A stretch of 64,000 nt of DNA from an uncultured virus (IMG/VR IMGVR_UViG_3300031998_000016) (Duplodnaviria; Heunggongvirae; Uroviricota; Caudoviricetes), in the IMG/VR virus record IMGVR_UViG_3300031998_000016; one strand, written 5' to 3'. A program made the translations under genes and the position numbers. Below the pieces are notes generated by a model. That model searched no databases, was not told the DNA's origin, and was given only the letters and a program-made list of their open reading frames with translations. Below are positions 1 through 64,000 of the stretch, piece by piece. Position 1 is the first letter of the stretch. The number at the start of each line of letters is the position of its first letter.

Positions 1-788
1 TCTGAATAATACCTTATTCTGCAACCACAATTATAATCAAGAGTATCATTTAAGTGTGATTCAGTAATAAATTGGTATATTTTATAAGTATTATCAGTAT
101 TTAAATAAATAGCCACACCCTAAGCATCTTTACTTATATCTACATAAGGTGCCAAATTCTAAGAGAATGGAGTCTTTTGAGTACGGTGTAAATAACCTTG
201 TTTTAATAACCATCTGTTTTCTGCTACAAGACCATTATCTTGGTCATCCTAATCATATAGGTATTTAGCGGTATGGTCATGGTATTCATCAACACCTCTT
301 TTAATTACACCGCCATTATAAATTTCTTGTGGTATCATATCCCCAGTTCTTGGATTAAAACCAGCTTTCTACGCGCATCTAAAAACTATCTCCCACTCTT
401 CATCAGTTAATTCCGGTGATGGGTAAGCTTTTGTAGAATATGAATTACGGCCATATTTATTTGCCACACTTAACTTAGCAATAGCAGATGTCCAAGGTGA
501 CATTTTCTGTGCTAACTGTCCTGCCGCAAGCATACTTAGAGAAGCCTGTGTAAATAAAGCATCTTCTGCCTTTAACTTAATATCTTTTGTATAAGACCAC
601 GAAATGGTCTTTCTATTACCTATACCACCATAGTGTTCAGATGTACCTACATTCTTTGAAAAATTAGTTAACTTCAAAGAATCAAGATATAGGACTGGGA
701 GATAAAACTCCTCAGTCCCAATCCTGTTTATTGAGTATAAAGTAACGTCAGCTACATCTCTTATTCCTTTTTCAGCAAAAATATTCAT
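1..788 (-). CDS. Tail-tube-like structural protein, paralog 4 (partial; TAG read-through)
   Basis: Frame of ORF 369..788 stays free of TAA/TGA to position 1 across 4 TAGs; shares LDSLK..GG.GN..WS..K.I.L.AEDAL motif with three upstream paralogs. Confidence 0.7.
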
Positions 789-2671
789 TCGCTCTCACTT
801 CCTTTGATAGTAGCTGAGTATTCTTCTGGTGTTAAAATACGCGGCTCTAAAGTCTAAGATGGTAATTTTGTTTCGTCGATAGAATATACATTTAATGTAC
901 CTTCTATAACTGCATTTACATTTTCCGGCGCAAGTTCGTAGTCTTCTGTAGTCTTTACTTCACCTTGCTCTTCACCAAGTAAGATAGGAGCAATATCTCT
1001 ATCCTAAGCGTAAACCGCAAGCGTTAAATCTGGTTCGACAGTACCACTATATTCTTCCGGATATAATACTGGATGAGGACTAGTTTCCTCAACAACAGTT
1101 TCAATATTCTTGCCGCAAGGACAAGCATTATTAACTACATCATAAGCAGTTAATATAATCATTTGACCATTCTTTGGTCTTAATGCATTTAATTTCATTG
1201 AGAATACAGTTGGGTCGCCACTTGCATTTAAGTTTAATTTATTAGTTACAGACAATTTGCATAATGGAATTTCAATTTGGTACTTAATATCTTCTCCATA
1301 TCTATCGCGCATAAAAGTCTGGCCAACAAACTTAAAGTAGCCGGGATAATGTTTAGAATCTATAATAAGTCTTTTGCCTAATGATTTGTGTTCTTTAGCC
1401 TTGAAACGTTCCCATTTATAATAACGTTCCCCACCTTTGATTATAGCTAAGTTACCTGTAACCCTTTGACCATTGCGGCGATAAAATTCAAAAGCATTTG
1501 GTATGTATGGTTGCATTGTCTTAGGGTTCAAATAAACCTTTAAAGGTGTCTGGGAATATTTGTCAAGGTATCTATACTGTCCGTGAAGCATATTTACATC
1601 AGTGTCTATACAGAAGTCCTGTTTAGCTACGAATTCCTCACATTCTTCTATATAGAAGGCATCGTCGTATCCTGTTTCTAGTTTGTATATAGTTTCTTGC
1701 GGCGAAGTAATATTAGTATTGTACACTACATTTACATTAGCAAAATAACGGTAAGGTAAGTAATCGCCATTGTTAATGGCATAATTTTCATCAGTTGTTC
1801 GTTGGCTATAAAGTTTATTGCGTTCGCAACCACTTCTATAACCATCTATATATAAATTCTATGTCAAGAACAAAACGTCCGAATCTGTTACATCTTTACC
1901 CCATTCCTTTAATGTAGCAATAGCCACTGGTTCATATTCCTTTTTAGCGTTGGTAATGTGTTCTCTTATCCATTCAAAAACTTCTCTACCATACTGATAA
2001 TGTATAGCAAAGTATTCATTATCATAGGTATTATAAGTTTCCTAATCATGAATGTATGGAGTCTTATACCATGACTCTTCATTTTCTGTTGGGCCTTTAC
2101 CATTAAAGAAATACCATTTCTAAGTCTGTTCTCTATAGAACAGAATTAAATCATTAATTGCAATTCTATTATTACCATCAGTAGATTCAACATAACCGTC
2201 TATCATCCAACAATATATAGACGATTCTCCAACGTATTGCTTATCATCTACGCCCCACCTATCCGGGATTATCATAAAATCAGAAAATTTTTCTGCAACT
2301 AATGTACTTGTTCTTAAACACTGGTCTGGCGCGAAATCATCCACGTTTCTATCGTAGAAGTATCTCAGATATAATCTTAAATAGCCAGCACCCAATTTAC
2401 CTGTCCAGAACAAACTGTTTGAAGCTGGAGTAAAAAGAGCATCTTCTAAATTAACAACTATATCACGTCCAAAATCCCAAGCCATAAGCTTTGGATTGCA
2501 ACTTCCGCCCGAAGAATAAGCAGAAGAAATACTTTCATCTACAGTGGACACCTTTAAGGTGTCCATGTAGAGAACGGGGATATCGACTTCATTATCGTCT
2601 TTGTCAAGTTCAATGGCATACAGACAGCCCTATAGGACTTCTCTTGTGCCGAACTCCTCAAACATTTCCAT
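785..2671 (-). CDS. Tail-tube-like structural protein, paralog 3 (628 aa with TAG read-through)
   Basis: AAGGAGG RBS + ATG at 2671; joins ORFs 2120..2566 and 1004..1726 in one frame; only TAG interruptions; final TGA overlaps next ATG (ATGA). Confidence 0.75.
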
Positions 2672-2688
2672 CTTATCCCTCCTTTATA

Positions 2689-4707
2689 TTACTGTGCTGT
2701 AATTTTTGTTGAACCGTCCTTTGGTACAAGACCACCACAACCCTGTTTCTGAGTTTTTTCAACTTCAAAGAACTCAATAATCATCTGGCCGCCTTCCTTT
2801 GGCTATGCAACTTCAACTTCCATAGAGAATGTTGTTGGGTCGCCATCAGGACTCATTGTGAAGCTGTTGTTAGATTTAATCTTACATACAGGGAGTGTAA
2901 TCTTAATTCTCTGGTCTTCCTGAGTATCGCGGCTTCTGATAAAGCTTTCCATTTCAATCTGGTATACACCAGGGAATGTGCCCTTATCAACGATAATCTT
3001 CTGAGTGTTAATTGGGTTCTGCTTTGTGCTAAGTGTTAAGCTAGCCTTAAGATATGGTTCTGACTGGTGGAACCAGTAGTCATCATCGTAAGGAGCCATT
3101 GTGTTTGGATTAACATATGCCCAGATTTCGCGGCTAAGATTTGGCTTCTTGCAGCATGGTACGCAAAGGCCTGTATCTTCTGAAACACCTTCTGAATCTG
3201 TAAGTGAGTAATCCACACCTGTTACTTCGCCAACAGTACCAACAGTTGATGGTGTTGCAAGTGTTCTCTTAATGTAAAGAGCACCTGTTCTATCAATCTT
3301 GAAGTTGTCTACTGAAGCTGTAGCTGCTGTCTTATCATCAAGCTCTGGGGCTGTGCTAAGGAAGATTGGGAAAGCAACCGCAAAACCTGTTACATCAGTA
3401 AAGAAATCAAGGAAATCTGTTTCTGTGTACCAAGTGTTGTAAGCAAGTGTTGAATGTTCATCGGCTAAAACTGTTGTGATACCCTGTTTAACAGTAAGGT
3501 TATTTGCATAATCAAGAGTTGAAACGTATGTTGAATTAGCGAATGGTCTTACTGTATCATCAAGGCCACCAACAATATCTTTTGGACCGATTGAGTATAT
3601 GTCTTCCTTGTACTTAGTAATGATGTAATAAGCAAGAGCATTAATGCTATCAAATCTTACCCACATATCAATGCCGGCAAACTGTGTAACATCAACAACT
3701 TCTGTTACGTCAATCCAAGCAAGGTCTTCCTGTGCTACGCCGTCTCCAGCGATTTCTGGGTCAACATCTTCGATTTTTCTTGTTAAATCCCAGTCTACAG
3801 TAGTTGCACCAAGATAAGCTCTGATAGAACCATCAAGGCAAACTCTGATTTTTAAGAATGGGTAAGCATCAACATCATCTAAGTATCTAAGTGCCTTATC
3901 TTCTACAACGCTAGCACAAGCCTTTGTTGTTTCACCATTCTCGTTCTGTTTATGATAAATGATTTTTGCGGCTACCGGAGTATCCTCATATAAATCATAA
4001 CCTCTCTTATAAGTAATCTCATATTTAAAAGATTCAGATGGCTGATTAATACCAACTGTCTGTCTTCTCTTAATTGGATAAGATTTACCATAGATATTAA
4101 AAAATCTATCCGGAACGATAGCTAATGACCTTACCTCAGACTCAATTTCTGCGGCCCATCTGTAAGGCTTACCCTTAACTGCACCGAAACCTTTAATATT
4201 TACACCATCAATAACAGATGAACGCTGTAAATAAATCGGGTCACCATTGAAGTCCTGAACAACGTCTTCAGAGCCATCTCTTGGAAGTAAATTACCAACT
4301 GTAGCTTCTGCACCATCATTTCTAGGATAGAAACATTTTTCAAAACGGCTAACTCTATCAACGCCGCAATTATTAACAAGTCCTGATGTTATATCAACCT
4401 GACCATTTTTCCAATCTGCGCCAAGAACACCGCCCCAGCATAAGCCGAGTGATGCTGGTGTACAAAGTGCATCTTCAAGTGTGAGATTAATTGTTTTACC
4501 GAAATCCCATGAAATAAGTCTAGAGTTACCTCTGCCGCCTTGTGCCCAAGTGCCATCAGCAGATTTTTCTGTAGTTGCAACCTTTAAAGTATCAAGGAAT
4601 AAGGCTGGGAGGCGATAGAGTCCTCCCGAGCCATCCTTTTTCTTATGAATACTTGAAATGGTTACATCAGCGGCTTCCTTTATACCATACTGGTCAAATA
4701 AGTTCAC
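2689..4707 (-). CDS. Tail-tube-like structural protein, paralog 2 (672 aa, one TAG)
   Basis: ORF 2803..4707 extends through TAG to TAA at 2689; the extension (PKEGGQMIIEFFEV..KDGSTKI) aligns with the C-terminus of paralog 1. Confidence 0.75.
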
Positions 4708-4728
4708 TGAGTATCACCTCTCAATTAA

Positions 4729-7700
4729 TCAATATTCTGTAGCGCCAATAGCGATTGCTTCGCCCTCGTCTTCTCCGTCAACCTTGTAAAGTTCAGCTTC
4801 ATCAAGAAGGTTAAGGTTCTCAGTACCAACAATCATTGTTGAACCATCGTTTTCTTCTGTATTTTCTACAATTTCAAACTGAACGAATTTAACCATTTCG
4901 CCGTTTTCAGGTCTCTGAACGTCCATGTCAAAGCTGAATACTACTGGGTCACCATCAGCAGAAAGTTCGATTGCTGTGCTTTCGCTTGTCATCTTAGCTT
5001 CTGCAATGATAATCTGGAAGCTTTCGTCTTTACCAGTCTTCTTGTTTCTTACAACTGTTTCACCAACTACACGGTATGTACCTGGGAATGATTCAGCAGA
5101 AACAATGATTTCCTTAGCGATAGCGTTTCCGTTATAGCCAACTGAACGTGTGAACTTGATGTAAACTTCGCCCTTAGCAATTGGAGTACCATCCTGATAT
5201 GGCTGAAGTGTTTCTGGGTCAAGATATACTGCCTGAGCTGTTGCTTCGCCTTCAGATGGAATACCTTCAGAGTTACCAGCTGGTACAATGAAGTTTCTCT
5301 TTGCTGTGTACTTGTTGTATCTGTTTACAACATCTGTGTCCTGAACAGCTTCAGCCGGGCTATTTCCGCCTGCCCAAAGAGCAGCCATTGAAGCCGGTGT
5401 AAAGAGAGCATCTTCAAAGTGAAGTGTGATTTCCTTACCGTAGTCCCAAGTGATAAGTTTAGCGTTGCCGCGACCACCTTCAGCCTGTGACTTCTGAGCT
5501 GTCTGGTTAAGGTTAGTAACCTTTAATGTATCGAGATAAAGAACTGGAGTGTACTTAGTAACGTTCTTTGTAATCTTTCTTGTCTTGATAGCAGCAACTG
5601 TGCAAGTAGCATCGAATGATGTACCGAATTCGTTGCAATCTACTGTGTGAATAAGACCATTCTTAACAACTCTTACGAGGTGAGCATCAGTAGCATAACC
5701 GTTTTCGTTAATCATCCAAGCAATCTTGTTAATTGCCTTTGTGCCGTACTTATTAACTACAAATACAAGTCCGAATGAACCGATTGTAATAAGTGCAAGG
5801 TTGCAAGTACCAGCGAATACCTTGTCCTGATAGAAGAGCTTGTTACCAGCCTTATCAAAGAACTCGAAGATACCGTTGTTATCTGTTGCAAGGCTCTTAG
5901 CATTTACGTTTGTAAGTAAGTAAATGTGTGCGCTGTTTGAAAGAGCACCGCTTGATGGGTCAACATAGATTGCTCTATTTGACTGTTTAGCTTCAGATGA
6001 AAGAATTCTAATCTGACCAACCTGACCGTCTGTGTCAGCACAAGCAAGAGCATTAAGTACGCTTTCAAGATTGTAAAGTGATGAAAGTGCATTACCAGTA
6101 ACAAGGTCAGTAACTGCAACACCATTGATTGTGTAGCTATTGTACTTGTTCTGTGCTGCGATGTCGTCGATGATTGGTGAAGCAACAGTTTCCTTACCAG
6201 TTACCTTGTAGCCACCAAATACTCTTGTGAAGCCTGTTTCACTTGAATCTACAGAAGCGTCAAGTGTCTTAGCCTTCTGCTTAAGAGCATCAATTGCATC
6301 GTTAATGCTGTAGTGTGTGTCGTCGCCCCAAGTATTTACTGCATTGTAGATACCTGTATCAACGCCCTTACGAGCTGTAGCGAAGTCGTAATATGTATTA
6401 TTCTGGTCGAATAATGTGATTGTACCTGTCTTCTTATTGTAAGCACCACCGAGCTGCTGTGGAACATAGAATCCCATTTCATTTTCAACAAGAAGTTCTG
6501 CATAATCGCTGTATGTGATGTCATAAGCCTTTGCGCTGTATGATTCTGTAAGCTGATTGATTGTCTTGTTTACTTCTACGATGTCGTAAAGACCTTCTGA
6601 AACAGAACCAGCTACGCCAACAACTACAACCTTTGTTTCGCTACCTGGAGCAGCCGCAAAGCTGTCATTGAATTCGATACCAGCAAACATTGAGTCAGGG
6701 TTAGCGAATCTATAACGTGTACCAGACTTTGTGATAAGGTTCTGATTCTTAGCGAATAACATGCATACCTGTTCAGCATATGAGAATTCATGTGTACCAG
6801 GTGTCTTATCGCTGTCCATTACATAGTGAGCAGCAGAATCTGGGTTGATGTCGTAAGCGCCCTGTCCAGCTTCGATTGAAGAAACAAGTGCTGTTGAGAA
6901 TGTGATTGCATAAGACATAGCAGAGAAGCCTGTTGTAGCAACAGAAGCTACTGTAGCATCAGCAATGTCAGAAGCTGTCATGCTTGTGTAAGCAACTGAA
7001 ACATCATCGTTTGAACCAGCTTCAGCAACTAAGCCCTGAACCTGAGCGATTGTAAGTGAGTTGCTCTTTGCAGATTCTACGATTGCGGCAACACTGTTTG
7101 AAAGTGTAGCATCAGCAAATGTAAATACTGCTGTACCTGTTGTTGTGTCAGCAAGTGTGAAAGTTACTGTGATTGTTCCTGTATATGTATCTGTGTTAGC
7201 TTCGCCGCGACATCTAATCTTAGAAATTGTGATTGTGTCACTTTCGTAGCCTTCTGCAAAAAGTTCTGCAGCGTCTACTGCGCTACCAGATTCATCGTTA
7301 ACAAGAGATTCAACCTCAACGTTTGATGCGCCGAAAATCTTAGCAGGAGTACCACCCTTTACATAGTTTGAAATAGCTGTGAAGTCTGCGCTTGAAGATG
7401 GAACTTCTGCACCAACAGCATATGTGCCAGAAACGAGTGTACCGTCATCTGTAAGGATTGAAATACCCTTAACGTCGATTATATCATCACAATCGTAGTT
7501 GTAATGAGTAAGTATGTCAGCGTTCTTAAATACGTAAGCTTCAAAACCTTCTTCTGCGCCAGCGCCAGTTTCATCAAGTGGGTAAACCATTGTTCTTGTG
7601 AGAGCGCCTTTAAGAATAGAAGATGCTGAAAAGTTTCTACGTGATTCGTATGTTTCCTTTACTGTGTCGATTCTTTCGAGCATAAGGTCAACGATTTCAC

Positions 7701-7734
7701 GAGAACCAAATTTTTCATAAAGATTGTCTGCCAT
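4729..7734 (-). CDS. Large tail-tube-like / major tail structural protein, paralog 1 (~1000 aa)
   Basis: Long ORF with no internal TAG and strongly biased codons; AAGGAGG RBS before ATG 7734; LDTLKV..GGRGNAKLITWDYGK and FPGTY..ADGDPVVFSF motifs; follows neck genes. Confidence 0.7.
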   Translation of the reverse strand: MADNLYEKFGSREIVDLMLERIDTVKETYESRRNFSASSILKGALTRTMVYPLDETGAGAEEGFEAYVFKNADILTHYNYDCDDIIDVKGISILTDDGTLVSGTYAVGAEVPSSSADFTAISNYVKGGTPAKIFGASNVEVESLVNDESGSAVDAAELFAEGYESDTITISKIRCRGEANTDTYTGTITVTFTLADTTTGTAVFTFADATLSNSVAAIVESAKSNSLTIAQVQGLVAEAGSNDDVSVAYTSMTASDIADATVASVATTGFSAMSYAITFSTALVSSIEAGQGAYDINPDSAAHYVMDSDKTPGTHEFSYAEQVCMLFAKNQNLITKSGTRYRFANPDSMFAGIEFNDSFAAAPGSETKVVVVGVAGSVSEGLYDIVEVNKTINQLTESYSAKAYDITYSDYAELLVENEMGFYVPQQLGGAYNKKTGTITLFDQNNTYYDFATARKGVDTGIYNAVNTWGDDTHYSINDAIDALKQKAKTLDASVDSSETGFTRVFGGYKVTGKETVASPIIDDIAAQNKYNSYTINGVAVTDLVTGNALSSLYNLESVLNALACADTDGQVGQIRILSSEAKQSNRAIYVDPSSGALSNSAHIYLLTNVNAKSLATDNNGIFEFFDKAGNKLFYQDKVFAGTCNLALITIGSFGLVFVVNKYGTKAINKIAWMINENGYATDAHLVRVVKNGLIHTVDCNEFGTSFDATCTVAAIKTRKITKNVTKYTPVLYLDTLKVTNLNQTAQKSQAEGGRGNAKLITWDYGKEITLHFEDALFTPASMAALWAGGNSPAEAVQDTDVVNRYNKYTAKRNFIVPAGNSEGIPSEGEATAQAVYLDPETLQPYQDGTPIAKGEVYIKFTRSVGYNGNAIAKEIIVSAESFPGTYRVVGETVVRNKKTGKDESFQIIIAEAKMTSESTAIELSADGDPVVFSFDMDVQRPENGEMVKFVQFEIVENTEENDGSTMIVGTENLNLLDEAELYKVDGEDEGEAIAIGATEY

Positions 7735-7752
7735 TAACTTCAACCTCCTTAG

Positions 7753-8502
7753 TTAATCTTTTTTAGATAAGCCCCAATATTCGGGCTTTATGTTCTTAGG
7801 GTCTCCACCCGCCCATAGCGTGTGTAAGTCCTAATCCCATTTTTCTTTTCGCTGGTATCTTGAAAGTAAACCATAGAAACAATAAAGAGATTTATTCTAA
7901 TAATCAATTCCGAAAACCTCGGCAATCTCCAGTAAATCTTCAAGACTCTGTTCCTCGCCGTTTTGCTACTGCTATTTGCGCTTTACTGCTTCGCGCTTTT
8001 CTCTTGCCAGACGCATCTTTTTGGCTATTGCAGATTCGTTCTCTGGCGGCGGCTCTGGAACATCTTTTCTGTTCTAAAGTCGCAAAATTGTTTGAAAGTC
8101 TTCAAAATTATCATTAGTAATAAGTCGCTTATCTTCCGGCGAACCGACAAGAACAGCGTTTAATTTTGGGAGTAATAATATCTCCTCGTCTATAAAGGTA
8201 GAAAAAGCCGATTCTAGTTCTAACAAAAACGAATCACTAGCCTCGGCATTTCTAAGCAAATATGTTAGTGGGCGAAGGTCACCAAATTCTTCAGGTTTAA
8301 GTCCTTTTTCGGTAATGATATTCTCAATCTCCGGAGTCGTAAGAAGTAGTAAACCTAAACGTGTATAATAGGTCGTTGAACCCATTTTTAAAAATTCGCC
8401 CATGGTAATAGGTTTAACTTGGCAGATATTAGAGAACCACGAAGGATAACCGCCATAAGCTTGTTCCTTTACCACTTTCATTTGATTAGTTGAAAGTGCC
8501 AA
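7753..8502 (-). CDS. Putative tail assembly protein (249 aa with TAG read-through)
   Basis: ORF 8074..8502 continues through 5 TAGs to TAA at 7753; contains TAG-CAG-TAG-CAA run; function from position only. Confidence 0.6.
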
Positions 8503-8998
8503 CAGTAAACCTCATTACATAACTTCCCACATTCTTTGTAAGAGAAGAGAGGTCGAAACCGTCATATCTGATTTCTCCTAAACCATTAATTGTCTTGTTT
8601 TGGAGTGATTTGCGTATTTCCGCCATAATTGCATGAGGTCTTAAGTTATCACCAGCAATTAGCCATTCTTCAAATGGACTATAGACATATACTAAAATAG
8701 TAGAACGTTCATTTTTGGCATTATCATCATACACTGTACCGCCGGCATAAACTATAACAAGTTTACTTGTGGTTGTTTCATCAACAGCTTCGACTAATGG
8801 TACTACACGTATCTGTTTACCAAATATATCCTTCATAGGATTTTCTATGTCTTTATGCTGAGCCCCTAGTGGGTCAACATCGGTGTTAACTAAGAGTTTT
8901 AAAAGATTTTGGTTTTTAAGTAGGCTTTTAGCTATTTTAATTAAGTTCTTGCCAAACTCTTGACCATAATTAACTTTTGATTCTTCCATGTTAATCAC
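8486..8998 (-). CDS. Putative neck / tail-completion protein
   Basis: Intact ORF overlapping both neighbours in the morphogenesis operon; function from synteny only. Confidence 0.55.
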   Translation of the reverse strand: MINMEESKVNYGQEFGKNLIKIAKSLLKNQNLLKLLVNTDVDPLGAQHKDIENPMKDIFGKQIRVVPLVEAVDETTTSKLVIVYAGGTVYDDNAKNERSTILVYVYSPFEEWLIAGDNLRPHAIMAEIRKSLQNKTINGLGEIRYDGFDLSSLTKNVGSYVMRFTVGTFN

Positions 8999-9735
8999 CT
9001 CTTGTTCTCGTGATTCAAGAAGAAGTTGTCTTCTTCTCCTACCAAAATATCTCTCGATGAATTTGGCTCTGGCGGCGAAACGAGCGTTTCTTCAAATGAA
9101 AGAATTGCTACGTTTTTAATACTTAAATCGTCATTACCAGATATTTTCCATCCTCTTCCTTCATATGTAAAATACATATCTTTCTTAAGGAAGTCAAAAT
9201 TCTATGTCATAAACTTTCTATGAGCAAGTGGTTCTCTATAGGATACTGCTCCGTATGACATTATCTTATCCTAAACAAAAACAGATTGTTCACTAACTAT
9301 TTTTGCCGGGATAGTATAAAGAGTTTCGCCATACTGATTTGGTATGACAATAGTTGTATCAAGTTCTATAGCTTCATAAGATTGGTAGCCGTGTGTAATA
9401 TCATCACTAACATAAACAACCAACCATAGTTTATTATATTCTACATCTTTGTTTTTTTGGTAAACCTTAAATATATCTCCCGTCTTTTGGCGCGAAAACT
9501 TTAAAGGAACTAAGATGTTAGAAACTATTTTATCTTGTGTCCACTTTGACGGCTATACAGAACAAGGGATTTCTACCTCTTCATCGTTTATACCATAAAT
9601 TACGGCGCGATATTTTGTTTTCTGAATAAACAGCTTATCAAACTCACGTTCTTTCATGGTTCTCACTCTTTCCTGTATATTTGTGCCATCTTTATTCATT
9701 CTTTTTAAATAAACATCTTCAAAATAATTACTCAT
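8995..9735 (-). CDS. Putative head-closure / neck protein (246 aa with TAG read-through)
   Basis: ORFs 9553..9735 and 8995..9177 are in one frame separated only by 3 TAGs. Confidence 0.6.
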
Positions 9736-9998
9736 AGCACATCAATCCTATCAATGATATTCATGCACTCGAAAATTATTTTTCTATAATATTTATACGA
9801 AACAAAGCGGCAAGATGCTAATTTAGAATATAATACATAGTAATCAAAACTCTTTTTCTTGTTTTCAAAGTTATTTAAATCTATAAGGATATTATCGAGA
9901 AAAGTTTCCCATGACCCATCTTTTTCTCTTTCGCAGAGTAAACCGTATAAACGATTCTTAAGGGTTTCCTTATACTTATCTACGTATTTTTCGTCCAT
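9732..9998 (-). CDS. Hypothetical protein in head-tail module
   Basis: 88-aa ORF with ATGA overlap to the next gene. Confidence 0.6.
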   Translation of the reverse strand: MDEKYVDKYKETLKNRLYGLLCEREKDGSWETFLDNILIDLNNFENKKKSFDYYVLYSKLASCRFVSYKYYRKIIFECMNIIDRIDVL

Positions 9999-10452
9999 TC
10001 TTTCCGCCGCCTCCCGCTAATTGTCTATATTTAAAAGGAGACTTATTGACTGAACGATAGTATGTTCTCTCTAAGTCTAAAGCTTCTTTACAAACCTAAT
10101 CCTTTAACTGAATAAATGTCTTTAAAAGATTAGCCTGTGAGAAGTCTGCTTCATCATATTGTGTCTTAATGTTTTCCCAACTGTCAACGGTTCTTTTGAG
10201 CCATTGCTGTTTCATAAAAGTTGCGATAACTTGAATTTCTGCATTTCCTATACTATCATCAACAAAGCACTGATTAGCTTCATCAATATCAAGTTTGCAT
10301 CTTGGGAACTTAAAATAAGGGAGAGCCTAATCTAAGAAAGCTCTCCAGTCTTTTATGAACCATTCAAGTTCTTCCTTTGAATAACAATGTGACCATTCAT
10401 CTTCGTTGACCTTTGATAGAAAAACGCCATAAACATCCATCAAAGTTGTCAA
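9976..10452 (-). CDS. Putative head-tail connector protein (158 aa, 2 TAGs; absent from ORF track)
   Basis: GAGGTG RBS + TTG; reads MTTLMDVYGVFLSKVNEDEW...DFSQANLLKTF...YYRS to TAA; fills the gap in the operon. Confidence 0.65.
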
Positions 10453-10465
10453 TTATCTCACCTCA

Positions 10466-11020
10466 TTATCTTCTTGTTGGTTTAAATACACCTTCCGGTT
10501 CTCTGTCCTCTCTTGCTGATGCGGCTCTCTTATCAGCTTCTTCAAAGGCTCTCTTCTTAGCAATCATAGCTACAGTGTCAAGGCCTGTAATTTCTTTAAG
10601 AATATCTGATTTTTCCGGATTATAAATATCATTTTTCGCCGCGAATTTTACAAGTTCTGCTGCTTCTTCATAAGTAACATGAGAAAGTCTTTCAACGAAA
10701 TCTGGGATTGATGCAGTAGTTAAAAGCTGAACCTTTTCTTCATCTGAGAAAACAACAATATTTGTTGGAATTGTTGTGTCTGGTTCTTCAAGACCAAGGT
10801 CTATCTTATCTTCCATACTGTCAATAAAAAGCATACCAGATTCAATCATATTTCTAAAACCTGTCTGGAATAAAAGCTGTGCAACCATATCAAATGGAAT
10901 TTCCTGAACTACGTTCTTTCTTGGGAATTCCCTTCTAAGATTATTAATAGGGTCTACAACCACTACTGTCTTGTCTGTTGTGTTTCTAAGTCTTACCATT
11001 CTTGTTGTACTCTGTAACAT
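10466..11020 (-). CDS. Hypothetical structural-module protein
   Basis: 184-aa ORF with GGAGG RBS directly after the capsid gene. Confidence 0.7.
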   Translation of the reverse strand: MLQSTTRMVRLRNTTDKTVVVVDPINNLRREFPRKNVVQEIPFDMVAQLLFQTGFRNMIESGMLFIDSMEDKIDLGLEEPDTTIPTNIVVFSDEEKVQLLTTASIPDFVERLSHVTYEEAAELVKFAAKNDIYNPEKSDILKEITGLDTVAMIAKKRAFEEADKRAASAREDREPEGVFKPTRR

Positions 11021-11116
11021 TTAAATTCCTCCTTTAAACTCCTTTTAAATATATAAAGAAAGGTGGTGAGAAATCTCTCACTCACCTTTTCTTTACTATG
11101 TATTCGATTTTTAAGA

Positions 11117-12289
11117 TTAAAGTGTATTAATCTTTGATGGGTCTGCGTAATCAGTTCCCTGACCAACATTAACCTTGCCAAGTTTGTGTGGGTGGTTAAC
11201 GAAGCCGAGGTTGTTAACGTCGATAATGCATGGGTTAGATGCAAGGTCGAGGTTTTCGTATACACACCAGTTGTTTGTTGTAAGAATTGCAACGCCGAAT
11301 CTCTTGTAAACTTCAAGTTCGATTGAACGGTCTCTGTTCTTGAAGTCATCAATCTGTGTTTCGCCTTCGAATACAACCTTAACAATCTTTTCGCCCATGT
11401 TAGCTGGCATTACAAATGCGTACTGTGATGGAATCTGGTACATATCGTTGTTTTCGTCAACGAATGACTGTGGAAGCTGAACGATTGGTGTACCTCTGAA
11501 TGTTGTTACGAAACCACCATTAGCAATATCGTTAATATCCTTTGGTGAGTAAACTGGTGTAGCATAACCAGCGTTTGAAGCTGGGTTAGCGAGGATTGGC
11601 ATACCGATTGCATCAGGACCCATTTCAGCTACCCATTCTGGTGTAGCAAGGATTACTGCTGAACCGCCGCCATATGTCTTAGCAATTGTGATAAGTCTCA
11701 TCATTGAAGCTGGGTCAAAGCCGTTTGTAGCAACCTTGTTAGCAATTGGCATATCAGAGTTCTGAACTGTAGCGATAAGAGCCTTAGCGATTTCTCTGTT
11801 GATAGCTTCCTGAAGACCTTCCATTAAAAGGTTGAAAGGTTCTGTGATGTCTTCATCACCTGAACGGAGTCTTTCGAAGTCAATGTAAGCAGCGCCACCG
11901 AAAGCCTTGCCTCCAACTTCGAAGTAGTCGTGGTCAAGTCTGAAGGCTTCGTATACACCTGAAAGACCTACTTCTGTAATGAATGTCTTTGCACGCATAC
12001 GTCCTCTCTTAACCTTGAATGTGTACTTCTGGTTAAGTCCTACTGTCTTGTATTCAGCAAATACACCGAAAGCATCTCCAACGTACTTAGGAAGAACTTC
12101 ATCGAATGATTCCTGCATAATCTGGAAGATTGTGTATTTGTTTTCTTCATAATCTTTTCTTGTTGCGCAGAGCTTATTAAATTCGTCTACGATTGTGCCC
12201 TTTACATCTGTAGCACTGTACTTTGTTACATCTGGAGAAGTACCTCTAAGTGCATGGATATAAAGTGTTTTGATTGCGTTCTTATCCAT
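11117..12289 (-). CDS. Major capsid protein
   Basis: 390 aa, strongest codon bias, no TAG, downstream of portal/protease/scaffold, followed by hairpin at ~11060-11092. Confidence 0.8.
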   Translation of the reverse strand: MDKNAIKTLYIHALRGTSPDVTKYSATDVKGTIVDEFNKLCATRKDYEENKYTIFQIMQESFDEVLPKYVGDAFGVFAEYKTVGLNQKYTFKVKRGRMRAKTFITEVGLSGVYEAFRLDHDYFEVGGKAFGGAAYIDFERLRSGDEDITEPFNLLMEGLQEAINREIAKALIATVQNSDMPIANKVATNGFDPASMMRLITIAKTYGGGSAVILATPEWVAEMGPDAIGMPILANPASNAGYATPVYSPKDINDIANGGFVTTFRGTPIVQLPQSFVDENNDMYQIPSQYAFVMPANMGEKIVKVVFEGETQIDDFKNRDRSIELEVYKRFGVAILTTNNWCVYENLDLASNPCIIDVNNLGFVNHPHKLGKVNVGQGTDYADPSKINTL

Positions 12290-12308
12290 TAATTATCACC
12301 TCTCCTTA

Positions 12309-13049
12309 TTAAAGAATCTCGAACATGAATGAGCATGTTCTGTCTGCGTTGTCGTATACAGCAACAAGCTGTGCTACTACGCCGCCGAGTGCGTCGTTAC
12401 CTGTGATGTCATAACCAATTACAAGTTCACCATCTGAACCTTCAACAACTGCTGCATATACTGGAGTTGCTGTACCTGATTCGATGAATCTCTTAAGGTT
12501 AGCTACTACGTAGTATGAATCATCTGTAGATGTGCAAGCTGAAAGGTCAAGTGTGATATTGCTATCAAGGTCAGTTGTTGTGATTGAAGTTGTTGTGTCC
12601 CAAGCAACTGTGTTAGTTGTGATTCTCATACCTCTCTGGAGATAGCCTACTCTTGGAAGGAAATCCTTTGTTGTTGAGCAGAACTTTCTTCTGTTGTTTT
12701 CTCTTTCATCGTACATCTGTTCTGATGTATAAATCATACCGAGTGGAAGTCCGAGGTCTGAAAGAGCCTTTGTAGGTACAGTAACAAGTGAGTTTGGCTT
12801 GTTAACAAGAACACAAGCACCATTCTGTGCTACAATCTTATTACCTGTAGCAGCACCAGCTGTATCTACTGCGTTTACGTAAGGACCAACCTTTTCGTCT
12901 GAATAAAAATTAGGGTCGAGAGCACACTGTGCTTCTACCATGCCGGCTCTAGTGAACCATACCTGGTTTGGTTCAATCTGACCGTAGTTGTTACCTGAAG
13001 CTTTCTTACCATTACGGAAGAGGCCTCTGTCAAATTTTACAAGTGCCAT
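12309..13049 (-). CDS. Putative capsid decoration / minor capsid protein
   Basis: 246 aa, high-expression codon bias, between scaffold and major capsid genes. Confidence 0.6.
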   Translation of the reverse strand: MALVKFDRGLFRNGKKASGNNYGQIEPNQVWFTRAGMVEAQCALDPNFYSDEKVGPYVNAVDTAGAATGNKIVAQNGACVLVNKPNSLVTVPTKALSDLGLPLGMIYTSEQMYDERENNRRKFCSTTKDFLPRVGYLQRGMRITTNTVAWDTTTSITTTDLDSNITLDLSACTSTDDSYYVVANLKRFIESGTATPVYAAVVEGSDGELVIGYDITGNDALGGVVAQLVAVYDNADRTCSFMFEIL

Positions 13050-14368
13050 TATTTATTACCTCCTTCTTTTTTCATGTGATTTTCAATAAGGGCACATACG
13101 GCATCAATTTCACCCTTTGAACCTTCATTCTTATAAATGAGTGTTGGTTCTTCTGTCTTGCCGAATGTAGCACCTGAGCTATATGCTGCGAAGCATAACT
13201 CTTTTCTAAAGTCTTCTACAGAATAATCAGCCATTTTTTCGGTAAATTCTGCAATCTGCTCTGCTGAGAGACTAGCTGAGAATTCATCAATTATTTTGTT
13301 CTTTTCTTCTGTTTCTACAGTCTTCTTATAAGACTCTAAATCTGACTTTTCATTATTTATGTCGGAAAGTGCTGAATTGAGTCTAACAATTTCAGCTTCT
13401 TTTTCCTCGATTGTTGTAGAGAATGAATTAATCTTTTCTTCAGCTTCTGCAAGCTTAGAATTTAATTCTTCCATTTTTGCGGCGAAATCTGTCTTAGCAG
13501 TTTCAAATTCAGCAACAAGTGCTTCATACTTAGCCGCGAAATCTTCAACAGGAGCTTCTGGTGTTGCAACCGCTGGTTCTTCAGCAGGAGCTTCTGGTGT
13601 AACTACTGTATTTTCTACTGGAGCTTCCGGCTCTACAACTGGTGTTTCAGTTGCTGCTGGTGCTTCTGGTGTAGCTACTGTATTTTCAGTTGTTGGTGTT
13701 TCTGTAACTGCTGGAGCTTCAGGAGTTACAGTGTTTTCAACTGGAACTTTGTTTTCATTTTCCATCTTCTTACTCTCCTCCTCAAAATAGTGATATAAGT
13801 CTCTGGCTCTTTTTCTCAGTTCGAAGAAAGCCGCTCCTTCAAAACACGGCTCAACTTCGTCACCAAGTACCTATAAGCCAAGTAGTCTTCCCTTTTTAAA
13901 AAGGAAATACGGTTCTCCGTCTTCCTCAGAAATCATCCACTCTCCTTCAAGGTCTTTAGAATAAATTTCCATTGATTGAGGTTTGCTAGGAATTAAACTG
14001 GCTTCTGGATAGAGGGCAGTAAAAAGAATAACGTCAGAACATGCGTATTCTCTCTCTATTCCATCTTTGTCTATGTGTTTTTCCCACGCAAAGTTTGGAT
14101 TCTCAGGAACAATACCATAAATCTTACCGTCCGAATTTGTGTAACCATGGTCTTCAAAATCTAATTCATCCATATTAAAAATACCTTTAATTGGAGCATA
14201 AGGTAAAGACTCAATAAGTTGTCTCGCAAAGTCGTCCGTTATATATGTACGATTTCGATTCATTCCTCTATAAAAAAAGCGTCCTCTGCATTTTGACAGT
14301 GTAGCGGTCACTTTTTCCGGTTTGGAATAAAGAGATACTTCTATTTCTCTAGGAATTTTCACGCTCAT
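13049..14368 (-). CDS. Prohead protease-scaffold fusion (439 aa, one TAG; internal scaffold start at 13765)
   Basis: ORFs 13871..14368 and 13049..13765 are in frame; read-through restores LGL(Q)VLGDEVEPCFEGAAF; C-terminal half is Pro/Glu-rich then coiled coil. Confidence 0.75.
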
Positions 14369-14388
14369 GTTTTATTCTCACCACCTTT

Positions 14389-15939
14389 TTAATTTGATTG
14401 TTTGCTTGTCTCGCTAGTCGTTGTCTTACTTTCCGATGAACTTGAAGAGCTTGCAGTAGCAGATTTATTAGCATCCTTCGTAGCCTAAGCAGTAACGGCG
14501 TTTGTTTTACCGGACTGTGTATACGCAGACTGGAGAGGTTTAAGCACTTCGTCTAAATCAAGCACATCATTTTCTAAACTCTTAAGGTCACTAAGATTAA
14601 CTTGGTTAACACCCGAAGCCGCAACCGGAGTAAGAAATACATAACCAAACGCTGCTAAGTCTTTGGCTTTTGATGTGTATTCTTCTATATTGTAGTAACT
14701 TACAGGAAGTATTACAAAATTAAAAGATATTTTCTTATTTCCAAATTTATTGTTCATGAGAACACTAAAGAAATGAGCAAGTTGTCTACCTAAAATCATC
14801 ATCATAGATAAGTCATTATTAAGAGACATTTCTAAGCCTGATGGTGTTGACGCACTAAAGAGTTCCTTTGATACACCAGCGGCATCATAGACTAATTGTT
14901 GAGCCTATTCAACGTCAGTTCTATCTGCCTGCTCGCCGCTAAGGTCTAATAAACCAACCTTACCATAAGATGTAATAACATCAGTATCCGGGCTTTCAGA
15001 AAGCATTTCAACTACACCCTCGTGAATTTCAAGTGCTTCATCTGGCTCAAAAAGTAAGTTAAGACCATCGTGTGGAATTTCTTGTGTTACGATTCTCTTT
15101 AGTGAAAGTAAGTTTCTTTGTTTGTTGATGTCCCTGTAATCTTCTAAGTCATCAATCAGAGGAATTAAATCTAAGAAGAATGGTGTTTCTTTTATATAGC
15201 AGAAGTAAATACCAACCTTTTCAGAAATAAACATCCACGGGTCAGCATTTTGACCCTCCCTCTTATATTTCTTATATCCTTTCTGTACCTCAGTAGGATA
15301 TGCTTTCAAAATTTCGCGGCGAAGTTTATCGTCACTAATTTCTTTATCGAAAAATCTTAGGTCGAATTCAATAACATCAACGTCTTGCCGATTTTTAAAT
15401 CTGCTGCGGCAATATTCAAAAGGTAGTGTCTGTATTGCAATACCTTCCGGATTATCATGGATAATACCATAATAGCCGCCATCAACTAATACTCTTGTTG
15501 CGAACTTTGTACATTTATCTTCTATGTCAAAATTCGAGCAGAACTCTGCGGCTTCGTAATAAGACTTTTGATTAGTCTTTTCAGAAAGCTTGCCTTTAAA
15601 ACCTTTTGCATGAGGGATAAGAAGCCATGAATAAGTTAAGAAAGTTGAGTAGTGAATGATAATTCTTTTATATAAACCGCTTATATCAAAGAAGTGTCTT
15701 GATAATTTACATTTCTCTATTGCTGTACCTTCTTTAACGATTCTATCAATTTCTTCCGGGGTATATTCATGAGATAAATGTCTTTTAGTTGATTCTCTGC
15801 CTTTAAGCTTTTCATAGGCGGCATCATTTTTAGCAATCATATCTCTGATAACGCTTTTGAATATATCAGTTCTTTTTCCTCTTAATTCTTCAAGCTACTT
15901 AGCGTCCAGACTTAACTCTGGTCCTTTATTTAAATCCAA
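14389..15939 (-). CDS. Portal protein (516 aa with TAG read-through)
   Basis: AAGGAGGTGA RBS + TTG; joins ORFs 14905..15840 and 14485..14829 across 3 TAGs; size and position between terminase and protease. Confidence 0.75.
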
Positions 15940-15944
15940 CCTTA

Positions 15945-17783
15945 TCACCTCCTTCTTCTATTTTTATTGCCTCCACAACCGCCCCTACCACGAGAAGCGA
16001 ATACTAAACTACGTCCGGCAGAACCATTACCTAAGCCGCGATTTCTACGTTTAGCTAAGTTTTCCTGTTCAAGCTAAACAACATAATACACACCCATTTC
16101 AAGGGCGGAGAATTTATCCTTTAATACTCTAGTATTGATTTGTTCTACTGCGATTTGGTTACTTACACCTGTCGCGCGAATCTTTAAATTGAGTATTTCT
16201 TTTAAAAGGATAGTAGTTAAAATGTGCGGCTGTAAACGTTTGTTCTATTCTTCCGGAGACATTCTAGCTCCTTTAATTGTAGAAATAAGTTTATTCTTAG
16301 CTTGCTGTTCTGAGATTAAGAACTTTAACTGACCCGAATAAATCTTTGAATATAGCATAGAGTGCATATCGCTATTTATCTGAGCATTAGCCTTAATACC
16401 ATAAAGTATCTTTTCACATCCACGCGGCTGTAAAGGTAAGTATTCTTCCCTATTCATAAAGCCGTAAGGTGGATAAGTCATGCCGGTTCTACTATCATAA
16501 GTTTCCTTAATCATTAAGTCACCAAATGGAGCACCGACACCGTTAATATCTATTACGCAAGCTCTTGGATTATATTGAGCGATAAGACGTTTCTGTTCGA
16601 TTACCTGAAGTGTAAAGTCTTTCTCGCTTTCTGTCCTACCTAAAATGTAGATATTTACCAGTTTCATTCTAAAAGTTTCATTGCTTGGATAGACCTTTAA
16701 TACAGTACAAACAGATTGGCAGCCTTTTCGCGCCAAGTCGGTTGAGAGTATATAAAAGCAGTCTTTATCGCTTTCGCGCGAATATGTAGCAACATTTTCA
16801 GGGTTAACAACTCTACGAGCCTGTTCTAGCTTAGTAAAGTCAAACCATGCATCTTCTGAAGTACCAACAAATCGTGACATATATTCCTTTGCAAAACCTA
16901 AGCTATCAAAAGTAGATGATGTCTTTAATTCGTTTAAGTAAGCTTTAGATAAAAGTCCTGTTAATACTGGTATTCTATAGTCAAAACTAAAACAGAAAGT
17001 AGAACTTGGGTTAATAATCTACTGCTCAAATAACTCAATAGTCTTATCATAACAGAATGTATTCTTTTCCGAAGCAGATGAAATCCAAAGCTGTACCTGT
17101 TGTGGCTCTTCTTCATTCTTATCACCGTTTATCATAGGCCTATCAACGTTTAAGAGTGGCAAGATAATTTCGGCAATATCCGTAGGGTCGTGGTCACGGA
17201 ACTCATCTATGATACCTATATTAGCACGCTGTCCTCTTGAACTGTTAAGAGGTGTAACAACTACGAAAGAAGACTTGTTACGGAATAAAAGTTTAATATA
17301 GTCAGTACCATAGTTTTCAACAGCAATTTCAGCTTTTAACATTGGCAGCATATCGAATAACTGACCAAGTTTCTACTGTGCGATTTTTGCAGACTGGGCT
17401 TTACCAGGCGAACAAATAAACGCTGTACATTTTGGTCTAAAAATACAAATCAGCAATAAAGCCAAAATACAAATAAAAGATTTACCGGCGGCACGGGGAG
17501 CTATTGTAAGAACTCGTCCGTACCTAATACATGCTCTTAAGAACATACGCTGGAAAAATTTAAGTCTAAACTTTGATTCAACAGGTATAAGTAGGTCAAC
17601 AAACTTATCAGGATAGTTAATGAAATATTCCATGTAGTTTTTATAGAGGTCTAAATTCTTATCAACCTTATTCTTATCGACTTTTGCGCCTTTTTCTAGC
17701 TAAATATCGCCGCGATAAAATTTAGTAGTTGTATCCTTATTTATACCCCTTGTTAGTATCTTAAGTGAGTCTACAGTTAACAT
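15945..17783 (-). CDS. terL: Terminase large subunit (612 aa with TAG read-through)
   Basis: Three ORF fragments in one frame, 5 TAGs; Walker A APRAAGKS, Walker B IIDE, nuclease motifs STDLAR, IDINGVG and KDKFSAL. Confidence 0.9.
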
Positions 17784-17786
17784 ACC

Positions 17787-18710
17787 TTACACCTCAACCT
17801 TAAAGTCTTCTTCATCCATATCGTCGAATTGTGCGGCAGCTTCTTGGTATTCATCCCAGTCAAAGCCACTATTTGTAAGTCTATCTGCAGCCTTAAGAGC
17901 TTCGATACGTTCTTTGATTTCGTCGGCAATACCAGTCTCATTTACATATAAGTATCTAGCCTGATACTGCATGATACGTAAGGACTTATCAACTTCATCG
18001 TTATTAGCACCCCTAGCATAGTTAGGCTTAAATCCTAATTTCTCCAGATAGGCGCAAATTTCGCCCCAACTGTTAAAATCGTTACCGTCCTTAATTTCGG
18101 TAGTAGTAATGCCGGCACTTTTACATAAGGTATCATAGGCTTTTAAATCCTTATCAATTTCGACCCCGGCCCTTAGCTTTTCTTCCATTATTAAAGCTAA
18201 CTTACAAGCTTTCTTAATTTGGTCTTCGTGCATTTTATTAGCAATGTTAACAGAAGACTGAATACCAGAGTACAAATTATCCAAATATTCCAGCTATTCA
18301 TCATCGTACTGAGGACCCCATATAGCCTTACGCTCAATTCTTTTATCCTCATCTAGAGCCGGGATAACCTAAGTCAATTTGTCTCTTTCTTCCAGTTCCA
18401 TATATAAGTCTTGATATTGTTTCCAACTTAAATCCTCATATTGTTTTTGGCGGAAAATTGAAGCGTATGTACCAAAGGCATCGCATCTGTCTACTTTCCA
18501 AACCTTTGCAAATTCTTCAGGTATAAAGGGGATGTCTGCCAGCTGGCAGAGTTTGTTAGCGGCATTCCATTCATTATCCTTATTCTTACTTAAGTATGAC
18601 TAAATACAATCGCGGCAAATAGGTAATGAGCCGCCAAGTAAAGGATTGTTAGTGGCAATAAATTTTGCCACCGACAATTCCTCTTTACAAATACAACATT
18701 TCTTAGCCAT
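17787..18710 (-). CDS. CxxC zinc-finger protein upstream of terL (307 aa, 3 TAGs); possible small terminase
   Basis: MAKKCCICKE...PICRDC N-terminus is in frame with ORF 17787..18284. Confidence 0.6.
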
Positions 18711-18966
18711 TGTCTGCCACTTCCTGGTTTGCTGCTGCAATATCGCGGCACATCTTCATGGTCTTTCTTTTCTGCATCCTATTCATTAAGGTAAATCTAA
18801 ATACAGTCTCAACAATAAGGTTCTATATGGCATCTGTTTCCTACATAAAAACCTTACTAACTAAATCCTGTAACTCATTACCCTCAATACCCACGTATTT
18901 CGCAAGACCAATGATGTCGGACATCTTAAATCCGTTTACCATTAGTTCCATTAATTCCTTTTCCAT
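18703..18966 (-). CDS. Hypothetical protein (87 aa, 2 TAGs)
   Basis: AAGGAG RBS + ATG; open to a TAA that overlaps the next start. Confidence 0.55.
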
Positions 18967-19069
18967 TTAAATCACTCCTTTACTATATAGCCGCGATTTT
19001 AGGTACTACTTTCGCGGCGAAATTATTTTTGACCCCCGGTGGGGCCTGTTGGCGAAGCCAACAGGGGTC

Positions 19070-20137
19070 TTACTTCTTTTCTTCCTTTTTCTTCTCCACA
19101 CAATCCTTACAAATACCATTCCATCCATCCACATTCTTTTTCTTCTTGTGCCACAATCTCTTATCCCTCATCTTCCATTCCCCACAACAACTACATTTCT
19201 TCCAAGCCTTATCCCAATCCTTACAACACCATTCATCATAAACTAGGTCTGCCTAAGCCGCTACCTTTTTACAACAAGTGGTCCAAATGGTACTAATATA
19301 ATTTGGGGCGTGAGAATAGCCGTGGGCCTCCAAATCATCTAAAATTTCAAGGTTCGATTTGCCGGCCAACTTCCCATCCCAAATAATAGTTTGTTGCTCA
19401 CTAAAACCGGCCATTTTCACATACTTATCAAATTGGTCAATTAGGGGCTTGTTTTCATCCCTTAATTCCCAATACCCAAAACCAATTTGCGCAATGTGCT
19501 TCCAGTTCGTCATGTCGATAGTATTACGTGGCGGGTCGAGAGGTATATCTACCACTACCCCATTATGAAATGGGTTTTCTAAAACCCCGGGGATAGAGTT
19601 ACTTAAAGGCCAGGTATCGAGAGAAGAAACTGACGGCTCCCATGCTGAAGCGTGGTCTGGTTTTTTGGTAATAGGAGATTTTACTTGGTCGCGAAGCAGG
19701 TATTGGTCCTTGCGGAGTTCAACTAATAGGTGCTTAAACTCATAGTATTTTTTTGAGGTTGGGTCAGTTTTTTCGAGTACGGCCTATACAGCGTCAATTG
19801 AGTGCCATAGGTCGTTAATGTTAGGGAGATTGGCGTTCTACGGGTCATCGCGGCTAAAAGATGGTTTTGGGACACGATATTTTGTACGAGAGAATGTCGA
19901 TGGTGTTTCTATAAATGTAGGGGAATCGGTTAATTCGTCTAGGGATAAAGGGGTGTTTTTTGAGTAGTCGTGTTTTGGTTTTAGAGAAACGAGTTTGCGG
20001 TCTACGGCTGAAAGGCCAGTTGAATCTTTGCCGTAGAGAAGATAATTGGCTGCTTGTTCAGCTTGGGCCATAGTGGTTGGGGGATTTGTACGAACGGCTT
20101 CGATACGTTCGGATAGATTAGTGTTTAGGTTATACAT
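19070..20137 (-). CDS. Putative DNA-binding protein with C-terminal CxxC...CxxC zinc finger (355 aa, 3 TAGs)
   Basis: ORFs 19838..20137 and 19253..19555 are in frame; extension encodes KKCSCCGEWK...ICKDC; AAGGAGG RBS. Confidence 0.65.
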
Positions 20138-20479
20138 ATAAATGACCTCCTTTTAGGGTTAGGGTTAAAAATGTGGGATAGGATTTTTCCTTCGAGTTTA
20201 AAAATTTTTTGTGTGTGGGATTTGCTACCGGGCGCAGCCCTTTTGGATTTTTCTGGGCATTTTGTCAAACATACCCCCGAGTACGTTAAAAAAGTAGACA
20301 AAACAAAACCGGCGCGATATTAATGCATACATATGGGATAAATCGGTAAAACTTTAACAGTTCGGATTTTAAAAAAGGTATTGCAATTATATTTTTAATG
20401 TGGTATTATAGATTTAGAAAATTTAATACACAACACGAAAACGGGTGATAAGGTTGTAAAAACACAGACGGAGGTTAAT

Positions 20480-21004
20480 ATGGATATAATTTTTAAAACG
20501 TCTGAATTTAAAATTAAATTCAGAAACAATGAACGCACAAACGAAAATACTGAGTATATCGGAAAATACTTAGACGCTTATTTTTCTGAACTTTACTCAC
20601 AGAAAATGCTTATTGTTTACACAACAAAAACCGATGTTTTCATGCATGAGATGAACTTTAACGATGAACACTTAGCACTTTACAGTGGTTTTTCATCAGA
20701 CGGTATACCGTGTTTACGTTTAAGGTTAGGCGTGAAAGATATTAAAAAATGGAATACAGAAAACGATATAAAAATCGGTACACTGGAAACATTTAAAGCA
20801 TACTCAAAAGAACTTGCCAATAACGGAAAAGCAAGTGAAAAAATGATATTTGAGTATAACGGACTGGAGTGGCATGATAACAATATCAAACATTCCGAAA
20901 ACGGTGATTTTAAGGAATATCAGATTAAGTATTTTGATAATGCATCAATTTTACTTGAAAATTCCGAAAAAATCAAAGAACTTTATAACACATACATGTT
21001 TTAA
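20480..21004 (+). CDS. Hypothetical protein
   Basis: GGAGG RBS; TTGCAA..TATTAT promoter-like sequence at ~20381-20409. Confidence 0.65.
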   Translation: MDIIFKTSEFKIKFRNNERTNENTEYIGKYLDAYFSELYSQKMLIVYTTKTDVFMHEMNFNDEHLALYSGFSSDGIPCLRLRLGVKDIKKWNTENDIKIGTLETFKAYSKELANNGKASEKMIFEYNGLEWHDNNIKHSENGDFKEYQIKYFDNASILLENSEKIKELYNTYMF

Positions 21005-21098
21005 TAATTACTCATAAACAACGAAAACAAGCGTTTTTCAAGTGTTATTCGTTCTGAATAGCACTTGAAAAACCAATTAAAAGAAAGAGGTATTTATT

Positions 21099-21386
21099 AT
21101 GATTAAAGCCATTTTAACATCTTTTTTTTGCGGTGATGACATCCACGAAACTATTGATTTTATCAACACTAAGAACCCTTCAAAACACATCCACGTCGGT
21201 GAAAACAGAATGATTCCTAACAAGTATACTGGAAAACTTGAAATTGATATTAACAACATCGGAAAAAGATGTGTTTTAAGAGGTTATATTTATAAGCGCT
21301 TTACATTTGAAGACTATACCGAAACTATAATAAACAAAGAAAATAACATCAAGGTTAGAGTCACAATTTATAATTTAAAAGTCTAA
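21099..21386 (+). CDS. Hypothetical protein
   Basis: GAGGT RBS; followed by a long hairpin at ~21406-21455. Confidence 0.6.
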   Translation: MIKAILTSFFCGDDIHETIDFINTKNPSKHIHVGENRMIPNKYTGKLEIDINNIGKRCVLRGYIYKRFTFEDYTETIINKENNIKVRVTIYNLKV

Positions 21387-21508
21387 AATTTAAATAGCAG
21401 GTTTTAAAAATCCGTTTTGATTTGGTTTAATACCGAAAAATCAAAACGGATTTTTTATTTATCTTTTTCTGATTACTGATATATTTTTAAATCCGTTTTT
21501 AAATGCCC

Positions 21509-21612
21509 TTAAAACGTTCTGTAATGCGTTTTAAGCGCCGTCTGATATGTTAGTAGTATAAACTATAGGGTAAAAATACACACGCCTTAAAACGCATTAC
21601 AGAACGTTTTAA
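21509..21612. repeat. Perfect 27-bp inverted repeat with 50-bp spacer
   Basis: ttaaaacgttctgtaatgcgttttaag (21509-21535) is the exact reverse complement of 21586-21612. Confidence 0.9.
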
Positions 21613-21879
21613 AAGCATATATAAAAACATCAACATTTATTTGATTTGTGTTGATTATTTTTCACGGGATAAATTGAATAAATATGCATTTTACGCATAA
21701 TTATTCATTCTATTATAAATCAACATTTTTTCGGTTTATGTTGTGTAAATAATTTGTATTTTATTTGTATCATAGATAATAGACACTTAATCATTTAAGT
21801 GTTGCATAAACGACACTTTAAAATACAAGTGTTTAATAATCAACAAATTGAACCAAAAGTGTTGAGTTCAATTTTAAGT

Positions 21880-22700
21880 TCAATTTGGAAAAATTATGAA
21901 TTGAACTTTTTCCGTTTTTTCCAGTTCAAAATGGTAATTCCGGTAAAAGTTCAATTCCGAAAAATTCCAGTTCAATTTCCGTTTTTTCCAGTTCAATTGG
22001 TAATTCCGGAAGTTCAATTTCCGTTTTTTCCAGTTCAATTGGAATTTTATGGAGTTCAATTTTCCAGCCTTTTCCATGGAAAAATTTACCATTTTCTGCC
22101 GGATTTTTCCATGGAAAATTCTGACATTTTCTGTAAAAATTTTCCAATGGAAAATTATTCATTATTTTTCCAGTTTTTGACAGTTATGGAAAATTTTTCC
22201 AGCTCTGTAAATTTTTCACATTTTTTGGTAAAATTTACCATGGAAAATTCTGACATATTTTCCAATTTCTTCCATGGAAAAATTTTCCGGGTCGGGCAAT
22301 TTTCCAGTATTTACCATGGAAAATCTTGGAAAATTGCCCGGGCGATTTTCCAGATTTTTCCAGTTTCCTCCAGAATTTTCCATAAATGGAAGGTTCTAGG
22401 AGCTGCGTTTGCCATAATTTTCCATATATGTAAGGATATGGGAGCTGCGCTTCCAAATTTTACCATTTATGGAAGAAGATGGGAGCTACGTTCCGGTGGT
22501 AAAATTTTCCATTTATGGAAGAAGATGGGAGCTGCGTTTGCCAAATTTTACCATTTATAGAAGAAGATGGGAGCTACATTCCACTGGTAAAATTTGGTAA
22601 TTATGGAAGAAGATGGGAGCTGCAAATGGTGGAAAAATTTTCCAAAAATGGAAAAATATGTAAGCTGTCTATTTTTGGAAAATTTTCCTACAGCAGCATT
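21880..22700. repeat. Non-coding repeat field (TTTTCCA/TGGAAAA units, CCAGTTCAATT repeats, GAAGAAGATGGGAGCT repeats)
   Basis: Directly visible short periodic repeats; overlapping ORFs are low-complexity. Confidence 0.85.
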
Positions 22701-22853
22701 ACTTTGGTATTTTTTACTTTCTGTAATTATTATACCATACATTTCCAAAAAAGTAAATAGTTAAGGTTTTTGGTAATTTCGCCGCGATTACCATAATATA
22801 ACAGTTATAACATAAAAAGGTCGCCGCCAATCTCTTGGCGACGAGAAGTTAAA

Positions 22854-23324
22854 TTATTTGTCATTTTCTGCAGTTTCTATAGTTTTTTCATCAGATAGTC
22901 TACCACGAAGATATTTTACACTATATGGTACATTATCTATCGTAATGTCTGCGCCTTGGTCAAATCGTATTGTATCAGGAACATAAGTCTGATTAAGTAA
23001 CTTTTCATACAGTAAGCGTTCTAATGTTCTTCCGTTGTTACTATAGCAATATTTTGCTTTAAATTCTTCTTCAGTACAAAGAATTGTCGCTTTTTCTAAC
23101 ATTCTGTTGATTGACTTCTTAGTTGGTCGCCAGTCAAGAGTTTTTGTTTTAGTTTCGGAGTTTGTGTTAAGATAGTAGTCAAAATATTCATCTTCAGTAA
23201 AATAGGTGTAAATATTTCCCTCAAAAGGAAAACCATAGATTTGATGCTTAGTATAGACAAGTTTTCTATATCTTGCCAGATACTCATTTTTTTCCATTTC
23301 TTTGTAGATATTCATAAATACCAT
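22854..23324 (-). CDS. Hypothetical protein, possible PD-(D/E)xK-like nuclease fold
   Basis: NNGRTLERLL...GADITIDNVPYSVKY pattern; the only minus-strand gene in the cassette region. Confidence 0.45.
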   Translation of the reverse strand: MVFMNIYKEMEKNEYLARYRKLVYTKHQIYGFPFEGNIYTYFTEDEYFDYYLNTNSETKTKTLDWRPTKKSINRMLEKATILCTEEEFKAKYCYSNNGRTLERLLYEKLLNQTYVPDTIRFDQGADITIDNVPYSVKYLRGRLSDEKTIETAENDK

Positions 23325-23969
23325 TCCTTTCCAAATTGCCCGAGTGGGTTGTTGTTTTCATTGTCTTTATTATACTATTCTTATGTGATAGAAATGTGAT
23401 AGTTTTGTGAAAGTTATGTGAAAACATTTTATGGTATTAAAATGAAGATATTTACAATTATAAAAGATTATGTTATAATTATTATAATTAAATAATAATG
23501 GAGAAAAATGTTTATTTGTAAAATTTTTACAATCTTGCCGCGAAATGGTAAAATAAATCTTTTGGTAATATATGGAAAGTTGCCCGGGCGATTTTCCAGA
23601 TTTTGGTAAAAATGTTAATCCGTTGCCAATGGCAGTCACCGTGGAAACTTTTGACAAAAATGTAAAATAAAGTACCGTGGAAAAATTTTACATAAAAGTA
23701 AAAACAGTACCGTGGAAAATTTATACAATAAATGTAAGAAAAATGGTAAGGGAAATTTATACAATAAATGTAAGAAAAATGGTAAGGAAAATTTTTGTAA
23801 AAATGATAATAACTTGTGTTGAAAACTCTTTGTGCATTTTAAACAAAATATACCCGTAATCTTTGGTAGGTAAAAGTGTTGACAAATCCCTTGTAATGGT
23901 GTATAATAGATAATGTAAGGAGGAGGTAAACTCCTCAAGGAAACAACTACCAATAGGAGGTCTATAATT

Positions 23970-24350
23970 ATGTTCAGATTTAAGGTTTACGCAGACAAGG
24001 AAGTTTTTGACAGAGATGGAAACTACGACTACGACGAATACGGCAAGGTGGCAGAGTTTGCCATTTCAGGCACTACTTCTCAGGAAGTGGTAGAAGATGC
24101 CATTAAAACGGCAAATGACCGCAGCTTCCAGATTGTGGAAATGGACGAGGAAGGTCTTGCCAACTTTGTTAAGGTTGCACAGAAAATGGATTTTATCGTT
24201 CATGCTCCTGAAGAATGGAAAATGTGGGATGTTATAGTTACCAACGATTCCCTTGGAATGATTTGGGAAATTGACGGTCTTCGCCATTTCTTAAAGAGAA
24301 TGGCAAGGGAAACCGAGGAACTTTGGGAGAAATTGGATTACATGGAATAA
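23970..24350 (+). CDS. Hypothetical early protein (distant paralog of 25161 and 26581)
   Basis: Own promoter and GGAGG RBS. Confidence 0.75.
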   Translation: MFRFKVYADKEVFDRDGNYDYDEYGKVAEFAISGTTSQEVVEDAIKTANDRSFQIVEMDEEGLANFVKVAQKMDFIVHAPEEWKMWDVIVTNDSLGMIWEIDGLRHFLKRMARETEELWEKLDYME

Positions 24351-24408
24351 GTGGTAATTGGGAAGGGAACTCTCAGAAATGGGAGTTCCGCCCATAAATT
24401 AGAAAGGA

Positions 24409-24615
24409 ATGGTATATATGTCAAGAGTTTGGGAAATTAGAATTAAAGGGGAATGGTTTCCAATTCGTTGCTATTATGAGGAAGATGTGGAACCACTGTT
24501 AAATCTTTACAGAAAAAGAGGAAAAATACAAGATGAGTCAGATTATACCGTAACTACCAGATTAATGGAAATTGAACCAAGATGGGACATTTATTCCAGT
24601 GATTACGATTATTGA
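24409..24615 (+). CDS. Hypothetical early protein
   Basis: AGAAAGGA RBS. Confidence 0.55.
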   Translation: MVYMSRVWEIRIKGEWFPIRCYYEEDVEPLLNLYRKRGKIQDESDYTVTTRLMEIEPRWDIYSSDYDY

Positions 24616-25160
24616 TAAAATTTGGAAGTCTTGTCAAAAGCAAGGCTTCCATTTTCTGGTATTATAGAATTGGTAAAATATAACAAATTGCCGAGCGAGG
24701 AAAAATTTTCCATGGAAAAATATGGTAAAATGCACGGGCAATTTGGAAATATATGGAAAAATGCCCGGGCGATTTTCCAGATTTTTACAGGTCTGACAAA
24801 TCGTATAATATATGTCATAATATAACAAATGTCTTTCGGTGGAAAATTTTGGTATATATGGAACGAACAGGGAGCTACGTTCCGATGGTAAAATTTGTTA
24901 AAAAAGGAAGAAGATGGAGCTGGGTTTTTATGTCAGAAATAGGGGAAATTTTACAATGGGAGAAGCTGGGAAAACTGTAAAACCACAACATGGAAAAATA
25001 TGAGAGAACTGTGATTTCCTGACTTTGTGCATATTGCACAGTTTCAACACTGTTTTTTTTACTTGACATCTGCGGCGGGATATGGTATAATAATAACAGT
25101 GGAAGAGATAAGACCACTAAGAAGAAACAACCCAAACCCAATTTTTAGGAGGACATTATT

Positions 25161-25595
25161 ATGGAAAAATTTGTAATCACACTGGCTATTCTTTGCGCAA
25201 AGGGACAGGAAACTCAGGCTGTCAATACTTGGGAAATCACCCTTGAAACTCCAATTAAGGATATTAAGGACATGATTTCCAGTGCTGCCCAGGCTGGTTA
25301 TTTTCTGGATGTTGAGGAAATTCCTTGCGACTTTACCATTGGTTACCGCATTATAGATTTAATGTCAGCAGTTGCCACAGAAATGGGTTTCCGCCCAGTA
25401 ACTGGTATGTGGAGCGAATGTTGGTATGAAAACAATCTTGTGGTAGTTGATGAAAAACTTGGTCTGATTGGTGATGTGTCGGATGTACAGTCAGAAATTG
25501 ACAGACTTACCGATTTAATCAAAGAAATGGAAAATGAATACCATACTTACGAATCATGGAAGAAAATCCATAGAGAGGGTGAAGAGGAAGAATAA
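25161..25595 (+). CDS. Hypothetical early protein (paralog of 26581..27012)
   Basis: Shared EMG..P.TG.WSECWY..NLV and YESWKK. Confidence 0.8.
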   Translation: MEKFVITLAILCAKGQETQAVNTWEITLETPIKDIKDMISSAAQAGYFLDVEEIPCDFTIGYRIIDLMSAVATEMGFRPVTGMWSECWYENNLVVVDEKLGLIGDVSDVQSEIDRLTDLIKEMENEYHTYESWKKIHREGEEEE

Positions 25596-25967
25596 TCCAA
25601 ATTCCCCAAAATGTGGGGCTCCTACCAAAAGGTGGGAGTTCCACTAAAATTTCACTCAGTTACCATATAATCCCATGCGCCATCGAAATGGTAAATACTG
25701 GAAAAATGCCCGGGCAAATTTCCATATTATACCAACTTGTATGGCAGTTTTCCAATATATGTTAAAAATATTTTGGTGGTAAAATATGGTAAATATGGAA
25801 GGAAAAGGAGCTACGACTGGATGGTAAATTATGGTAAAAATGGATGATTAGGGAGCTGTGCAATATGCACAAATTCAACACTGATTTTTTTACTTGACTT
25901 TCGCCGCAATCCGTGGTATAATATAATCATAGAAACAAAGAGCGTAACGCTCGGAAAGAGGTATATT

Positions 25968-26177
25968 ATGGCAAGAGTAACAAAAATGATATTAGATGTT
26001 AAGGTGGCAAACATTTCCAGAAAAACTGGCAAAAATTATAAGTTAGAATATGCCAACGGTAGTGTCAGACTTTGCCGTGTTTGTGAACAGGGTGGTCTGG
26101 AAACTATTTCCCCGTTTGTCAACAAAAGAGAAATAAACGACATTTTGGATACACTTTACAAATTCCTCCATGTTTGA
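25968..26177 (+). CDS. Hypothetical early protein
   Basis: Own promoter, GAGGT RBS, terminator-like hairpin. Confidence 0.65.
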   Translation: MARVTKMILDVKVANISRKTGKNYKLEYANGSVRLCRVCEQGGLETISPFVNKREINDILDTLYKFLHV

Positions 26178-26338
26178 TAAAGTGTAGTTAATTTGATAGG
26201 TTGTTTCCTAAGTTTGGGCGATTTCGGTCGCCCTTACTTTATACCCCATTATTACCATATTATACCAAAATGCCCGGGCAGTTTTCCATATTTTGGTAAT
26301 CATGGTAGTAAATGTTTCGTCAAAATGACGATGATATT

Positions 26339-26427
26339 ATGTAACAATATTTAACGTCAATATGACGGCGCAAAATGTAACAATATTTAACGTCAATATG
26401 ACGGCGCAAAATGTAACAATATTTAAC
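26339..26427. repeat. 36-bp tandem repeat (2.5 copies) containing CGTCA-N3-TGACG palindrome
   Basis: atgtaacaatatttaacgtcaatatgacggcgcaaa at 26339 and 26375, partial at 26411. Confidence 0.9.
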
Positions 26428-26580
26428 CGCAAGATTTGATAATGGTAAAATATGTTTTCACACAGTTTTCACCAAACTATCATAATTCTATCACATTGCA
26501 GCAGTATAATGTATACATAAGGTTGAGGGAGATAAGAACCCTCACAGGAAACAAATGGTATATCTATGGAGGTAATTATT

Positions 26581-27012
26581 ATGCAGAAAATGGTAGTTTT
26601 ATTAGCAGTTATTGGTGCGAAGAAAATGGAAACTCAGGTTGGTAAGAGATGGGAAATCAGTCAGGATACGCCGGATGAGGTTATCCGTGACATGATTACC
26701 ACAGCCACCATGGACGGCTTCTATCTGGAAATTGAGGAAGTTCCGGTAGACATGGCAGTTAATAGCAGAATTGAGACAAAATTGTCAAGGGTTTCCGAAG
26801 AAATGGGTTATCACCCAATTACTGGAATATGGAGTGAATGTTGGTATAAGTACAATTTAGTTGAAGTTAATCCAATTTTTAATGTGATTGGTAATTTCGA
26901 GGAAGTTAAGACAGAATGTGACAGAATTGTAGAACGATACAAGAAAATGGAACATTTTTACTCCGATTACGAATCATGGAAAAAGTGTAACGAATTAGGA
27001 GAGTGGGAATAA
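26581..27012 (+). CDS. Hypothetical early protein (paralog of 25161..25595)
   Basis: GGAGG RBS; clear sequence similarity. Confidence 0.8.
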   Translation: MQKMVVLLAVIGAKKMETQVGKRWEISQDTPDEVIRDMITTATMDGFYLEIEEVPVDMAVNSRIETKLSRVSEEMGYHPITGIWSECWYKYNLVEVNPIFNVIGNFEEVKTECDRIVERYKKMEHFYSDYESWKKCNELGEWE

Positions 27013-27392
27013 TCTCCCATCTCTCCCATAAAAGAGGGGCTTCTGCCAAAAGGTGGAAGCCCTTCCGCACGCCCCAAAAATGGAAGATTTTGGAAAAATG
27101 CCCGGGCATTTTTCCAGTTTATGCCATTGGTATATTGTAGTAAGAGGCCCGGGCAATTTTCCAGTTTTTACCAGCTTGCACGGCATTTTTCCAATATATA
27201 ACAATAAAGGAGCTGGGATAAGCTGGTAAATATGGAACGACTAAGGAGCTGTGCATCCTGCACAAATTCAACACATATTTTTTGTGAGCTAAAAGCGTTG
27301 ACAAATGAATTGAACTATGGTATAATAATAACAGTGGAAGAGATAAGACCACTAAGAAGAAACAACAACCATTTATTAGGAGGAATTTTATT

Positions 27393-27689
27393 ATGATTAC
27401 TTTTATCAACACACTCAACGGTGAACTTATCAACCTTATTCTTACTCGCAAAAACTGGGAAACAATTATGGGATTTATCAAGGCTGGCGTTCCATTCTAT
27501 CTGTGGCTTTGCCTTGATAGTGGTTATAAATGTTCATATCATACGTTTTTCATGCTCCTCAGTGCTTGCGGCATCAAGTCTGATTGCTCATTCTATAACA
27601 CTGATGACGAGGATAATCCAGTGGTATATCGTACCATTGATGGTACACTTTATCAGGTTGACAATAAAATTTATGAAATTATCAAATAA
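27393..27689 (+). CDS. Hypothetical early protein
   Basis: Own promoter, AGGAGG RBS. Confidence 0.7.
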   Translation: MITFINTLNGELINLILTRKNWETIMGFIKAGVPFYLWLCLDSGYKCSYHTFFMLLSACGIKSDCSFYNTDDEDNPVVYRTIDGTLYQVDNKIYEIIK

Positions 27690-28099
27690 TCCATATATAC
27701 CTCATTTTGGAAGACCGTCCACAATTGTGGGCGGTTTTCCGTTTGTCCCATAATTTCCATTTTTTGGAAAAGTGCCCGGGCAATTTTCCAGTTTCTTCCA
27801 AATAGTATGGCAGTTTTCCAGATATTACAAAATTGTCCAGGCGGAAAAATATGGTAAATATGGAACGACTAGGGAGCTACGTTTGCCGCAAAAATTTTTT
27901 CAAAAACGCTTGACAAATGAGCTATAGTATGCTATAATATATATAGAAACGGAGGTGATAGCAATGAAAAAGTTACTCGGTTTCATTGCGGCATTATTCA
28001 TAGTGTGGATTATAGTTAGTTTCTTTGACGTAATTACACACAACTTAACAAATCAAGAGTATTTAAGTTTTAATGCATTTAAGGTATTTATGGAGGTAA

Positions 28100-28393
28100 T
28101 TGACAATGTTTGATGTAACAAAAGTAGACTTTACAAGACCAATCACAAGGCAAATTTGTGAAACAGTTAAAAAGTATAATAATTTAACAGGAATTAACCA
28201 CGGTACTATTGACATCGTGGATTGGAACGATAAGACAAATGAAGTAACGATTAAAATTACTGACGGCGAAAAGTCAGCAGTTACGACAGATACTCGTGAA
28301 GCAATACATTTTTCGTTAAAACTTTTACTTTGTACTGCTACACTGATAAATCAGGCAATAAACACACCAAATGTTGCAGGGATAATGGACTGA
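28100..28393 (+). CDS. Hypothetical early protein
   Basis: GGAGG RBS; preceded by a 49-aa hydrophobic ORF (27964..28113). Confidence 0.65.
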   Translation: MTMFDVTKVDFTRPITRQICETVKKYNNLTGINHGTIDIVDWNDKTNEVTIKITDGEKSAVTTDTREAIHFSLKLLLCTATLINQAINTPNVAGIMD

Positions 28394-28601
28394 TAAATAG
28401 AAAAATATGGTAGAACTTTGGCGGTATTCGTACCGCCACTTTTTTTGTGGTATAAATGGTAAATTATGGAAAATCGCCCGGGCATTTTTCCAATAAAATC
28501 CATAAAAAATTTTTTTAAAAAGTGCTTGACAAATGACCGCCTATATGGTATAATATAATTACAGGGTAAGGGAAACAACCAATTAGAAAGGACTTGATTT
28601 T

Positions 28602-28847
28602 ATGAAAAATTTTAAGGGTGTAACAGTAATTGAGGTAATAGTATCACTGGCAATTGTTGGCGTACTTGCCGCAATTCTCGTAGGTGATTATAGTCAGTAC
28701 AAGGAAGATACTGCCAAATATAACCACGGTATTTGTACAGGTTGTGGCGGCAATTGGAAATGTATAGAGGTTAGAGGTGACAGCACTATGTTATATAGAT
28801 GTAACGAGTGCGGAGAAGTTTTTACTACACAGTTTAAATTAAAGTAA
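28602..28847 (+). CDS. Prepilin-type N-terminal motif protein with C-terminal zinc ribbon
   Basis: MKNFKG|VTVIEVIVSLAIVGVLAAILV then CTGCGG...CNECG. Confidence 0.7.
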   Translation: MKNFKGVTVIEVIVSLAIVGVLAAILVGDYSQYKEDTAKYNHGICTGCGGNWKCIEVRGDSTMLYRCNECGEVFTTQFKLK

Positions 28848-29203
28848 TAAGGAGTTTTAGAAATGAAGAATTATAGAAGTTTTGTTGACGTAAAGGCATT
28901 TGCTCAGAGTGCCGGACTTACAGGATTAATTATCTTAGTAGTTAACATTCTGTTTGGTTAATTGATATTTTCACACCTCCAAGGTTGTTTCTATAATGGA
29001 AAAGGTTGGGCGAAAGTCCAGCCTTTTTCTTTGCCGCAAAATTGGAAAGTTTTACCAAATTGCCCGGGCGATTTTCCAACTATTTCCAACCCTACCATAA
29101 AAAATTTTTAAAAAAGTGTTGACAAATACCCGTCAGTATGGTATAATATAATTACAGGGTAAGGGGAAAGAAACAACCCGATAGTAGAAAGGAATGGTTT
29201 ATT

Positions 29204-29392
29204 ATGCCAACAAGAGAGGAATTTATGGTTTTACTCGGTGAAAACCTGAGTGAGGAAGAATGTGTTAGATTATTCGGTTGTCACAAGGATGATTTACTCG
29301 ATGCTAACGTAAAGTGGGATTATAATTTTGAAACAGAATACGGCATTTTCTGTCAGGAAATGGAATACGCAGAAGAAGTATTAAATAAGTAA
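29204..29392 (+). CDS. Hypothetical early protein
   Basis: Own promoter and RBS. Confidence 0.6.
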   Translation: MPTREEFMVLLGENLSEEECVRLFGCHKDDLLDANVKWDYNFETEYGIFCQEMEYAEEVLNK

Positions 29393-29407
29393 AGAGAGGT
29401 ATTTAAC

Positions 29408-29653
29408 ATGAAAATAATTGATAAAACAAGAAGACCGGATGTTGTTGAATTCGTTGACATTGAAGCGGGTGAGTGTTTTAAGGTGGTTGACAGCCGCTTT
29501 GACAATGAGGACGCCATTTTTATAAGGACGAATGTTAATGTTTATGATGATAATAACGCCGTCTGTTTAAATGACGGTATAATTGAATGTTTTCCGAGTG
29601 ATACAGAATGTATTCTTGTAGACGTTGAACTTACGGTAACACACAAAAAGTAA
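29408..29653 (+). CDS. Hypothetical protein (paralog of 30247..30468)
   Basis: IIDKT...F..IE.G..FK...DNNA pattern shared. Confidence 0.7.
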   Translation: MKIIDKTRRPDVVEFVDIEAGECFKVVDSRFDNEDAIFIRTNVNVYDDNNAVCLNDGIIECFPSDTECILVDVELTVTHKK

Positions 29654-29819
29654 AATTTTGGGCGGCTTTCGAGCCGCTCATTATTTTATACCATAATTAC
29701 CATTTTTTACCAATTCGCCCGGGCGATTTTCCATAAACTACCAAATAAAAATTTTTAAAAAGGTGTTGACATTGCCGCAAAACTATGGTATAATAAATAT
29801 AGTAAAGGAGGTTACTAAT

Positions 29820-30263
29820 ATGGTATCAAACATATTTTTGTTATTAACATTACAACTAACTATGCCGGCAGATAATTACAATTCATGGTTCTCACCAGAA
29901 ATTGCCAGTGTAGTGGCAGATGCCACAGTTAATGGAGAATACTACCAGCACTTGGATTTCAATGGTGATGGTGTATTAAATGCAGTAGATGCTTTTAGCA
30001 TTTACAAGCGTTATGCAGAAAATGAAACATATGGTAATGAGTTGACAATTGACGAGAATACAATCTATAGCATCGTGGAAGAAAATTACAATCTCGACAA
30101 TGTTATGGAGTGGGAACTTATGGGATATGACAATAAGTTCTCAGAAATGTCAAATGTCGATTTACTTGTCAGAATGAATGATGGTACGGCAGAAATAATA
30201 ACATTAGTGGTAAACCCAATTGAAGAAAGGATAACGGTGGTAGAAAATGGCAGAGATTATTGA
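29820..30263 (+). CDS. Protein with dockerin-like / EF-hand Ca-binding repeat
   Basis: HLDFNGDGVLNAVDAFSIYKRY; hydrophobic N-terminus; AAGGAGG RBS. Confidence 0.6.
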   Translation: MVSNIFLLLTLQLTMPADNYNSWFSPEIASVVADATVNGEYYQHLDFNGDGVLNAVDAFSIYKRYAENETYGNELTIDENTIYSIVEENYNLDNVMEWELMGYDNKFSEMSNVDLLVRMNDGTAEIITLVVNPIEERITVVENGRDY

Positions 30264-30468
30264 TAGAACAATCTTAAAAAAGGAAAATTTTGGAGTTCTT
30301 GAAATAGGTACTTATTTTAAACTTTATGGTAAGTTATATGTAAAAATTGACTATTCTGATGAAGATAATAATGCTTTTGAATTAAAAGGAAACCATCTTA
30401 ACACCTTAGAAACGAATGATGAGGTAGAAATAGTTGACGTAGATTTTATAGTTAAGAATCCACAGTAA
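30247..30468 (+). CDS. Hypothetical protein (paralog of 29408..29653)
   Basis: Sequence similarity; overlaps upstream gene. Confidence 0.65.
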   Translation: MAEIIDRTILKKENFGVLEIGTYFKLYGKLYVKIDYSDEDNNAFELKGNHLNTLETNDEVEIVDVDFIVKNPQ

Positions 30469-30683
30469 AAAACTGGGCGGCATTTATTGCCGCTCTTTTC
30501 GTTTATTCCAAAAATGGTAAATTTTGGAAAAGTGCCCGGGCGATTTTCCATAAAAATCCAATAAAAAAATTTTTAAAAAGTGTTGACAACCGCCGCAAAG
30601 TGTGCTATAATATAATTACAGGGTAAGAGAAAACCCTAAACGAAAAGAACAACAACTAATTGTAAACTATGGAGGAATGTATT

Positions 30684-31082
30684 ATGTTTATGAATCTTGT
30701 GTATATTGATATGGACGTTAAAAGAGAATTTGAATTCAGATTTAACCTTGCCGGACAGCGTGAACTCGGAGAAAATGCACCACTTTGGCAGAAAGTAACA
30801 GAAATCGCAGATAATGAATTTCCATTCCAGTTAATTGGAAGCGCAGAAGATATCAGGGAATTTCTTACAAAAGACTTAGAACTTCACAAAGAATGTAAAA
30901 ATGACATTATGGTTTGGGGTGATACAGAGGTTAAAACAACTGAATACTGGTATCAGTTCCGTAATGGAGTTCTCAAAAGCTTACAGGGATGGGAAAAAAC
31001 TTACAAGGCAAAACTTAATTGGTTTATGAGAGAAAAGGAAGATATTGAAAGAACAATTGACAATATAAGGGATAACGGTTGA
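30684..31082 (+). CDS. Hypothetical early protein
   Basis: Own promoter, GGAGG RBS. Confidence 0.7.
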   Translation: MFMNLVYIDMDVKREFEFRFNLAGQRELGENAPLWQKVTEIADNEFPFQLIGSAEDIREFLTKDLELHKECKNDIMVWGDTEVKTTEYWYQFRNGVLKSLQGWEKTYKAKLNWFMREKEDIERTIDNIRDNG

Positions 31083-31341
31083 TATTATCTAACTCCTAAG
31101 GTTGTTTCCATAAAACTGGAAGTGCGGTGAGAAATTGCCGCACTTTCCTTTTGTACCATTACTGGAAAATTTTGGCAAAGTGCCCGGGCGTTTTTCCAGA
31201 AAATGGTAAATATACCATAAAATAATTTTTTAAAAACTTTTAAAAAAGTGTTGACAACCGCCGCAAAGTGTGCTATAATATAATTACAGGGTAAGGGAAA
31301 CACCTTACGAAACAACCTCAATTCAGAAAGGACTAAAGATT

Positions 31342-31953
31342 ATGAAAATTTTAAAGACTAAGAAAGCAGTTAACTCATGGGTAGTAGACATGGTAAGAAG
31401 TCTTACCAGTTTCTGTCAGGCAGAATATGACAGGGTAAGCAACAAGGATGGCGGCAAGGTAAATTTTGACAACTGGTGTCAACCGGAACTCTATGCCAGC
31501 GATAAACTCGGAGTGTGTCAGATTTACGGCAACATCGTGGTAACATCAACAGCAACAGGACTGACAGTAATTACCAACATTAAAACTGGCAAGCGTGCGG
31601 AAGCGCAGTTAAGTCCATCAGACAAGTTTAACGCACAGTACGGGCTTGCACTTGCTTGGGCACGTTACAGTCACCGTGAAATTCCACTTACTGGCAAGTA
31701 CGTAGACTGGGAAAACTTGGCAAGCGGTGACGTTTTCATCGACTTTAATGATAAACCTTATATTGTTTGTGGACTTAATGTCATCGCAGATATGGTAACT
31801 AATGTAGATGCGACAGAACCATGTAATTCTTATACTTGTGGTCATGTTTATGACAATATGACAGTTGATTTAAGACGCACGGTAACAAAAACATACGGCG
31901 CATACTCCAGTGTATTTAAATTAGACATTACACCAGCAAATCTTACATTTTAA
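31342..31953 (+). CDS. Hypothetical early protein (family with 32820, 36776, 36013)
   Basis: N.KTGK and D.F....G.ALAW.RY motif shared. Confidence 0.75.
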   Translation: MKILKTKKAVNSWVVDMVRSLTSFCQAEYDRVSNKDGGKVNFDNWCQPELYASDKLGVCQIYGNIVVTSTATGLTVITNIKTGKRAEAQLSPSDKFNAQYGLALAWARYSHREIPLTGKYVDWENLASGDVFIDFNDKPYIVCGLNVIADMVTNVDATEPCNSYTCGHVYDNMTVDLRRTVTKTYGAYSSVFKLDITPANLTF

Positions 31954-32143
31954 TCATTTTGCCGCTCAGAAATGGGCGGCACCTTTTTATTACCATTACT
32001 GGAAAATTTTGGCAAAGTGCCCGGGCAAATTTACATAAAAATCCAATAAAAAAATTTTTAAAAAACTATTGACTTTTACACCCCGTTGTGATATAATATA
32101 ATTACAGGGTAAAGGAAACAACCACTTGAAAGGACTTGATTTT

Positions 32144-32476
32144 ATGACACTTAATCTTAAAAACGCTTATAGACTTATTGCCGCTATGTCAGCAGTTATC
32201 AATGATAACAATGACCATACAGTTGATGATGTCAACAGCGCATGGGAAACTATTGACAACCTTGCCGACTACTATGATGAATATAAAGACAAGGCATTTG
32301 CGGTTGAATACTATGCCGACTTATTCAGAAAAACATATGAACCGATTATTGATTGTTTGGAAAGGTTTGATGGTGATGACCATATACTGGAACTTACCGC
32401 CGGTTGCATATGGACTAAACTTCGCAGAGTGCGTGACGCACTGATGTGGGATATTAAGGAAGAAATCATCCACTAA
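32144..32476 (+). CDS. Hypothetical early protein
   Basis: Own promoter and GAAAGGA RBS. Confidence 0.7.
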   Translation: MTLNLKNAYRLIAAMSAVINDNNDHTVDDVNSAWETIDNLADYYDEYKDKAFAVEYYADLFRKTYEPIIDCLERFDGDDHILELTAGCIWTKLRRVRDALMWDIKEEIIH

Positions 32477-32819
32477 TTGACCATATATACCTCCATTTGG
32501 AAGACCGCTCAGAAATGGGCGGTTTTCCTTTTATGGTATTACTGGAAAATTGTGGAAAAATGCCCGGGCGATTTTCCAGATTTTACCAATTTCTCCAATT
32601 CTTGATTTCGCCGCCAAATTCTTACATCTCTCCCATATCATGGCAGTCTGGGAATATATGGAATATATGGGAGCTACGAGCAGAGCTGGGAGCTACATCC
32701 ATTAGCTATCCTGCGAAAAAATTTTTTAAAAACGCTTGACAAATGAGCTATGATATGCTATAATATATACATAAGATAAAGACAGGTTATAAGTCTTAAA
32801 AACCGGAAAGGATTTTACT

Positions 32820-33272
32820 ATGAAAAATTTTAACTATCGTGACATTAATGCGGCTATCAAGGCAATTCGTGCGGCTTTTGAAGAATTTGCTTCAAAGAAC
32901 TATAAGACAACTCACTATGACTGCTACACTAACTGGAAGACAAATACTGTTACGTTAGTACGTGTCAACAGTCGTGGCGTAAAAAGCTGGGAAGCTAAGA
33001 CGCATCCAAATGATACATTTTATGAAGAAATTGGTGTAGCACTGGTAATGCTGAGAGCAATGGGAATCCAGCAAATTCCACCATGTTTCAATGGAAAATG
33101 GATAAAAGCGGAAGACCTTCAGATTGGAGAAGAATTTGTAACTTATGGCAGATTTGGTGCTCACCGCCATGTTGCAAATGGTCCGGATAAAAATGGTGAT
33201 ATTATCTATGATGACGATAAGACAACTGGTGGATATAATATCATGAGAGCCGATGCTTTTGTAATGATTTAA
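32820..33272 (+). CDS. Hypothetical early protein
   Basis: HPNDTFYEEIGVALVMLR motif, family with 31342. Confidence 0.75.
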   Translation: MKNFNYRDINAAIKAIRAAFEEFASKNYKTTHYDCYTNWKTNTVTLVRVNSRGVKSWEAKTHPNDTFYEEIGVALVMLRAMGIQQIPPCFNGKWIKAEDLQIGEEFVTYGRFGAHRHVANGPDKNGDIIYDDDKTTGGYNIMRADAFVMI

Positions 33273-33541
33273 GACTTTTTGCCGCTCAGAAATGGGCGGC
33301 ACTTTTGTATAGTAGAATTGGTAAATTTTACCAAATCGCCCGGGCGGTTTTCCAGAAAATGGTAATTCTTCCATATTTCGCCGCGAAAAAAAATTTTTTA
33401 AAAACTTTTAAAAAAGTGTTGACAAACAGACTAAGATGTGCTATAATATAATTACAGGGTAAGGGAAACGACCTAAGCCCTAAGTAAACAATAATTCTAA
33501 AGTCAGGTAACAAGACTATAAAACCGGAAGGACTAATTACC

Positions 33542-34039
33542 ATGAAAAGAAACTCTACACCAAACACACTTAAGTCACTTAACATTGAAGCAATTTTTTC
33601 TCACAGTGAAGACTATCTGTCAACAAAGAAGTCATTGCCAGCTGTTACCAGCGCTCTTAAAGAAGCTATTGACAGCTTAAAGAACATCAGTGAAGATGAT
33701 TATGACAATATTGCCGAATTCTGCCATGATGCTATGACAGCTACAAAGAAGGCAAAGAGAATCAAGAGAAACGAAACATATCTGGAAGAATACACCAAAA
33801 TGTTCCTTGCAAATATGAAAGAGGGTGAGTGGTATTCTAAGAATCTTTTAGCAAGTTTTGCCAACTCTAACATGGCTTTCGCAAAAAAAGATACCAAATT
33901 TGATAACCAGTGCTACGGGCATGACCATATAGTTACTGTATGTATGGACCGCCTTATAAAAGAGGGTAAAGTAATTACTCACCGTGTATATCGTTACGGC
34001 ACAATTTACTCACTTTTACCAACTAAGGAAGATTTCTAA
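33542..34039 (+). CDS. Hypothetical protein, C-terminal winged-helix-like (paralog of 34371)
   Basis: Shared IKRN...YE.Y...L.N...G..Y and MDRL+..G motifs. Confidence 0.7.
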   Translation: MKRNSTPNTLKSLNIEAIFSHSEDYLSTKKSLPAVTSALKEAIDSLKNISEDDYDNIAEFCHDAMTATKKAKRIKRNETYLEEYTKMFLANMKEGEWYSKNLLASFANSNMAFAKKDTKFDNQCYGHDHIVTVCMDRLIKEGKVITHRVYRYGTIYSLLPTKEDF

Positions 34040-34370
34040 TCTTATGGGTTTCTGAGGGATTTCCCACCAAAAAGTCCCATCCCAATATTTTCATACCTCC
34101 GTAGGTTGTTTCTTAAAAGTTTGGACGGTTTATACCGTCCATTCTTTTTTATCCATAAATGGTAATTTCTACCAAAATGCCCGGGCGCTTTGCCAAATCC
34201 TTCCATATTTACCATAAAATAATTTTTAAAAAATTTTAAAAAAACTATTGACAAATGCGCCCCTATATGATATAATATAATTACAGGGTAAGGGAAACGA
34301 CCTAAACCCTAAGAAAACTAATTTACTATCGACAGGTTCAAGTCGTTAAAACCGGAAAGGAATTACCAAT

Positions 34371-34859
34371 ATGTTTACACAGACTTTAGTTGAAACAGAA
34401 AGATTTTCACCAATGGGCTACAGAGCATCTGTAGAATTTAATGACGAAGCTGTAAAGGAAAATCTTTGCAGAGCACTTGCAGCTGTTAATGCGGCTACAG
34501 AAGCTATGGCACAGCTGGACACTTCTGACATTGAAGAGGTTGAAGAAGGTGTTGATGATATTCTTAGAGCTTTAAAAATGGTAAAGCGTGAAAAGACAAC
34601 CATTAAGAGAAATGACCACCGCAAAACTCAGTATGAGGATTATATGGATATTATTCTCAAAAACACAGAAGTTGGCGGCGCATACGTTATGTCACATCTC
34701 ATGGCAGAACTTGGTGAAATGGTAAAGCATGGCGGATACCGTGAAGATTTCGGTTATAATGCAGATATGTTCAGAACAGTCATGGATAGACTGGTAGAAG
34801 TTGGTACATTCAAAGTTACAATGGTTAGCACAATAACAGTATTTACAAGGGAGAAATAA
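34371..34859 (+). CDS. Hypothetical protein, C-terminal winged-helix-like (paralog of 33542)
   Basis: Same shared motifs as 33542; own promoter. Confidence 0.7.
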   Translation: MFTQTLVETERFSPMGYRASVEFNDEAVKENLCRALAAVNAATEAMAQLDTSDIEEVEEGVDDILRALKMVKREKTTIKRNDHRKTQYEDYMDIILKNTEVGGAYVMSHLMAELGEMVKHGGYREDFGYNADMFRTVMDRLVEVGTFKVTMVSTITVFTREK

Positions 34860-35278
34860 TTATGGCAGAAATTAAAAAAGGACTTCATGTTACCAAAAAG
34901 GGAAAACATTACATACTAACAAAGGAGGAGGCAATTGCTTACCTCACCGCCCTCAATGAAAGGGCAAAAGCGAGAAAACAGGCAAAAATTGACATGGGAT
35001 TCACAAAGTAAAACTAAAGTCGCTCAGAAATGGGCGGCTTTTCCATTTACCATTGAGATGGCAATTTCTACCAAAATGCCCGGGCACTTTGCCAAATTTT
35101 TCCAATTATACCATAAAATAATTTTTAAATTTTTTTAGAAAAACTATTGACATTCTAATAAATCTATGCTATAATATATACATAAGGTTGAGGGAAACAA
35201 AAACCTAAAACCTTAAATCATTCATTATTTATATTCATTGTCACGTTCAAGACGTTAAAACGGAAAGGTAGAAAAATT

Positions 35279-35599
35279 ATGACACTTAGAGAATTTTACA
35301 ACGAAGTAGCTACAAATGCATCTATCAGCGCAGAAGCTAAGGAAATTGCTGGCAAGTATCTTGCTAAGTTTGCGGAAGAGGACAAGGCGAAGGATTCTAA
35401 GCGTGAAGCTAATGTTGCACTCGGTGAGGAAATTCTTGCCAAAATGGAAGCTGGTAAGAAGTACCTTAACGCAGATATTGTGGCAATGTTTGCCGGTCAG
35501 TACAACTCGTCAAAGATTGGCTATATCCTTAGAGAAATCTTAAAGGATAAGGTTATTTCAGACGACAGCACACCTAAGCAGTACACAAAAGTAAAGTAA
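35279..35599 (+). CDS. Small basic putative DNA-binding protein (paralog of 37329)
   Basis: MTLREFYNEV vs MTQREFYNAV; NSSK and TP..Y shared. Confidence 0.7.
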   Translation: MTLREFYNEVATNASISAEAKEIAGKYLAKFAEEDKAKDSKREANVALGEEILAKMEAGKKYLNADIVAMFAGQYNSSKIGYILREILKDKVISDDSTPKQYTKVK

Positions 35600-35812
35600 T
35601 AAACACGGCAAAAACTGGAAGCCGCTCTCGAAAGAGGGCGGTTTTCTTATTATGGTAGAACTGGAAAATTTTTCCAAAACGCCCGGGCAATTTGCCATAA
35701 ACTACCAAAAAATTTTTTCAGAAAAGTGTTGACAAGTGCCGCAAAGTATGGTATAATATAATTACAGTAAAGGACAGGTGATAAGTCCTAAAAACCGGAA
35801 AGGAATACCAAT

Positions 35813-36013
35813 ATGGAAAAGTATGAAATCAGATTTATCGGCAAGCCGGAAAATACTTACACTTCACCGCATAGCTATGTAGCTGTAAGAATGTTTACTT
35901 CTTTAATGAATAAAGAACAGAGATGGTTAACCTACTGCCCATTAAAGCGTTTTAGCAATGGGTTCATTGATTCTGTTTCCGTTGGTGATATGACATTAAG
36001 GAGGGTAAAGTAA
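35813..36013 (+). CDS. Hypothetical early protein
   Basis: Own promoter; TAATG coupling to next gene. Confidence 0.65.
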   Translation: MEKYEIRFIGKPENTYTSPHSYVAVRMFTSLMNKEQRWLTYCPLKRFSNGFIDSVSVGDMTLRRVK

Positions 36014-36546
36014 TGAAAACAATAAAAGTTCTTGTATCAACATTAAACAATGGTGATTTCTTTAGTGTAGGTGTTTATGACTACCTTTTTGTAGGTAAAA
36101 CTAAATTCCAAGATGTAAATGGTTATGTTGGTTGTAACCAGTCTAACGGTGATTTAAAAGTTTTTGATTTCGACCAAATGGTGGAAATTCCACGTCCTAA
36201 GCCAGTAAGAACCACTTTTTGGTATAAGAAGAAGTTTTTGGAACTCGTTGGTGGCGGTGTTGAACATGATAAGGTTGAGTTTAAATTTAATACTATTTGT
36301 TCTCGACTTTATGCCGAACTTAAGGTGACAAGATATGGTATATTACAGGAACTTGGCGGAAAATATGGTCGTAATGATTATATTATAACAATTAATAACA
36401 AACTCTTTGACGGTGTTACGGTGATGCTCATAAATACAAAAACTGGTAAATCAGTTTCTTGCAAACATCTCGACCCGGAAAAAATTACCATGGACAATGT
36501 ATACGTTATCTTTATCGACCTTTACAAAAAGTACATGAATCAGTAA
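36013..36546 (+). CDS. Hypothetical protein
   Basis: 177 aa; LINTKTGK motif shared with the 31342 family. Confidence 0.7.
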   Translation: MKTIKVLVSTLNNGDFFSVGVYDYLFVGKTKFQDVNGYVGCNQSNGDLKVFDFDQMVEIPRPKPVRTTFWYKKKFLELVGGGVEHDKVEFKFNTICSRLYAELKVTRYGILQELGGKYGRNDYIITINNKLFDGVTVMLINTKTGKSVSCKHLDPEKITMDNVYVIFIDLYKKYMNQ

Positions 36547-36775
36547 AAATGTGCCGCTCAGAAATGGGCGGCATTTTCATATTCCATAAATGGTAAATTA
36601 TGGCGAAACGCCCGGGCGATTTTCCATCTTTTTCCGTTTTTACCATAAAAATATTTTTAAAAAATTTTAGAAAAACTATTGACAAGTACCTTATTCTATG
36701 CTATAATATATACATAAGATAAAACAAAACACAAAGACAGGTAACAAGTCTATAAAACCGGAAGGAATTTTAACT

Positions 36776-37315
36776 ATGGAAAATCTTACATTTGAAAACT
36801 GGACTCTCTCACAGGCACATTCATTTATCATTGGTATGGCAAATGCAATGGTAAATAGTGGTCAGGCAAGTTTTCCAGTGGATTTTAATGATGTGATGAC
36901 CGAAGTTTACAGAACTTTTGAACATCACGACTACACTGACGAAGGCGCCGACAGCTTTACTTTTGGTAATTATGTGATTACTGTTAACAAGAAGGCACGT
37001 AAAGTAGGTCTTCTCAATACTCGCAATGGTAAGTTTGTGGAAACTTATTGTAACAAAAAGGATAATTTTGCGGTCTTTATTGGACTGGGTGTGGTTTGGG
37101 CTAAGTACAATCATATTGAGCGCCCTAAGTTTATAAGCAAGAAAAAGCTGTCTGAACTCAAACCACATGATGTATTTACAATTAGTAGTGGTTCACGCTA
37201 TGAATTTATCGGCACTATTAAGAGTATAGGTCTTAAAAACAATTATGTAGCTTTTAGCATTGATACTGGAAACACTTACCGTTTTGCAGATGGCGCAGTA
37301 ACGGTAGTAGAATAA
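36776..37315 (+). CDS. Hypothetical early protein (31342 family)
   Basis: KDNFAVFIGLGVVWAKY motif. Confidence 0.75.
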   Translation: MENLTFENWTLSQAHSFIIGMANAMVNSGQASFPVDFNDVMTEVYRTFEHHDYTDEGADSFTFGNYVITVNKKARKVGLLNTRNGKFVETYCNKKDNFAVFIGLGVVWAKYNHIERPKFISKKKLSELKPHDVFTISSGSRYEFIGTIKSIGLKNNYVAFSIDTGNTYRFADGAVTVVE

Positions 37316-37328
37316 GGAGGAAATTACC

Positions 37329-37694
37329 ATGACACAGAGAGAATTTTATAACGCAGTAATAGCCGCAAATCTTAGCGATGAAATCACGGATAAAGCGAAG
37401 GCACTTCTTGCCAGTGTTAACAGTAAAAATGCAAGGTCTGCAAAAAATTCCGAGGAAAAGCGTAACACCAATACAGAAATTGGCAGAAAACTTTTCAGTA
37501 TGCTTGATGTAGGAAAAGCGTACACAATGGATGAAATCTTAGTACAGTATTCGGCAACAGTGTCAGAACTTACCAGTGAATATGACTTCAAGATGAACTC
37601 GTCAAAGTTTACCGCCATTGCAAGAAATTGTCAGGATGCGGGATTTATTGAGATAATAAAAGACACACCAAATAAATACAGATTTATCGGATGA
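37329..37694 (+). CDS. Small putative DNA-binding protein (paralog of 35279)
   Basis: AAGGAGG RBS; similarity to 35279. Confidence 0.7.
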   Translation: MTQREFYNAVIAANLSDEITDKAKALLASVNSKNARSAKNSEEKRNTNTEIGRKLFSMLDVGKAYTMDEILVQYSATVSELTSEYDFKMNSSKFTAIARNCQDAGFIEIIKDTPNKYRFIG

Positions 37695-37886
37695 AAACTG
37701 CCGCTCAGAAATGGGCGGCTTTCCTATTGTGGTAAAATTGGTAAAATTTGGCGTTTCGCCCGGGCGTTTTGGTAGAATATGGAAATAAAAAAATTTTAGA
37801 AAAGAGTTGACAAGTGCGGCGAAATATGATATAATATAAACATAAGGACAGGTGATAAGTCCTAAAAACCGGAAAGGAATACCATT

Positions 37887-38444
37887 ATGAATGAAAAGAT
37901 AAAAGGAATAATTAACAACAACTCACCTCTTGAACTTTTTTTTAGTTTTGGAATGATTTTTAATTTATTTTTCACCGCTATTACTGCCGTTATAGTTGGA
38001 AATATGGAACTTACTGATAATATGTTAGATTTGGCGGTATTTATTATATTTGCTCGCTTTGTAACAACTCATTTTGTTTTTATTTGGTTACTCGGAAATT
38101 TTCCTTTTGATTATGAGGTGGTTAAACCACGTAAACTAACCACACTTGAAAAAGCACAAAAAGTAATTAATAAGGGAGAATACAAAAAGCAATTAAAAAA
38201 AGATAAAGAAGAACTTAAAAGACGTAAGGAGATTTCAAAAACGCTTAAATATATAGAACAAGCAATTATAGCCGAAGCTAAACACGGTAACCGTGAATTT
38301 ACCTTTGACCTCCCTATAGATTACTGTGTAAAAGATGTAGAACTTTATTTACAAAATCATGGTTTTAAAGCAAAAATTGATAATTCTGAAAAAACCTTAG
38401 ACGGTATGTTAAATTTCTGCCATCCATTATACATCAAATGGTAA
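37887..38444 (+). CDS. Membrane protein (2 predicted TM segments)
   Basis: Two N-terminal hydrophobic stretches. Confidence 0.7.
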   Translation: MNEKIKGIINNNSPLELFFSFGMIFNLFFTAITAVIVGNMELTDNMLDLAVFIIFARFVTTHFVFIWLLGNFPFDYEVVKPRKLTTLEKAQKVINKGEYKKQLKKDKEELKRRKEISKTLKYIEQAIIAEAKHGNREFTFDLPIDYCVKDVELYLQNHGFKAKIDNSEKTLDGMLNFCHPLYIKW

Positions 38445-38638
38445 CTTATGCCACCCTTCGGGGTGGTTTCTCTTTATCCCATTATTACCAAAATCTTCCA
38501 AAGTGCCCGGGCATTTTGCCATAAAATACCATAAAAAATTTTTCGTCAACCCCTTGACAACTCGCCGCAAATATGGTATAATATATACATAAGATAAAGA
38601 GAGGTTATAACTCTATAAAACCGGAAGGACTTTTAACC

Positions 38639-38854
38639 ATGAAACTAAGAAGTATTGATTACATCATGATTTTTAGCTGTGCTTTGGCGGCTGGACTGTG
38701 CTACGCTGGTAGTAATTGGTCAGCACCTATGTTTATCCTGTCAAGTTCAATAGGGCTGGTAGATTCTACCAGAAATAAGGTTCTTACAGGAGCTATCATT
38801 AATGGAATTTTCTTGGCACTTAATGTTGCCGTATTTGTACAGAATGTGAGGTAA
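38639..38854 (+). CDS. Small membrane protein
   Basis: Mostly hydrophobic 71 aa; own promoter. Confidence 0.65.
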   Translation: MKLRSIDYIMIFSCALAAGLCYAGSNWSAPMFILSSSIGLVDSTRNKVLTGAIINGIFLALNVAVFVQNVR

Positions 38855-38858
38855 TAGT

Positions 38859-39254
38859 ATGTATATTAAAATATGTAAAGGCGATGCAATAAATTTAAAC
38901 TTCAAAATACTTGAATATAAAATTCCCGATTTTGATGTACTTGCCGGAAACAAAGTTAACGAGGTAGAGGAGGTAATAAATTTAATTGCTGAGTGTGGCT
39001 ATCCCTTTAAAATAATAGGACTTTCAGAAAAGGAAAGAAACTATTTAGTTAAGTATTTCCACGACTATTTCACCGAAACGGATGCAGATTATGGTATTCT
39101 TGCTAAATGTTTAGATATTCCATATAAATATGAATGGTATGTTACTTCTGAGAATGATAATGTAGAACATATAGCAGATTACTTAGAACATGAGAAAAGT
39201 ATGGTTATTTGGGCGGAAAAGTGTATTGAGTTTCTTGAAGAAAAGGAGTCGTAA
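38859..39254 (+). CDS. Hypothetical protein
   Basis: GAGGT RBS. Confidence 0.65.
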   Translation: MYIKICKGDAINLNFKILEYKIPDFDVLAGNKVNEVEEVINLIAECGYPFKIIGLSEKERNYLVKYFHDYFTETDADYGILAKCLDIPYKYEWYVTSENDNVEHIADYLEHEKSMVIWAEKCIEFLEEKES

Positions 39255-39255
39255 A

Positions 39256-39462
39256 ATGAAAGAAATATACATAGTAAACGTTATGGGTTGTTCCACTTGT
39301 GCATACACTGAATATTCCTCCGCACTTAAAGACGTTTTGTCAACAATTGCAGATTTGACAGGTGAATCATATACAGGAAGCACAGAAAAAGAACTATATG
39401 AGTATCTTGATGATAATTGTGATGTAGCAAGTCTTGAAGCACTTGATTTATACGATAATTAA
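39256..39462 (+). CDS. Hypothetical acidic protein
   Basis: AAGGAG RBS before ATG 39256. Confidence 0.6.
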   Translation: MKEIYIVNVMGCSTCAYTEYSSALKDVLSTIADLTGESYTGSTEKELYEYLDDNCDVASLEALDLYDN

Positions 39463-39712
39463 TCTATGCCGCCCTTTGGGGCGGTTTCCTTTTATACCAT
39501 TACTGGAAAATTATGGCGAATCGCCCGGGCGCTTTTCCAGATTTTTCCATTTCTACCATAAAAAACTTTTTTAAAAAATTTTTCTAAAACTATTGACAAT
39601 AGCACAAAGTTGTGCTATAATATATACATAAGGTGAAGGGAAGAAAACACCTAAAAACCATATTATCATTATTGTCAGGTAAAGACGTTAAAACCGGAAG
39701 GAAGTAATTAAA

Positions 39713-40138
39713 ATGACAGAACTTAGAACTATCAAGGAAAAGGACTTCAAACTCAGTGAAATCAAGGAAGCTATCAGAGTGGAAGCTTTTGACAGTGTTG
39801 TTGAAGCTATGAAGGCTAAGTACGGTGAGGAAAATGTTACCATCGTTGGCAAGTCTGAGGTAGCTGTAGCTGTTCTCACAATTGAAACAAAGGAAGGATT
39901 TACCGTTGAAGCGTGCGTAACATTCTCCCCTACTGTCAAGGACTATAAGGACAGACAGACAAACAAAAAGTATTTTACAGAATATGACAGGGAATATGAG
40001 GGTAGCGTATGGCAGAAAAAGGTAGAGGAAGACGAGAAGGAAGCTAAGGAAAAGGAAGAAAAAGCCAAAAAGAACAAAGAAAAGGTAGAAAAGGAAAAAG
40101 CGGCGGCGAAGGCAAAAAAGGAAGCTAAGACAAATTAA
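39713..40138 (+). CDS. Hypothetical protein with Lys/Glu-rich tail
   Basis: Own promoter, strong codon bias, terminator-like hairpin. Confidence 0.75.
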   Translation: MTELRTIKEKDFKLSEIKEAIRVEAFDSVVEAMKAKYGEENVTIVGKSEVAVAVLTIETKEGFTVEACVTFSPTVKDYKDRQTNKKYFTEYDREYEGSVWQKKVEEDEKEAKEKEEKAKKNKEKVEKEKAAAKAKKEAKTN

Positions 40139-40353
40139 TCCAGCGAGGGTTGAACTTCGGTTCAGCCCTCTTTTATTTTTATCCAAAACTGGAAAATTTT
40201 GGCAAAATGCCCGGGCACTTTTCCAGCATTTTCCAATTATGGAAAAATAATATTTTTAAAAATCTCTTGACAAGTGCCGCAAAATGTGATATAATATATA
40301 CATAATAAATCGACAGGTTACAAGTCGTTAAAACCGGAAAGGAATACCAAAAA

Positions 40354-41079
40354 ATGCGTGGAAGAAAAAAGGAAAAATTTATAGTATTAGACGTGGAAGG
40401 AAATTCCACTTGTCTGCCGTACAATATTGGTTATATTGTGGCAGATAATGCCGGCAATATTTACGAAAAAAGGTCAATTGCATTACCTTATGCAGTTTGG
40501 CAGAATCTGTTAAATTCCCTCGAAACTGGTCTGTGTAAAGAAATGCACTTAAAGAACACAAAAGATATTTTAGAGGATTATGAGAATTCTGCTAAAAACA
40601 GGAAGTACAGATGTATAAGCATTGAGAGTTTTTGGATATTATTTACATCTGATATTCAGAAGTACAACATTAAAAAGATGTATGCTTATAACGTTGCCTT
40701 CGATAATGCCGCACTTAGTAGGTTATTTGGTGCAAGGTATGAAATGTTAGGACTGGAAATTCGTGACATCATGGCGGCAGTAGTAAAGACTCGACTGTTA
40801 AATCCTTCCTATTTGGAATTTTGTGACCGTCATGGTTATTTGTCAGAAAAAGGTAATTATAAGTACGGTGCTGAAATAGTGTACCGATATTTGAAGGGCG
40901 AAGCATATGCCAATTTTGAGGAAGAACATACAGGACTTGCCGATGTTATGATAGAATATGAAATTTTGTTATGGGTTCTCAAATCTGGTAAAAAACAGGA
41001 ATGGTCATGCATTTGCGCTTGGAAAAGATTTCAGCAATATGTGGAAGAAACTGGATACCAAAGATGGTTGCCATTTTAA
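40354..41079 (+). CDS. DEDDh (DnaQ-like) 3'-5' exonuclease
   Basis: ExoI IVLDVEG, ExoII AYNVAFD, ExoIII EEHTGLADV. Confidence 0.85.
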   Translation: MRGRKKEKFIVLDVEGNSTCLPYNIGYIVADNAGNIYEKRSIALPYAVWQNLLNSLETGLCKEMHLKNTKDILEDYENSAKNRKYRCISIESFWILFTSDIQKYNIKKMYAYNVAFDNAALSRLFGARYEMLGLEIRDIMAAVVKTRLLNPSYLEFCDRHGYLSEKGNYKYGAEIVYRYLKGEAYANFEEEHTGLADVMIEYEILLWVLKSGKKQEWSCICAWKRFQQYVEETGYQRWLPF

Positions 41080-41287
41080 TGGTAAAGGCGGTAGTTTTCG
41101 GAAGAAGGCTACCGCCCCCATTTTTATGGTAGAACTGGAAAATTTTGGCGAAACGCCCGGGCATTTTGGCATTTAATGGCAGAAAAAATTTTTTAAAAAG
41201 GTATTGACATTACCGCAAAACTATGTTATAATATATACATAAGATAAAGAGAGGTTATAACTCTATAAAACCGGAAAGGAATTAACC

Positions 41288-41512
41288 ATGATAACTGATG
41301 TGCCTATGAAAGCTAATTCAGAAACGATTTTACAATTACAGGAGCAGATTAAAATTTTAAAACGTAATTTGCATTTAATGTGTAAGTTTGGTCCTTGGGA
41401 AGATTGTGGCGATTGTCCTTGCTATGATACAGTTAGTGAAAAATATAACTGTATGATACAAAGTGCCGGCTTAGGTTCGCCAATTCTTTGGAAGAAAGGA
41501 AAAGATTTTTAA
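41288..41512 (+). CDS. Small Cys-rich protein
   Basis: C...CGDCPC...C; own promoter. Confidence 0.6.
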   Translation: MITDVPMKANSETILQLQEQIKILKRNLHLMCKFGPWEDCGDCPCYDTVSEKYNCMIQSAGLGSPILWKKGKDF

Positions 41513-41626
41513 TGGATAAAAGATTTAAAACAAAAATAACTATTGACATTGCCGCGATTATGTGCTATAATATATACATAAGATAAAGACAGGTTATAAG
41601 TCTTAAAAACCGGAAAGGATTTTACT

Positions 41627-41866
41627 ATGAAATTAGATTTTAAGAAAAAGGAAATGACTGGAACAGAAATGGCTATTGGTTGCTTAATTATTTTAGTTGT
41701 CATTGCTCTTACTTATGGTTGTACAGTTCTTATGGTGGGACTTGCTATGTGGTCACTCTGTAAGTTGGGAATTATTGCCGTATGGACGTGGAAACAGGCG
41801 GCATTATGGGCAATTGTTTTGGCAGTTGTTGGTAGTTTCTTTAAGAGTGGTAAAAAGGAGGATTAA
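41627..41866 (+). CDS. Small membrane protein
   Basis: Long hydrophobic segments; own promoter. Confidence 0.7.
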   Translation: MKLDFKKKEMTGTEMAIGCLIILVVIALTYGCTVLMVGLAMWSLCKLGIIAVWTWKQAALWAIVLAVVGSFFKSGKKED

Positions 41867-41869
41867 GTT

Positions 41870-42238
41870 ATGGATAAAAGATTTGAAATATATCCCGTTA
41901 TAGGCATATGGTATTGGGAATCTATGGTAATGGAAGAAATGGGATATGGTAAATATGTAGATTCTCGTAATATATTTGATTGGGATGACTTTTTTGAGGA
42001 AAAAGGTATTGAACACTTTACGGATAGGCATTATCTTGAAAATGTTCTTATTAACTCCGATGATGGTGAAGATTTTGCATATATTGACCGCTCAGGTTAC
42101 ATTGATAAGGGTTATTGTAACGAAAGGTTAGAATATGGTGAAAAAGTTGTTGATATTAAAGAGGAAATTTTTTCTGCGGCAGTAAGACTGTTTGATAAAG
42201 GTTTAGCACCAAAAGAATTTATAGTTCTTTACCGTTAA
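41870..42238 (+). CDS. Hypothetical acidic protein
   Basis: AAGGAGG RBS. Confidence 0.7.
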   Translation: MDKRFEIYPVIGIWYWESMVMEEMGYGKYVDSRNIFDWDDFFEEKGIEHFTDRHYLENVLINSDDGEDFAYIDRSGYIDKGYCNERLEYGEKVVDIKEEIFSAAVRLFDKGLAPKEFIVLYR

Positions 42239-42703
42239 TAAGAAGAATAGAAGAAATAAATTAATTGATAAATTAGAGGATGAAAAGAAAAATGGATGGT
42301 CGTTTTGAATTTTTTGAAAATTATTATGACTTAGAGCATAATCCCGAAACTATGTTTACACTTTTGTACTTTATGGCAAAAGAAATAGAATCTTTACGGC
42401 ATGAACTAAATGAGTTGCGAAGTGACACTGACTTTGAAGAAGAATAAAAGCGCCGCCCGAAAGGGCGGTTTTCTTATATTCCATAATTGGTAAAAATTGG
42501 CGAAACGCCCGGGCACTTTTCCAGTAATTTCCATATCTACCATATTTTCGCGGCGAAAAAATTTTTAAAAAACTATTGACAACTGCCCGCAAATATGGTA
42601 TAATATAATTACAGTAAGGGAGGGATTAAATGACCGCCTTAATACTAATAGGTTTAACTATGATTGCCGGAATTTTGGCAATCGACTAAGAAAGGACTAA
42701 ATT

Positions 42704-43147
42704 ATGGAAAAAGAAATAGTATTTGACATGGACGGCACTCTTAACAATTTTTATGAAGTTGAGGGCTGGCTGGAAGATTTAAGAAATTATTCTGTACGAC
42801 CTTATAAAGATGCGAAGGCAAGGCTCAATCTGTCAAGACTTGCCAAACTTCTCAATAAGTTACAGAAGGATTTAGATTTCACTCTTAAAATCGTTTCATG
42901 GTGTTCAAAGGAAAGTACACCGGAATTTGACAGACGTACAAAAGATGCCAAACTCCAGTGGCTCAGGAAACATATGCCATCTGTAGAATGGGATGAAATC
43001 CTTATTGTACCATACGGCACGCCTAAACACTCTTTAGGCGAAGGCATACTCTTTGACGATAACGAAGAGATTAGAAAAGAATGGGGCAAAGGTGCATACT
43101 CAGAAAAGGAAATCTTTGACATACTCAATGCGATTTTAAGAATGTGA
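42704..43147 (+). CDS. HAD-superfamily phosphatase, 5'(3')-deoxyribonucleotidase-like
   Basis: Motif I VFDMDGTL, K..WL..H, motif IV ILFDD. Confidence 0.8.
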   Translation: MEKEIVFDMDGTLNNFYEVEGWLEDLRNYSVRPYKDAKARLNLSRLAKLLNKLQKDLDFTLKIVSWCSKESTPEFDRRTKDAKLQWLRKHMPSVEWDEILIVPYGTPKHSLGEGILFDDNEEIRKEWGKGAYSEKEIFDILNAILRM

Positions 43148-43551
43148 GGTGGGAGAATATGGAAGGCATAATAGAAGAAGACTGGATAGAATCAGAAGAA
43201 ATGGAATATCTCGGAAAAAGTTTTTGGGAAGAAGGCTTTTATGATAAAAGCGGTAAGAAAATGGAAACAATGGAAGTTCTTGCCGCACTCTTTAAAAAGA
43301 CTATTCAATTAGAAAAGCGAATAGAACAGTTAGAGGAAGAAAATGCCATTTTGAGAGATATTGGTATGTTCGACCTTGACAAAGGACAGGATATTCTCCA
43401 TAATATAACACTTATAAATGGAATTAAATGGAAAAGGGACACTAAATTTACAATTGATAGTGAAAATTGTAATTTTTCTTGTCTTTTATATTATATAAGT
43501 CAATGCATATCAGACAAAAAGTCAGAAGATGAACTCGAAGGATATTATTGA
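43144..43551 (+). CDS. Hypothetical protein
   Basis: Acidic ORF following the HAD gene. Confidence 0.6.
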   Translation: MRWENMEGIIEEDWIESEEMEYLGKSFWEEGFYDKSGKKMETMEVLAALFKKTIQLEKRIEQLEEENAILRDIGMFDLDKGQDILHNITLINGIKWKRDTKFTIDSENCNFSCLLYYISQCISDKKSEDELEGYY

Positions 43552-43745
43552 TAATTTATGCCGCCCGAAAGGGCGGTTTCTTTATATACCAAAACTGGAA
43601 AATTTTGGCGAAACGCCCGGGCAGTTTACCATATTTTGGCGGCGAAAATTTTTTAGAAAAACACTTGACAAACATCATAAACTATGGTATAATATAAACA
43701 TAGATGGAGAGGTGATAACTCCTAAAAACCGGAAAGGATAACCAT

Positions 43746-44117
43746 ATGGTAAAGAATTGTAAATTTAAGTGTGATGACTTTGAAACAGGTTCATTGACAG
43801 AAATGGTGGGTTATATTTTAAGTCAGTGTGATGCTGAAGGAATTATAGCAACTTGGTATTATTTAACCCCTACTATGCCTTGTCTTGTCGCAGAAATTAA
43901 CAACGAAGATAAAATACTTGGTAGTTTCCGCTTAGGTGATTTACTTCTTATGCATCAAAATCACGTACTTTCGGAAGAAATATACAATACAGCTTATGCA
44001 TTTGTTGATAACTATTTAATAGATGAATTACACAGAGCATATAACAGACATGAAGAAATGATAATTACATCAGTAGGCATAAATGATTTTCACATCAACT
44101 TAATATGGGAGGACTAA
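43746..44117 (+). CDS. Hypothetical early protein
   Basis: Own promoter and leader. Confidence 0.7.
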   Translation: MVKNCKFKCDDFETGSLTEMVGYILSQCDAEGIIATWYYLTPTMPCLVAEINNEDKILGSFRLGDLLLMHQNHVLSEEIYNTAYAFVDNYLIDELHRAYNRHEEMIITSVGINDFHINLIWED

Positions 44118-44119
44118 TT

Positions 44120-44632
44120 ATGTATTTTACAATTAACAATTATGTAACAAAAGAGGATGAAAAGATACATACCAAAAGAGGTGCAATAGTAAGAATAAAT
44201 GAACTTCTTACTAACAAAGATATGGCAATCGCTAAACAAATTGTCGAAAACACCATCAACCGCCCTCATGCAGTAACATTTGATAACTTTGCTATACGCT
44301 GTGTAAAAGAATATGAAATAGAAGGTATTGAAGAACAGCTTTTTGAACTTGATGAACTAACGGACGCAATTTTTTATACTGACCAAGATTTAACATTTAA
44401 AATGGCAATAGAATGGTTTGAAAGTACCACTTATGCCAAGGATATGAACGACAATCCACTTGGAATAAATTGGAGAACCATAGTAAAGCGAGATTATGAC
44501 CACGCAACCTTTAACTATGAATATTCTGACAATCTTGTTAATTTGTACATTGATTCCGTAATGTATAAATTTTCCTTAATGTCATCGGGAGATATAGGAA
44601 TATATAACGATTTGAAAATTATTTGCCATTAA
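44120..44632 (+). CDS. Hypothetical protein
   Basis: GGAGG RBS. Confidence 0.7.
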   Translation: MYFTINNYVTKEDEKIHTKRGAIVRINELLTNKDMAIAKQIVENTINRPHAVTFDNFAIRCVKEYEIEGIEEQLFELDELTDAIFYTDQDLTFKMAIEWFESTTYAKDMNDNPLGINWRTIVKRDYDHATFNYEYSDNLVNLYIDSVMYKFSLMSSGDIGIYNDLKIICH

Positions 44633-44835
44633 TTACCCGCCCTTTGGGGCGGTTCCCTTTTATGGTAGAAATGGTAATTTTTGCCTTTTCGCCCGGGCAC
44701 TTTGCCATTAAATACCATAAAAAATTTTTTAGAAAAACTATTGACAAACACTATATTCTATGTTATAATATATACATAAGATAAAACAAAACATGAACAG
44801 GTTCAAGTTCTAAAAACCGGAAAGGAATTACCATT

Positions 44836-45363
44836 ATGTACAAAGTAATTTATAATGACCGTAGCGCTGAAACTTATTCAAACCTTGACAAGTTAGATGA
44901 AGGATTAAGGAAGGTTTTCTCTCACAAACTTGTAAATGATGTTACACTTGCTTTTATGAACGGTAAAGACATTTATAGCGGCAGATTTTTTGATGTTGAA
45001 CATTATGTCGGTTATACCTATGACGGCAACTATTTTACAACCTTATGGCAGTTAGCACAGGCACTTTCCAAAGAGGTTGACCGTGATACGAAGGTTGAAT
45101 GGTTTATTCAAAATGTCGGTATTAGCGCACGTAAAGATAATGGAGATGAATTTGACCTTCCGTGGTATGATATGATTGAGGATGATTATGACCATGAAGA
45201 ATACAGCGGTCATTTAGCATCAGAAATTGACAATGCGGTTGCGGAAGAAATTGAAGATGCACTGGAAAAATGTAAGGATTTGGTAGAAGGTGGCTGTTTT
45301 ACTTTCAGTTTTTGGGAATCAGATTTCTGTATTGAAATTGAAGAGGAAGGGAATGAGGACTAA
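44836..45363 (+). CDS. Hypothetical acidic early protein
   Basis: Own promoter and leader. Confidence 0.7.
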   Translation: MYKVIYNDRSAETYSNLDKLDEGLRKVFSHKLVNDVTLAFMNGKDIYSGRFFDVEHYVGYTYDGNYFTTLWQLAQALSKEVDRDTKVEWFIQNVGISARKDNGDEFDLPWYDMIEDDYDHEEYSGHLASEIDNAVAEEIEDALEKCKDLVEGGCFTFSFWESDFCIEIEEEGNED

Positions 45364-45626
45364 TGTATTTTAAGGGAACATATAGTTGCGGCTATTGTGG
45401 TTGTGACAATATATACTACTTTAAAGCAAATAGTGAAGATGATGTTTGCGTTTATATGGCAGAAGGACTTTATGACTATGCCGCAGAGTATATAGATGTT
45501 GAATATTCAGAAGGTTACACCGATGATGATTTTGACAACTTTCTTTACGATTGCGGTTTTGACGTTGAGGAAATTACTGACATGGATGATTTGGAAGGTG
45601 AAGACATAATAGACCTTACCATGTAA
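45363..45626 (+). CDS. Very acidic small protein
   Basis: TAATG coupling; CGYCGC motif. Confidence 0.65.
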   Translation: MYFKGTYSCGYCGCDNIYYFKANSEDDVCVYMAEGLYDYAAEYIDVEYSEGYTDDDFDNFLYDCGFDVEEITDMDDLEGEDIIDLTM

Positions 45627-46454
45627 AATATTGCCACTCCTTCGGGAGTGGTTTTATTTTGCCATCTGACTGGTAAATTTTGGCGAATTGCCCGGGCAAT
45701 TTACCACATTCTTCCATTTCTAACAAAATCTTCCATTCCAACCATAATAATCCACCCTACCATAATTTGCCACTTTTCCATGCTTCTACCAACACACCCG
45801 CCACACCACGTATTTACGTACTCTATAGGAGCTGCAAAGGAGCTGCATCCCGCCCACATTTTTTTCGCGCCGCCAAGCCACGCATCTATGTCGTCCGCCA
45901 ACCCCATAAAATCGGCGTCCATCCGGGCAGGCGGGGTAGGGGTCTCCCCGGTCCGGGCTTATGGGGTCCCTATAGGAGCTGCAAAGGAGCTGCGTCGGCC
46001 GGGCATAAAAATAGCCGCCTTATATGAGCTACAAAGGAGCTACATCTAAGACGGACAAAAATTTTTTGAGTAGGGGTAAAGGAATTCTACTTTTTAAATG
46101 AGAAAAAAAACGACTGAATTAGTAAAATTTTTGACTATTTTTATAGAAATTTCACAGCTAATCTCGCGCCACGAAATTTTTTATTTGAATCGCGGCACAT
46201 AAAATCTACATTTAGAAAAAAACCCTAAAAAGGTCCACGGTAAAATTTTACAGTTCTGGAAAAATTTTCCATTTGAGAGAAAAAGATAATGTTACTGTGA
46301 GAATTTCCAGGAAATTATTTGGAATTTACTAGGGATTGTTTGGTTATGGGAATAATTATTCTCTTTAATTTTGGGAATACAGTAGGAAATAAGAAATTGC
46401 CCAAAAATGTGGGCGAAATACGGTTTGGAATATAGTCAACCCACGTTACCAATT

Positions 46455-47115
46455 CTAACTTAATTTGCACTATATATATATTATATATTAATTATACTTA
46501 TCTATGCCTGTTGCTGCTAGGGCTCGCTAGCAAAAATAATCCAACTTTTACTAACTCTCCAAAACTCGCCAAAAATCGTTCGGGAATACGGAGGGTAACG
46601 GTAGAAAACGTGTTTTTACGGTTTTGCACAGTAAACCCACGTTGGTTTTTACTACTACTACTACTACTAATATTTCTGCGGCTACGCCGTTTAGGTTGCT
46701 ACTACTCCTTCTTTCGCCGCGATTTCTAATACTACATAATTCGCTACGCAATTCGCACTATTTATATATAATTATATTATTACTACTACTACTACTACCC
46801 TTTCTTTCTTACTACTACTACGCAATTCGCACAATATATAATATATATAATAATAATATATATAATTATACTACTACTACTTACTCGTTACTACTACTAC
46901 TAGCTAAACTAACTCGCACTATATATAATATAATAATTATACTACCACTACTACTCTAATCCTCTCTACTACCACTACCCTAATACTTTTACTATTACTA
47001 CTAACTTAACTCGCACAATATAATATATATCTATTACTACTACTACCCCTACTTACTACTACTACTTACCCCCTACCAAAATTAAACTTAACCCGCACAA
47101 TATATATAATATATA
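46455..47115. repeat. Low-complexity array: (ACT)n tracts alternating with AA(C/T)TCGCAC + (AT)n units
   Basis: About six TCGCAC-like cores near 46465, 46753, 46826, 46914, 47011, 47092, each followed by an AT-only run; plus strand nearly G-free. Confidence 0.85.
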
Positions 47116-47310
47116 CAGCTAACTCGTGCTTCGCACTCGCACGCTGCCTCCCCTTTTATACTATTCGCTTCGCTCATAGTATAAAAGGATGTGCTATTTT
47201 ACTTTCTCTGTTACTTCGCCGCGAAATCACAGTGAAATTTCTTGCCGCGAAATCCCCGAATACCGCCCCTATAGAGAAATAGCGGCCAGGTGTACTACCC
47301 AGCCGCCATT

Positions 47311-48627
47311 TTAGAAACCTATTAAATTGTCGAAACGGCTTTCGTATGTCTTAAATTTGCCGTTGTAGAAGTCAGCAACCGCTTCGTTGTTAAAGCGTGG
47401 GAGACCCCCTTTAATTCTGAGATAAAGATTCTCAATCTTACGTGCTCGGCTAAGACCAACGTAAAGAAGTGTACGGTTTTCGTTCGCGCCATCAAAGAAT
47501 CCTTTATCGTACAGGAAGTTTACCTTATCGAATGTCTGACCCTGAGATTTGTGTACTGTGATTGCCCAAGCTAACTTAAGTGGTAACTGCTTAATACCCC
47601 CGATTGTCTGAGTTTCACCGTCTTCAAAAATCTGAGTCTTAAAATCATACTGAGGAACATCAACTTCTTCGCCGCTATCCAGCTTAACTCTGACCCCCGT
47701 AATATTTAACTGAGTAATGTGTCCCATGTCGCCATTACAATAACCATCTGTTGGGTTGTTAATTGTCAGCATAACTCTTGCGCCAACCTTTAACTTAAGC
47801 ATACGAGGAATTTCCTTGTCATACTCGCCCCAATAAAGAGCCTTGTAAAGCTTTTCCGGTGAATCAATCTTATCAAGCTCCTGTGAATTGATAGCGTTTA
47901 CAACCTTGTTTGTACAAGCAAGGATTACTGCATCTTTCATAGGAGCATTTTTCTGTGACTGTGCAAGATAAGCCTTGTCATCTGATGTAAGAGTATTGCG
48001 GCTAAGATTGTAGAGAGCGGTACTAAATGCCTGGTCGTCCTGTCTCATTGCCTGTGTAAGAGTGCAAGTCTGGAAGTTAAAATCTCTCCAGATGTGTGAG
48101 TGGAAGCAATGGAACTGACTTCTATCAAGTTCTGGTGAATAGCCGCGATGGTCAGCAATCTTAATAGTTTCATCAGTTACTACAGGCGGCAACTGGAAGA
48201 AGTCACCGATAAGGATAATCTGACAATTTGGATTGAACTCCTTAATTTCATTACCTATTGTATTGAATAAGAGGAAGTCCAACATAGACGCTTCGTCAAC
48301 CACAAGGCTATCAGTATCCTTTAACCAATCATTGTCCTTGGTTGCTGTGCCATCAGTCACGGAAAGATGAAACTGGTGATGGAGAGTAAACCCCCCTATA
48401 CTTCTTGCCGCAACACCAGTGGTAGCACAAACAATTGTTCTCTTGCCGCGACGTTCAAATGCTTTGATTATGCGATTTACAAGAAATGTCTTTCCTGTTC
48501 CAGCCGGGCCAGTAATAAACATATTCTTGCCGCTCATTGCCATATCAAAAAACTGCTTCTGTTTTTCGTTGAGGGCATTATAGTCTTCCTGTTCTTCAAA
48601 TCTTTCTTTTTCTGTAAGTTCTATCAT
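47311..48627 (-). CDS. PIF1/RecD-like superfamily 1B DNA helicase
   Basis: ITGPAGTGKT, VVDEASM, IGDFFQLPPV, LAWAITVHKSQGQT, YVGLSRAR. Confidence 0.92.
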   Translation of the reverse strand: MIELTEKERFEEQEDYNALNEKQKQFFDMAMSGKNMFITGPAGTGKTFLVNRIIKAFERRGKRTIVCATTGVAARSIGGFTLHHQFHLSVTDGTATKDNDWLKDTDSLVVDEASMLDFLLFNTIGNEIKEFNPNCQIILIGDFFQLPPVVTDETIKIADHRGYSPELDRSQFHCFHSHIWRDFNFQTCTLTQAMRQDDQAFSTALYNLSRNTLTSDDKAYLAQSQKNAPMKDAVILACTNKVVNAINSQELDKIDSPEKLYKALYWGEYDKEIPRMLKLKVGARVMLTINNPTDGYCNGDMGHITQLNITGVRVKLDSGEEVDVPQYDFKTQIFEDGETQTIGGIKQLPLKLAWAITVHKSQGQTFDKVNFLYDKGFFDGANENRTLLYVGLSRARKIENLYLRIKGGLPRFNNEAVADFYNGKFKTYESRFDNLIGF

Positions 48628-48947
48628 TCATCTTCCTCCATTGGTCTGCCAAATTCATTAAAGGTATATGTGCTCTTTTGAACTTGGGTAATGTATTCGT
48701 ACTTTTCGAGTTCTTTCATGGCATCTCGGTAACTGGACTCCGAAATGCCGATACATTGTTTGATGTATGCTGGGCCTATCGCCATATCTCTTGTTCCATA
48801 GGAACACAAAAACATCCATAGTTTAAATGCGGAGTAAGTTAACCTTTTCGCCGCGATAATCCAGTTTGTTCTATCTATTACCATGAAGTTTTCGTGAGGA
48901 AGAGTGCGGCGAATTTGGATTGTTTTCTAGTTTGGAAATAGTGCCAT
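48624..48947 (-). CDS. Winged-helix DNA-binding protein, replication-initiator-like (107 aa, one TAG)
   Basis: GAGGTG RBS + ATG 48947: MALFPN(Q)KTIQI...AFKLWMFL...IGISESSYRDAMKELEKYEYI; ATGA overlap with helicase. Confidence 0.65.
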
Positions 48948-48957
48948 TCAACTCACC

Positions 48958-51900
48958 TCAGATATTGAAGAAACATCTTATGCCGGCAACTCCATCACAC
49001 GATGTAATTGAGATAGCCATTGGGTCTGATTCATCAATGTAATAGTTTGTTTTGTAGGTTTCGTAGATAAAGTTTCTTGCATCTACAATTGATGGGAACT
49101 CATCTACTTTCTTTCCGTAGAGAACTGGCTGTGAACCTTTGCCGCAAATCTTGTGATAGAAAAATCTTTCAAGTGTCATGTAGTAGCCCCCCTTAAGCAA
49201 GTTCAGCATAGAAACAAAGAACAACATCTTCAACCGCAAAACCCTCAAATGTCGGGTCATCAGCAGTTTCATCGAGCATATCAAATGCGTTAACGTCAAA
49301 TCCATATTCGTCAAGATAGCCAATTGCGGCATCCTTTGCTTCATCAAATGTATTGAATAATTTTGCTGGTGTTTCATCAATTAAAAATTCTACAACGTAC
49401 ATAAGTTTTCCTCCTTAATCATTTTCGCTTTCGTTTACTTCCCACACATCAACTACGTTAATTTTACTTGCATCTACTCCGAATTCCATTGCAAAGTTAC
49501 GTTTTGCAGCTTCGATATTAAGGAGAGTGTTGCCGCCCATGAAGTAGGTCTTTGTGATGTCCGGCTTATAGTTATCAGAGAAGCCAGCCTTTGATGGTGT
49601 GGTGAGTGTTATCTTAAATTCTTTCATTTGTAATCCTCCTTAGACATTGGATGAAGCGAGTAAGTTTTCGTTTGAGTCGTACATTTCAATGGTTTCGCCG
49701 TTTACTTTCATGAAACGTTCAACCTTTTTGTCGTTAACTATTTCTGATACTCTGTACCAAATGCCAAGCTGTTCAGCCGCAAAAATCATTGCAATCATGC
49801 CCCGGTACGAGAGTTTGTAAAATTTCTTGTTATCTAAGTCATCAAATATAAATACTCTTTCTTCTACCATTTTTATTTCTTCCTTTCTTGATTTTCTATA
49901 TATATTATAACACAAGTTAAGGTGAAAGTCAATGCCTACCAGATATTTCCATTAGCGGTTAAAGGTATTTTCAATTGGTTCAGCGCTAATAACTACGCCA
50001 GCAAAAATTGCTGAACCATTGGTATCAATTATATGTTTAAGATTATCTTCGATATAATTGAAGATATTGTCAGAGAAATCTGTTGTGTAGTGGTCATCAG
50101 GGAAAAGAAGATTGCCTAGTTCTCCGTCTAAAAAGACAGGTATTTCACGAACATGATAATTGAAAAAATCTCTTGCCGCAGCTTCATAAGGACAATAATC
50201 GTAAATATAATGAAATATTTCCTCAAACGGACCGGACATTCCAAGCTTACCATTTTGATAAAGGTAATATTCCTCACACTCTTCAACTATTAAGTCGTTT
50301 ATAAGAAAATTAACTCCATTGGTCTTTAAATACATTTCAATGAGTCCATTCTTCTTTTCTTCAAGCCATTTGTTAATAATCCACTGGTTCTTTTCAGAAT
50401 TTGCCGCCGCAACCATTTGGTCATTAACTTCAATATCAAATAAGACTTCATCTAACTTGTCAAATATGATGTTGTTTTTACTTACGGTAACAACATATTC
50501 CATAGCTTCTTCAAGGGTTTTTGCTTCTGAACGTGGACATGTAGCCTTATGTCCACAAATTGCATTATATATCTTATACTTCTTCATAGTTATCTTCCTC
50601 CTCAACTTCTAAGATTGTGTAGTCACCCCACTCACATGAGCCATAGTGTTCAATTTCGTAGATAAGGTCATCAGTACGATAATCAATTTCATCGTTTAAG
50701 AGCATATCTAAGTCATCGTCTGAAGCTAAGTTCTTTACGATGGTTGATATATGCATTTTGCCGACAATCGGTAAGTCTACTGGTTCATAGATGTCATCAA
50801 GGCTTTCAATAACATCGTCTATAGTCATATGTTCATCCACAAAATCTCTAAGGTCACTATAGAAAGAAAATGTGTCATCTACTGTATTTATTACTTTATA
50901 CATATTATTCATCCTCCTGAGCAATTCTTTTAATTGAAATAAATTCATGAGCGTTTTCACCAATGTAAATGCTTAATTCCTCGCCATATTCCTTAAATTC
51001 CTTTTCCTCAGCCGGGATATATGAAAGAGAAGCACCAGTGCCAGCTTCGATATAAAACTGAGAGTAGAGTTCAAAGCCGGTTCTTATATCTCTGCTACCG
51101 TATTCGTCCTGTTCGGAATCTATAAAGGCTTCCATGAATACCTCACCAAGTCTGCTGAGTAAATCGCGGCGAGCCTTTACATATGAACTAAAAATCTTTG
51201 GCTTGATAACTTCAAGACCTTCGAATGTTGAAATTTTCTGTACAAGATACATATGTACCCCTCCTTATTTCCAATTGTTTATGTCGATTAGTTTGAGTAA
51301 GTCGTTGAGAAACTGAATTGTCTTCTGACGATTAAGGTTCTTGCCTTTTTCTATCGGGTAAAGGAACTGCTGAATCATTGAGTTTGCGTCGTCAATTGTG
51401 TTTCGCATTTCCTCATTTTCTGCTTCATAGAAAGCGGCATCGCTATCAATTTCATCAATGAGTTGAGATTTTGTGAGTTCTGCTACATCAAGCATTTCCT
51501 CTATCTCTGCCGCGAAATCCGGAGAAACCTTATCTGATATAACATCAAGGTAATCGCGGCGAGTTACAAGATGTAGGTATTTATCATTTCCGATATTTGT
51601 CATATTAAACCTCTCTCCTTTGCATCGAGTGGATAGTTCTTGATGTATGCTTCCTTGTTTTCCTTGATTTTGCCGGCTCTTAACATTCTACCGAATCTCT
51701 TTGCTGCTCTACCAACGATAAGCGGGTTGCGGTAAGAGTTTCTGAACATTCTCATAGAGTCTTCAATGAAACAGTGTCCGTAGTTGATGTATTCAATCTG
51801 CTGGTCACACATGAATCTTGCCTGTGCGCTCCATGACTTTGGTCTGTAGTTTTTCATAGTTAATCGTCCTTTCTTAGTCGCCTATTCTGTCTTCCTTGTA

Positions 51901-52137
51901 ATGCTGTTCTGTATGATAATGTTTATCAACTTTGTGGACTTCACAATCTGGATAGTGTTCTTTAAACCACGCTCTCGCTTCTTTATCAGTTAAGCGAGTT
52001 TCGGCTGGGATATAAGCCGCATAATCAAGCTTTCTGTTGAAGTCTTCATCCGTGTTGCTGAAGTAAACTGTGTTATCAGCTTTTATGTCAAAGTAATAAA
52101 AAATTGTGCCATAAAGTCTATAGAAGTTAATTACCAT
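48958..52137 (-). CDS. Run of ten small hypothetical genes (48958-49179, 49193-49402, 49415-49627, 49640-49870, 49952-50587, 50574-50903, 50905-51252, 51265-51603, 51600-51857, 51874-52137)
   Basis: Tightly packed, RBS-led, TAA/TGA-terminated ORFs; promoters near 49905-49932 and 52172-52200. Confidence 0.65.
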
Positions 52138-52246
52138 TTTTATTTTCCTCTCTCTCTTAACTTTCTATATATATTATAACACAGTTTTTAAAAAAAGTAA
52201 AGGCCTACCAGATATTTCCAGCAGACCTTTTTAACTTTCTTCATCT

Positions 52247-55200
52247 TTAAAATCCGGAACTTTCTAATGTGATAAGGCCTTTTTCATTAGCCTTTTGAGC
52301 AATCCATTCTTTTGCCGCTCCCCCTTCGGTAGGAGCTTTTTCCATAGAAGTAAATCCTCCCGATATTATATAAACCTCTGGACCATCAGTTTTGATTACA
52401 TGGCCCACGGAAAATTCAAATTTTTCTTTAACGTTACAATCACCAGACAAAGGTTCTCCTTCCTGTTTTACGTAGTCTATCTTACCTAAAACATAATGTT
52501 TCTCACCAACAAGATGAAGCTCTGCCCTGAAACGACCTTTATAAACGACAAAAGGTTTGTCGCAAGTTCTTATAGGAAATTCTTGTATCCATATCTCGTC
52601 ATATGTGTATAAAAACCGAAGTTTAATATTTTCAGCGTCTTCTTCAGTAGGACAAACACCAATGACAATACGAGTTCCTCTCTCATCATTCCAGTCTTCT
52701 CCACTTACTACCCATACTTTATTTTCTATTTCCATTATTCTTCCTCCTTTTCTGCGAACTCAATATCGAACGGTGCCTTACCATTGAAGTGCTCTAGCAT
52801 TATATCTGCTAATGACTTGTCTTTTGCAAGGCAATTAAGGTACTGAGCTTCACTTATTACAACTTCGCCGCAAAATTTAAAACTATCGAAGCTAAAATCA
52901 TTTACTTCTACTCCATAGTTTACTGTGCCTACTGGTTTTTCAGTCACACCGCTATGAACGACTGCATTATCTAGAATTATTAATTTGTGTTCACCGTCAG
53001 GTTTAGCGCAAACTGGTGATAAATCACCATAATCCTCTAAGGAAACAAACACTCTAACATTCTGCTCATATTTCTTTACAAAATAATGATTGCCAAGATA
53101 AATCTCAATATCCCAAACAACTGCATTATTTACAAGACTCTGAATACAGTCATTCATATTGTCTTCAAGGTCTTCTATTGTAAGTGTATCATATTCTAAA
53201 GGAATATCACGCTCGTTATCGTACCAATCCATAAATTCTCTAAACTGAAGGTACTTACGAACATAGTTGAAAAGTTCACTTTCGTCTATATTACTTTCTA
53301 TAAGGAGCTCTTCGTTTTTGTTGGTTATTTTAACTATTTTGTATTTTATCATTATTAATCCTTCCTTTGACCAAAATTTATGGCAAAACCATTTTCTTTT
53401 ATATTATCATTAAATTTATCACGAAAAATTATTTCAGTAGAACTTAGACAAGGAAATGAATGTTCTTTAATACAATTCCATTCTTCCTCGGTAAATATAA
53501 CATATGCAGTAAAGTTAATGTCGGAAAGAGGCTTTCCTTTCTCATGAATTATTTTATAATCATATTTTTCTTCGCTGCCAGTTATAATGATTTCTTCTTC
53601 GCGAATCTGCGCCCAGCCAGTAATTGATAAAAAGTCAGGACTTTCGATTGATGCATCTGAATCCCACAATGTAAGCTTGTGACCTATTTCTTTCATCTCA
53701 ATGCCATAAACCGACTCTCCCAACTTTATTCGTTCTATTATTCGGTCTACATATTCTTTAAAACAACTTTCCATTTCCAATATAGATAAATCAGTTCTTA
53801 CATCTTCATATTCTCTGCCATAGTCATCTTCACTAATGTAGACTTTATGCAGTTTTGATGCTACGTCTTCCCATATGGCATGGGTTTTTATATGCTGTCT
53901 TACAGCTTCTTCTGACTCGAAAATCTGGTTTTCATATGTAAAATATAAATTTCTCATTCCTCTTCCTCCTTGGTTTTTCTATTTTTCCATGAAGCAAAAG
54001 CAACTCTATAAAGTAAATTATCTTCTACAAAATACGCATGGGAGAAAATATTTTTTAAATCAGTTTCTTTAAGACTCTCTATAAAGACTTCTTCATTTAT
54101 TAAAGCAGAGCCAGTAAAATTGCCGCGAATATCTAATGTACCTTGGCATTTGCCACAAGATTCAACTTCTTCTTCTGTTAAAAAGACATCTTCAACTATC
54201 AGGTCTATTGAGTCTTCAACATCATCAAGTCTTATTACAGAAGAAGGCCCTATTTTTATAATGGTTGCTTTAGCATTTGATATGGTCATTTTCTTAAATA
54301 CCCGACACTTAGTAAGTCCCCACTCTCCCCTTTCATACATTTCGTTTACGTATTTTTCAAAATATTCCATCCATGTTGCAATAGACATATCTTCGTCTGC
54401 CACCCTATATTCGCCATAAGCATTTTCTGCCTCCATTGATAAGGCGTAATCTCCACCATTATCAAAGTATTCTCTTGCTTTCATAAGAGAGGTTGCTGAT
54501 TTGATATAATCTTTTATTTTTTCCTTTGTATCATATATGTTGCCATAGCCATCTTTTCCTATATATTTCATTATAATCTCTCCTCACTAAATTCAACTTT
54601 AAAATTATCATGAAATTGACCAAATACTGTCGCGAATATGTCGGCATTTGAAAGACCTTTATCAACATATGCTTTCCATTGGCTTTCTGTAAAGAACACT
54701 TCACCATAGAAACTAAAATTCACAAGGTCATTTACACTATCATGTCCTAAAATGTACGTAGGTTCTTCTACAAAAGGAGTCTTAACAAGATTCACCTCGC
54801 AAGGTAAATATATCTTTAATTTATTGGCGCTAATAGCTTCTGCCATATCAGCTCTTACAACGATTTTATAACAATCTTCTGCCACCTCTATATAAAAGCT
54901 ATTGTCTGGCATACAAAACTTGCCTGTTTCTATTAACTTTCCAAGAACCATTTTACAGTATAAATCAAAGTAATATTCAACATCGTTGTAGTTAAAAATC
55001 TTACTACATGGATACTGTTCGTTGCCGTCATGGTCAAGAACCGCTCTATACATATCTTCAAGAAAGACATTATATGTTAAATAATCATCAACTACTGCAT
55101 ACCAATTATCATATTCACCGGCCTTTTCGTAGTCACCATAAGAATCACGTTCATATACTACATAATTTGCATTAATCATTATTATCAACTCCTTACATAC

Positions 55201-56322
55201 ACGCAAATACCAGGGTCTTCTTTCGCCGCGATTTCATTAAAACAACATTCAAAAGTGCCGGCAAGATTATCTGTATCTATATCATTAACATCTATATAGA
55301 CCCAAGCACTAAAGAATCTACCGTTCGGGCCGCCCTCTATTTCAAAGTCATAGCGGTTTTCGCGGCTCTTAGGCATTTCTCCCATAATAGTGTTTGGGTC
55401 GAAATTTATGTCTTCTATGCTATTAAGAAAGACATCAATCATGCCGGATTCTCCCTGAGTAAAATCCCAATTTACATTTTCAATACTTGCACATATTACC
55501 ATTATTCTACCTCTTTCGCACGTAACATTTGACTTAAAACATCTATAATATTTTCCATAGTCGTTACAAACGGAAACTGAAATGTTTCTGCTGGGATGAT
55601 ATGGTCTAAATTAGTTGCCTTTCCTACCACTTCATTTACATAAAATGAGCAATATAATTTTCCATCCCTAAAGTCTTCTTTTTTAGAACCCATAAAGTGG
55701 TCTATATTTAAAACTCCATCATCAATTAAAAAAGTAACAAATCTATGCTTTCTAGGAAGTTTGTCTTTTTCTTCAATCTCTCTCATGGATACATGAGGGA
55801 AGAATTCTTCATAGCAAGGAAAGGTGATTGTTGTTTGTTTACGATTTAATTTAATTGGAAGGCCATTTATAACCACTAAAAAAAGTCTACCTTTGCTCAT
55901 ACCATTCTCTCCTTAATCTCTTTAAGAGTATTAACAACCATTGAGAAAAATTCAAACTCTTCTCTTATGTATTCCGGCTTGCCCCAAAAGACCAAATCTG
56001 CATAAGGAAAAACACCCTTTTCAAGTTTTGTCTTGTGATGCTCTGCTTCGGCTTTAAAATTCATAATGTATTCATCTATGTTTTCCGTAGTAAGAACAAT
56101 AGTCATATCGCGCCAATTAGCGAATCGAGTCTGAGCAACTTCACTAATTCCACAGTCTATGCCGTCTATAAAGTAATGACGTTCATAACAAGGCTCATAG
56201 CGAAGTGTGTCTGGGTTTGGATAAACACAATCAACAAAATCCTTTTCGCTTAAAACGTGTACATTTTCCATTGCAATACCTTCGTGGTATTCCTTAACTC
56301 TTTCAAATACAATAGCGTTCAT
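52247..56322 (-). CDS. Run of eight coupled acidic hypothetical genes (52247-52735, 52735-53352, 53355-53957, 53954-54571, 54571-55206, 55185-55502, 55502-55900, 55897-56322)
   Basis: Overlapping or adjacent stop/start codons; four adjacent ~200-aa genes look distantly paralogous; promoter near 56368-56395. Confidence 0.7.
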
Positions 56323-56625
56323 AATTTTAGTCCTTTCTGTTTATCTCTCTCTTAACTTTCTATATATATTATAACATACTTTAGCCTAAAAGTCAAGAAT
56401 TCCTAAAAAATTCCATTTGTGCCGCGAAATTTATTCATTCATAAGCCAATCTCAGAAGGCAAATTATGCCTTCCTAAATCCTCTAATATTTTTTAATAAC
56501 TTTATATTAAAAACATAGTAGAGGAGAAAAATCACCCTCTTTTCGCCGCGAATTTTAGTCGAAAATAAAAAATTTTTTAAAAAAAATGAAAAAGGAGTAG
56601 GAAAAATTTTCCTACTCCCTGTATA

Positions 56626-58314
56626 TTATCTATATCTTACTGGTGGAAGATTTGACTGGGACTGCTTCTGAGTCTTTGACTTCTGCTTTGGAGCGTTCTG
56701 TCTGTTCTCAATTTCATCCCACTTTGCAATGAAGTCTGCGGCGAAGCTTACTTCCTTACCTGTCCATCCGGAGAGGATAGCAGTTCTGTAAGAGTATTCT
56801 GGTAAGATGACGTTATCGTAGCCAGCAGTCTGTACCATGAAAACATTCACTTTTGGGTTTACTGTTCTACGGTATTCCTGAACTAACTTGTAAACATCAA
56901 TGTAACCAGTACGGTATTCAGCTTCGAAGCCCTTGTCACGGTACTTTCTTCTCTGCTCTGGTGTGCCGTAAAGACAACCGTGACCAGCCTGCATATCAGA
57001 GAAGATAAAGATGTTATCATAGAACTCCTTGTTGTCGATTGCGTTGATTAAGAATTCCCAAATACCACCTTCTGTGCTCTTACCAATATCAGAACCCTTT
57101 GTTTCATTAACCTTCTGAGCCTGGATTAAGCAACCGTTTCTCTTTGAGATTGGGTAAGTCTTTAACTTGTCACCGAACTTACCAACAACACCATCATCTG
57201 AAAGCTTTGCAGCAATTACAGCAGAAAGGTTGTCGATTTCGGCAACAGTAACTGTACCATACTCTGATGTGATACCGCCCCAAGCAGAACCGCTGTTATC
57301 AGATAAGCACATTGTCTTACCCTTTAACTTTGGCATATTGTCAAGAGCAATATCCATACATTCTTCAAGAGTGTCAAGGATTAATGACTTGTAGCTAACG
57401 TCTGCCTTTTCGATAACACCCATTGCTGTGTAGTATCTGAACGGGAACTGCTTGCCGCGAAGTACGCCATCCTTTAACTTCTTAAGGTATCTCTTAGCAA
57501 AGTTAACGTCTATCTGTTCTGAGAATACGTTTCTGAGGTTTCTTAAAAGAGCCATGTGACCCATGTTTGTTGTGTTGAAGATTTCCTTCCAACCCATACC
57601 TCTTGAACGTTTCTGTTCCCAAGTTTCGTCTGAATCTGAAACTTCAAGTCTATCATTAAGGAGTGCATCTAACACTGGAGAATTTGCGTGTGTAAGACGA
57701 ACTGCATTAATCATACCGATTTCAGCGTTCTTGTACTTGTTAACAGCGTATGTGTCGAGCTTTGAAAGCTTATCAGCAATGCTTCTCTTAAGAACTGATG
57801 GAAGCTTAGACTTGCCGCCATTCTTATAGATGTAGTATGCTAACTGAGTTGCTGGTTCATCAGCTCTAGCCATTACCTTATCATTGATTGCCGCGAAAAC
57901 ACCAGGGTTTTCAGAAGTGAACTTTGCTCTGTCTCTGTGGATTGCGGCACGAACCATGATTACCTGTGGGTTTAATCTCATGTTGTAAGTGTCACGAAGT
58001 TCTGCGGCAAATTCAAGTGTTGCACCGAAATCATAGGCAAGTGCGTCGTCGATTACCTGTTCAAAGATTTCTGTAGTTGTCTGACCAACATACTCCCCGA
58101 ACATGATGTCTAAACCTCTAAGCGCACGGTCGATTTCATATCTACGTTCCTTTACATTTGAACGGTAATAAGATGGTTCACCAAAGATTGATGATGCTGC
58201 AACCAACTTAAGAGTATCAAGTGGGTTAACTGTATAAGACTTGCCGCCCATAAAGTTTACTGTTGTGTTCTTTATCTTGTTTTCTGCCTTAATTTCTCTA
58301 GCTATTCTGCTCAT
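56626..58314 (-). CDS. TROVE-domain RNA-binding protein (Ro60/Rsr-like) with C-terminal vWA domain
   Basis: 562 aa; N.MGG..Y N-terminus, TWEQKRS, MGHMALLRNLRN, QFPFRYY, MIDAS-like SDNSGSA and FSDMQ. Confidence 0.88.
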   Translation of the reverse strand: MSRIAREIKAENKIKNTTVNFMGGKSYTVNPLDTLKLVAASSIFGEPSYYRSNVKERRYEIDRALRGLDIMFGEYVGQTTTEIFEQVIDDALAYDFGATLEFAAELRDTYNMRLNPQVIMVRAAIHRDRAKFTSENPGVFAAINDKVMARADEPATQLAYYIYKNGGKSKLPSVLKRSIADKLSKLDTYAVNKYKNAEIGMINAVRLTHANSPVLDALLNDRLEVSDSDETWEQKRSRGMGWKEIFNTTNMGHMALLRNLRNVFSEQIDVNFAKRYLKKLKDGVLRGKQFPFRYYTAMGVIEKADVSYKSLILDTLEECMDIALDNMPKLKGKTMCLSDNSGSAWGGITSEYGTVTVAEIDNLSAVIAAKLSDDGVVGKFGDKLKTYPISKRNGCLIQAQKVNETKGSDIGKSTEGGIWEFLINAIDNKEFYDNIFIFSDMQAGHGCLYGTPEQRRKYRDKGFEAEYRTGYIDVYKLVQEYRRTVNPKVNVFMVQTAGYDNVILPEYSYRTAILSGWTGKEVSFAADFIAKWDEIENRQNAPKQKSKTQKQSQSNLPPVRYR

Positions 58315-58331
58315 AATATCGTCCTCCTTAA

Positions 58332-58622
58332 TTATCTTGCGGATATTGTCTTAAATTTCTTAGCCGCACGTTCTTGTCTTATTTTCTTAGCTTCTGCTTT
58401 ATTTGGAATATGTGGTCTTGTTTTGAGAATTGTATAAATCCTCATTACCATTTCGCGGCGAAGTGCCGCACAAGCCTTTTGGCATTTGCAATTGCCCCAA
58501 TAGCAATCATGTGTATAGTCGGGACAATTATAATCATAAAATCTCATAAGGTCTATCAGTTTTTTAGTAGCCATGAGATTAAGTTTGTCTTCTGAAATTA
58601 TTTCAAAACAAGGTGTCGTCAT
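58332..58622 (-). CDS. Hypothetical Cys-containing basic protein
   Basis: GAGGT RBS; immediately upstream of the TROVE gene. Confidence 0.6.
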   Translation of the reverse strand: MTTPCFEIISEDKLNLMATKKLIDLMRFYDYNCPDYTHDCYWGNCKCQKACAALRREMVMRIYTILKTRPHIPNKAEAKKIRQERAAKKFKTISAR

Positions 58623-58837
58623 AGTCTTACCTCTTTTTAAAATCTTCTACTGTATTTATAATTTCTTTAATTAGATAAAGCGCAAGCCAAATAGTGAGTA
58701 AAAGTAACACCAATGCTCCGCCAGCTACTATTACTATGCCAATTATATTTCCTAATGCTTCAAAAAAATCTGTCATAATTTACTTTCCTTTCTTAACTTT
58801 CTGTAATAATTATAACATAAATTCTTTAAAAAGTAAA

Positions 58838-58872
58838 GAATAAAAAAGACCGGATAGATGTACTATCCGGTC
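58838..58872 (-). terminator. Intrinsic terminator ending the RNA operon
   Basis: GACCGGATAG/CTATCCGGTC hairpin followed by a T-run on the minus strand. Confidence 0.75.
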
Positions 58873-58877
58873 ATTAA

Positions 58878-58950
58878 AGCTCCCACTCGGACTCGAACCG
58901 AGAACCTCGAAATTACAAGTTTCGCGCACTACCAATTGTGCTATGAGAGC
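58878..58950 (-). tRNA. tRNA-Thr(UGU)
   Basis: Full cloverleaf; anticodon arm CGAAA-CTTGTAA-TTTCG. Confidence 0.92.
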
Positions 58951-58954
58951 ATAT

Positions 58955-59032
58955 AGTCGAGAAGGTCATATACGGAGAGTATCCAAAACAGATTAACAGG
59001 CTGTCGAAGTAACCGTATATACTGCATCGACT
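58955..59032 (-). ncRNA. Y-RNA-like RNA 1
   Basis: AGTC-GATGCAG-TATATACGG-TTACTTC...CCGTATATG-ACC-TTCTC-GACT. Confidence 0.7.
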
Positions 59033-59046
59033 TAATGAAAAATAAT

Positions 59047-59149
59047 GACCGAGAAAGGTGAAAACGGGTTAAACGGACTCGAACCGCACTATTTCTGAAC
59101 AAAGAAATTTTCAAACCAATTGAAGTAACCGTCTTCTAATGCATCGGTT
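59047..59149 (-). ncRNA. Y-RNA-like RNA 2 with tRNA-like T arm
   Basis: Same motif; insert contains GCGG-TTCGAGT-CCGT. Confidence 0.75.
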
Positions 59150-59151
59150 AA

Positions 59152-59222
59152 AGCGAATAGTGGTAGTTGAAACCACATTTACTGGGTGGAAACCAGTCGT
59201 TCTTCCGTTGAACTACATCCGC
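59152..59222 (-). tRNA. tRNA-Gly(UCC)
   Basis: ACTGG-TTTCCAC-CCAGT anticodon arm. Confidence 0.85.
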
Positions 59223-59226
59223 ATGG

Positions 59227-59308
59227 GACAGAGAACTCTATAAACGCCGTATATGTGATAGGAAAAATCAAAATGGCTCCTGAAGTAAGCGTTCATTCTG
59301 CATCTGTC
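59227..59308 (-). ncRNA. Y-RNA-like RNA 3
   Basis: GACA-GATGCAG-AATGAACGC-TTACTTC...GCGTTTAT-AGAG-TTCTC-TGTC. Confidence 0.7.
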
Positions 59309-59324
59309 AATTTTAAAACAATAA

Positions 59325-59461
59325 TTACTGAGAATGTCTTAATGAGAGTGGAAACCCCAGTTTTCTGCCATGGGACAAGGCCGCGATTCCTTGACGAGAA
59401 ATCAAAATAGAATGGTGTCAAAAATTCTGTTATGAAGTATCTCATTAAACTGCTTCAGTAA
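59325..59461 (-). ncRNA. Y-RNA-like RNA 4
   Basis: TTACT-GAAGCAG-TTTAATGAGA-TACTTC...TCTCATTAAG-ACA-TTCTC-AGTAA. Confidence 0.7.
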
Positions 59462-59463
59462 AG

Positions 59464-59545
59464 TGGGAGAGAGTGGACTCGAACCACTGGTGTTTCTACG
59501 TCACGATTTTACAGACCGCTACCCTCGCCGCTAGGTTACTCTCCC
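59464..59545 (-). tRNA. tRNA-Tyr(GUA)
   Basis: GCGGT-CTGTAAA-ATCGT arm, long variable arm. Confidence 0.9.
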
Positions 59546-59854
59546 ATATAATGGATGGAATTCTTGTTCTCGATGACTCCATCCCGCCAACGACCACACA
59601 CTAAGCAGTGCTCTCAGCTCCCTCCTAAGCGTCACGGGGCTAGGGGGAAACCCGGAATGTCCTTCTCCTCATTCAGCAGTAGACTCTCTTTGGTCTACCT
59701 GTCAACCATGTATTTTTGGTAAGAAACATGATAAACAACTTCCAATCCACTCTTCTACTGTGTTTGGTAGGATATAATGGACTATGTAGAAGACCATTCA
59801 CCATTCATATCCTAATTGGTTAATAGCAACCAATACTTGGTCAGCGACGACCAA

Positions 59855-59926
59855 TTGCGGCAATGGGAGTCGAACCCATTATCTCTTGGTTATGAGCCAA
59901 GCAACTTACCGTTTGTCCTTGCCGCG
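59855..59926 (-). tRNA. tRNA-Met(CAU), initiator-like
   Basis: CTTGG-CTCATAA-CCAAG; C1:A72 mismatch. Confidence 0.85.
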
Positions 59927-59928
59927 AA

Positions 59929-60000
59929 TCGGGATGGCGAGATTCGAACTCACGTCTACAAAGTCCCAAACTTTGCCGTCTACCACTGGCTTACATCCCG
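59929..60000 (-). tRNA. tRNA-Pro(UGG)
   Basis: CAAAG-TTTGGGA-CTTTG. Confidence 0.9.
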
Positions 60001-60105
60001 TTATTCGGGGTTAACGTTTCAACCATAAGGTACGTTAACCCATATTGGTTATTTTCTGTTAGCCAACCTAACAATGGAGCTTATAGGGTTCCATGCACCT
60101 CGAAG

Positions 60106-60179
60106 CGGGCGATAAGGGAGTCGAACCCTTGGCCTTTTGATTAACAGTCAAACGCTCTAACCAGCTGAGCTAATCACCC
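60106..60179 (-). tRNA. tRNA-Asn(GUU)
   Basis: TTTGA-CTGTTAA-TCAAA. Confidence 0.92.
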
Positions 60180-60336
60180 GATATAGCGAGCAATCTGAGA
60201 ATATTTATCGCGAAATCATACCTCTTTGCTCTGTCTTGTCTTCTTCCAAGATGCCAAGTCGCTGTCCTTTTTACGAGTGATACGCTGCAGTCACTTCAAC
60301 TCTTTGTTGCTTAAAGTAGAAAGAGAACCTACTGAG

Positions 60337-60408
60337 CGGTCCATAGGGGAATCGAACCCCTATCTGCCGATAGACAGTCGGCCGTCCTAACCGTTGAACG
60401 AATAGACC
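60337..60408 (-). tRNA. tRNA-Asp(GUC)
   Basis: GCCGA-CTGTCTA-TCGGC. Confidence 0.92.
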
Positions 60409-60413
60409 ATAGA

Positions 60414-60495
60414 AGATTGAGAATATGAATGACGCTGATTTTTCTGAAATAAGTACCCAAAACTTACGAAGTAAGCGTCAAGTCTGCTTCAATCT
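60414..60495 (-). ncRNA. Y-RNA-like RNA 5
   Basis: AGATT-GAAGCAG-ACTTGACGC-TTACTTC...AGCGTCA-TTCATA-TTCTC-AATCT. Confidence 0.7.
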
Positions 60496-60497
60496 AA

Positions 60498-60569
60498 TGA
60501 CCCTACCCGGAATCGAACCGGGGTTTTCAGCGTGAAAAGCTGACGTCCTAACCGCTAGACGATAGGGCC
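60498..60569 (-). tRNA. tRNA-Glu(UUC)
   Basis: TCAGC-TTTTCAC-GCTGA. Confidence 0.92.
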
Positions 60570-60615
60570 AGAAAGGACGGTGATTTTCAAAGACCTCACC
60601 AAGTCTGATGATAAG

Positions 60616-60691
60616 TGGAGCACCTGGAAATCGAATCCAGCTGATTTTCTGTTTGCAAAACAGATGACCACTCCTTGCAGTCCCGTGCCCC
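60616..60691 (-). tRNA. tRNA-Ala(UGC)
   Basis: TCTGT-TTTGCAA-ACAGA; G3:U70 pair; atypical D arm. Confidence 0.8.
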
Positions 60692-60714
60692 ATATGTTTT
60701 TTATTGGGAATAAT

Positions 60715-61344
60715 TTATCCCCAACTCCATTTGTATCCATAAGCACTTTTCCTTTTACCTCTACAAACTGAAGAGATTTGAGAAGAAGCACCTTTAGATG
60801 TTGGAGTTATTTTTCCTAATGCTCTCGCAGCCGCTAAAGCCGACGGAAAAGATTGTATATATTCACCATCAAGAGAATATTGATTTACAACTTTACCACA
60901 AACTCTTTGACTAACTTGGGCAGAAGAAATTATATCTACATCTCTTTCTTTAAGAATTAAATGAACACTATCGGCAGAAATATTCATAATTCTCGCGACC
61001 TCATTACAATTTAATACTTCATTATAAGTAGCAACTACCAAATCCCTATCTATATAAGGTTTTCCGTCGCCGCCTATTGTAGCGTTGTAACCATTTTTGA
61101 AAGAACCATAATATTCAATCCAATATTTTTCTCTTTCCTCTGGAACAGAAGTTTCCTCAATTAATTCTATTGCGAAATTTTCAATTCCATATTTTCTCAT
61201 GGCGTCATATAAAGGTCTTTTTTCACACCGTTCTTTTTGACTATCTCTACAATGTTCTTCAAACCTTTTCTAAATAGAATTATAAGTTTTACCTATATAA
61301 AGTTTGCCATTGATAAGATTTGTGATTTTATAAATGTATGCCAA
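60715..61344 (-). CDS. Free-standing GIY-YIG homing endonuclease with NUMOD-type C-terminus (209 aa, one TAG)
   Basis: AAGGAG RBS + TTG: MAYIYKITNLINGKLYIGKTYNSI(Q)KRFEEH...AMRKYG..NF...GYN.T.GG...VCRGKRKSAYGYKW. Confidence 0.85.
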
Positions 61345-61392
61345 AACTAATCAGCTCCTTTTTATTTATTGTTTTGTATTTGTTATGTATCT

Positions 61393-61595
61393 ATTATAAC
61401 ATAACTTTCAAGAAAAGTCAATCTTTAAACTTTTTAAGTTTTTGGTTTGAACTTTCTTCGTATTTATTATGTATTTATTATAACATAACTTTCAAAGAAA
61501 GTCAAGCCTTTCACTTTTTAAGATTTTGAAAAGAATTTTTAATTTCTTTTCTCATTTTCTATATTTATTATAACATAGATTTTAGAATTTGTAAA
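61393..61595 (-). promoter_or_regulatory. Three tandem sigma70-type promoters facing the tRNA operon
   Basis: TTGACT/TTTACA-17-TATAAT at 61393-61421, 61477-61505, 61567-61595. Confidence 0.75.
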
Positions 61596-61608
61596 GAATT
61601 TTACTTCT

Positions 61609-61968
61609 TTAATCTTCAAAATTAACTTCCTTAATAACTATAGAAATGTAATTTGAAACATAAAACTCAGCATAACCAAAATCTTCCGGAAGTTCTCTTG
61701 GAAGTTCCTTTAGTCTTTCGCCATCTTTGCCGAGAAGATAATATATATCACCTTCAAGATTTTCCTTTAGCTTAACGCCGCCGCAATCATTAGTAGTATC
61801 TCCATAGAGAATTTCTTCCACAAGCACATCAAGTACACTATCCTTAAAAAATCTCCATGCATTGCCGCGATTCCTAAAGAGATAAGTTTCTAATGGAGCG
61901 CCAATAGAGTCAATAAATTCAAGAGTTACTAAATACATATTATTTCTCCTTACTAATTGATGGTTCAT
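61609..61968 (-). CDS. Hypothetical protein
   Basis: Acidic ORF; true start probably the internal MYLVTL. Confidence 0.6.
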   Translation of the reverse strand: MNHQLVRRNNMYLVTLEFIDSIGAPLETYLFRNRGNAWRFFKDSVLDVLVEEILYGDTTNDCGGVKLKENLEGDIYYLLGKDGERLKELPRELPEDFGYAEFYVSNYISIVIKEVNFED

Positions 61969-62191
61969 CCATTGATGCTAAAATACATCTTACTTTGTCC
62001 TGAGAAGTTGAGGAAATTGCCTTAACACCAACTACCTTAACTCTTGTACCATTACATACCTTTTTAGTCATATCTTCTGAAACCATTCGGATAATTGCAC
62101 CAGCTTTTGGAACACCACCGACAACTTCAAAATCATATGTCTTGCCGGAAAAATCATTAAACTTGTTTCTAAACTGTACTGAAATATACAT
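61940..62191 (-). CDS. Hypothetical protein
   Basis: GAAAGGA RBS; promoter at ~62223-62251. Confidence 0.65.
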   Translation of the reverse strand: MYISVQFRNKFNDFSGKTYDFEVVGGVPKAGAIIRMVSEDMTKKVCNGTRVKVVGVKAISSTSQDKVRCILASMDEPSISKEK

Positions 62192-62272
62192 TTAAATCTT
62201 CCTTTCTTGATTTTCTATATATATTATAACATAAGTTTATAGAAAAGTCAATATTTTATAAATTTTTCCAAA

Positions 62273-62414
62273 TGCCCCCACCCAGAGTTGAACTGGGATA
62301 GACAGATTAGAGCAAAAAATGAGAATCGAACTCATATTTCAAACCATTCGGCTCAAAGTTTTACATTAAACTATTTTCACAAAGTCTGCTATTCTACCAT
62401 TGAATTATGGGAGC
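62273..62414 (-). tRNA. Interrupted tRNA (likely Arg-UCU) with a ~70-nt tRNA-like insert in the anticodon loop
   Basis: Outer acceptor GCTCCCA/TGGGGGC, D arm, GCAGA/TCTGT stem and T arm intact; insert has its own acceptor, D and T arms. Confidence 0.75.
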
Positions 62415-62700
62415 GTCATCCGTGTGTGAGCCTGATGTTCCTCTAACGACAACACGGTGCCGGGGCTATCCCGCTATCATCAGCTATTGCATATCCTCGG
62501 TACTTATAGGCCGCGACCTATAAGACTTAATTGCTCTCCGCCATTCTCGGCTGTACTACTGGTATTGCTACTCAAAGGGATTTTCATCATATTTCTACGA
62601 TTCAAACCATAATAACCTGAAGCATCATTATGGCGGCAATGCACTTGCCGGGCAATAATTTCATACATTGTACTTCTGTACTCCATTATTGCACTTATGT

Positions 62701-62784
62701 CCGGTCCACCCAAAGCGGATTTGAACCACTGTTTCCAAGTCTGTATCTCTTGGCGTGCTAACCACTACACTATTCGGCACCCGG
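62701..62784 (-). ncRNA. tRNA-like RNA / pseudo-tRNA
   Basis: Good D arm and T arm, 9-nt anticodon loop AGATACAGA, mismatched acceptor stem. Confidence 0.55.
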
Positions 62785-62790
62785 CCCTAG

Positions 62791-62863
62791 TGCCCTCAGA
62801 AGGGATTGAACCTTCGACACCCGCCTTATCATGACGGTGCTCTGCCAACTGAGCTATGAGGGC
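62791..62863 (-). tRNA. tRNA-Ile(GAU)
   Basis: CCGTC-ATGATAA-GGCGG. Confidence 0.9.
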
Positions 62864-62866
62864 ATA

Positions 62867-62938
62867 TGTGAGATAGGAGAGTTGAACTCCCGTTTTTGCA
62901 TTGGCAATGCAATGTACTAACCACTATACGAATCCCAC
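62867..62938 (-). tRNA. tRNA-Gly(GCC)
   Basis: TTGCA-TTGCCAA-TGCAA. Confidence 0.9.
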
Positions 62939-63078
62939 ATTAATGTCAGTTTTACTTCGCTTCTTTTTGTTTAACGAGGTGTTTTCCGCAAGCCACATAT
63001 CTTTCGCAAACTTTCGTTTCCTATTCGCCGGTGGTAGTTGAAACTGACAAAATCCGTGTTAACCCCTCGATTGGTTCT

Positions 63079-63681
63079 ATCTTGAAAACCTAATAAAAAA
63101 TACATTGTTGGTTTTTGTTCGCCATACTCCTACAACGCTACGCATTATTCAGCCACAGTGACAATAAGTCTGAGCCTTAAAGCCGTCGCTCTAAAGCTTC
63201 TTACCGCAGTTCCGAAGAACCCAAGCACTGAGAGGATTTGTTTACCTCCAACTTTCACCCATCATTCAGATTAATTTCCTTAAATTATTCTAGAATTAAT
63301 CGAGCCTTGGGCTACTCGCACCACCATCGGGTTTATTCCAGCTTTTTCAAGCTGTTCTCGGCTCAACTCCATTATTTTGCGTTCCCAGCATTTACTCACA
63401 TCTTGCGGATGTGGTCTACGGGGTTATTCTCTCACAGAGAGCGTCTATTGTTGGAGCAACCAGTTTAGGTGTGCCATTGCTCACGTTGTCCTTGTGCCGC
63501 GACTTCTCTCTTGATGGCTGGTATACCATCTTGTTCCTCAGCCTTCCGACATCAGAAAAGAAACCCTGTCAAGGTATCCCTTGACCCGACCTCTCAGCAG
63601 TTCCATCGCGCCCATGCAGAGATGATTAATCCCTCATTTTAACACATGGTTACAACATACTTTTTATTAAGTTTTCAAGAT
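63079..63681 (-). ncRNA. ROOL-like large structured ncRNA (~600 nt)
   Basis: Long terminal helix ATCTTGAAAACTTAATAAAAA / TTTTTATTAGGTTTTCAAGAT; internal ACAATAGACGCTC..GAGAATAA, CGAGTAGC, CTGAATG..GTGAAAGTT, GCTGAATAA segments as I recall from ROOL RNAs; embedded in tRNA array. Confidence 0.8.
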
Positions 63682-63685
63682 AAAG

Positions 63686-63759
63686 TCGGCAAGGTGGGAT
63701 TCGAACCCACAAAATCTCGGTTCTTAGCCGAGCACGTATGCCAGTTCCATCACATGCCG
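63686..63759 (-). tRNA. tRNA-Leu(AAG), short variable region
   Basis: CTCGG-CTAAGAA-CCGAG; Leu-type D arm; A discriminator. Confidence 0.8.
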
Positions 63760-63937
63760 ATTTATAGGCAATGTAGCGCGCGCTACTACTATCTCGGTTG
63801 CCGCCAAGTCTTAACCTTTCACCTTAACACATAGGTTTGAATATGTTCGCGCCTGTTCTCGTTTACAGGGACGTTAATGCACTATGCCAAAAATCAACGA
63901 ACCTCATGTCGCAGCTTTGAAACATAAATACATTAAG

Positions 63938-64000
63938 TGCGCCATCTGGGACTTGAACCCAGAGTCTTCTGATTAAGAGTCAGTTGCTTTAGCCAATTAA
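63938..64000 (-). tRNA. tRNA-Lys(CUU), 5' end beyond window
   Basis: CTGA-CTCTTAA-TCAG and T arm CTGGG-TTCAAGT-CCCAG. Confidence 0.85.

Follow-up and report, generated by a model that had tools for sequence, protein, structure and literature searches.

A multicopy pseudoknot leader on early genes of an uncultured rumen phage and its relatives before Firmicute-phage scaffold genes

In Rfam, GP20-b (RF03003) is a motif of candidate cis-regulatory function that precedes phage GP20 genes. The preQ1-I riboswitch has a minimal H-type topology, in which a conserved C, the last letter of the loop, pairs with the ligand. For control by a bound protein the analogies are T4 RegA or gp32, the gene 32-type operator preceding the gene of its own binding protein, and P22, whose scaffold protein regulates its own synthesis post-transcriptionally. 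PMC3014915 is a review of T4.

Six candidate structured RNAs (DNAVirus_56, _3400, _5891, _6837, _7012 and _8070, which the Fig. 5 legend prints as _80) have been described from IMG/VR phages, each no more than 25 nt ahead of a GP20 gene; the gut phages that carry them were assigned to Lachnoclostridium, Gemmiger and Veillonella (PMC10690425, 2023). GP20 was treated there as a gene of unknown function, and the passages of that paper on the six RNAs make no mention of a loop-tail pseudoknot or of multicopy use before non-GP20 genes. In the repZ leader of the IncI-alpha plasmid ColIb-P9, a loop pairs with bases just 5' of the ribosome-binding site and keeps the initiation region open (PMC4705826). 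In Bacillus subtilis, RNase J1 is blocked by initiating ribosomes on the hbs mRNA (PMC5737220), and titles cited in PMC3997798 name the 5' stem-loop of aprE and a polypurine stabiliser of the 5' end; in these cases the mRNA downstream is shielded from RNase J1 by a structure, or by a ribosome bound close to the 5' end. The stabilisers returned by a literature search on RNase J1 with pseudoknot or stabiliser were simple hairpins or ribosome sites, with no pseudoknot among them.

Fourteen copies of one leader

The window is the whole stretch of phage DNA analyzed (64,000 nt). The sequence-only reading had described a multicopy pseudoknot leader on 14 early genes, and this was confirmed: 14 copies lay on the + strand at 32779-44818, each with a start codon 17-22 nt to its 3' side and, by a promoter scan of the window, a consensus TTGACA-17-TATAAT promoter ahead of it. 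Within the copies, stem 1 of 4-5 bp (5-6 bp in relatives) enclosed a loop of 7-9 nt with A-GGU at its start, and was followed by a 4-5-nt A-rich linker and an ACC complementary to GGU of the loop; 0-3 nt later came the purine-rich ribosome-binding site, and then the start codon. The copies are listed with stem 1, loop, linker and tail triplet.

Copy 1, 32779..32804, + strand: AAGAC/GTCTT, loop AGGTTATAA, linker AAAA, tail ACC; Shine-Dalgarno GGAAAGGA next; start codon 32820 (150-aa ORFan); promoter 32736.
Copy 2, 33501..33525, + strand: AGTC/GACT, loop AGGTAACAA, linker ATAAA, tail ACC; start codon 33542; promoter 33419; 5'-terminal hairpin also in leader.
Copy 3, 34330..34353, + strand: CGAC/GTCG, loop AGGTTCAA, linker TTAAA, tail ACC; start codon 34371; promoter 34248; 5'-terminal hairpin also in leader.
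Copy 4 (compensatory variant), 35239..35262, + strand: TGTC/GACG, loop ACGTTCAA, linker TTAAA, tail ACG; start codon 35279 (106 aa).
Copy 5, 35771..35796, + strand: AGGAC/GTCCT, loop AGGTGATAA, linker AAAA, tail ACC; start codon 35813; promoter 35729.
Copy 6, 36735..36759, + strand: AGAC/GTCT, loop AGGTAACAA, linker ATAAA, tail ACC; start codon 36776; promoter 36679.
Copy 7, 37845..37870, + strand: AGGAC/GTCCT, loop AGGTGATAA, linker AAAA, tail ACC; start codon 37887; promoter 37807.
Copy 8, 38598..38622, + strand: AGAG/CTCT, loop AGGTTATAA, linker ATAAA, tail ACC; start codon 38639; promoter 38554.
Copy 9, 39673..39695, + strand: TGTC/GACG, loop AGGTAAA (7 nt, the shortest), linker TTAAA, tail ACC; start codon 39713; promoter 39593; additional hairpin upstream.
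Copy 10, 40311..40335, + strand: CGAC/GTCG, loop AGGTTACAA, linker TTAAA, tail ACC; start codon 40354 (241 aa, phrog_20187, unknown function); promoter 40267.
Copy 11, 41248..41272, + strand: AGAG/CTCT, loop AGGTTATAA, linker ATAAA, tail ACC; start codon 41288; promoter 41204.
Copy 12, 41586..41611, + strand: AAGAC/GTCTT, loop AGGTTATAA, linker AAAA, tail ACC; start codon 41627; promoter 41543.
Copy 13, 43706..43730, + strand: GGAG/CTCC, loop AGGTGATAA, linker TAAAA, tail ACC; start codon 43746; promoter 43665.
Copy 14, 44795..44818, + strand: GAAC/GTTC, loop AGGTTCAA, linker TAAAA, tail ACC; start codon 44836; promoter 44741.

The aligned stretch of copy 12 was identical to copy 1 in every letter, and the 14 copies comprised 13 distinct sequences. 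The tail motif AAAACNGGAARG, with at most 1 mismatch, gave 26 matches in the window, where 100 shuffles led to an expectation of 4.03 (sd 2.1, never more than 10). Fourteen of the 26 made up the array, 13 of them exact and on the + strand and one, at 35257, with 1 mismatch; the remaining 12 were dispersed and were no leader copies. The whole 77.5-kb record held 13 exact matches, on one strand only, and its reversed control none. Across the family of ~180-kb rumen phages to which the leader belongs, the module numbered 14-16 per genome.

Pairing in the two helices

Each of the eight stem-1 pairings given in the sequence-only reading was found. The tally was AAGAC/GTCTT (two copies), AGTC/GACT, CGAC/GTCG (two), AGGAC/GTCCT (two), AGAC/GTCT, AGAG/CTCT (two), GGAG/CTCC, GAAC/GTTC and TGTC/GACG (two, with a T-G pair). 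Among the window copies 90.4% of stem-1 cells were paired, compared with 75.8% in shuffles, none of 500 of which reached the observed value, and the covariation score was 0.455 vs. 0.128; when the 3' partner was slid by 1-3 columns, paired cells fell to 28-49%. In a larger alignment, as asked for with the sequence-only reading, covariation was strong. In 50 distinct copies pooled from four related phage genomes, four stem-1 pairs were paired in 50/50, with 32, 1, 17 and 7 double changes, and 0/500 shuffles matched the observed pairing or covariation score. In the core set of scaffold-gene leaders described below, pair 8-32 was AU in 18, UA in 16 and CG in 3.

The hairpin alone was thermodynamically unremarkable (RNAfold z-scores -1.5 to +1.1 for the 13 window leaders folded), so that support for the structure comes from covariation and not from folding energy. 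Because the stem-1 G-U pairs would be C-A mismatches on the opposite strand, the element is read as a structured, cis-acting leader RNA of the sense strand.

For the second helix, the claimed pairing of loop GGT with ACC past an A-rich linker was present in 13/14 window copies, and the exception at 35239 carried the compensatory CGT/ACG that had been reported for it (ACGT in the loop, AAAACGG in the tail). Within the ~180-kb phage family the GGU/ACC helix is backed by this one inherited change: the orthologous genes of copy 4 in G001 (the complete relative of G000, the window's own incomplete record), and probably in G006, had the same CGT/ACG with a different stem 1. Independent changes were found in relatives. 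In GP20 leaders of Firmicute phages the loop and tail triplets covaried as CGU/ACG, CCU/AGG, CGC/GCG, AGA/UCU and CAU/AUG, and further triplet pairs were seen in cultured phages. A 3-bp Watson-Crick complement stood at the end of the A-run in 11/14 lineage representatives, and in 8/11 after removal of the three GGT/ACC representatives (P ~1e-5 by loop shuffling). When 77 protein-anchored loci were scanned automatically, 35 distinct leaders emerged, 31 of them with a hairpin plus A-run; a pseudoknot was flagged in 21/35 vs. ~3.7 expected, a comparison that gives no probability because the 35 leaders are related to one another. The identification of the module as an H-type pseudoknot of ~25 nt within the 5' untranslated leader is well supported.

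With so weak a hairpin, and a second helix whose 3 bp are probably marginal alone, the knot may need a partner, whether ion, protein or ribosome. On one reading a phage or host RNA-binding protein recognizes the folded leader (loop AGGU, A-run, ACCGGA); in the large phage it would turn one class of early mRNAs off or on at the level of translation, and in small phages it would tune scaffold synthesis. We consider this somewhat unlikely. In the core groups, unpaired letters were strongly conserved: A10 and the last two loop A's were nearly invariant in the 50 distinct copies, and 25/44 columns were invariant in the scaffold-leader core. There the loop AGGU, the linker and ACCGGA were conserved far past the needs of pairing, while the scaffold proteins were only 47-55% identical, as expected from a sequence-specific partner. 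Two further points favor a protein: early units with one promoter type fall into two blocks that differ in their leaders, and the small-phage module is restricted to the scaffold gene. Against it, unrelated phages use the same letters before unrelated gene classes, one of these a late structural gene; loop and tail letters vary freely across the wider family while staying complementary, and a Pfam scan of 64 window proteins recognized no RNA-binding regulator, the sole RNA-related match being a TROVE/Ro60-like protein. Autoregulation by the scaffold protein is no shared mechanism, because the large phage has no detectable PF06810-type protein. An autogenous operator of the T4 gene 32 type was set aside, as the same leader stands before 14 unrelated genes.

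Relatives before scaffold genes and in Rfam

The same module precedes the head-scaffold gene (Pfam PF06810, "GP20") in many Firmicute phages. It is well supported that the window leader is a sequence variant of this scaffold-gene leader module, and the same holds for reading Rfam GP20-b, in its 3' half, as a further variant. That half has a hairpin of 4 bp or more, an 8-nt loop, a U and A-run, and a short loop complement, as in the window module; both stand directly 5' of a ribosome-binding site and both occur in Firmicute phages. The order of hairpin, U plus A-run and loop complement was seen in 14/14 window copies and in the GP20-b members L269 (CGC/GCG, 42.4 bits) and Jimmer1 (ACG/CGU, 40.3 bits); in a third member, TVCOM_ph1 (40 bits), no loop-tail complement was seen by eye. 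GP20-b differs in an extra first hairpin with a conserved loop, in place of which 9/14 window leaders have no first hairpin and 5/14 a different one, and in its position upstream of a GP20 gene, whereas the window copies precede 14 different, unrelated ORFans. Adjacency to a GP20 gene was found only for the AGGU-loop relatives in small tailed phages, and no match to the scaffold-protein profile was obtained in G000 (incomplete) or G001 (complete) at E <= 1.

In covariance-model searches, the window copies and AGGU/ACC relatives did not reach the GP20-b cut-off of 36.2 bits (maximum 9.8). Best scores were 9.8 and 8.2 bits on the window record, 11.5 bits on G001 and 8.7 bits on G003; 0/5 records exceeded the cut-off, and control genomes scored at a similar level. 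The GP20-b members Jimmer1, L269 and TVCOM_ph1, with the scores given above, served as positive controls. For GP20-a (RF02991, cut-off 47.2 bits) no match was obtained on G000 or G001 at E <= 10, and the SPP1-like phage Ray17 gave only 22.4 bits. The Rfam searches of window stretches, a check proposed with the sequence-only reading, reached no family's cut-off. The notion of an isolated new class was nevertheless not borne out, as the module corresponds to the 3' half of GP20-b and recurs in many scaffold-gene leaders. The six RNAs of PMC10690425 share with the present leaders their data source (IMG/VR) and the position before GP20, and the AGGU-loop scaffold leaders from gut metagenome contigs may well be among them, as compared by description. 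Novelty is below the first estimate, since GP20-b and the 2023 candidates were already known.

A likeness to preQ1-I riboswitches had been noted, and it stood in topology: a 4-6-bp stem, short loop, A-rich third strand and a second helix that stops 0-3 nt short of the ribosome-binding site. It did not stand as a match to the model, nor in the ligand-pairing C, whose absence had been pointed out and was seen throughout (the loop ended AA in 14/14 window copies and in 49/50 distinct copies of the four genomes). No PreQ1 match was obtained at E <= 10 on stretches of 12.5 kb, 2.5 kb, 61 or 55 nt, and other riboswitch models were likewise unmatched down to 55-61 nt. The locus also differs from preQ1-I in having no queuosine gene context and a second helix that leaves the ribosome-binding site uncovered. 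It is highly improbable that a ligand or ion steadies the 3-bp second helix and gates phage-gene translation by host state, even though that helix is probably too short for stability alone and the core groups show good conservation at unpaired positions. In the wider family, triplets and most loop letters vary freely and no unpaired position is kept universally; the leader serves ORFans or the capsid scaffold, with no metabolic theme; and 14-16 copies per genome are unlike any known riboswitch use.

Candidate role and the early units

Our preferred reading, a tentative one judged from sequence, is that the leader acts in cis to raise the output of the gene behind it by opening translation and blocking decay. 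Among the roles put forward in the sequence-only reading, an enhancer and a 5'-exonuclease block would thus fit best. No gene-specific protein would be required. The knot, with its A-rich strand along stem 1, would sit as a compact block on the 5' margin of the ribosome-binding region; by sequestering upstream letters it would keep the ribosome-binding site single-stranded, and together with an initiating ribosome it could bar exonucleases that degrade the mRNA 5'-to-3' (in such hosts, RNase J). The outcome would be a high, context-independent yield of any gene placed behind the leader. A physical role fits because architecture, not letters, is kept across a wide family, and both scaffold-specific control and a riboswitch are disfavored by 14-16 copies per genome in a phage without a detectable GP20 gene. 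High output is suggested by the consensus promoters ahead of the window copies and by the small-phage copies at the scaffold and major capsid step.

Like the ColIb-P9 loop, the window loop pairs with a few bases directly 5' of the ribosome-binding site, the ACC lying 0-3 nt from the purine-rich site. The ColIb-P9 knot is long-range (~100 nt), is triggered by leader-peptide termination and competes with an antisense RNA (PMC4705826), whereas the phage module is local (~25 nt). The window leaders, 40-100 nt from the inferred transcription start, had no upstream ORF and no leader peptide, and the promoter scan showed no antisense promoter on the - strand of the array, nor was an antisense partner seen. 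A 5'-terminal hairpin of the kind found in B. subtilis stabilizers was carried by 5/14 window leaders.

ColIb-P9 (PMC4705826) is also a precedent for another reading, a strictly translational enhancer with no role in decay; here the knot would bind the 30S platform or stack on the Shine-Dalgarno helix and so bring in ribosomes directly. The ribosome-binding site 0-3 nt after the second helix, in window copies and core scaffold leaders, agrees with this, and a knot 17-22 nt from the start codon would lie at the 5' edge of the initiating 30S. We regard it as quite unlikely: the distance from knot to ribosome-binding site ranged from 2 to ~17 nt in divergent members, so that stacking in one fixed geometry is not a general feature. 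A loop AGGU acting as a second Shine-Dalgarno element was rejected, as it fails in the CGU, CCU, CGC, AGA and CAU loop variants.

In small tailed phages the module sits at the step from portal and minor head genes to scaffold and major capsid genes, often just 3' of a terminator-like hairpin, and was seen only before the scaffold gene and not before other abundant proteins; this placement, which speaks against the preferred reading, could reflect simple vertical inheritance or gene-specific control. Parts of the array region were present in two RNA runs, as contigs without 5' ends.

What is new is the use of 14-16 copies per genome in a phage without a detectable GP20 gene. It is well supported that the ~180-kb rumen phages, as a family, have multiplied the module along with an early promoter cassette, and that it now heads 14-16 transcription units per genome, with unrelated ORFans. 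In the window the 14 knot leaders form one block (32.7-44.8 kb); 13 promoters of the same type, all with other leaders, lack the knot, 12 of them upstream at 23.4-32.1 kb and one inside the block (42576). This looks like two post-transcriptional classes of early units and so like regulation, which speaks against the preferred reading.

Repeated leaders in the early gene array

The source of the window is a 77.5-kb virus record in IMG/VR (G000), estimated to be 43% complete, of which it shows the reverse strand; the DNA runs containing the stretch are labelled bovine gut metagenome. Its close relatives are G001, a 180.6-kb record that has terminal repeats and is rated complete; G002, a 47.9-kb fragment; and G006, a 180-kb contig assigned by binning to a Eubacterium MAG from yak rumen. 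Short transcription units are arrayed on the + strand at about 22.3-45.7 kb, in the order terminator, GCCCGGGC-centred palindrome, A/T tract, TTGACA-17-TATAAT promoter, leader and 1-3 small genes; 29 palindrome copies and 27 such promoters were found.

Features of the array (window positions)
22336-45690, + strand: inverted repeat with GCCCGGGC at its centre, about 26 bp long, TGGCAAAA-GCCCGGGC-TTTTGCCA-like, 29 sites
32779-44818, + strand: leader pseudoknot module of about 25 nt, 14 copies
42576-43147, + strand: promoter unit, the only promoter within the pseudoknot block without the module
28526, 29119, 30583, 31251, 32069, 33419 and 34248: leaders with a second repeated element (5' hairpin); variants at 35147 and 39593

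Nearly all early promoters have the inverted repeat 60-90 bp upstream, whether or not the unit carries the pseudoknot leader, and the repeat resembles an operator through which a single DNA-binding regulator would control the entire array. Judging from promoter type and gene content, the array genes are probably early genes. Nineteen of the 21 proteins in the studied part had no match at the thresholds used, and the motif-headed gene 40354-41079 matched a PHROG of unknown function. The sole early protein with a predicted function is the 5'-deoxyribonucleotidase-like (5'-nucleotidase-like) protein of unit 42576-43147, which follows a short leader and a 19-codon hydrophobic ORF. Two ORFans (35279-35599 and 37329-37694, + strand) share similar N-termini (MTLREFYNEV... 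and MTQREFYNAV..., read by eye), so that the array may carry paralogous genes besides paralogous leaders. Small pieces of the region occur in two metatranscriptome runs, as assembled contigs without 5' ends, strand or levels. Elsewhere in the window (56626-64000, - strand), a ROOL RNA (63090-63673, 293 bits) and 14 tRNA matches adjoin the gene of a TROVE-domain (Ro60-like) protein of 562 aa (56626-58314, - strand), which puts a possible factor of RNA quality control next to a large ornate RNA and a bank of tRNAs in a phage genome.

Each of the 14 modules consists of a 4-5-bp stem 1, a 7-9-nt loop starting A-GGU and ending AA, the returning strand of stem 1, a linker whose last four letters are A, and ACC; GGAA(A)GG follows, and the start codon stands 17-22 nt downstream of ACC. 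The tail word was matched 26 times against 4.0 expected, and 0 of 100 shuffles reached 26. Across the 14 copies 90.4% of cells were paired, against 75.8% in shuffles, with double changes in 4 of 5 stem pairs, and all the stem-1 variants quoted in the sequence-only reading were present in the window leaders. Folding energy was set aside as support for the motif, the RNAfold-type stability of the hairpin being unremarkable (z-scores near zero).

The module is confined to one block of the array, 32.7-44.8 kb. The 13 other promoters of the same type have different leaders, in which a hairpin with a loop rich in purines often stands at the 5' end; a module descriptor recovered 14/14 copies and, among these 13, one A/T-rich false hit only. 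In the second repeated element, a hairpin predicted in minimum-free-energy folds starts 2-4 nt past the inferred transcription start (ACAGGGTAAGGGAAAC...) and has a purine-rich loop. In the upstream block it stands alone, and five of the 14 pseudoknot leaders have it as well; one such hairpin (39594-39662) matched the Rfam motif GP20-b at 9.8 bits, which is noise level.

A covariance model built from the window copies (R1) was run on four related genomes and found 61 copies (14, 16, 16 and 15), 50 of them distinct. Double changes at the four fully paired stem positions numbered 32, 1, 17 and 7, all four pairs were intact in 50/50 distinct copies, and neither any shuffle (n = 500) nor any slid register approached the observed stem pairing; the claim of a variable stem 1 that always pairs held in these copies too. 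A palindrome or protein site at the DNA level was ruled out, as the G-U pairs of stem 1 work on the sense strand only (UG 6 here, UG 27 in the scaffold-leader set considered below), and the structure is therefore RNA of the coding strand.

The loop-tail pairing GGU/ACC was unchanged in 47 of the 50 distinct copies, and CGU occurred together with ACG in the other three. Two of these precede orthologous genes, and the G006 copy probably precedes a third ortholog, so that the three amount to one evolutionary event, whose result was kept while stem 1, the remaining loop and the ribosome-binding site changed. The compensatory change pointed out in the sequence-only reading is present and kept in relatives. 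In three copies the loop is AGGA (U lost) and two G-C pairs remain. Taken by itself, the support from the window phage family for the pseudoknot is suggestive only.

The same module before head-scaffold genes

Pattern scans of viral contigs recovered the same letters in unrelated 30-46-kb phages: a loop C-AGGU-(R)AA, a G-U-A-run and ACCGGA (in short, AGGU...AAAACCGGA). There the stem is longer and G+C-richer, and the motif always lies just upstream of one gene, which encodes a head-scaffold protein (SPP1 gp11-like, Pfam PF06810, E ~1e-40). Among 136 pattern matches, 29 were non-jumbo hits in which a stem of 5 bp or more precedes an ORF of 206-214 aa that has the N-terminus of the scaffold protein; in ten further matches the stem also reaches 5 bp, no scaffold-type ORF follows, and these look like chance. 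In bacterial genomes the pattern scan gave at least 124 stretches. Among the matches listed, those outside the G006 contig of the Eubacterium MAG, a relative of the window phage, had no stem or no ORF and look like chance matches. A sample of 401 genomes from the class of that MAG did not contain the exact scaffold-type pattern, which does not show that the class lacks it. When cultured-phage DNA was searched by similarity, a 4-kb stretch had no match and the 39-nt scaffold-type motif gave chance hits only (E = 7).

Loci were also sampled independently of the motif, by scaffold-protein homology (23 viral and 54 metagenome, 77 in all). Their leaders showed covariation of stem 1 (e.g. CGAGG, CGUGG, CGCGG and GCUGG with matching returns), and in the scaffold-leader set one stem pair was AU in 18, UA in 16 and CG in 3. 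In distant scaffold leaders the loop and tail read CGU/ACG (three further lineages), CCU/AGG, CGC/GCG, AGA/UCU, ACU/AGU and, extended, CGGU/ACCG.

Loop and tail of scaffold-gene leaders in named phages
Clostridium phage phiCT9441A: AGA/UCU
Brevibacillus phage Jimmer1: ACG/CGU
Streptococcus phage Javan308: CGUU/AACG
Staphylococcus phage 55: GUU/AAC
Fusobacterium phage FNU_1P: CAU/AUG
SPP1 and Ray17: UGU/ACA, weak

With one representative per lineage, the complement stood at the anchored position in 11/14; with the GGU/ACC representatives left out it did so in 8/11 (P ~1e-5 against loop shuffles). An automatic pass over the 77 loci flagged 21 of 31 distinct leaders with hairpin and A-run against about 3.7 expected, a figure inflated by relatedness. 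No clear loop-tail complement was seen in Listeria A118, phiCD24-1, TVCOM_ph1 or the scaffold-gene loci L208, L258, L262 and L257. From these comparisons of sequence the loop-tail pseudoknot is taken as real, and the pairing of loop GGU with ACC read from the window alone is borne out by matching triplet changes across lineages of the wider family.

The module is so far limited to phages of Firmicutes and Fusobacterium, the comparison outside them being one E. coli relative with little sequence (JenP2, the only one examined, no module in the 31 nt at hand). Its relatives occur in culturable phages of Bacillus, Staphylococcus, Streptococcus, Brevibacillus and Clostridium, with the SPP1 gene 11 neighbourhood as a weak case. 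The SPP1 gene 11 leader was not kept as a clean member: a UGU/ACA knot is possible, but RNAfold favours another hairpin and the score with the Rfam motif GP20-a is low.

Further structures were seen near some scaffold genes. In Staphylococcus 55 (L425), Lactobacillus jlb1 (L427), Streptococcus Javan308 (L429) and Listeria A118 (L426), a terminator-like hairpin (GTCGTTAAAC-like loop) with a T-run lies upstream of the pseudoknot hairpin, 40-90 nt before the scaffold start. The loops of the pseudoknot hairpins (GCGTTG or TCGTTG) resemble the terminator loop, and both hairpins may belong to a single larger element. At locus L265 (231-301, + strand) tandem modules of hairpin and A-run precede one scaffold gene, the second with a CAU/AUG complement. 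In SPP1 (L270, 373-404), some 60 nt ahead of the leader hairpin of gene 11, a tRNA-like T-arm stretch matches the tmRNA model weakly (13.8 bits, E 0.033).

Relation to catalogued RNAs

No Rfam family reached its cut-off on the motif, either in a gathering search of the whole window or at E <= 10 on stretches of 12.5 kb, 2.5 kb, 55 nt and 61 nt. GP20-b (RF03003) scored above cut-off on the leaders of Jimmer1, Terrisporobacter phage TVCOM_ph1 and metagenome locus L269, and GP20-a (RF02991) matched Ray17 weakly. Both are motifs upstream of phage GP20 genes, GP20 being the former name of PF06810. Searched directly with both models, the AGGU/ACC form scored at noise level, which makes it another sequence version of an already known kind of leader; the printed GP20-b consensus ends in exactly the window-type module. 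The proposal of a new RNA class accordingly stands as regards Rfam cut-offs and falls on that consensus.

A 2023 IMG/VR survey placed six more candidate RNAs of gut phages at most 25 nt ahead of GP20, and its available part gives them no function and mentions no pseudoknot (PMC10690425). The AGGU/ACC form may overlap these candidates, and the motif may already lie within the alignments of Weinberg 2017 or of that survey. The term GP20 is absent from the main text of the 2017 paper cited as the source of GP20-a and GP20-b. No pseudoknot leader ahead of early or scaffold genes of phages was described in the literature searched, and the SPP1 genome review does not mention one.

What is new is the module detached from the scaffold gene. 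A scaffold-protein profile had no match in the complete relative G001 or in the incomplete record G000, and each genome carries 14-16 copies within a duplicated promoter-leader cassette, ahead of unrelated ORFans. The function is thereby narrowed to something generic about expression.

Possible modes of action

As the common mechanism, autoregulation by the scaffold protein was rejected for the window phage, in whose record no scaffold profile was matched. Use of loop AGGU as an auxiliary Shine-Dalgarno for 16S rRNA was ruled out by variant loops (CGU, CCU, CGC, AGA and CAU) with matching tails, and a CsrA-type binding site by variable loops without GGA. The variant riboswitch considered in the sequence-only reading was judged the least likely of the readings.

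The fold, its place at the 5' edge of the ribosome-binding region and its independence of any one gene were established from the copies and leaders compared here. We infer that the module acts in cis as a compact cap. The knot would keep the ribosome-binding site open, as the repZ pseudoknot of ColIb-P9 does (PMC4705826), and together with the initiating ribosome it would block 5'-to-3' decay, by analogy with ribosomes on hbs mRNA (PMC5737220). High output is needed in both homes of the module, the early units with their consensus promoters and the step up between portal and scaffold-capsid genes, which fits a cap with a decay block. Two points argue against a purely physical cap and would allow for a trans-acting partner that recognises the leader: core groups keep unpaired letters beyond the needs of such a role, and leaders in the window fall into two classes.

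A bolder version of the cis-acting cap, which we consider rather unlikely, is that the knot alone halts the 5'-to-3' exonuclease RNase J and is a portable stability and expression cassette of Firmicute phages, which small phages would use once, ahead of their scaffold-capsid genes, and a ~180-kb rumen phage 14-16 times, ahead of early genes. At about 25 nt it would be a possible bacterial analogue of the flavivirus RNAs that resist exonucleases, the first RNA fold from nature to block RNase J and a ready-made insulator part for Gram-positive synthetic biology.

In the sources consulted, as far as their available parts go, GP20-a, GP20-b and their newer relatives are catalogued without function. 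The comparison gives the GP20 leaders a shared core supported by covariation, in which the loop of a hairpin pairs with the letters directly after an A-run, and the window is a natural experiment on this module apart from the scaffold gene. If the decay block holds, the module would be a new type of mRNA-stabilising fold for bacteria with RNase J.

Follow-up and report, generated by a model that had tools for sequence, protein, structure and literature searches.

A phage tRNA-Lys(UUU) gene with a tRNA-shaped insert in its anticodon loop: a candidate intron for tRNA end-processing enzymes and a phage RNA ligase

Background

The tRNA genes of Lak megaphages contain introns that were called "enigmatic", one of which "itself may encode a tRNA" (Devoto et al. 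2019, PMC6784885). A first-pass annotation of the locus studied here had pointed to these tRNA-in-intron predictions as being without a mechanism, and the passages of that paper that deal with tRNA introns bear this out. In its treatment of tRNA splicing, a review (PMC3400036) assigns bacterial tRNA introns to the self-splicing group I type, and enzymatic cutting and rejoining to archaea and eukaryotes; it also describes how the T4 RNA ligase Rnl1 reseals a tRNA-Lys that has been cut in its anticodon loop by PrrC. A literature search, which covered sources other than subscription journals, returned, on tRNAs placed inside other tRNAs, nothing but the Lak papers and, with the same coverage, no demonstrated removal of a phage tRNA intron by RNase P, RNase Z and a ligase.

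Here we describe a nested tRNA gene located in a stretch of 64,000 nucleotides (the window) that is part of a 77.5-kb viral record, G000, estimated by CheckV to be 43% complete. The locus is the simplest form of the Lak-type kind of intron, with an insert that consists of nothing but the top half of a tRNA. The kind itself was first noticed in 2019; what is new here is the exact junction, a boundary rule and a short list of enzymes.

Results

The phage and its relatives

The nested gene lies in a tRNA island that also contains a ROOL RNA (293 bits), a Ro/TROVE gene located ca. 4 kb away and a homing-endonuclease-like ORF. Family matches are missing for most ORFs of the phage. A complete relative of 180.6 kb with terminal repeats, G001, was found via its Ro protein (82% identity). 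By the same protein the closest cultured phage is Bacillus phage G (52.9%), a kinship that hints at a Firmicute host. In the 41.6 kb around the Ro gene of Bacillus phage G no nested tRNA was detected, the lone intron call made there by ARAGORN being a false join, and a blastn comparison with GenBank phages gave only an AT-rich, promoter-like match to Staphylococcus phages. The insert is carried by three independent assemblies, G000, G001 (= L002) and L204, each with its own substitutions, and is missing from a metagenome contig, L227, which has the same flanks as the insert-bearing alleles.

Structure of the nested gene

The nested tRNA fold is found on the minus strand at positions 62273-62414, with the letters reported in the first-pass annotation. 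In its intron mode, ARAGORN predicts at this place a single 142-nt gene (62273-62414, minus strand) made of a 71-nt tRNA and a 71-nt intron, and makes the same call on the whole record G000 (10378-10519); in default mode it finds 13 tRNAs in the window, none of which is located at 62273-62414. The parts of the gene are as follows:

62381..62414, minus strand: 5' exon of the tRNA-Lys(UUU), with the acceptor 5' strand, D arm, anticodon-stem 5' strand and loop nt 32-35 (CTTT)
62312..62380, minus strand: inner tRNA-like element of 69 nt, indicated by the Rfam tRNA match, the MFE fold and allele conservation
62310..62311, minus strand: 2-nt tail of the insert, a discriminator-like T followed by C in the window (G followed by C in G001 and L204)
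62273..62309, minus strand: 3' exon of the tRNA-Lys(UUU), with loop nt 36-38 (TAA), anticodon-stem 3' strand, 4-nt variable loop, T arm, acceptor 3' strand and discriminator A

According to the intron mode of ARAGORN and the alignment of alleles, the 5' exon is that of L227 except for pair-preserving changes in stems. The 2-nt tail, which is missing in L227 and whose first base varies between T and G, is part of the insert and not of the mature loop. The 3' exon ends without an encoded CCA.

When taken alone, the insert matches the Rfam tRNA family RF00005 at 62311-62380 on the minus strand with 36.7 bits (E 4.6e-4 for the whole window), the gathering score of the family being 29 bits. ARAGORN, when run at a relaxed threshold, folds it into a cloverleaf, with a 7-bp hairpin and its 4-nt loop replacing the anticodon arm. 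The element is thus composed of a 7-bp acceptor stem, a D arm, this hairpin (loop GAAT in the window, 3 nt in L204), a 5-bp T stem and the T loop TTCGATT; it has the acceptor, D and T arms and is devoid of the 5-bp anticodon stem and of the 7-nt loop that would bear an anticodon. In other words, the insert looks like a tRNA top half, made of acceptor and T arm, to which a D arm is added, and is devoid of an anticodon loop.

In the MFE fold of the 142 nt, all the inner helices (acceptor, D, hairpin and T) are recovered together with the outer acceptor and T arms and five pairs of the outer anticodon stem, and the outer D stem is absent. The free energy of this fold is -36.8 kcal/mol (z = -2.04), with 5 of 200 shuffled sequences equally stable. 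Both junctions fall within one internal loop (4 nt + 5 nt) flanked by the anticodon stem of the outer tRNA and the acceptor stem of the inner element. The intron mode of ARAGORN, Rfam and the MFE fold agree on a tRNA-like fold inside the anticodon loop of another tRNA, as originally proposed; the lack of a proper anticodon loop in the insert is confirmed by the hairpin with a 4-nt loop found in its place, and the size, put at about 71 nt, is exactly 71 nt, i.e. the 69-nt element plus an NC tail.

The insert had also been judged too short for a group I intron, and this candidate was rejected: at E up to 5 there is no RF00028 match at the site, and 71 nt compares with about 200 nt or more for such introns. 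As a positive control, a group I intron of 198 nt was detected (Rfam Intron_gpI, 58.3 bits) in a tRNA-Leu gene of G002, a complete phage described below.

Insertion point and identity of the outer tRNA

The uninterrupted allele sought among relatives was found in L227, the exons of which are identical to those of G001 and form, without the insert, a tRNA (61.6 bits, Rfam tRNA) with the loop CTTTTAA. Comparison of this allele with the insert-bearing ones gives a unique insertion point between anticodon positions 35 and 36, since shifting the junction by one base either way no longer reproduces the sequences. Because it is fixed by the insert-less allele, the junction, at first regarded as ambiguous, is unambiguous. 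This also changes the proposed identity: instead of an Arg(UCU) tRNA with the loop CTTCTAA, the spliced loop is CTTTTAA and the outer gene is, on the evidence of its allele and of the tRNA repertoire, a tRNA-Lys(UUU).

Regarding the repertoire, the complete phage G001 has 25 Rfam tRNA matches genome-wide, all in one island, which according to ARAGORN and Rfam cover 19 amino acids plus a tRNA with a CUA anticodon, and which include a separate Arg(tct). Lys is the sole amino acid missing from this set if the nested gene is not counted. In G000, Arg(tct) and Lys(ctt) are present and no other Lys(ttt) was found. Eight further viral tRNAs agree with the outer gene over positions 8-27, five of them being Lys and none Arg; of 50 metagenome loci in which the T arm recurs, at least 10 contain an uninterrupted Lys(UUU) gene. 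The similarity of the exons to 101 phage tRNAs was also considered as a guide to identity and set aside as uninformative, the top score being for Gln; the allele and the repertoire were used instead. AAG and AAA rank third and sixth, respectively, in codon frequency over 41 long ORFs of the record. The outer tRNA would therefore be needed, because G001 has no other Lys tRNA, G000 has no other Lys(ttt) and both codons are heavily used.

Conservation of both folds

An alignment of four rows, three insert-bearing (G000, G001 and L204) and one insert-less (L227), was examined for pairing. All 153 base-pair cells are standard pairs, compared with 37-53% in controls in which the partners were slid. 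Two-sided compensatory changes affect three pairs, all in outer stems (one in the acceptor and two in the anticodon stem), and one-sided changes that keep pairing affect two further outer pairs and two inner pairs; the 23 inner pairs are kept in all three insert-bearing alleles. When the window is compared with G001, the outer exons differ at eight positions, all in stems, all pair-preserving and none in loops, while the insert differs at three, two of which preserve pairs and the third being the discriminator-like base. With four sequences only, the covariation score was reached by the shuffle control in 5 of 500 trials. Overall, this pattern is suggestive of an outer tRNA that is still under selection while split.

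These data also bear on the reality of the insert. That it might be the product of a mis-assembly of two tRNA genes, or an insert that is not conserved, had been named as ways in which the initial interpretation could fail; the former is contradicted by the three separate contigs, each having its own substitutions, and the latter by the full set of inner pairs. An assembly artefact joining two tRNA genes, or a self-splicing ribozyme intron, is for us scarcely credible: no point in favour of either was found, the same arrangement recurs in G000, G001 and L204, Rfam detects neither a group I intron nor a small ribozyme at the site (E up to 5), and the insert is far below group I size, the 198-nt intron of G002 having been detected.

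Other nested tRNAs and a boundary rule

When ARAGORN was run in intron mode on loci retrieved by pattern, tandem tRNAs produced many false introns, and only calls checked by hand were retained. Six nested genes were examined: those of the window, G001 and L204 (Lys), and those of L003 (Asp), G002 (Thr) and G003 (Lys).

L003 is a 4.6-kb contig of the same phage group as the window and G001. In its tRNA-Asp(GUC), positions 35 and 36 are separated by a tRNA-like element of 66 nt plus ACCA; the anticodon arm of this element consists of a hairpin with the loop GAGA. An uninterrupted Asp allele (loop CTGTCTA) occurs in both G001 and the window; the G001 exons are identical to those of L003, so that the L003 gene minus its insert is the uninterrupted G001 allele. 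The second case comes from G002, a complete phage of 166.7 kb that looks unrelated and also has a ROOL RNA. Its tRNA-Thr(UGU) is interrupted after position 34 by a tRNA-like element of 112 nt plus TCCA; Thr(ggt) and Thr(cgt) are present in this phage and no other Thr(tgt) was found. The third case, a 6.7-kb fragment (G003), contains a nested gene labelled "Trp(cca)" by ARAGORN. This identity was rejected: a tRNA-Lys(UUU) is here split after position 36, before position 37, by a genuine tRNA-Asn(GUU) (71.8 bits), and it is the 3'-terminal CCA of the latter that had been taken for an anticodon; five ordinary viral tRNA-Lys genes have the same 30 nt as G003, followed by AA and the stem.

A common rule for the boundaries emerges from these genes. 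In all six, the 5' junction coincides with position +1 of the inner element, and the inner 7-bp acceptor stem, 5-bp T stem and 7-nt T loop are kept. In the three cases that end in CCA (L003 Asp, G002 Thr and G003 Lys), removing the segment from +1 to A76 leaves exactly seven loop nucleotides and a sensible anticodon. The inner anticodon arm is degenerate in five of the six. RNase P, RNase Z and the CCA-adding enzyme recognise the acceptor/T-arm top half of a tRNA, and degeneration of the anticodon arm is what is expected if only the inner top half is recognised. A D-arm motif common to the three degenerate inner elements suggests that they constitute one family.

The inner element was also considered as an intact replacement tRNA of the same identity as the gene that it splits. 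This was rejected, since it has no anticodon in the window, G001, L204, L003 and G002, and is an Asn tRNA inside a Lys tRNA in G003.

Another possibility is that the 142-nt double cloverleaf works unspliced, for instance as a decoy for an anticodon nuclease or as a ligand of the phage Ro protein. The identity of the outer gene would suit a decoy, tRNA-Lys being the classical target of the anticodon nuclease PrrC in the account given by PMC3400036; a Ro/TROVE gene and a ROOL RNA occur in the same island and both cloverleaves are conserved. We nevertheless hold this to be highly improbable, as the insert-less allele is a plain tRNA from the same gene, inserts of this kind also interrupt Asp and Thr tRNAs, the site gave no match to Y RNA, and G001 would be left without a Lys decoder of its own. 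For the tie to a Ro/Y module that had been put forward with the initial description, only co-location was found.

Enzymes encoded by the phages

The search of the genome for an RNA ligase, proposed as a check in the first-pass annotation, yielded an ORF located just outside the window (G000:C1:454-1587) that matches PF09511 with 69.5 bits and phrog_562 at 6e-52. In the comparison with T4 Rnl1 (2c5u), which spans residues 33-262 only, KIDG stands opposite KEDG (motif I, KxDG), while the PHROG profile covers 28-364. This ORF is predicted to encode an RNA ligase of the T4 Rnl1 family. In G001, an Rnl1 gene is found within the tRNA island and is accompanied in the genome by an Rnl2-family ligase, and genes for end healing lie by the tRNAs: an AAA_33 kinase with an HD domain, a metallophosphatase, a protein with a cREC domain and one that is Thg1-like. 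As G001 has these end-healing enzymes as well, the presence of the ligase is already explained by tRNA repair alone. G002 has no Rnl1 and only a ligase of the PF09414 family.

In none of the five phage records was a match found to RtcB (PF01139), to an EndA-type endonuclease (PF01974), to an RNase Z-like enzyme or to a CCA-adding enzyme. Given that the phages have no gene of the latter two kinds, the nucleases are assumed to be those of the host. The RtcB-like ligation initially envisaged gives way here to a ligase of the Rnl1 family, which is what the phage encodes.

A possible splicing route

We propose that the insert is a tRNA-mimic intron that is cut by host RNase P at its 5' side and by a tRNA 3'-end nuclease at the other, the exons being sealed by Rnl1; we give this reading about an even chance of being correct. 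The insert very probably has to be removed from the RNA for the tRNA to decode. The simplest way would rely on enzymes common to all bacteria. A cut by host RNase P at the inner +1 would leave a 5' exon ending in CUUU with a 3'-OH, and an RNase Z-like tRNA 3'-end endonuclease cutting after C74, two bases past the inner acceptor stem, would release a 3' exon that starts with UAA and carries a 5'-phosphate. Held together by the outer cloverleaf, the exons could then have their nick sealed by the phage ligase of the T4 Rnl1 family. Ends of this kind (3'-OH and 5'-P) need no healing and are a substrate for ATP-dependent ligases of the T4 Rnl1/Rnl2 type, and RtcB is not favoured because it does not join the ends left by RNase P and RNase Z.

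The two sides of the proposed excision are not equally well accounted for. The part of an RNase P/RNase Z-type excision that concerns the 5' side is supported, with a junction at the inner +1 in six of six genes and with the 7 + 5 bp of the top half kept, but the 3' cut after C74 is noncanonical for RNase Z. In the sections of PMC7479834 that deal with this enzyme, RNase Z is reported to leave a 3'-OH on the tRNA, the enzyme of T. maritima to cut directly after an encoded CCA, and a C right after the discriminator to suppress RNase Z. Inserts of the window type end in NC (TC or GC) rather than in NCCA, so that a cut after position 74 is required; the canonical cut after 73 would give an 8-nt loop in this type of gene, and no precedent for a 3' cut after C74 was found.

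This difficulty leaves room for a dedicated, unrecognised endonuclease of the phage or of the host that would leave 2',3'-cyclic phosphate and 5'-OH ends, to be healed by a kinase and phosphoesterase and sealed by an Rnl1- or Rnl2-family ligase, with the tRNA shape serving as a handle for the nuclease or having another function. The heal-and-seal kit that G001 carries by its tRNAs (AAA_33 with HD, Metallophos, cREC, Thg1-like, Rnl2-family and Rnl1) speaks for such an enzyme and would make cyclic-phosphate ends equally workable; so do the 3' cut site, which unlike that of canonical RNase Z is variable (after NC here and after NCCA elsewhere), and the majority of phage ORFs without a family match. 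We consider it unlikely, since a 5' junction at the inner +1 in all six genes and a 12-bp top half that is kept while the bottom half decays describe a target of RNase P and of a 3'-end enzyme, and no EndA-type enzyme was found in the five phage records.

The inserts could also be captured RNAs, i.e. free tRNAs or tRNA-like RNAs that were sealed by a phage repair ligase into an anticodon loop nicked by a nuclease, the chimera being then copied back into the phage genome, so that the end-processing enzymes and Rnl1 would now run in reverse as splicing by protein enzymes in bacteria. This idea comes from the boundaries of the insert DNA, which equal processed tRNA ends (+1 at the 5' side and, at the 3' side, -NCCA or an incompletely tailed -NC); we regard it as very unlikely.

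Mobility of the inserts

The homing-endonuclease-like ORF of the island is the following:

60718..61200, minus strand: GIY-YIG-type homing-endonuclease-like ORF of 161 aa with NUMOD1, ca. 1.1 kb downstream of the nested gene

It matches Pfam NUMOD1 with 29.7 bits as well as the homing endonuclease families phrog_7168, phrog_314 and phrog_5123, and aligns only from position 50 of the phrog_7168 profile, indicating a short N-terminus. The same ORF is common to the tRNA clusters of the window, G001 and L003 and is a possible mobility factor. In L003, a gene encoding a 196-aa HNH endonuclease stops 3 nt before the nested Asp tRNA, and G001 lacks both this HNH gene and the Asp insert. L227 is a mosaic, with flanks like those of the window and exons like those of G001. 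Such presence/absence and mosaic patterns would fit an endonuclease-driven exchange within tRNA clusters, in which the insert may protect the target site of the endonuclease; the free-standing homing endonuclease genes of the cluster probably help the inserts to spread or persist.

Exact-pattern searches of the viral collection gave no match for the 5' exon stretch, only G001 for the 3' exon and for the inner element of the window type, and only L003 for the inner element of L003. At exact-match sensitivity, no free-standing copy of the inner element and none in another tRNA was found in this collection. Assembled contigs from four metatranscriptome runs (X19, X20, X23 and X24), compared with the window over 61900-63800, cover relatives of the ROOL RNA and a little flank, the nested tRNA being uncovered.

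Some of these observations are those expected if a selfish or accidental insertion, associated with a homing endonuclease or arriving as a tRNA cassette, had inactivated the tRNA gene, with no splicing and at most a release of the inner RNA and of tRNA halves. The exact presence/absence polymorphism between near-identical phages, the HNH gene directly upstream of the nested Asp in L003 and its joint absence with the insert in G001, the GIY-YIG-like ORF 1.1 kb from the insert of the window and the metatranscriptome contigs would all agree with it. That reading is distinctly unlikely in our view, because the eight outer substitutions between the window and G001 all keep pairing and spare the loops, the nested gene would be the only Lys tRNA of a complete phage equipped for the other 19 amino acids, and the inner element, devoid of an anticodon here and an Asn tRNA within a Lys tRNA in G003, brings no replacement copy.

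Discussion

Whether the insert is spliced is a testable question at this locus, with an exact junction provided by an uninterrupted allele, a boundary rule common to three other nested tRNAs, a split gene that shows suggestive signs of being still selected as a tRNA and a ligase of the Rnl1 family encoded by the phage. If true, the proposed route would be a third way of splicing tRNAs and would represent tRNA splicing by protein enzymes in bacteria or their viruses, for which there has been no demonstration so far; it would also give the "RNA repair" ligases of phages a routine biosynthetic job.

The closest described system remains that of the Lak megaphages. As described for Lak introns in PMC6784885, the anticodon loop of a phage tRNA gene is interrupted by a sequence with a tRNA-like fold (for the Lak Thr-TGT intron, a tRNA was detected by Rfam), and insert-less alleles exist that differ from the insert-bearing ones by an exact excision (L227 versus G001/L204, and the Asp gene of G001 versus that of L003). 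By our own reading of Table S6 of that paper, Lak introns also end 1-3 nt past the acceptor 3' strand of the mini-tRNA, for instance with an "AC" tail in Phe, so that the unusual 3' end of the present insert recurs there. In the same table, and by the same reading, the mini-tRNA is preceded by an additional 5' hairpin and by an A-rich linker, so that the 5' junction is not its +1, whereas the present insert is the tRNA-like element alone and starts directly with the inner acceptor stem. The lineage is also another one (ca. 180 kb, from rumen, with CCA-less tRNAs) and the host tRNA is Lys.

With the T4 repair of PrrC damage by Pnkp and Rnl1, as presented in PMC3400036, the locus has in common a tRNA-Lys, a break in the anticodon loop and a phage-encoded ligase of the same family. 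In T4, however, the loop is damaged by a defence nuclease of the host and the ends need healing, while here the break would be programmed by an insert in the gene and RNase P/RNase Z-type ends would need none. The logic of a separate nuclease and ligase, and an intron in or near the anticodon loop, are shared with archaeal and eukaryal splicing by EndA and RtcB or Trl1, in the outline given by the same review. In contrast with these, no bulge-helix-bulge is possible at this locus; an intron of that type was rejected, both junctions falling in a single internal loop and neither EndA nor RtcB having been found in the five phage records. Group I introns of tRNA anticodon loops, such as that of tRNA-Leu(UAA), occupy the same region; they differ from the 71-nt insert, which has no catalytic core and no RF00028 match (E up to 5).

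Modules shaped like a tRNA that direct cuts by RNase P and RNase Z at both ends occur in the mascRNA of MALAT1 and in the circularly permuted tRNA genes of Cyanidioschyzon; these cases are eukaryotic and their flanks are not rejoined into a functional tRNA. Finally, free-standing homing endonucleases occur in phage tRNA clusters (T4 SegB), and in collaborative homing an intron without an endonuclease is associated with a neighbouring nuclease gene. The HNH and GIY-YIG-type genes found among the tRNAs, with the HNH gene and the insert co-present in L003 and co-absent in G001, resemble these two situations, from which the window departs in that its candidate GIY-YIG-like ORF is short at the N-terminus and lies 1.1 kb away from the insert.

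ROOL RNA and candidate non-coding RNAs

Two non-coding features lie in the Ro/ROOL island, the tRNA island of the window that also carries a Ro/TROVE gene:
62415-62705 (minus strand), non-coding, relatively G+C-rich stretch of about 290 nt between tRNA-Val and the nested tRNA
63090-63673 (minus strand), ROOL RNA (293 bits)

The first may represent a small RNA belonging to the island. When compared with the related complete phage G001, a contig carrying the insert (L204) and an insert-less allele (L227), both of its ends are conserved and its middle is variable. It contains the hairpin TTATAGG..CCTATAA, and an Rfam search at E-values up to 5 returned no match.

Relatives of the ROOL RNA, with 90-95% identity, occur as contigs in all four ruminant metatranscriptome runs compared. 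In run X20, one ROOL-type contig looks circular or tandem because it connects 63682 back to 63095, a join that could be an assembly effect.

Two sub-threshold Rfam matches, both located within a phage tRNA array, were detected in L128 (G003), a 6.7-kb fragment with a tRNA-Asn inside a tRNA-Lys(UUU):
5382-5451, twister-P1 ribozyme-like (47.2 bits versus a gathering threshold of 67.2)
4993-5061, YrlA Y RNA-like (36.2 bits versus 69)

Unusual tRNAs and tRNA inserts

In G001 and in G002, a complete 166.7-kb phage with a nested tRNA-Thr(UGU), ARAGORN labels as 'Pyl' a tRNA with the anticodon CUA:
L125:2616-2690 (G001)
L127:9570-9659 (G002)

These tRNAs are possible amber suppressors, so that read-through of TAG may occur in some of these phages. 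The majority of the window ORFs are without a family match.

G002 combines its nested Thr(UGU) with a group I intron and two short tRNA inserts, all located in L127 (G002 38000-56000):
6760-7035, tRNA-Leu(UAA) with a group I intron of 198 nt (Rfam 58.3 bits)
5554-5676, Thr(GGU) with a 49-nt insert
9435-9563, Tyr(GUA) with a 47-nt insert

In a 206-kb viral contig (L135), a tRNA anticodon stem GCGAT/ATCGC encloses ca. 73 nt that do not look tRNA-like.

A 4.6-kb contig of the window's phage group, L003, has a nested tRNA-Asp and the following neighbours:
1184-1274, tRNA of 89-91 nt bearing a long extra arm, anticodon GTT
1310-1900, HNH endonuclease gene (196 aa), after the GTT tRNA and abutting the nested tRNA-Asp

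Many unrelated viral contigs, among them L018, L028, L029, L036, L044, L048, L093, L108, L113 and L120, carry one recurring type of phage tRNA, in which the anticodon loop contains TAT and the long extra arm is conserved (..GCAACAGATAATTGG..).

RNA-repair genes and putative downstream promoter

An RNA-repair island adjoins the tRNAs in both G000, the 77.5-kb record containing the window, and G001:
G000:C1:454-1587 (outside the window), Rnl1-family ligase
L125/L126 (G001 118000-157999), island including an Rnl1-family ligase

The G001 island additionally encodes a second ligase, from the Rnl2 family, and an AAA_33 kinase that has an HD domain, together with one cREC domain protein, one Thg1-like protein and one metallophosphatase.

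Directly 3' of the nested tRNA, a predicted promoter precedes the next protein-coding genes:
62223-62251 (minus strand), consensus-like promoter, TTGACT / 17 nt / TATAAT

Part of this promoter-like sequence is similar (77%) to a Staphylococcus phage sequence.
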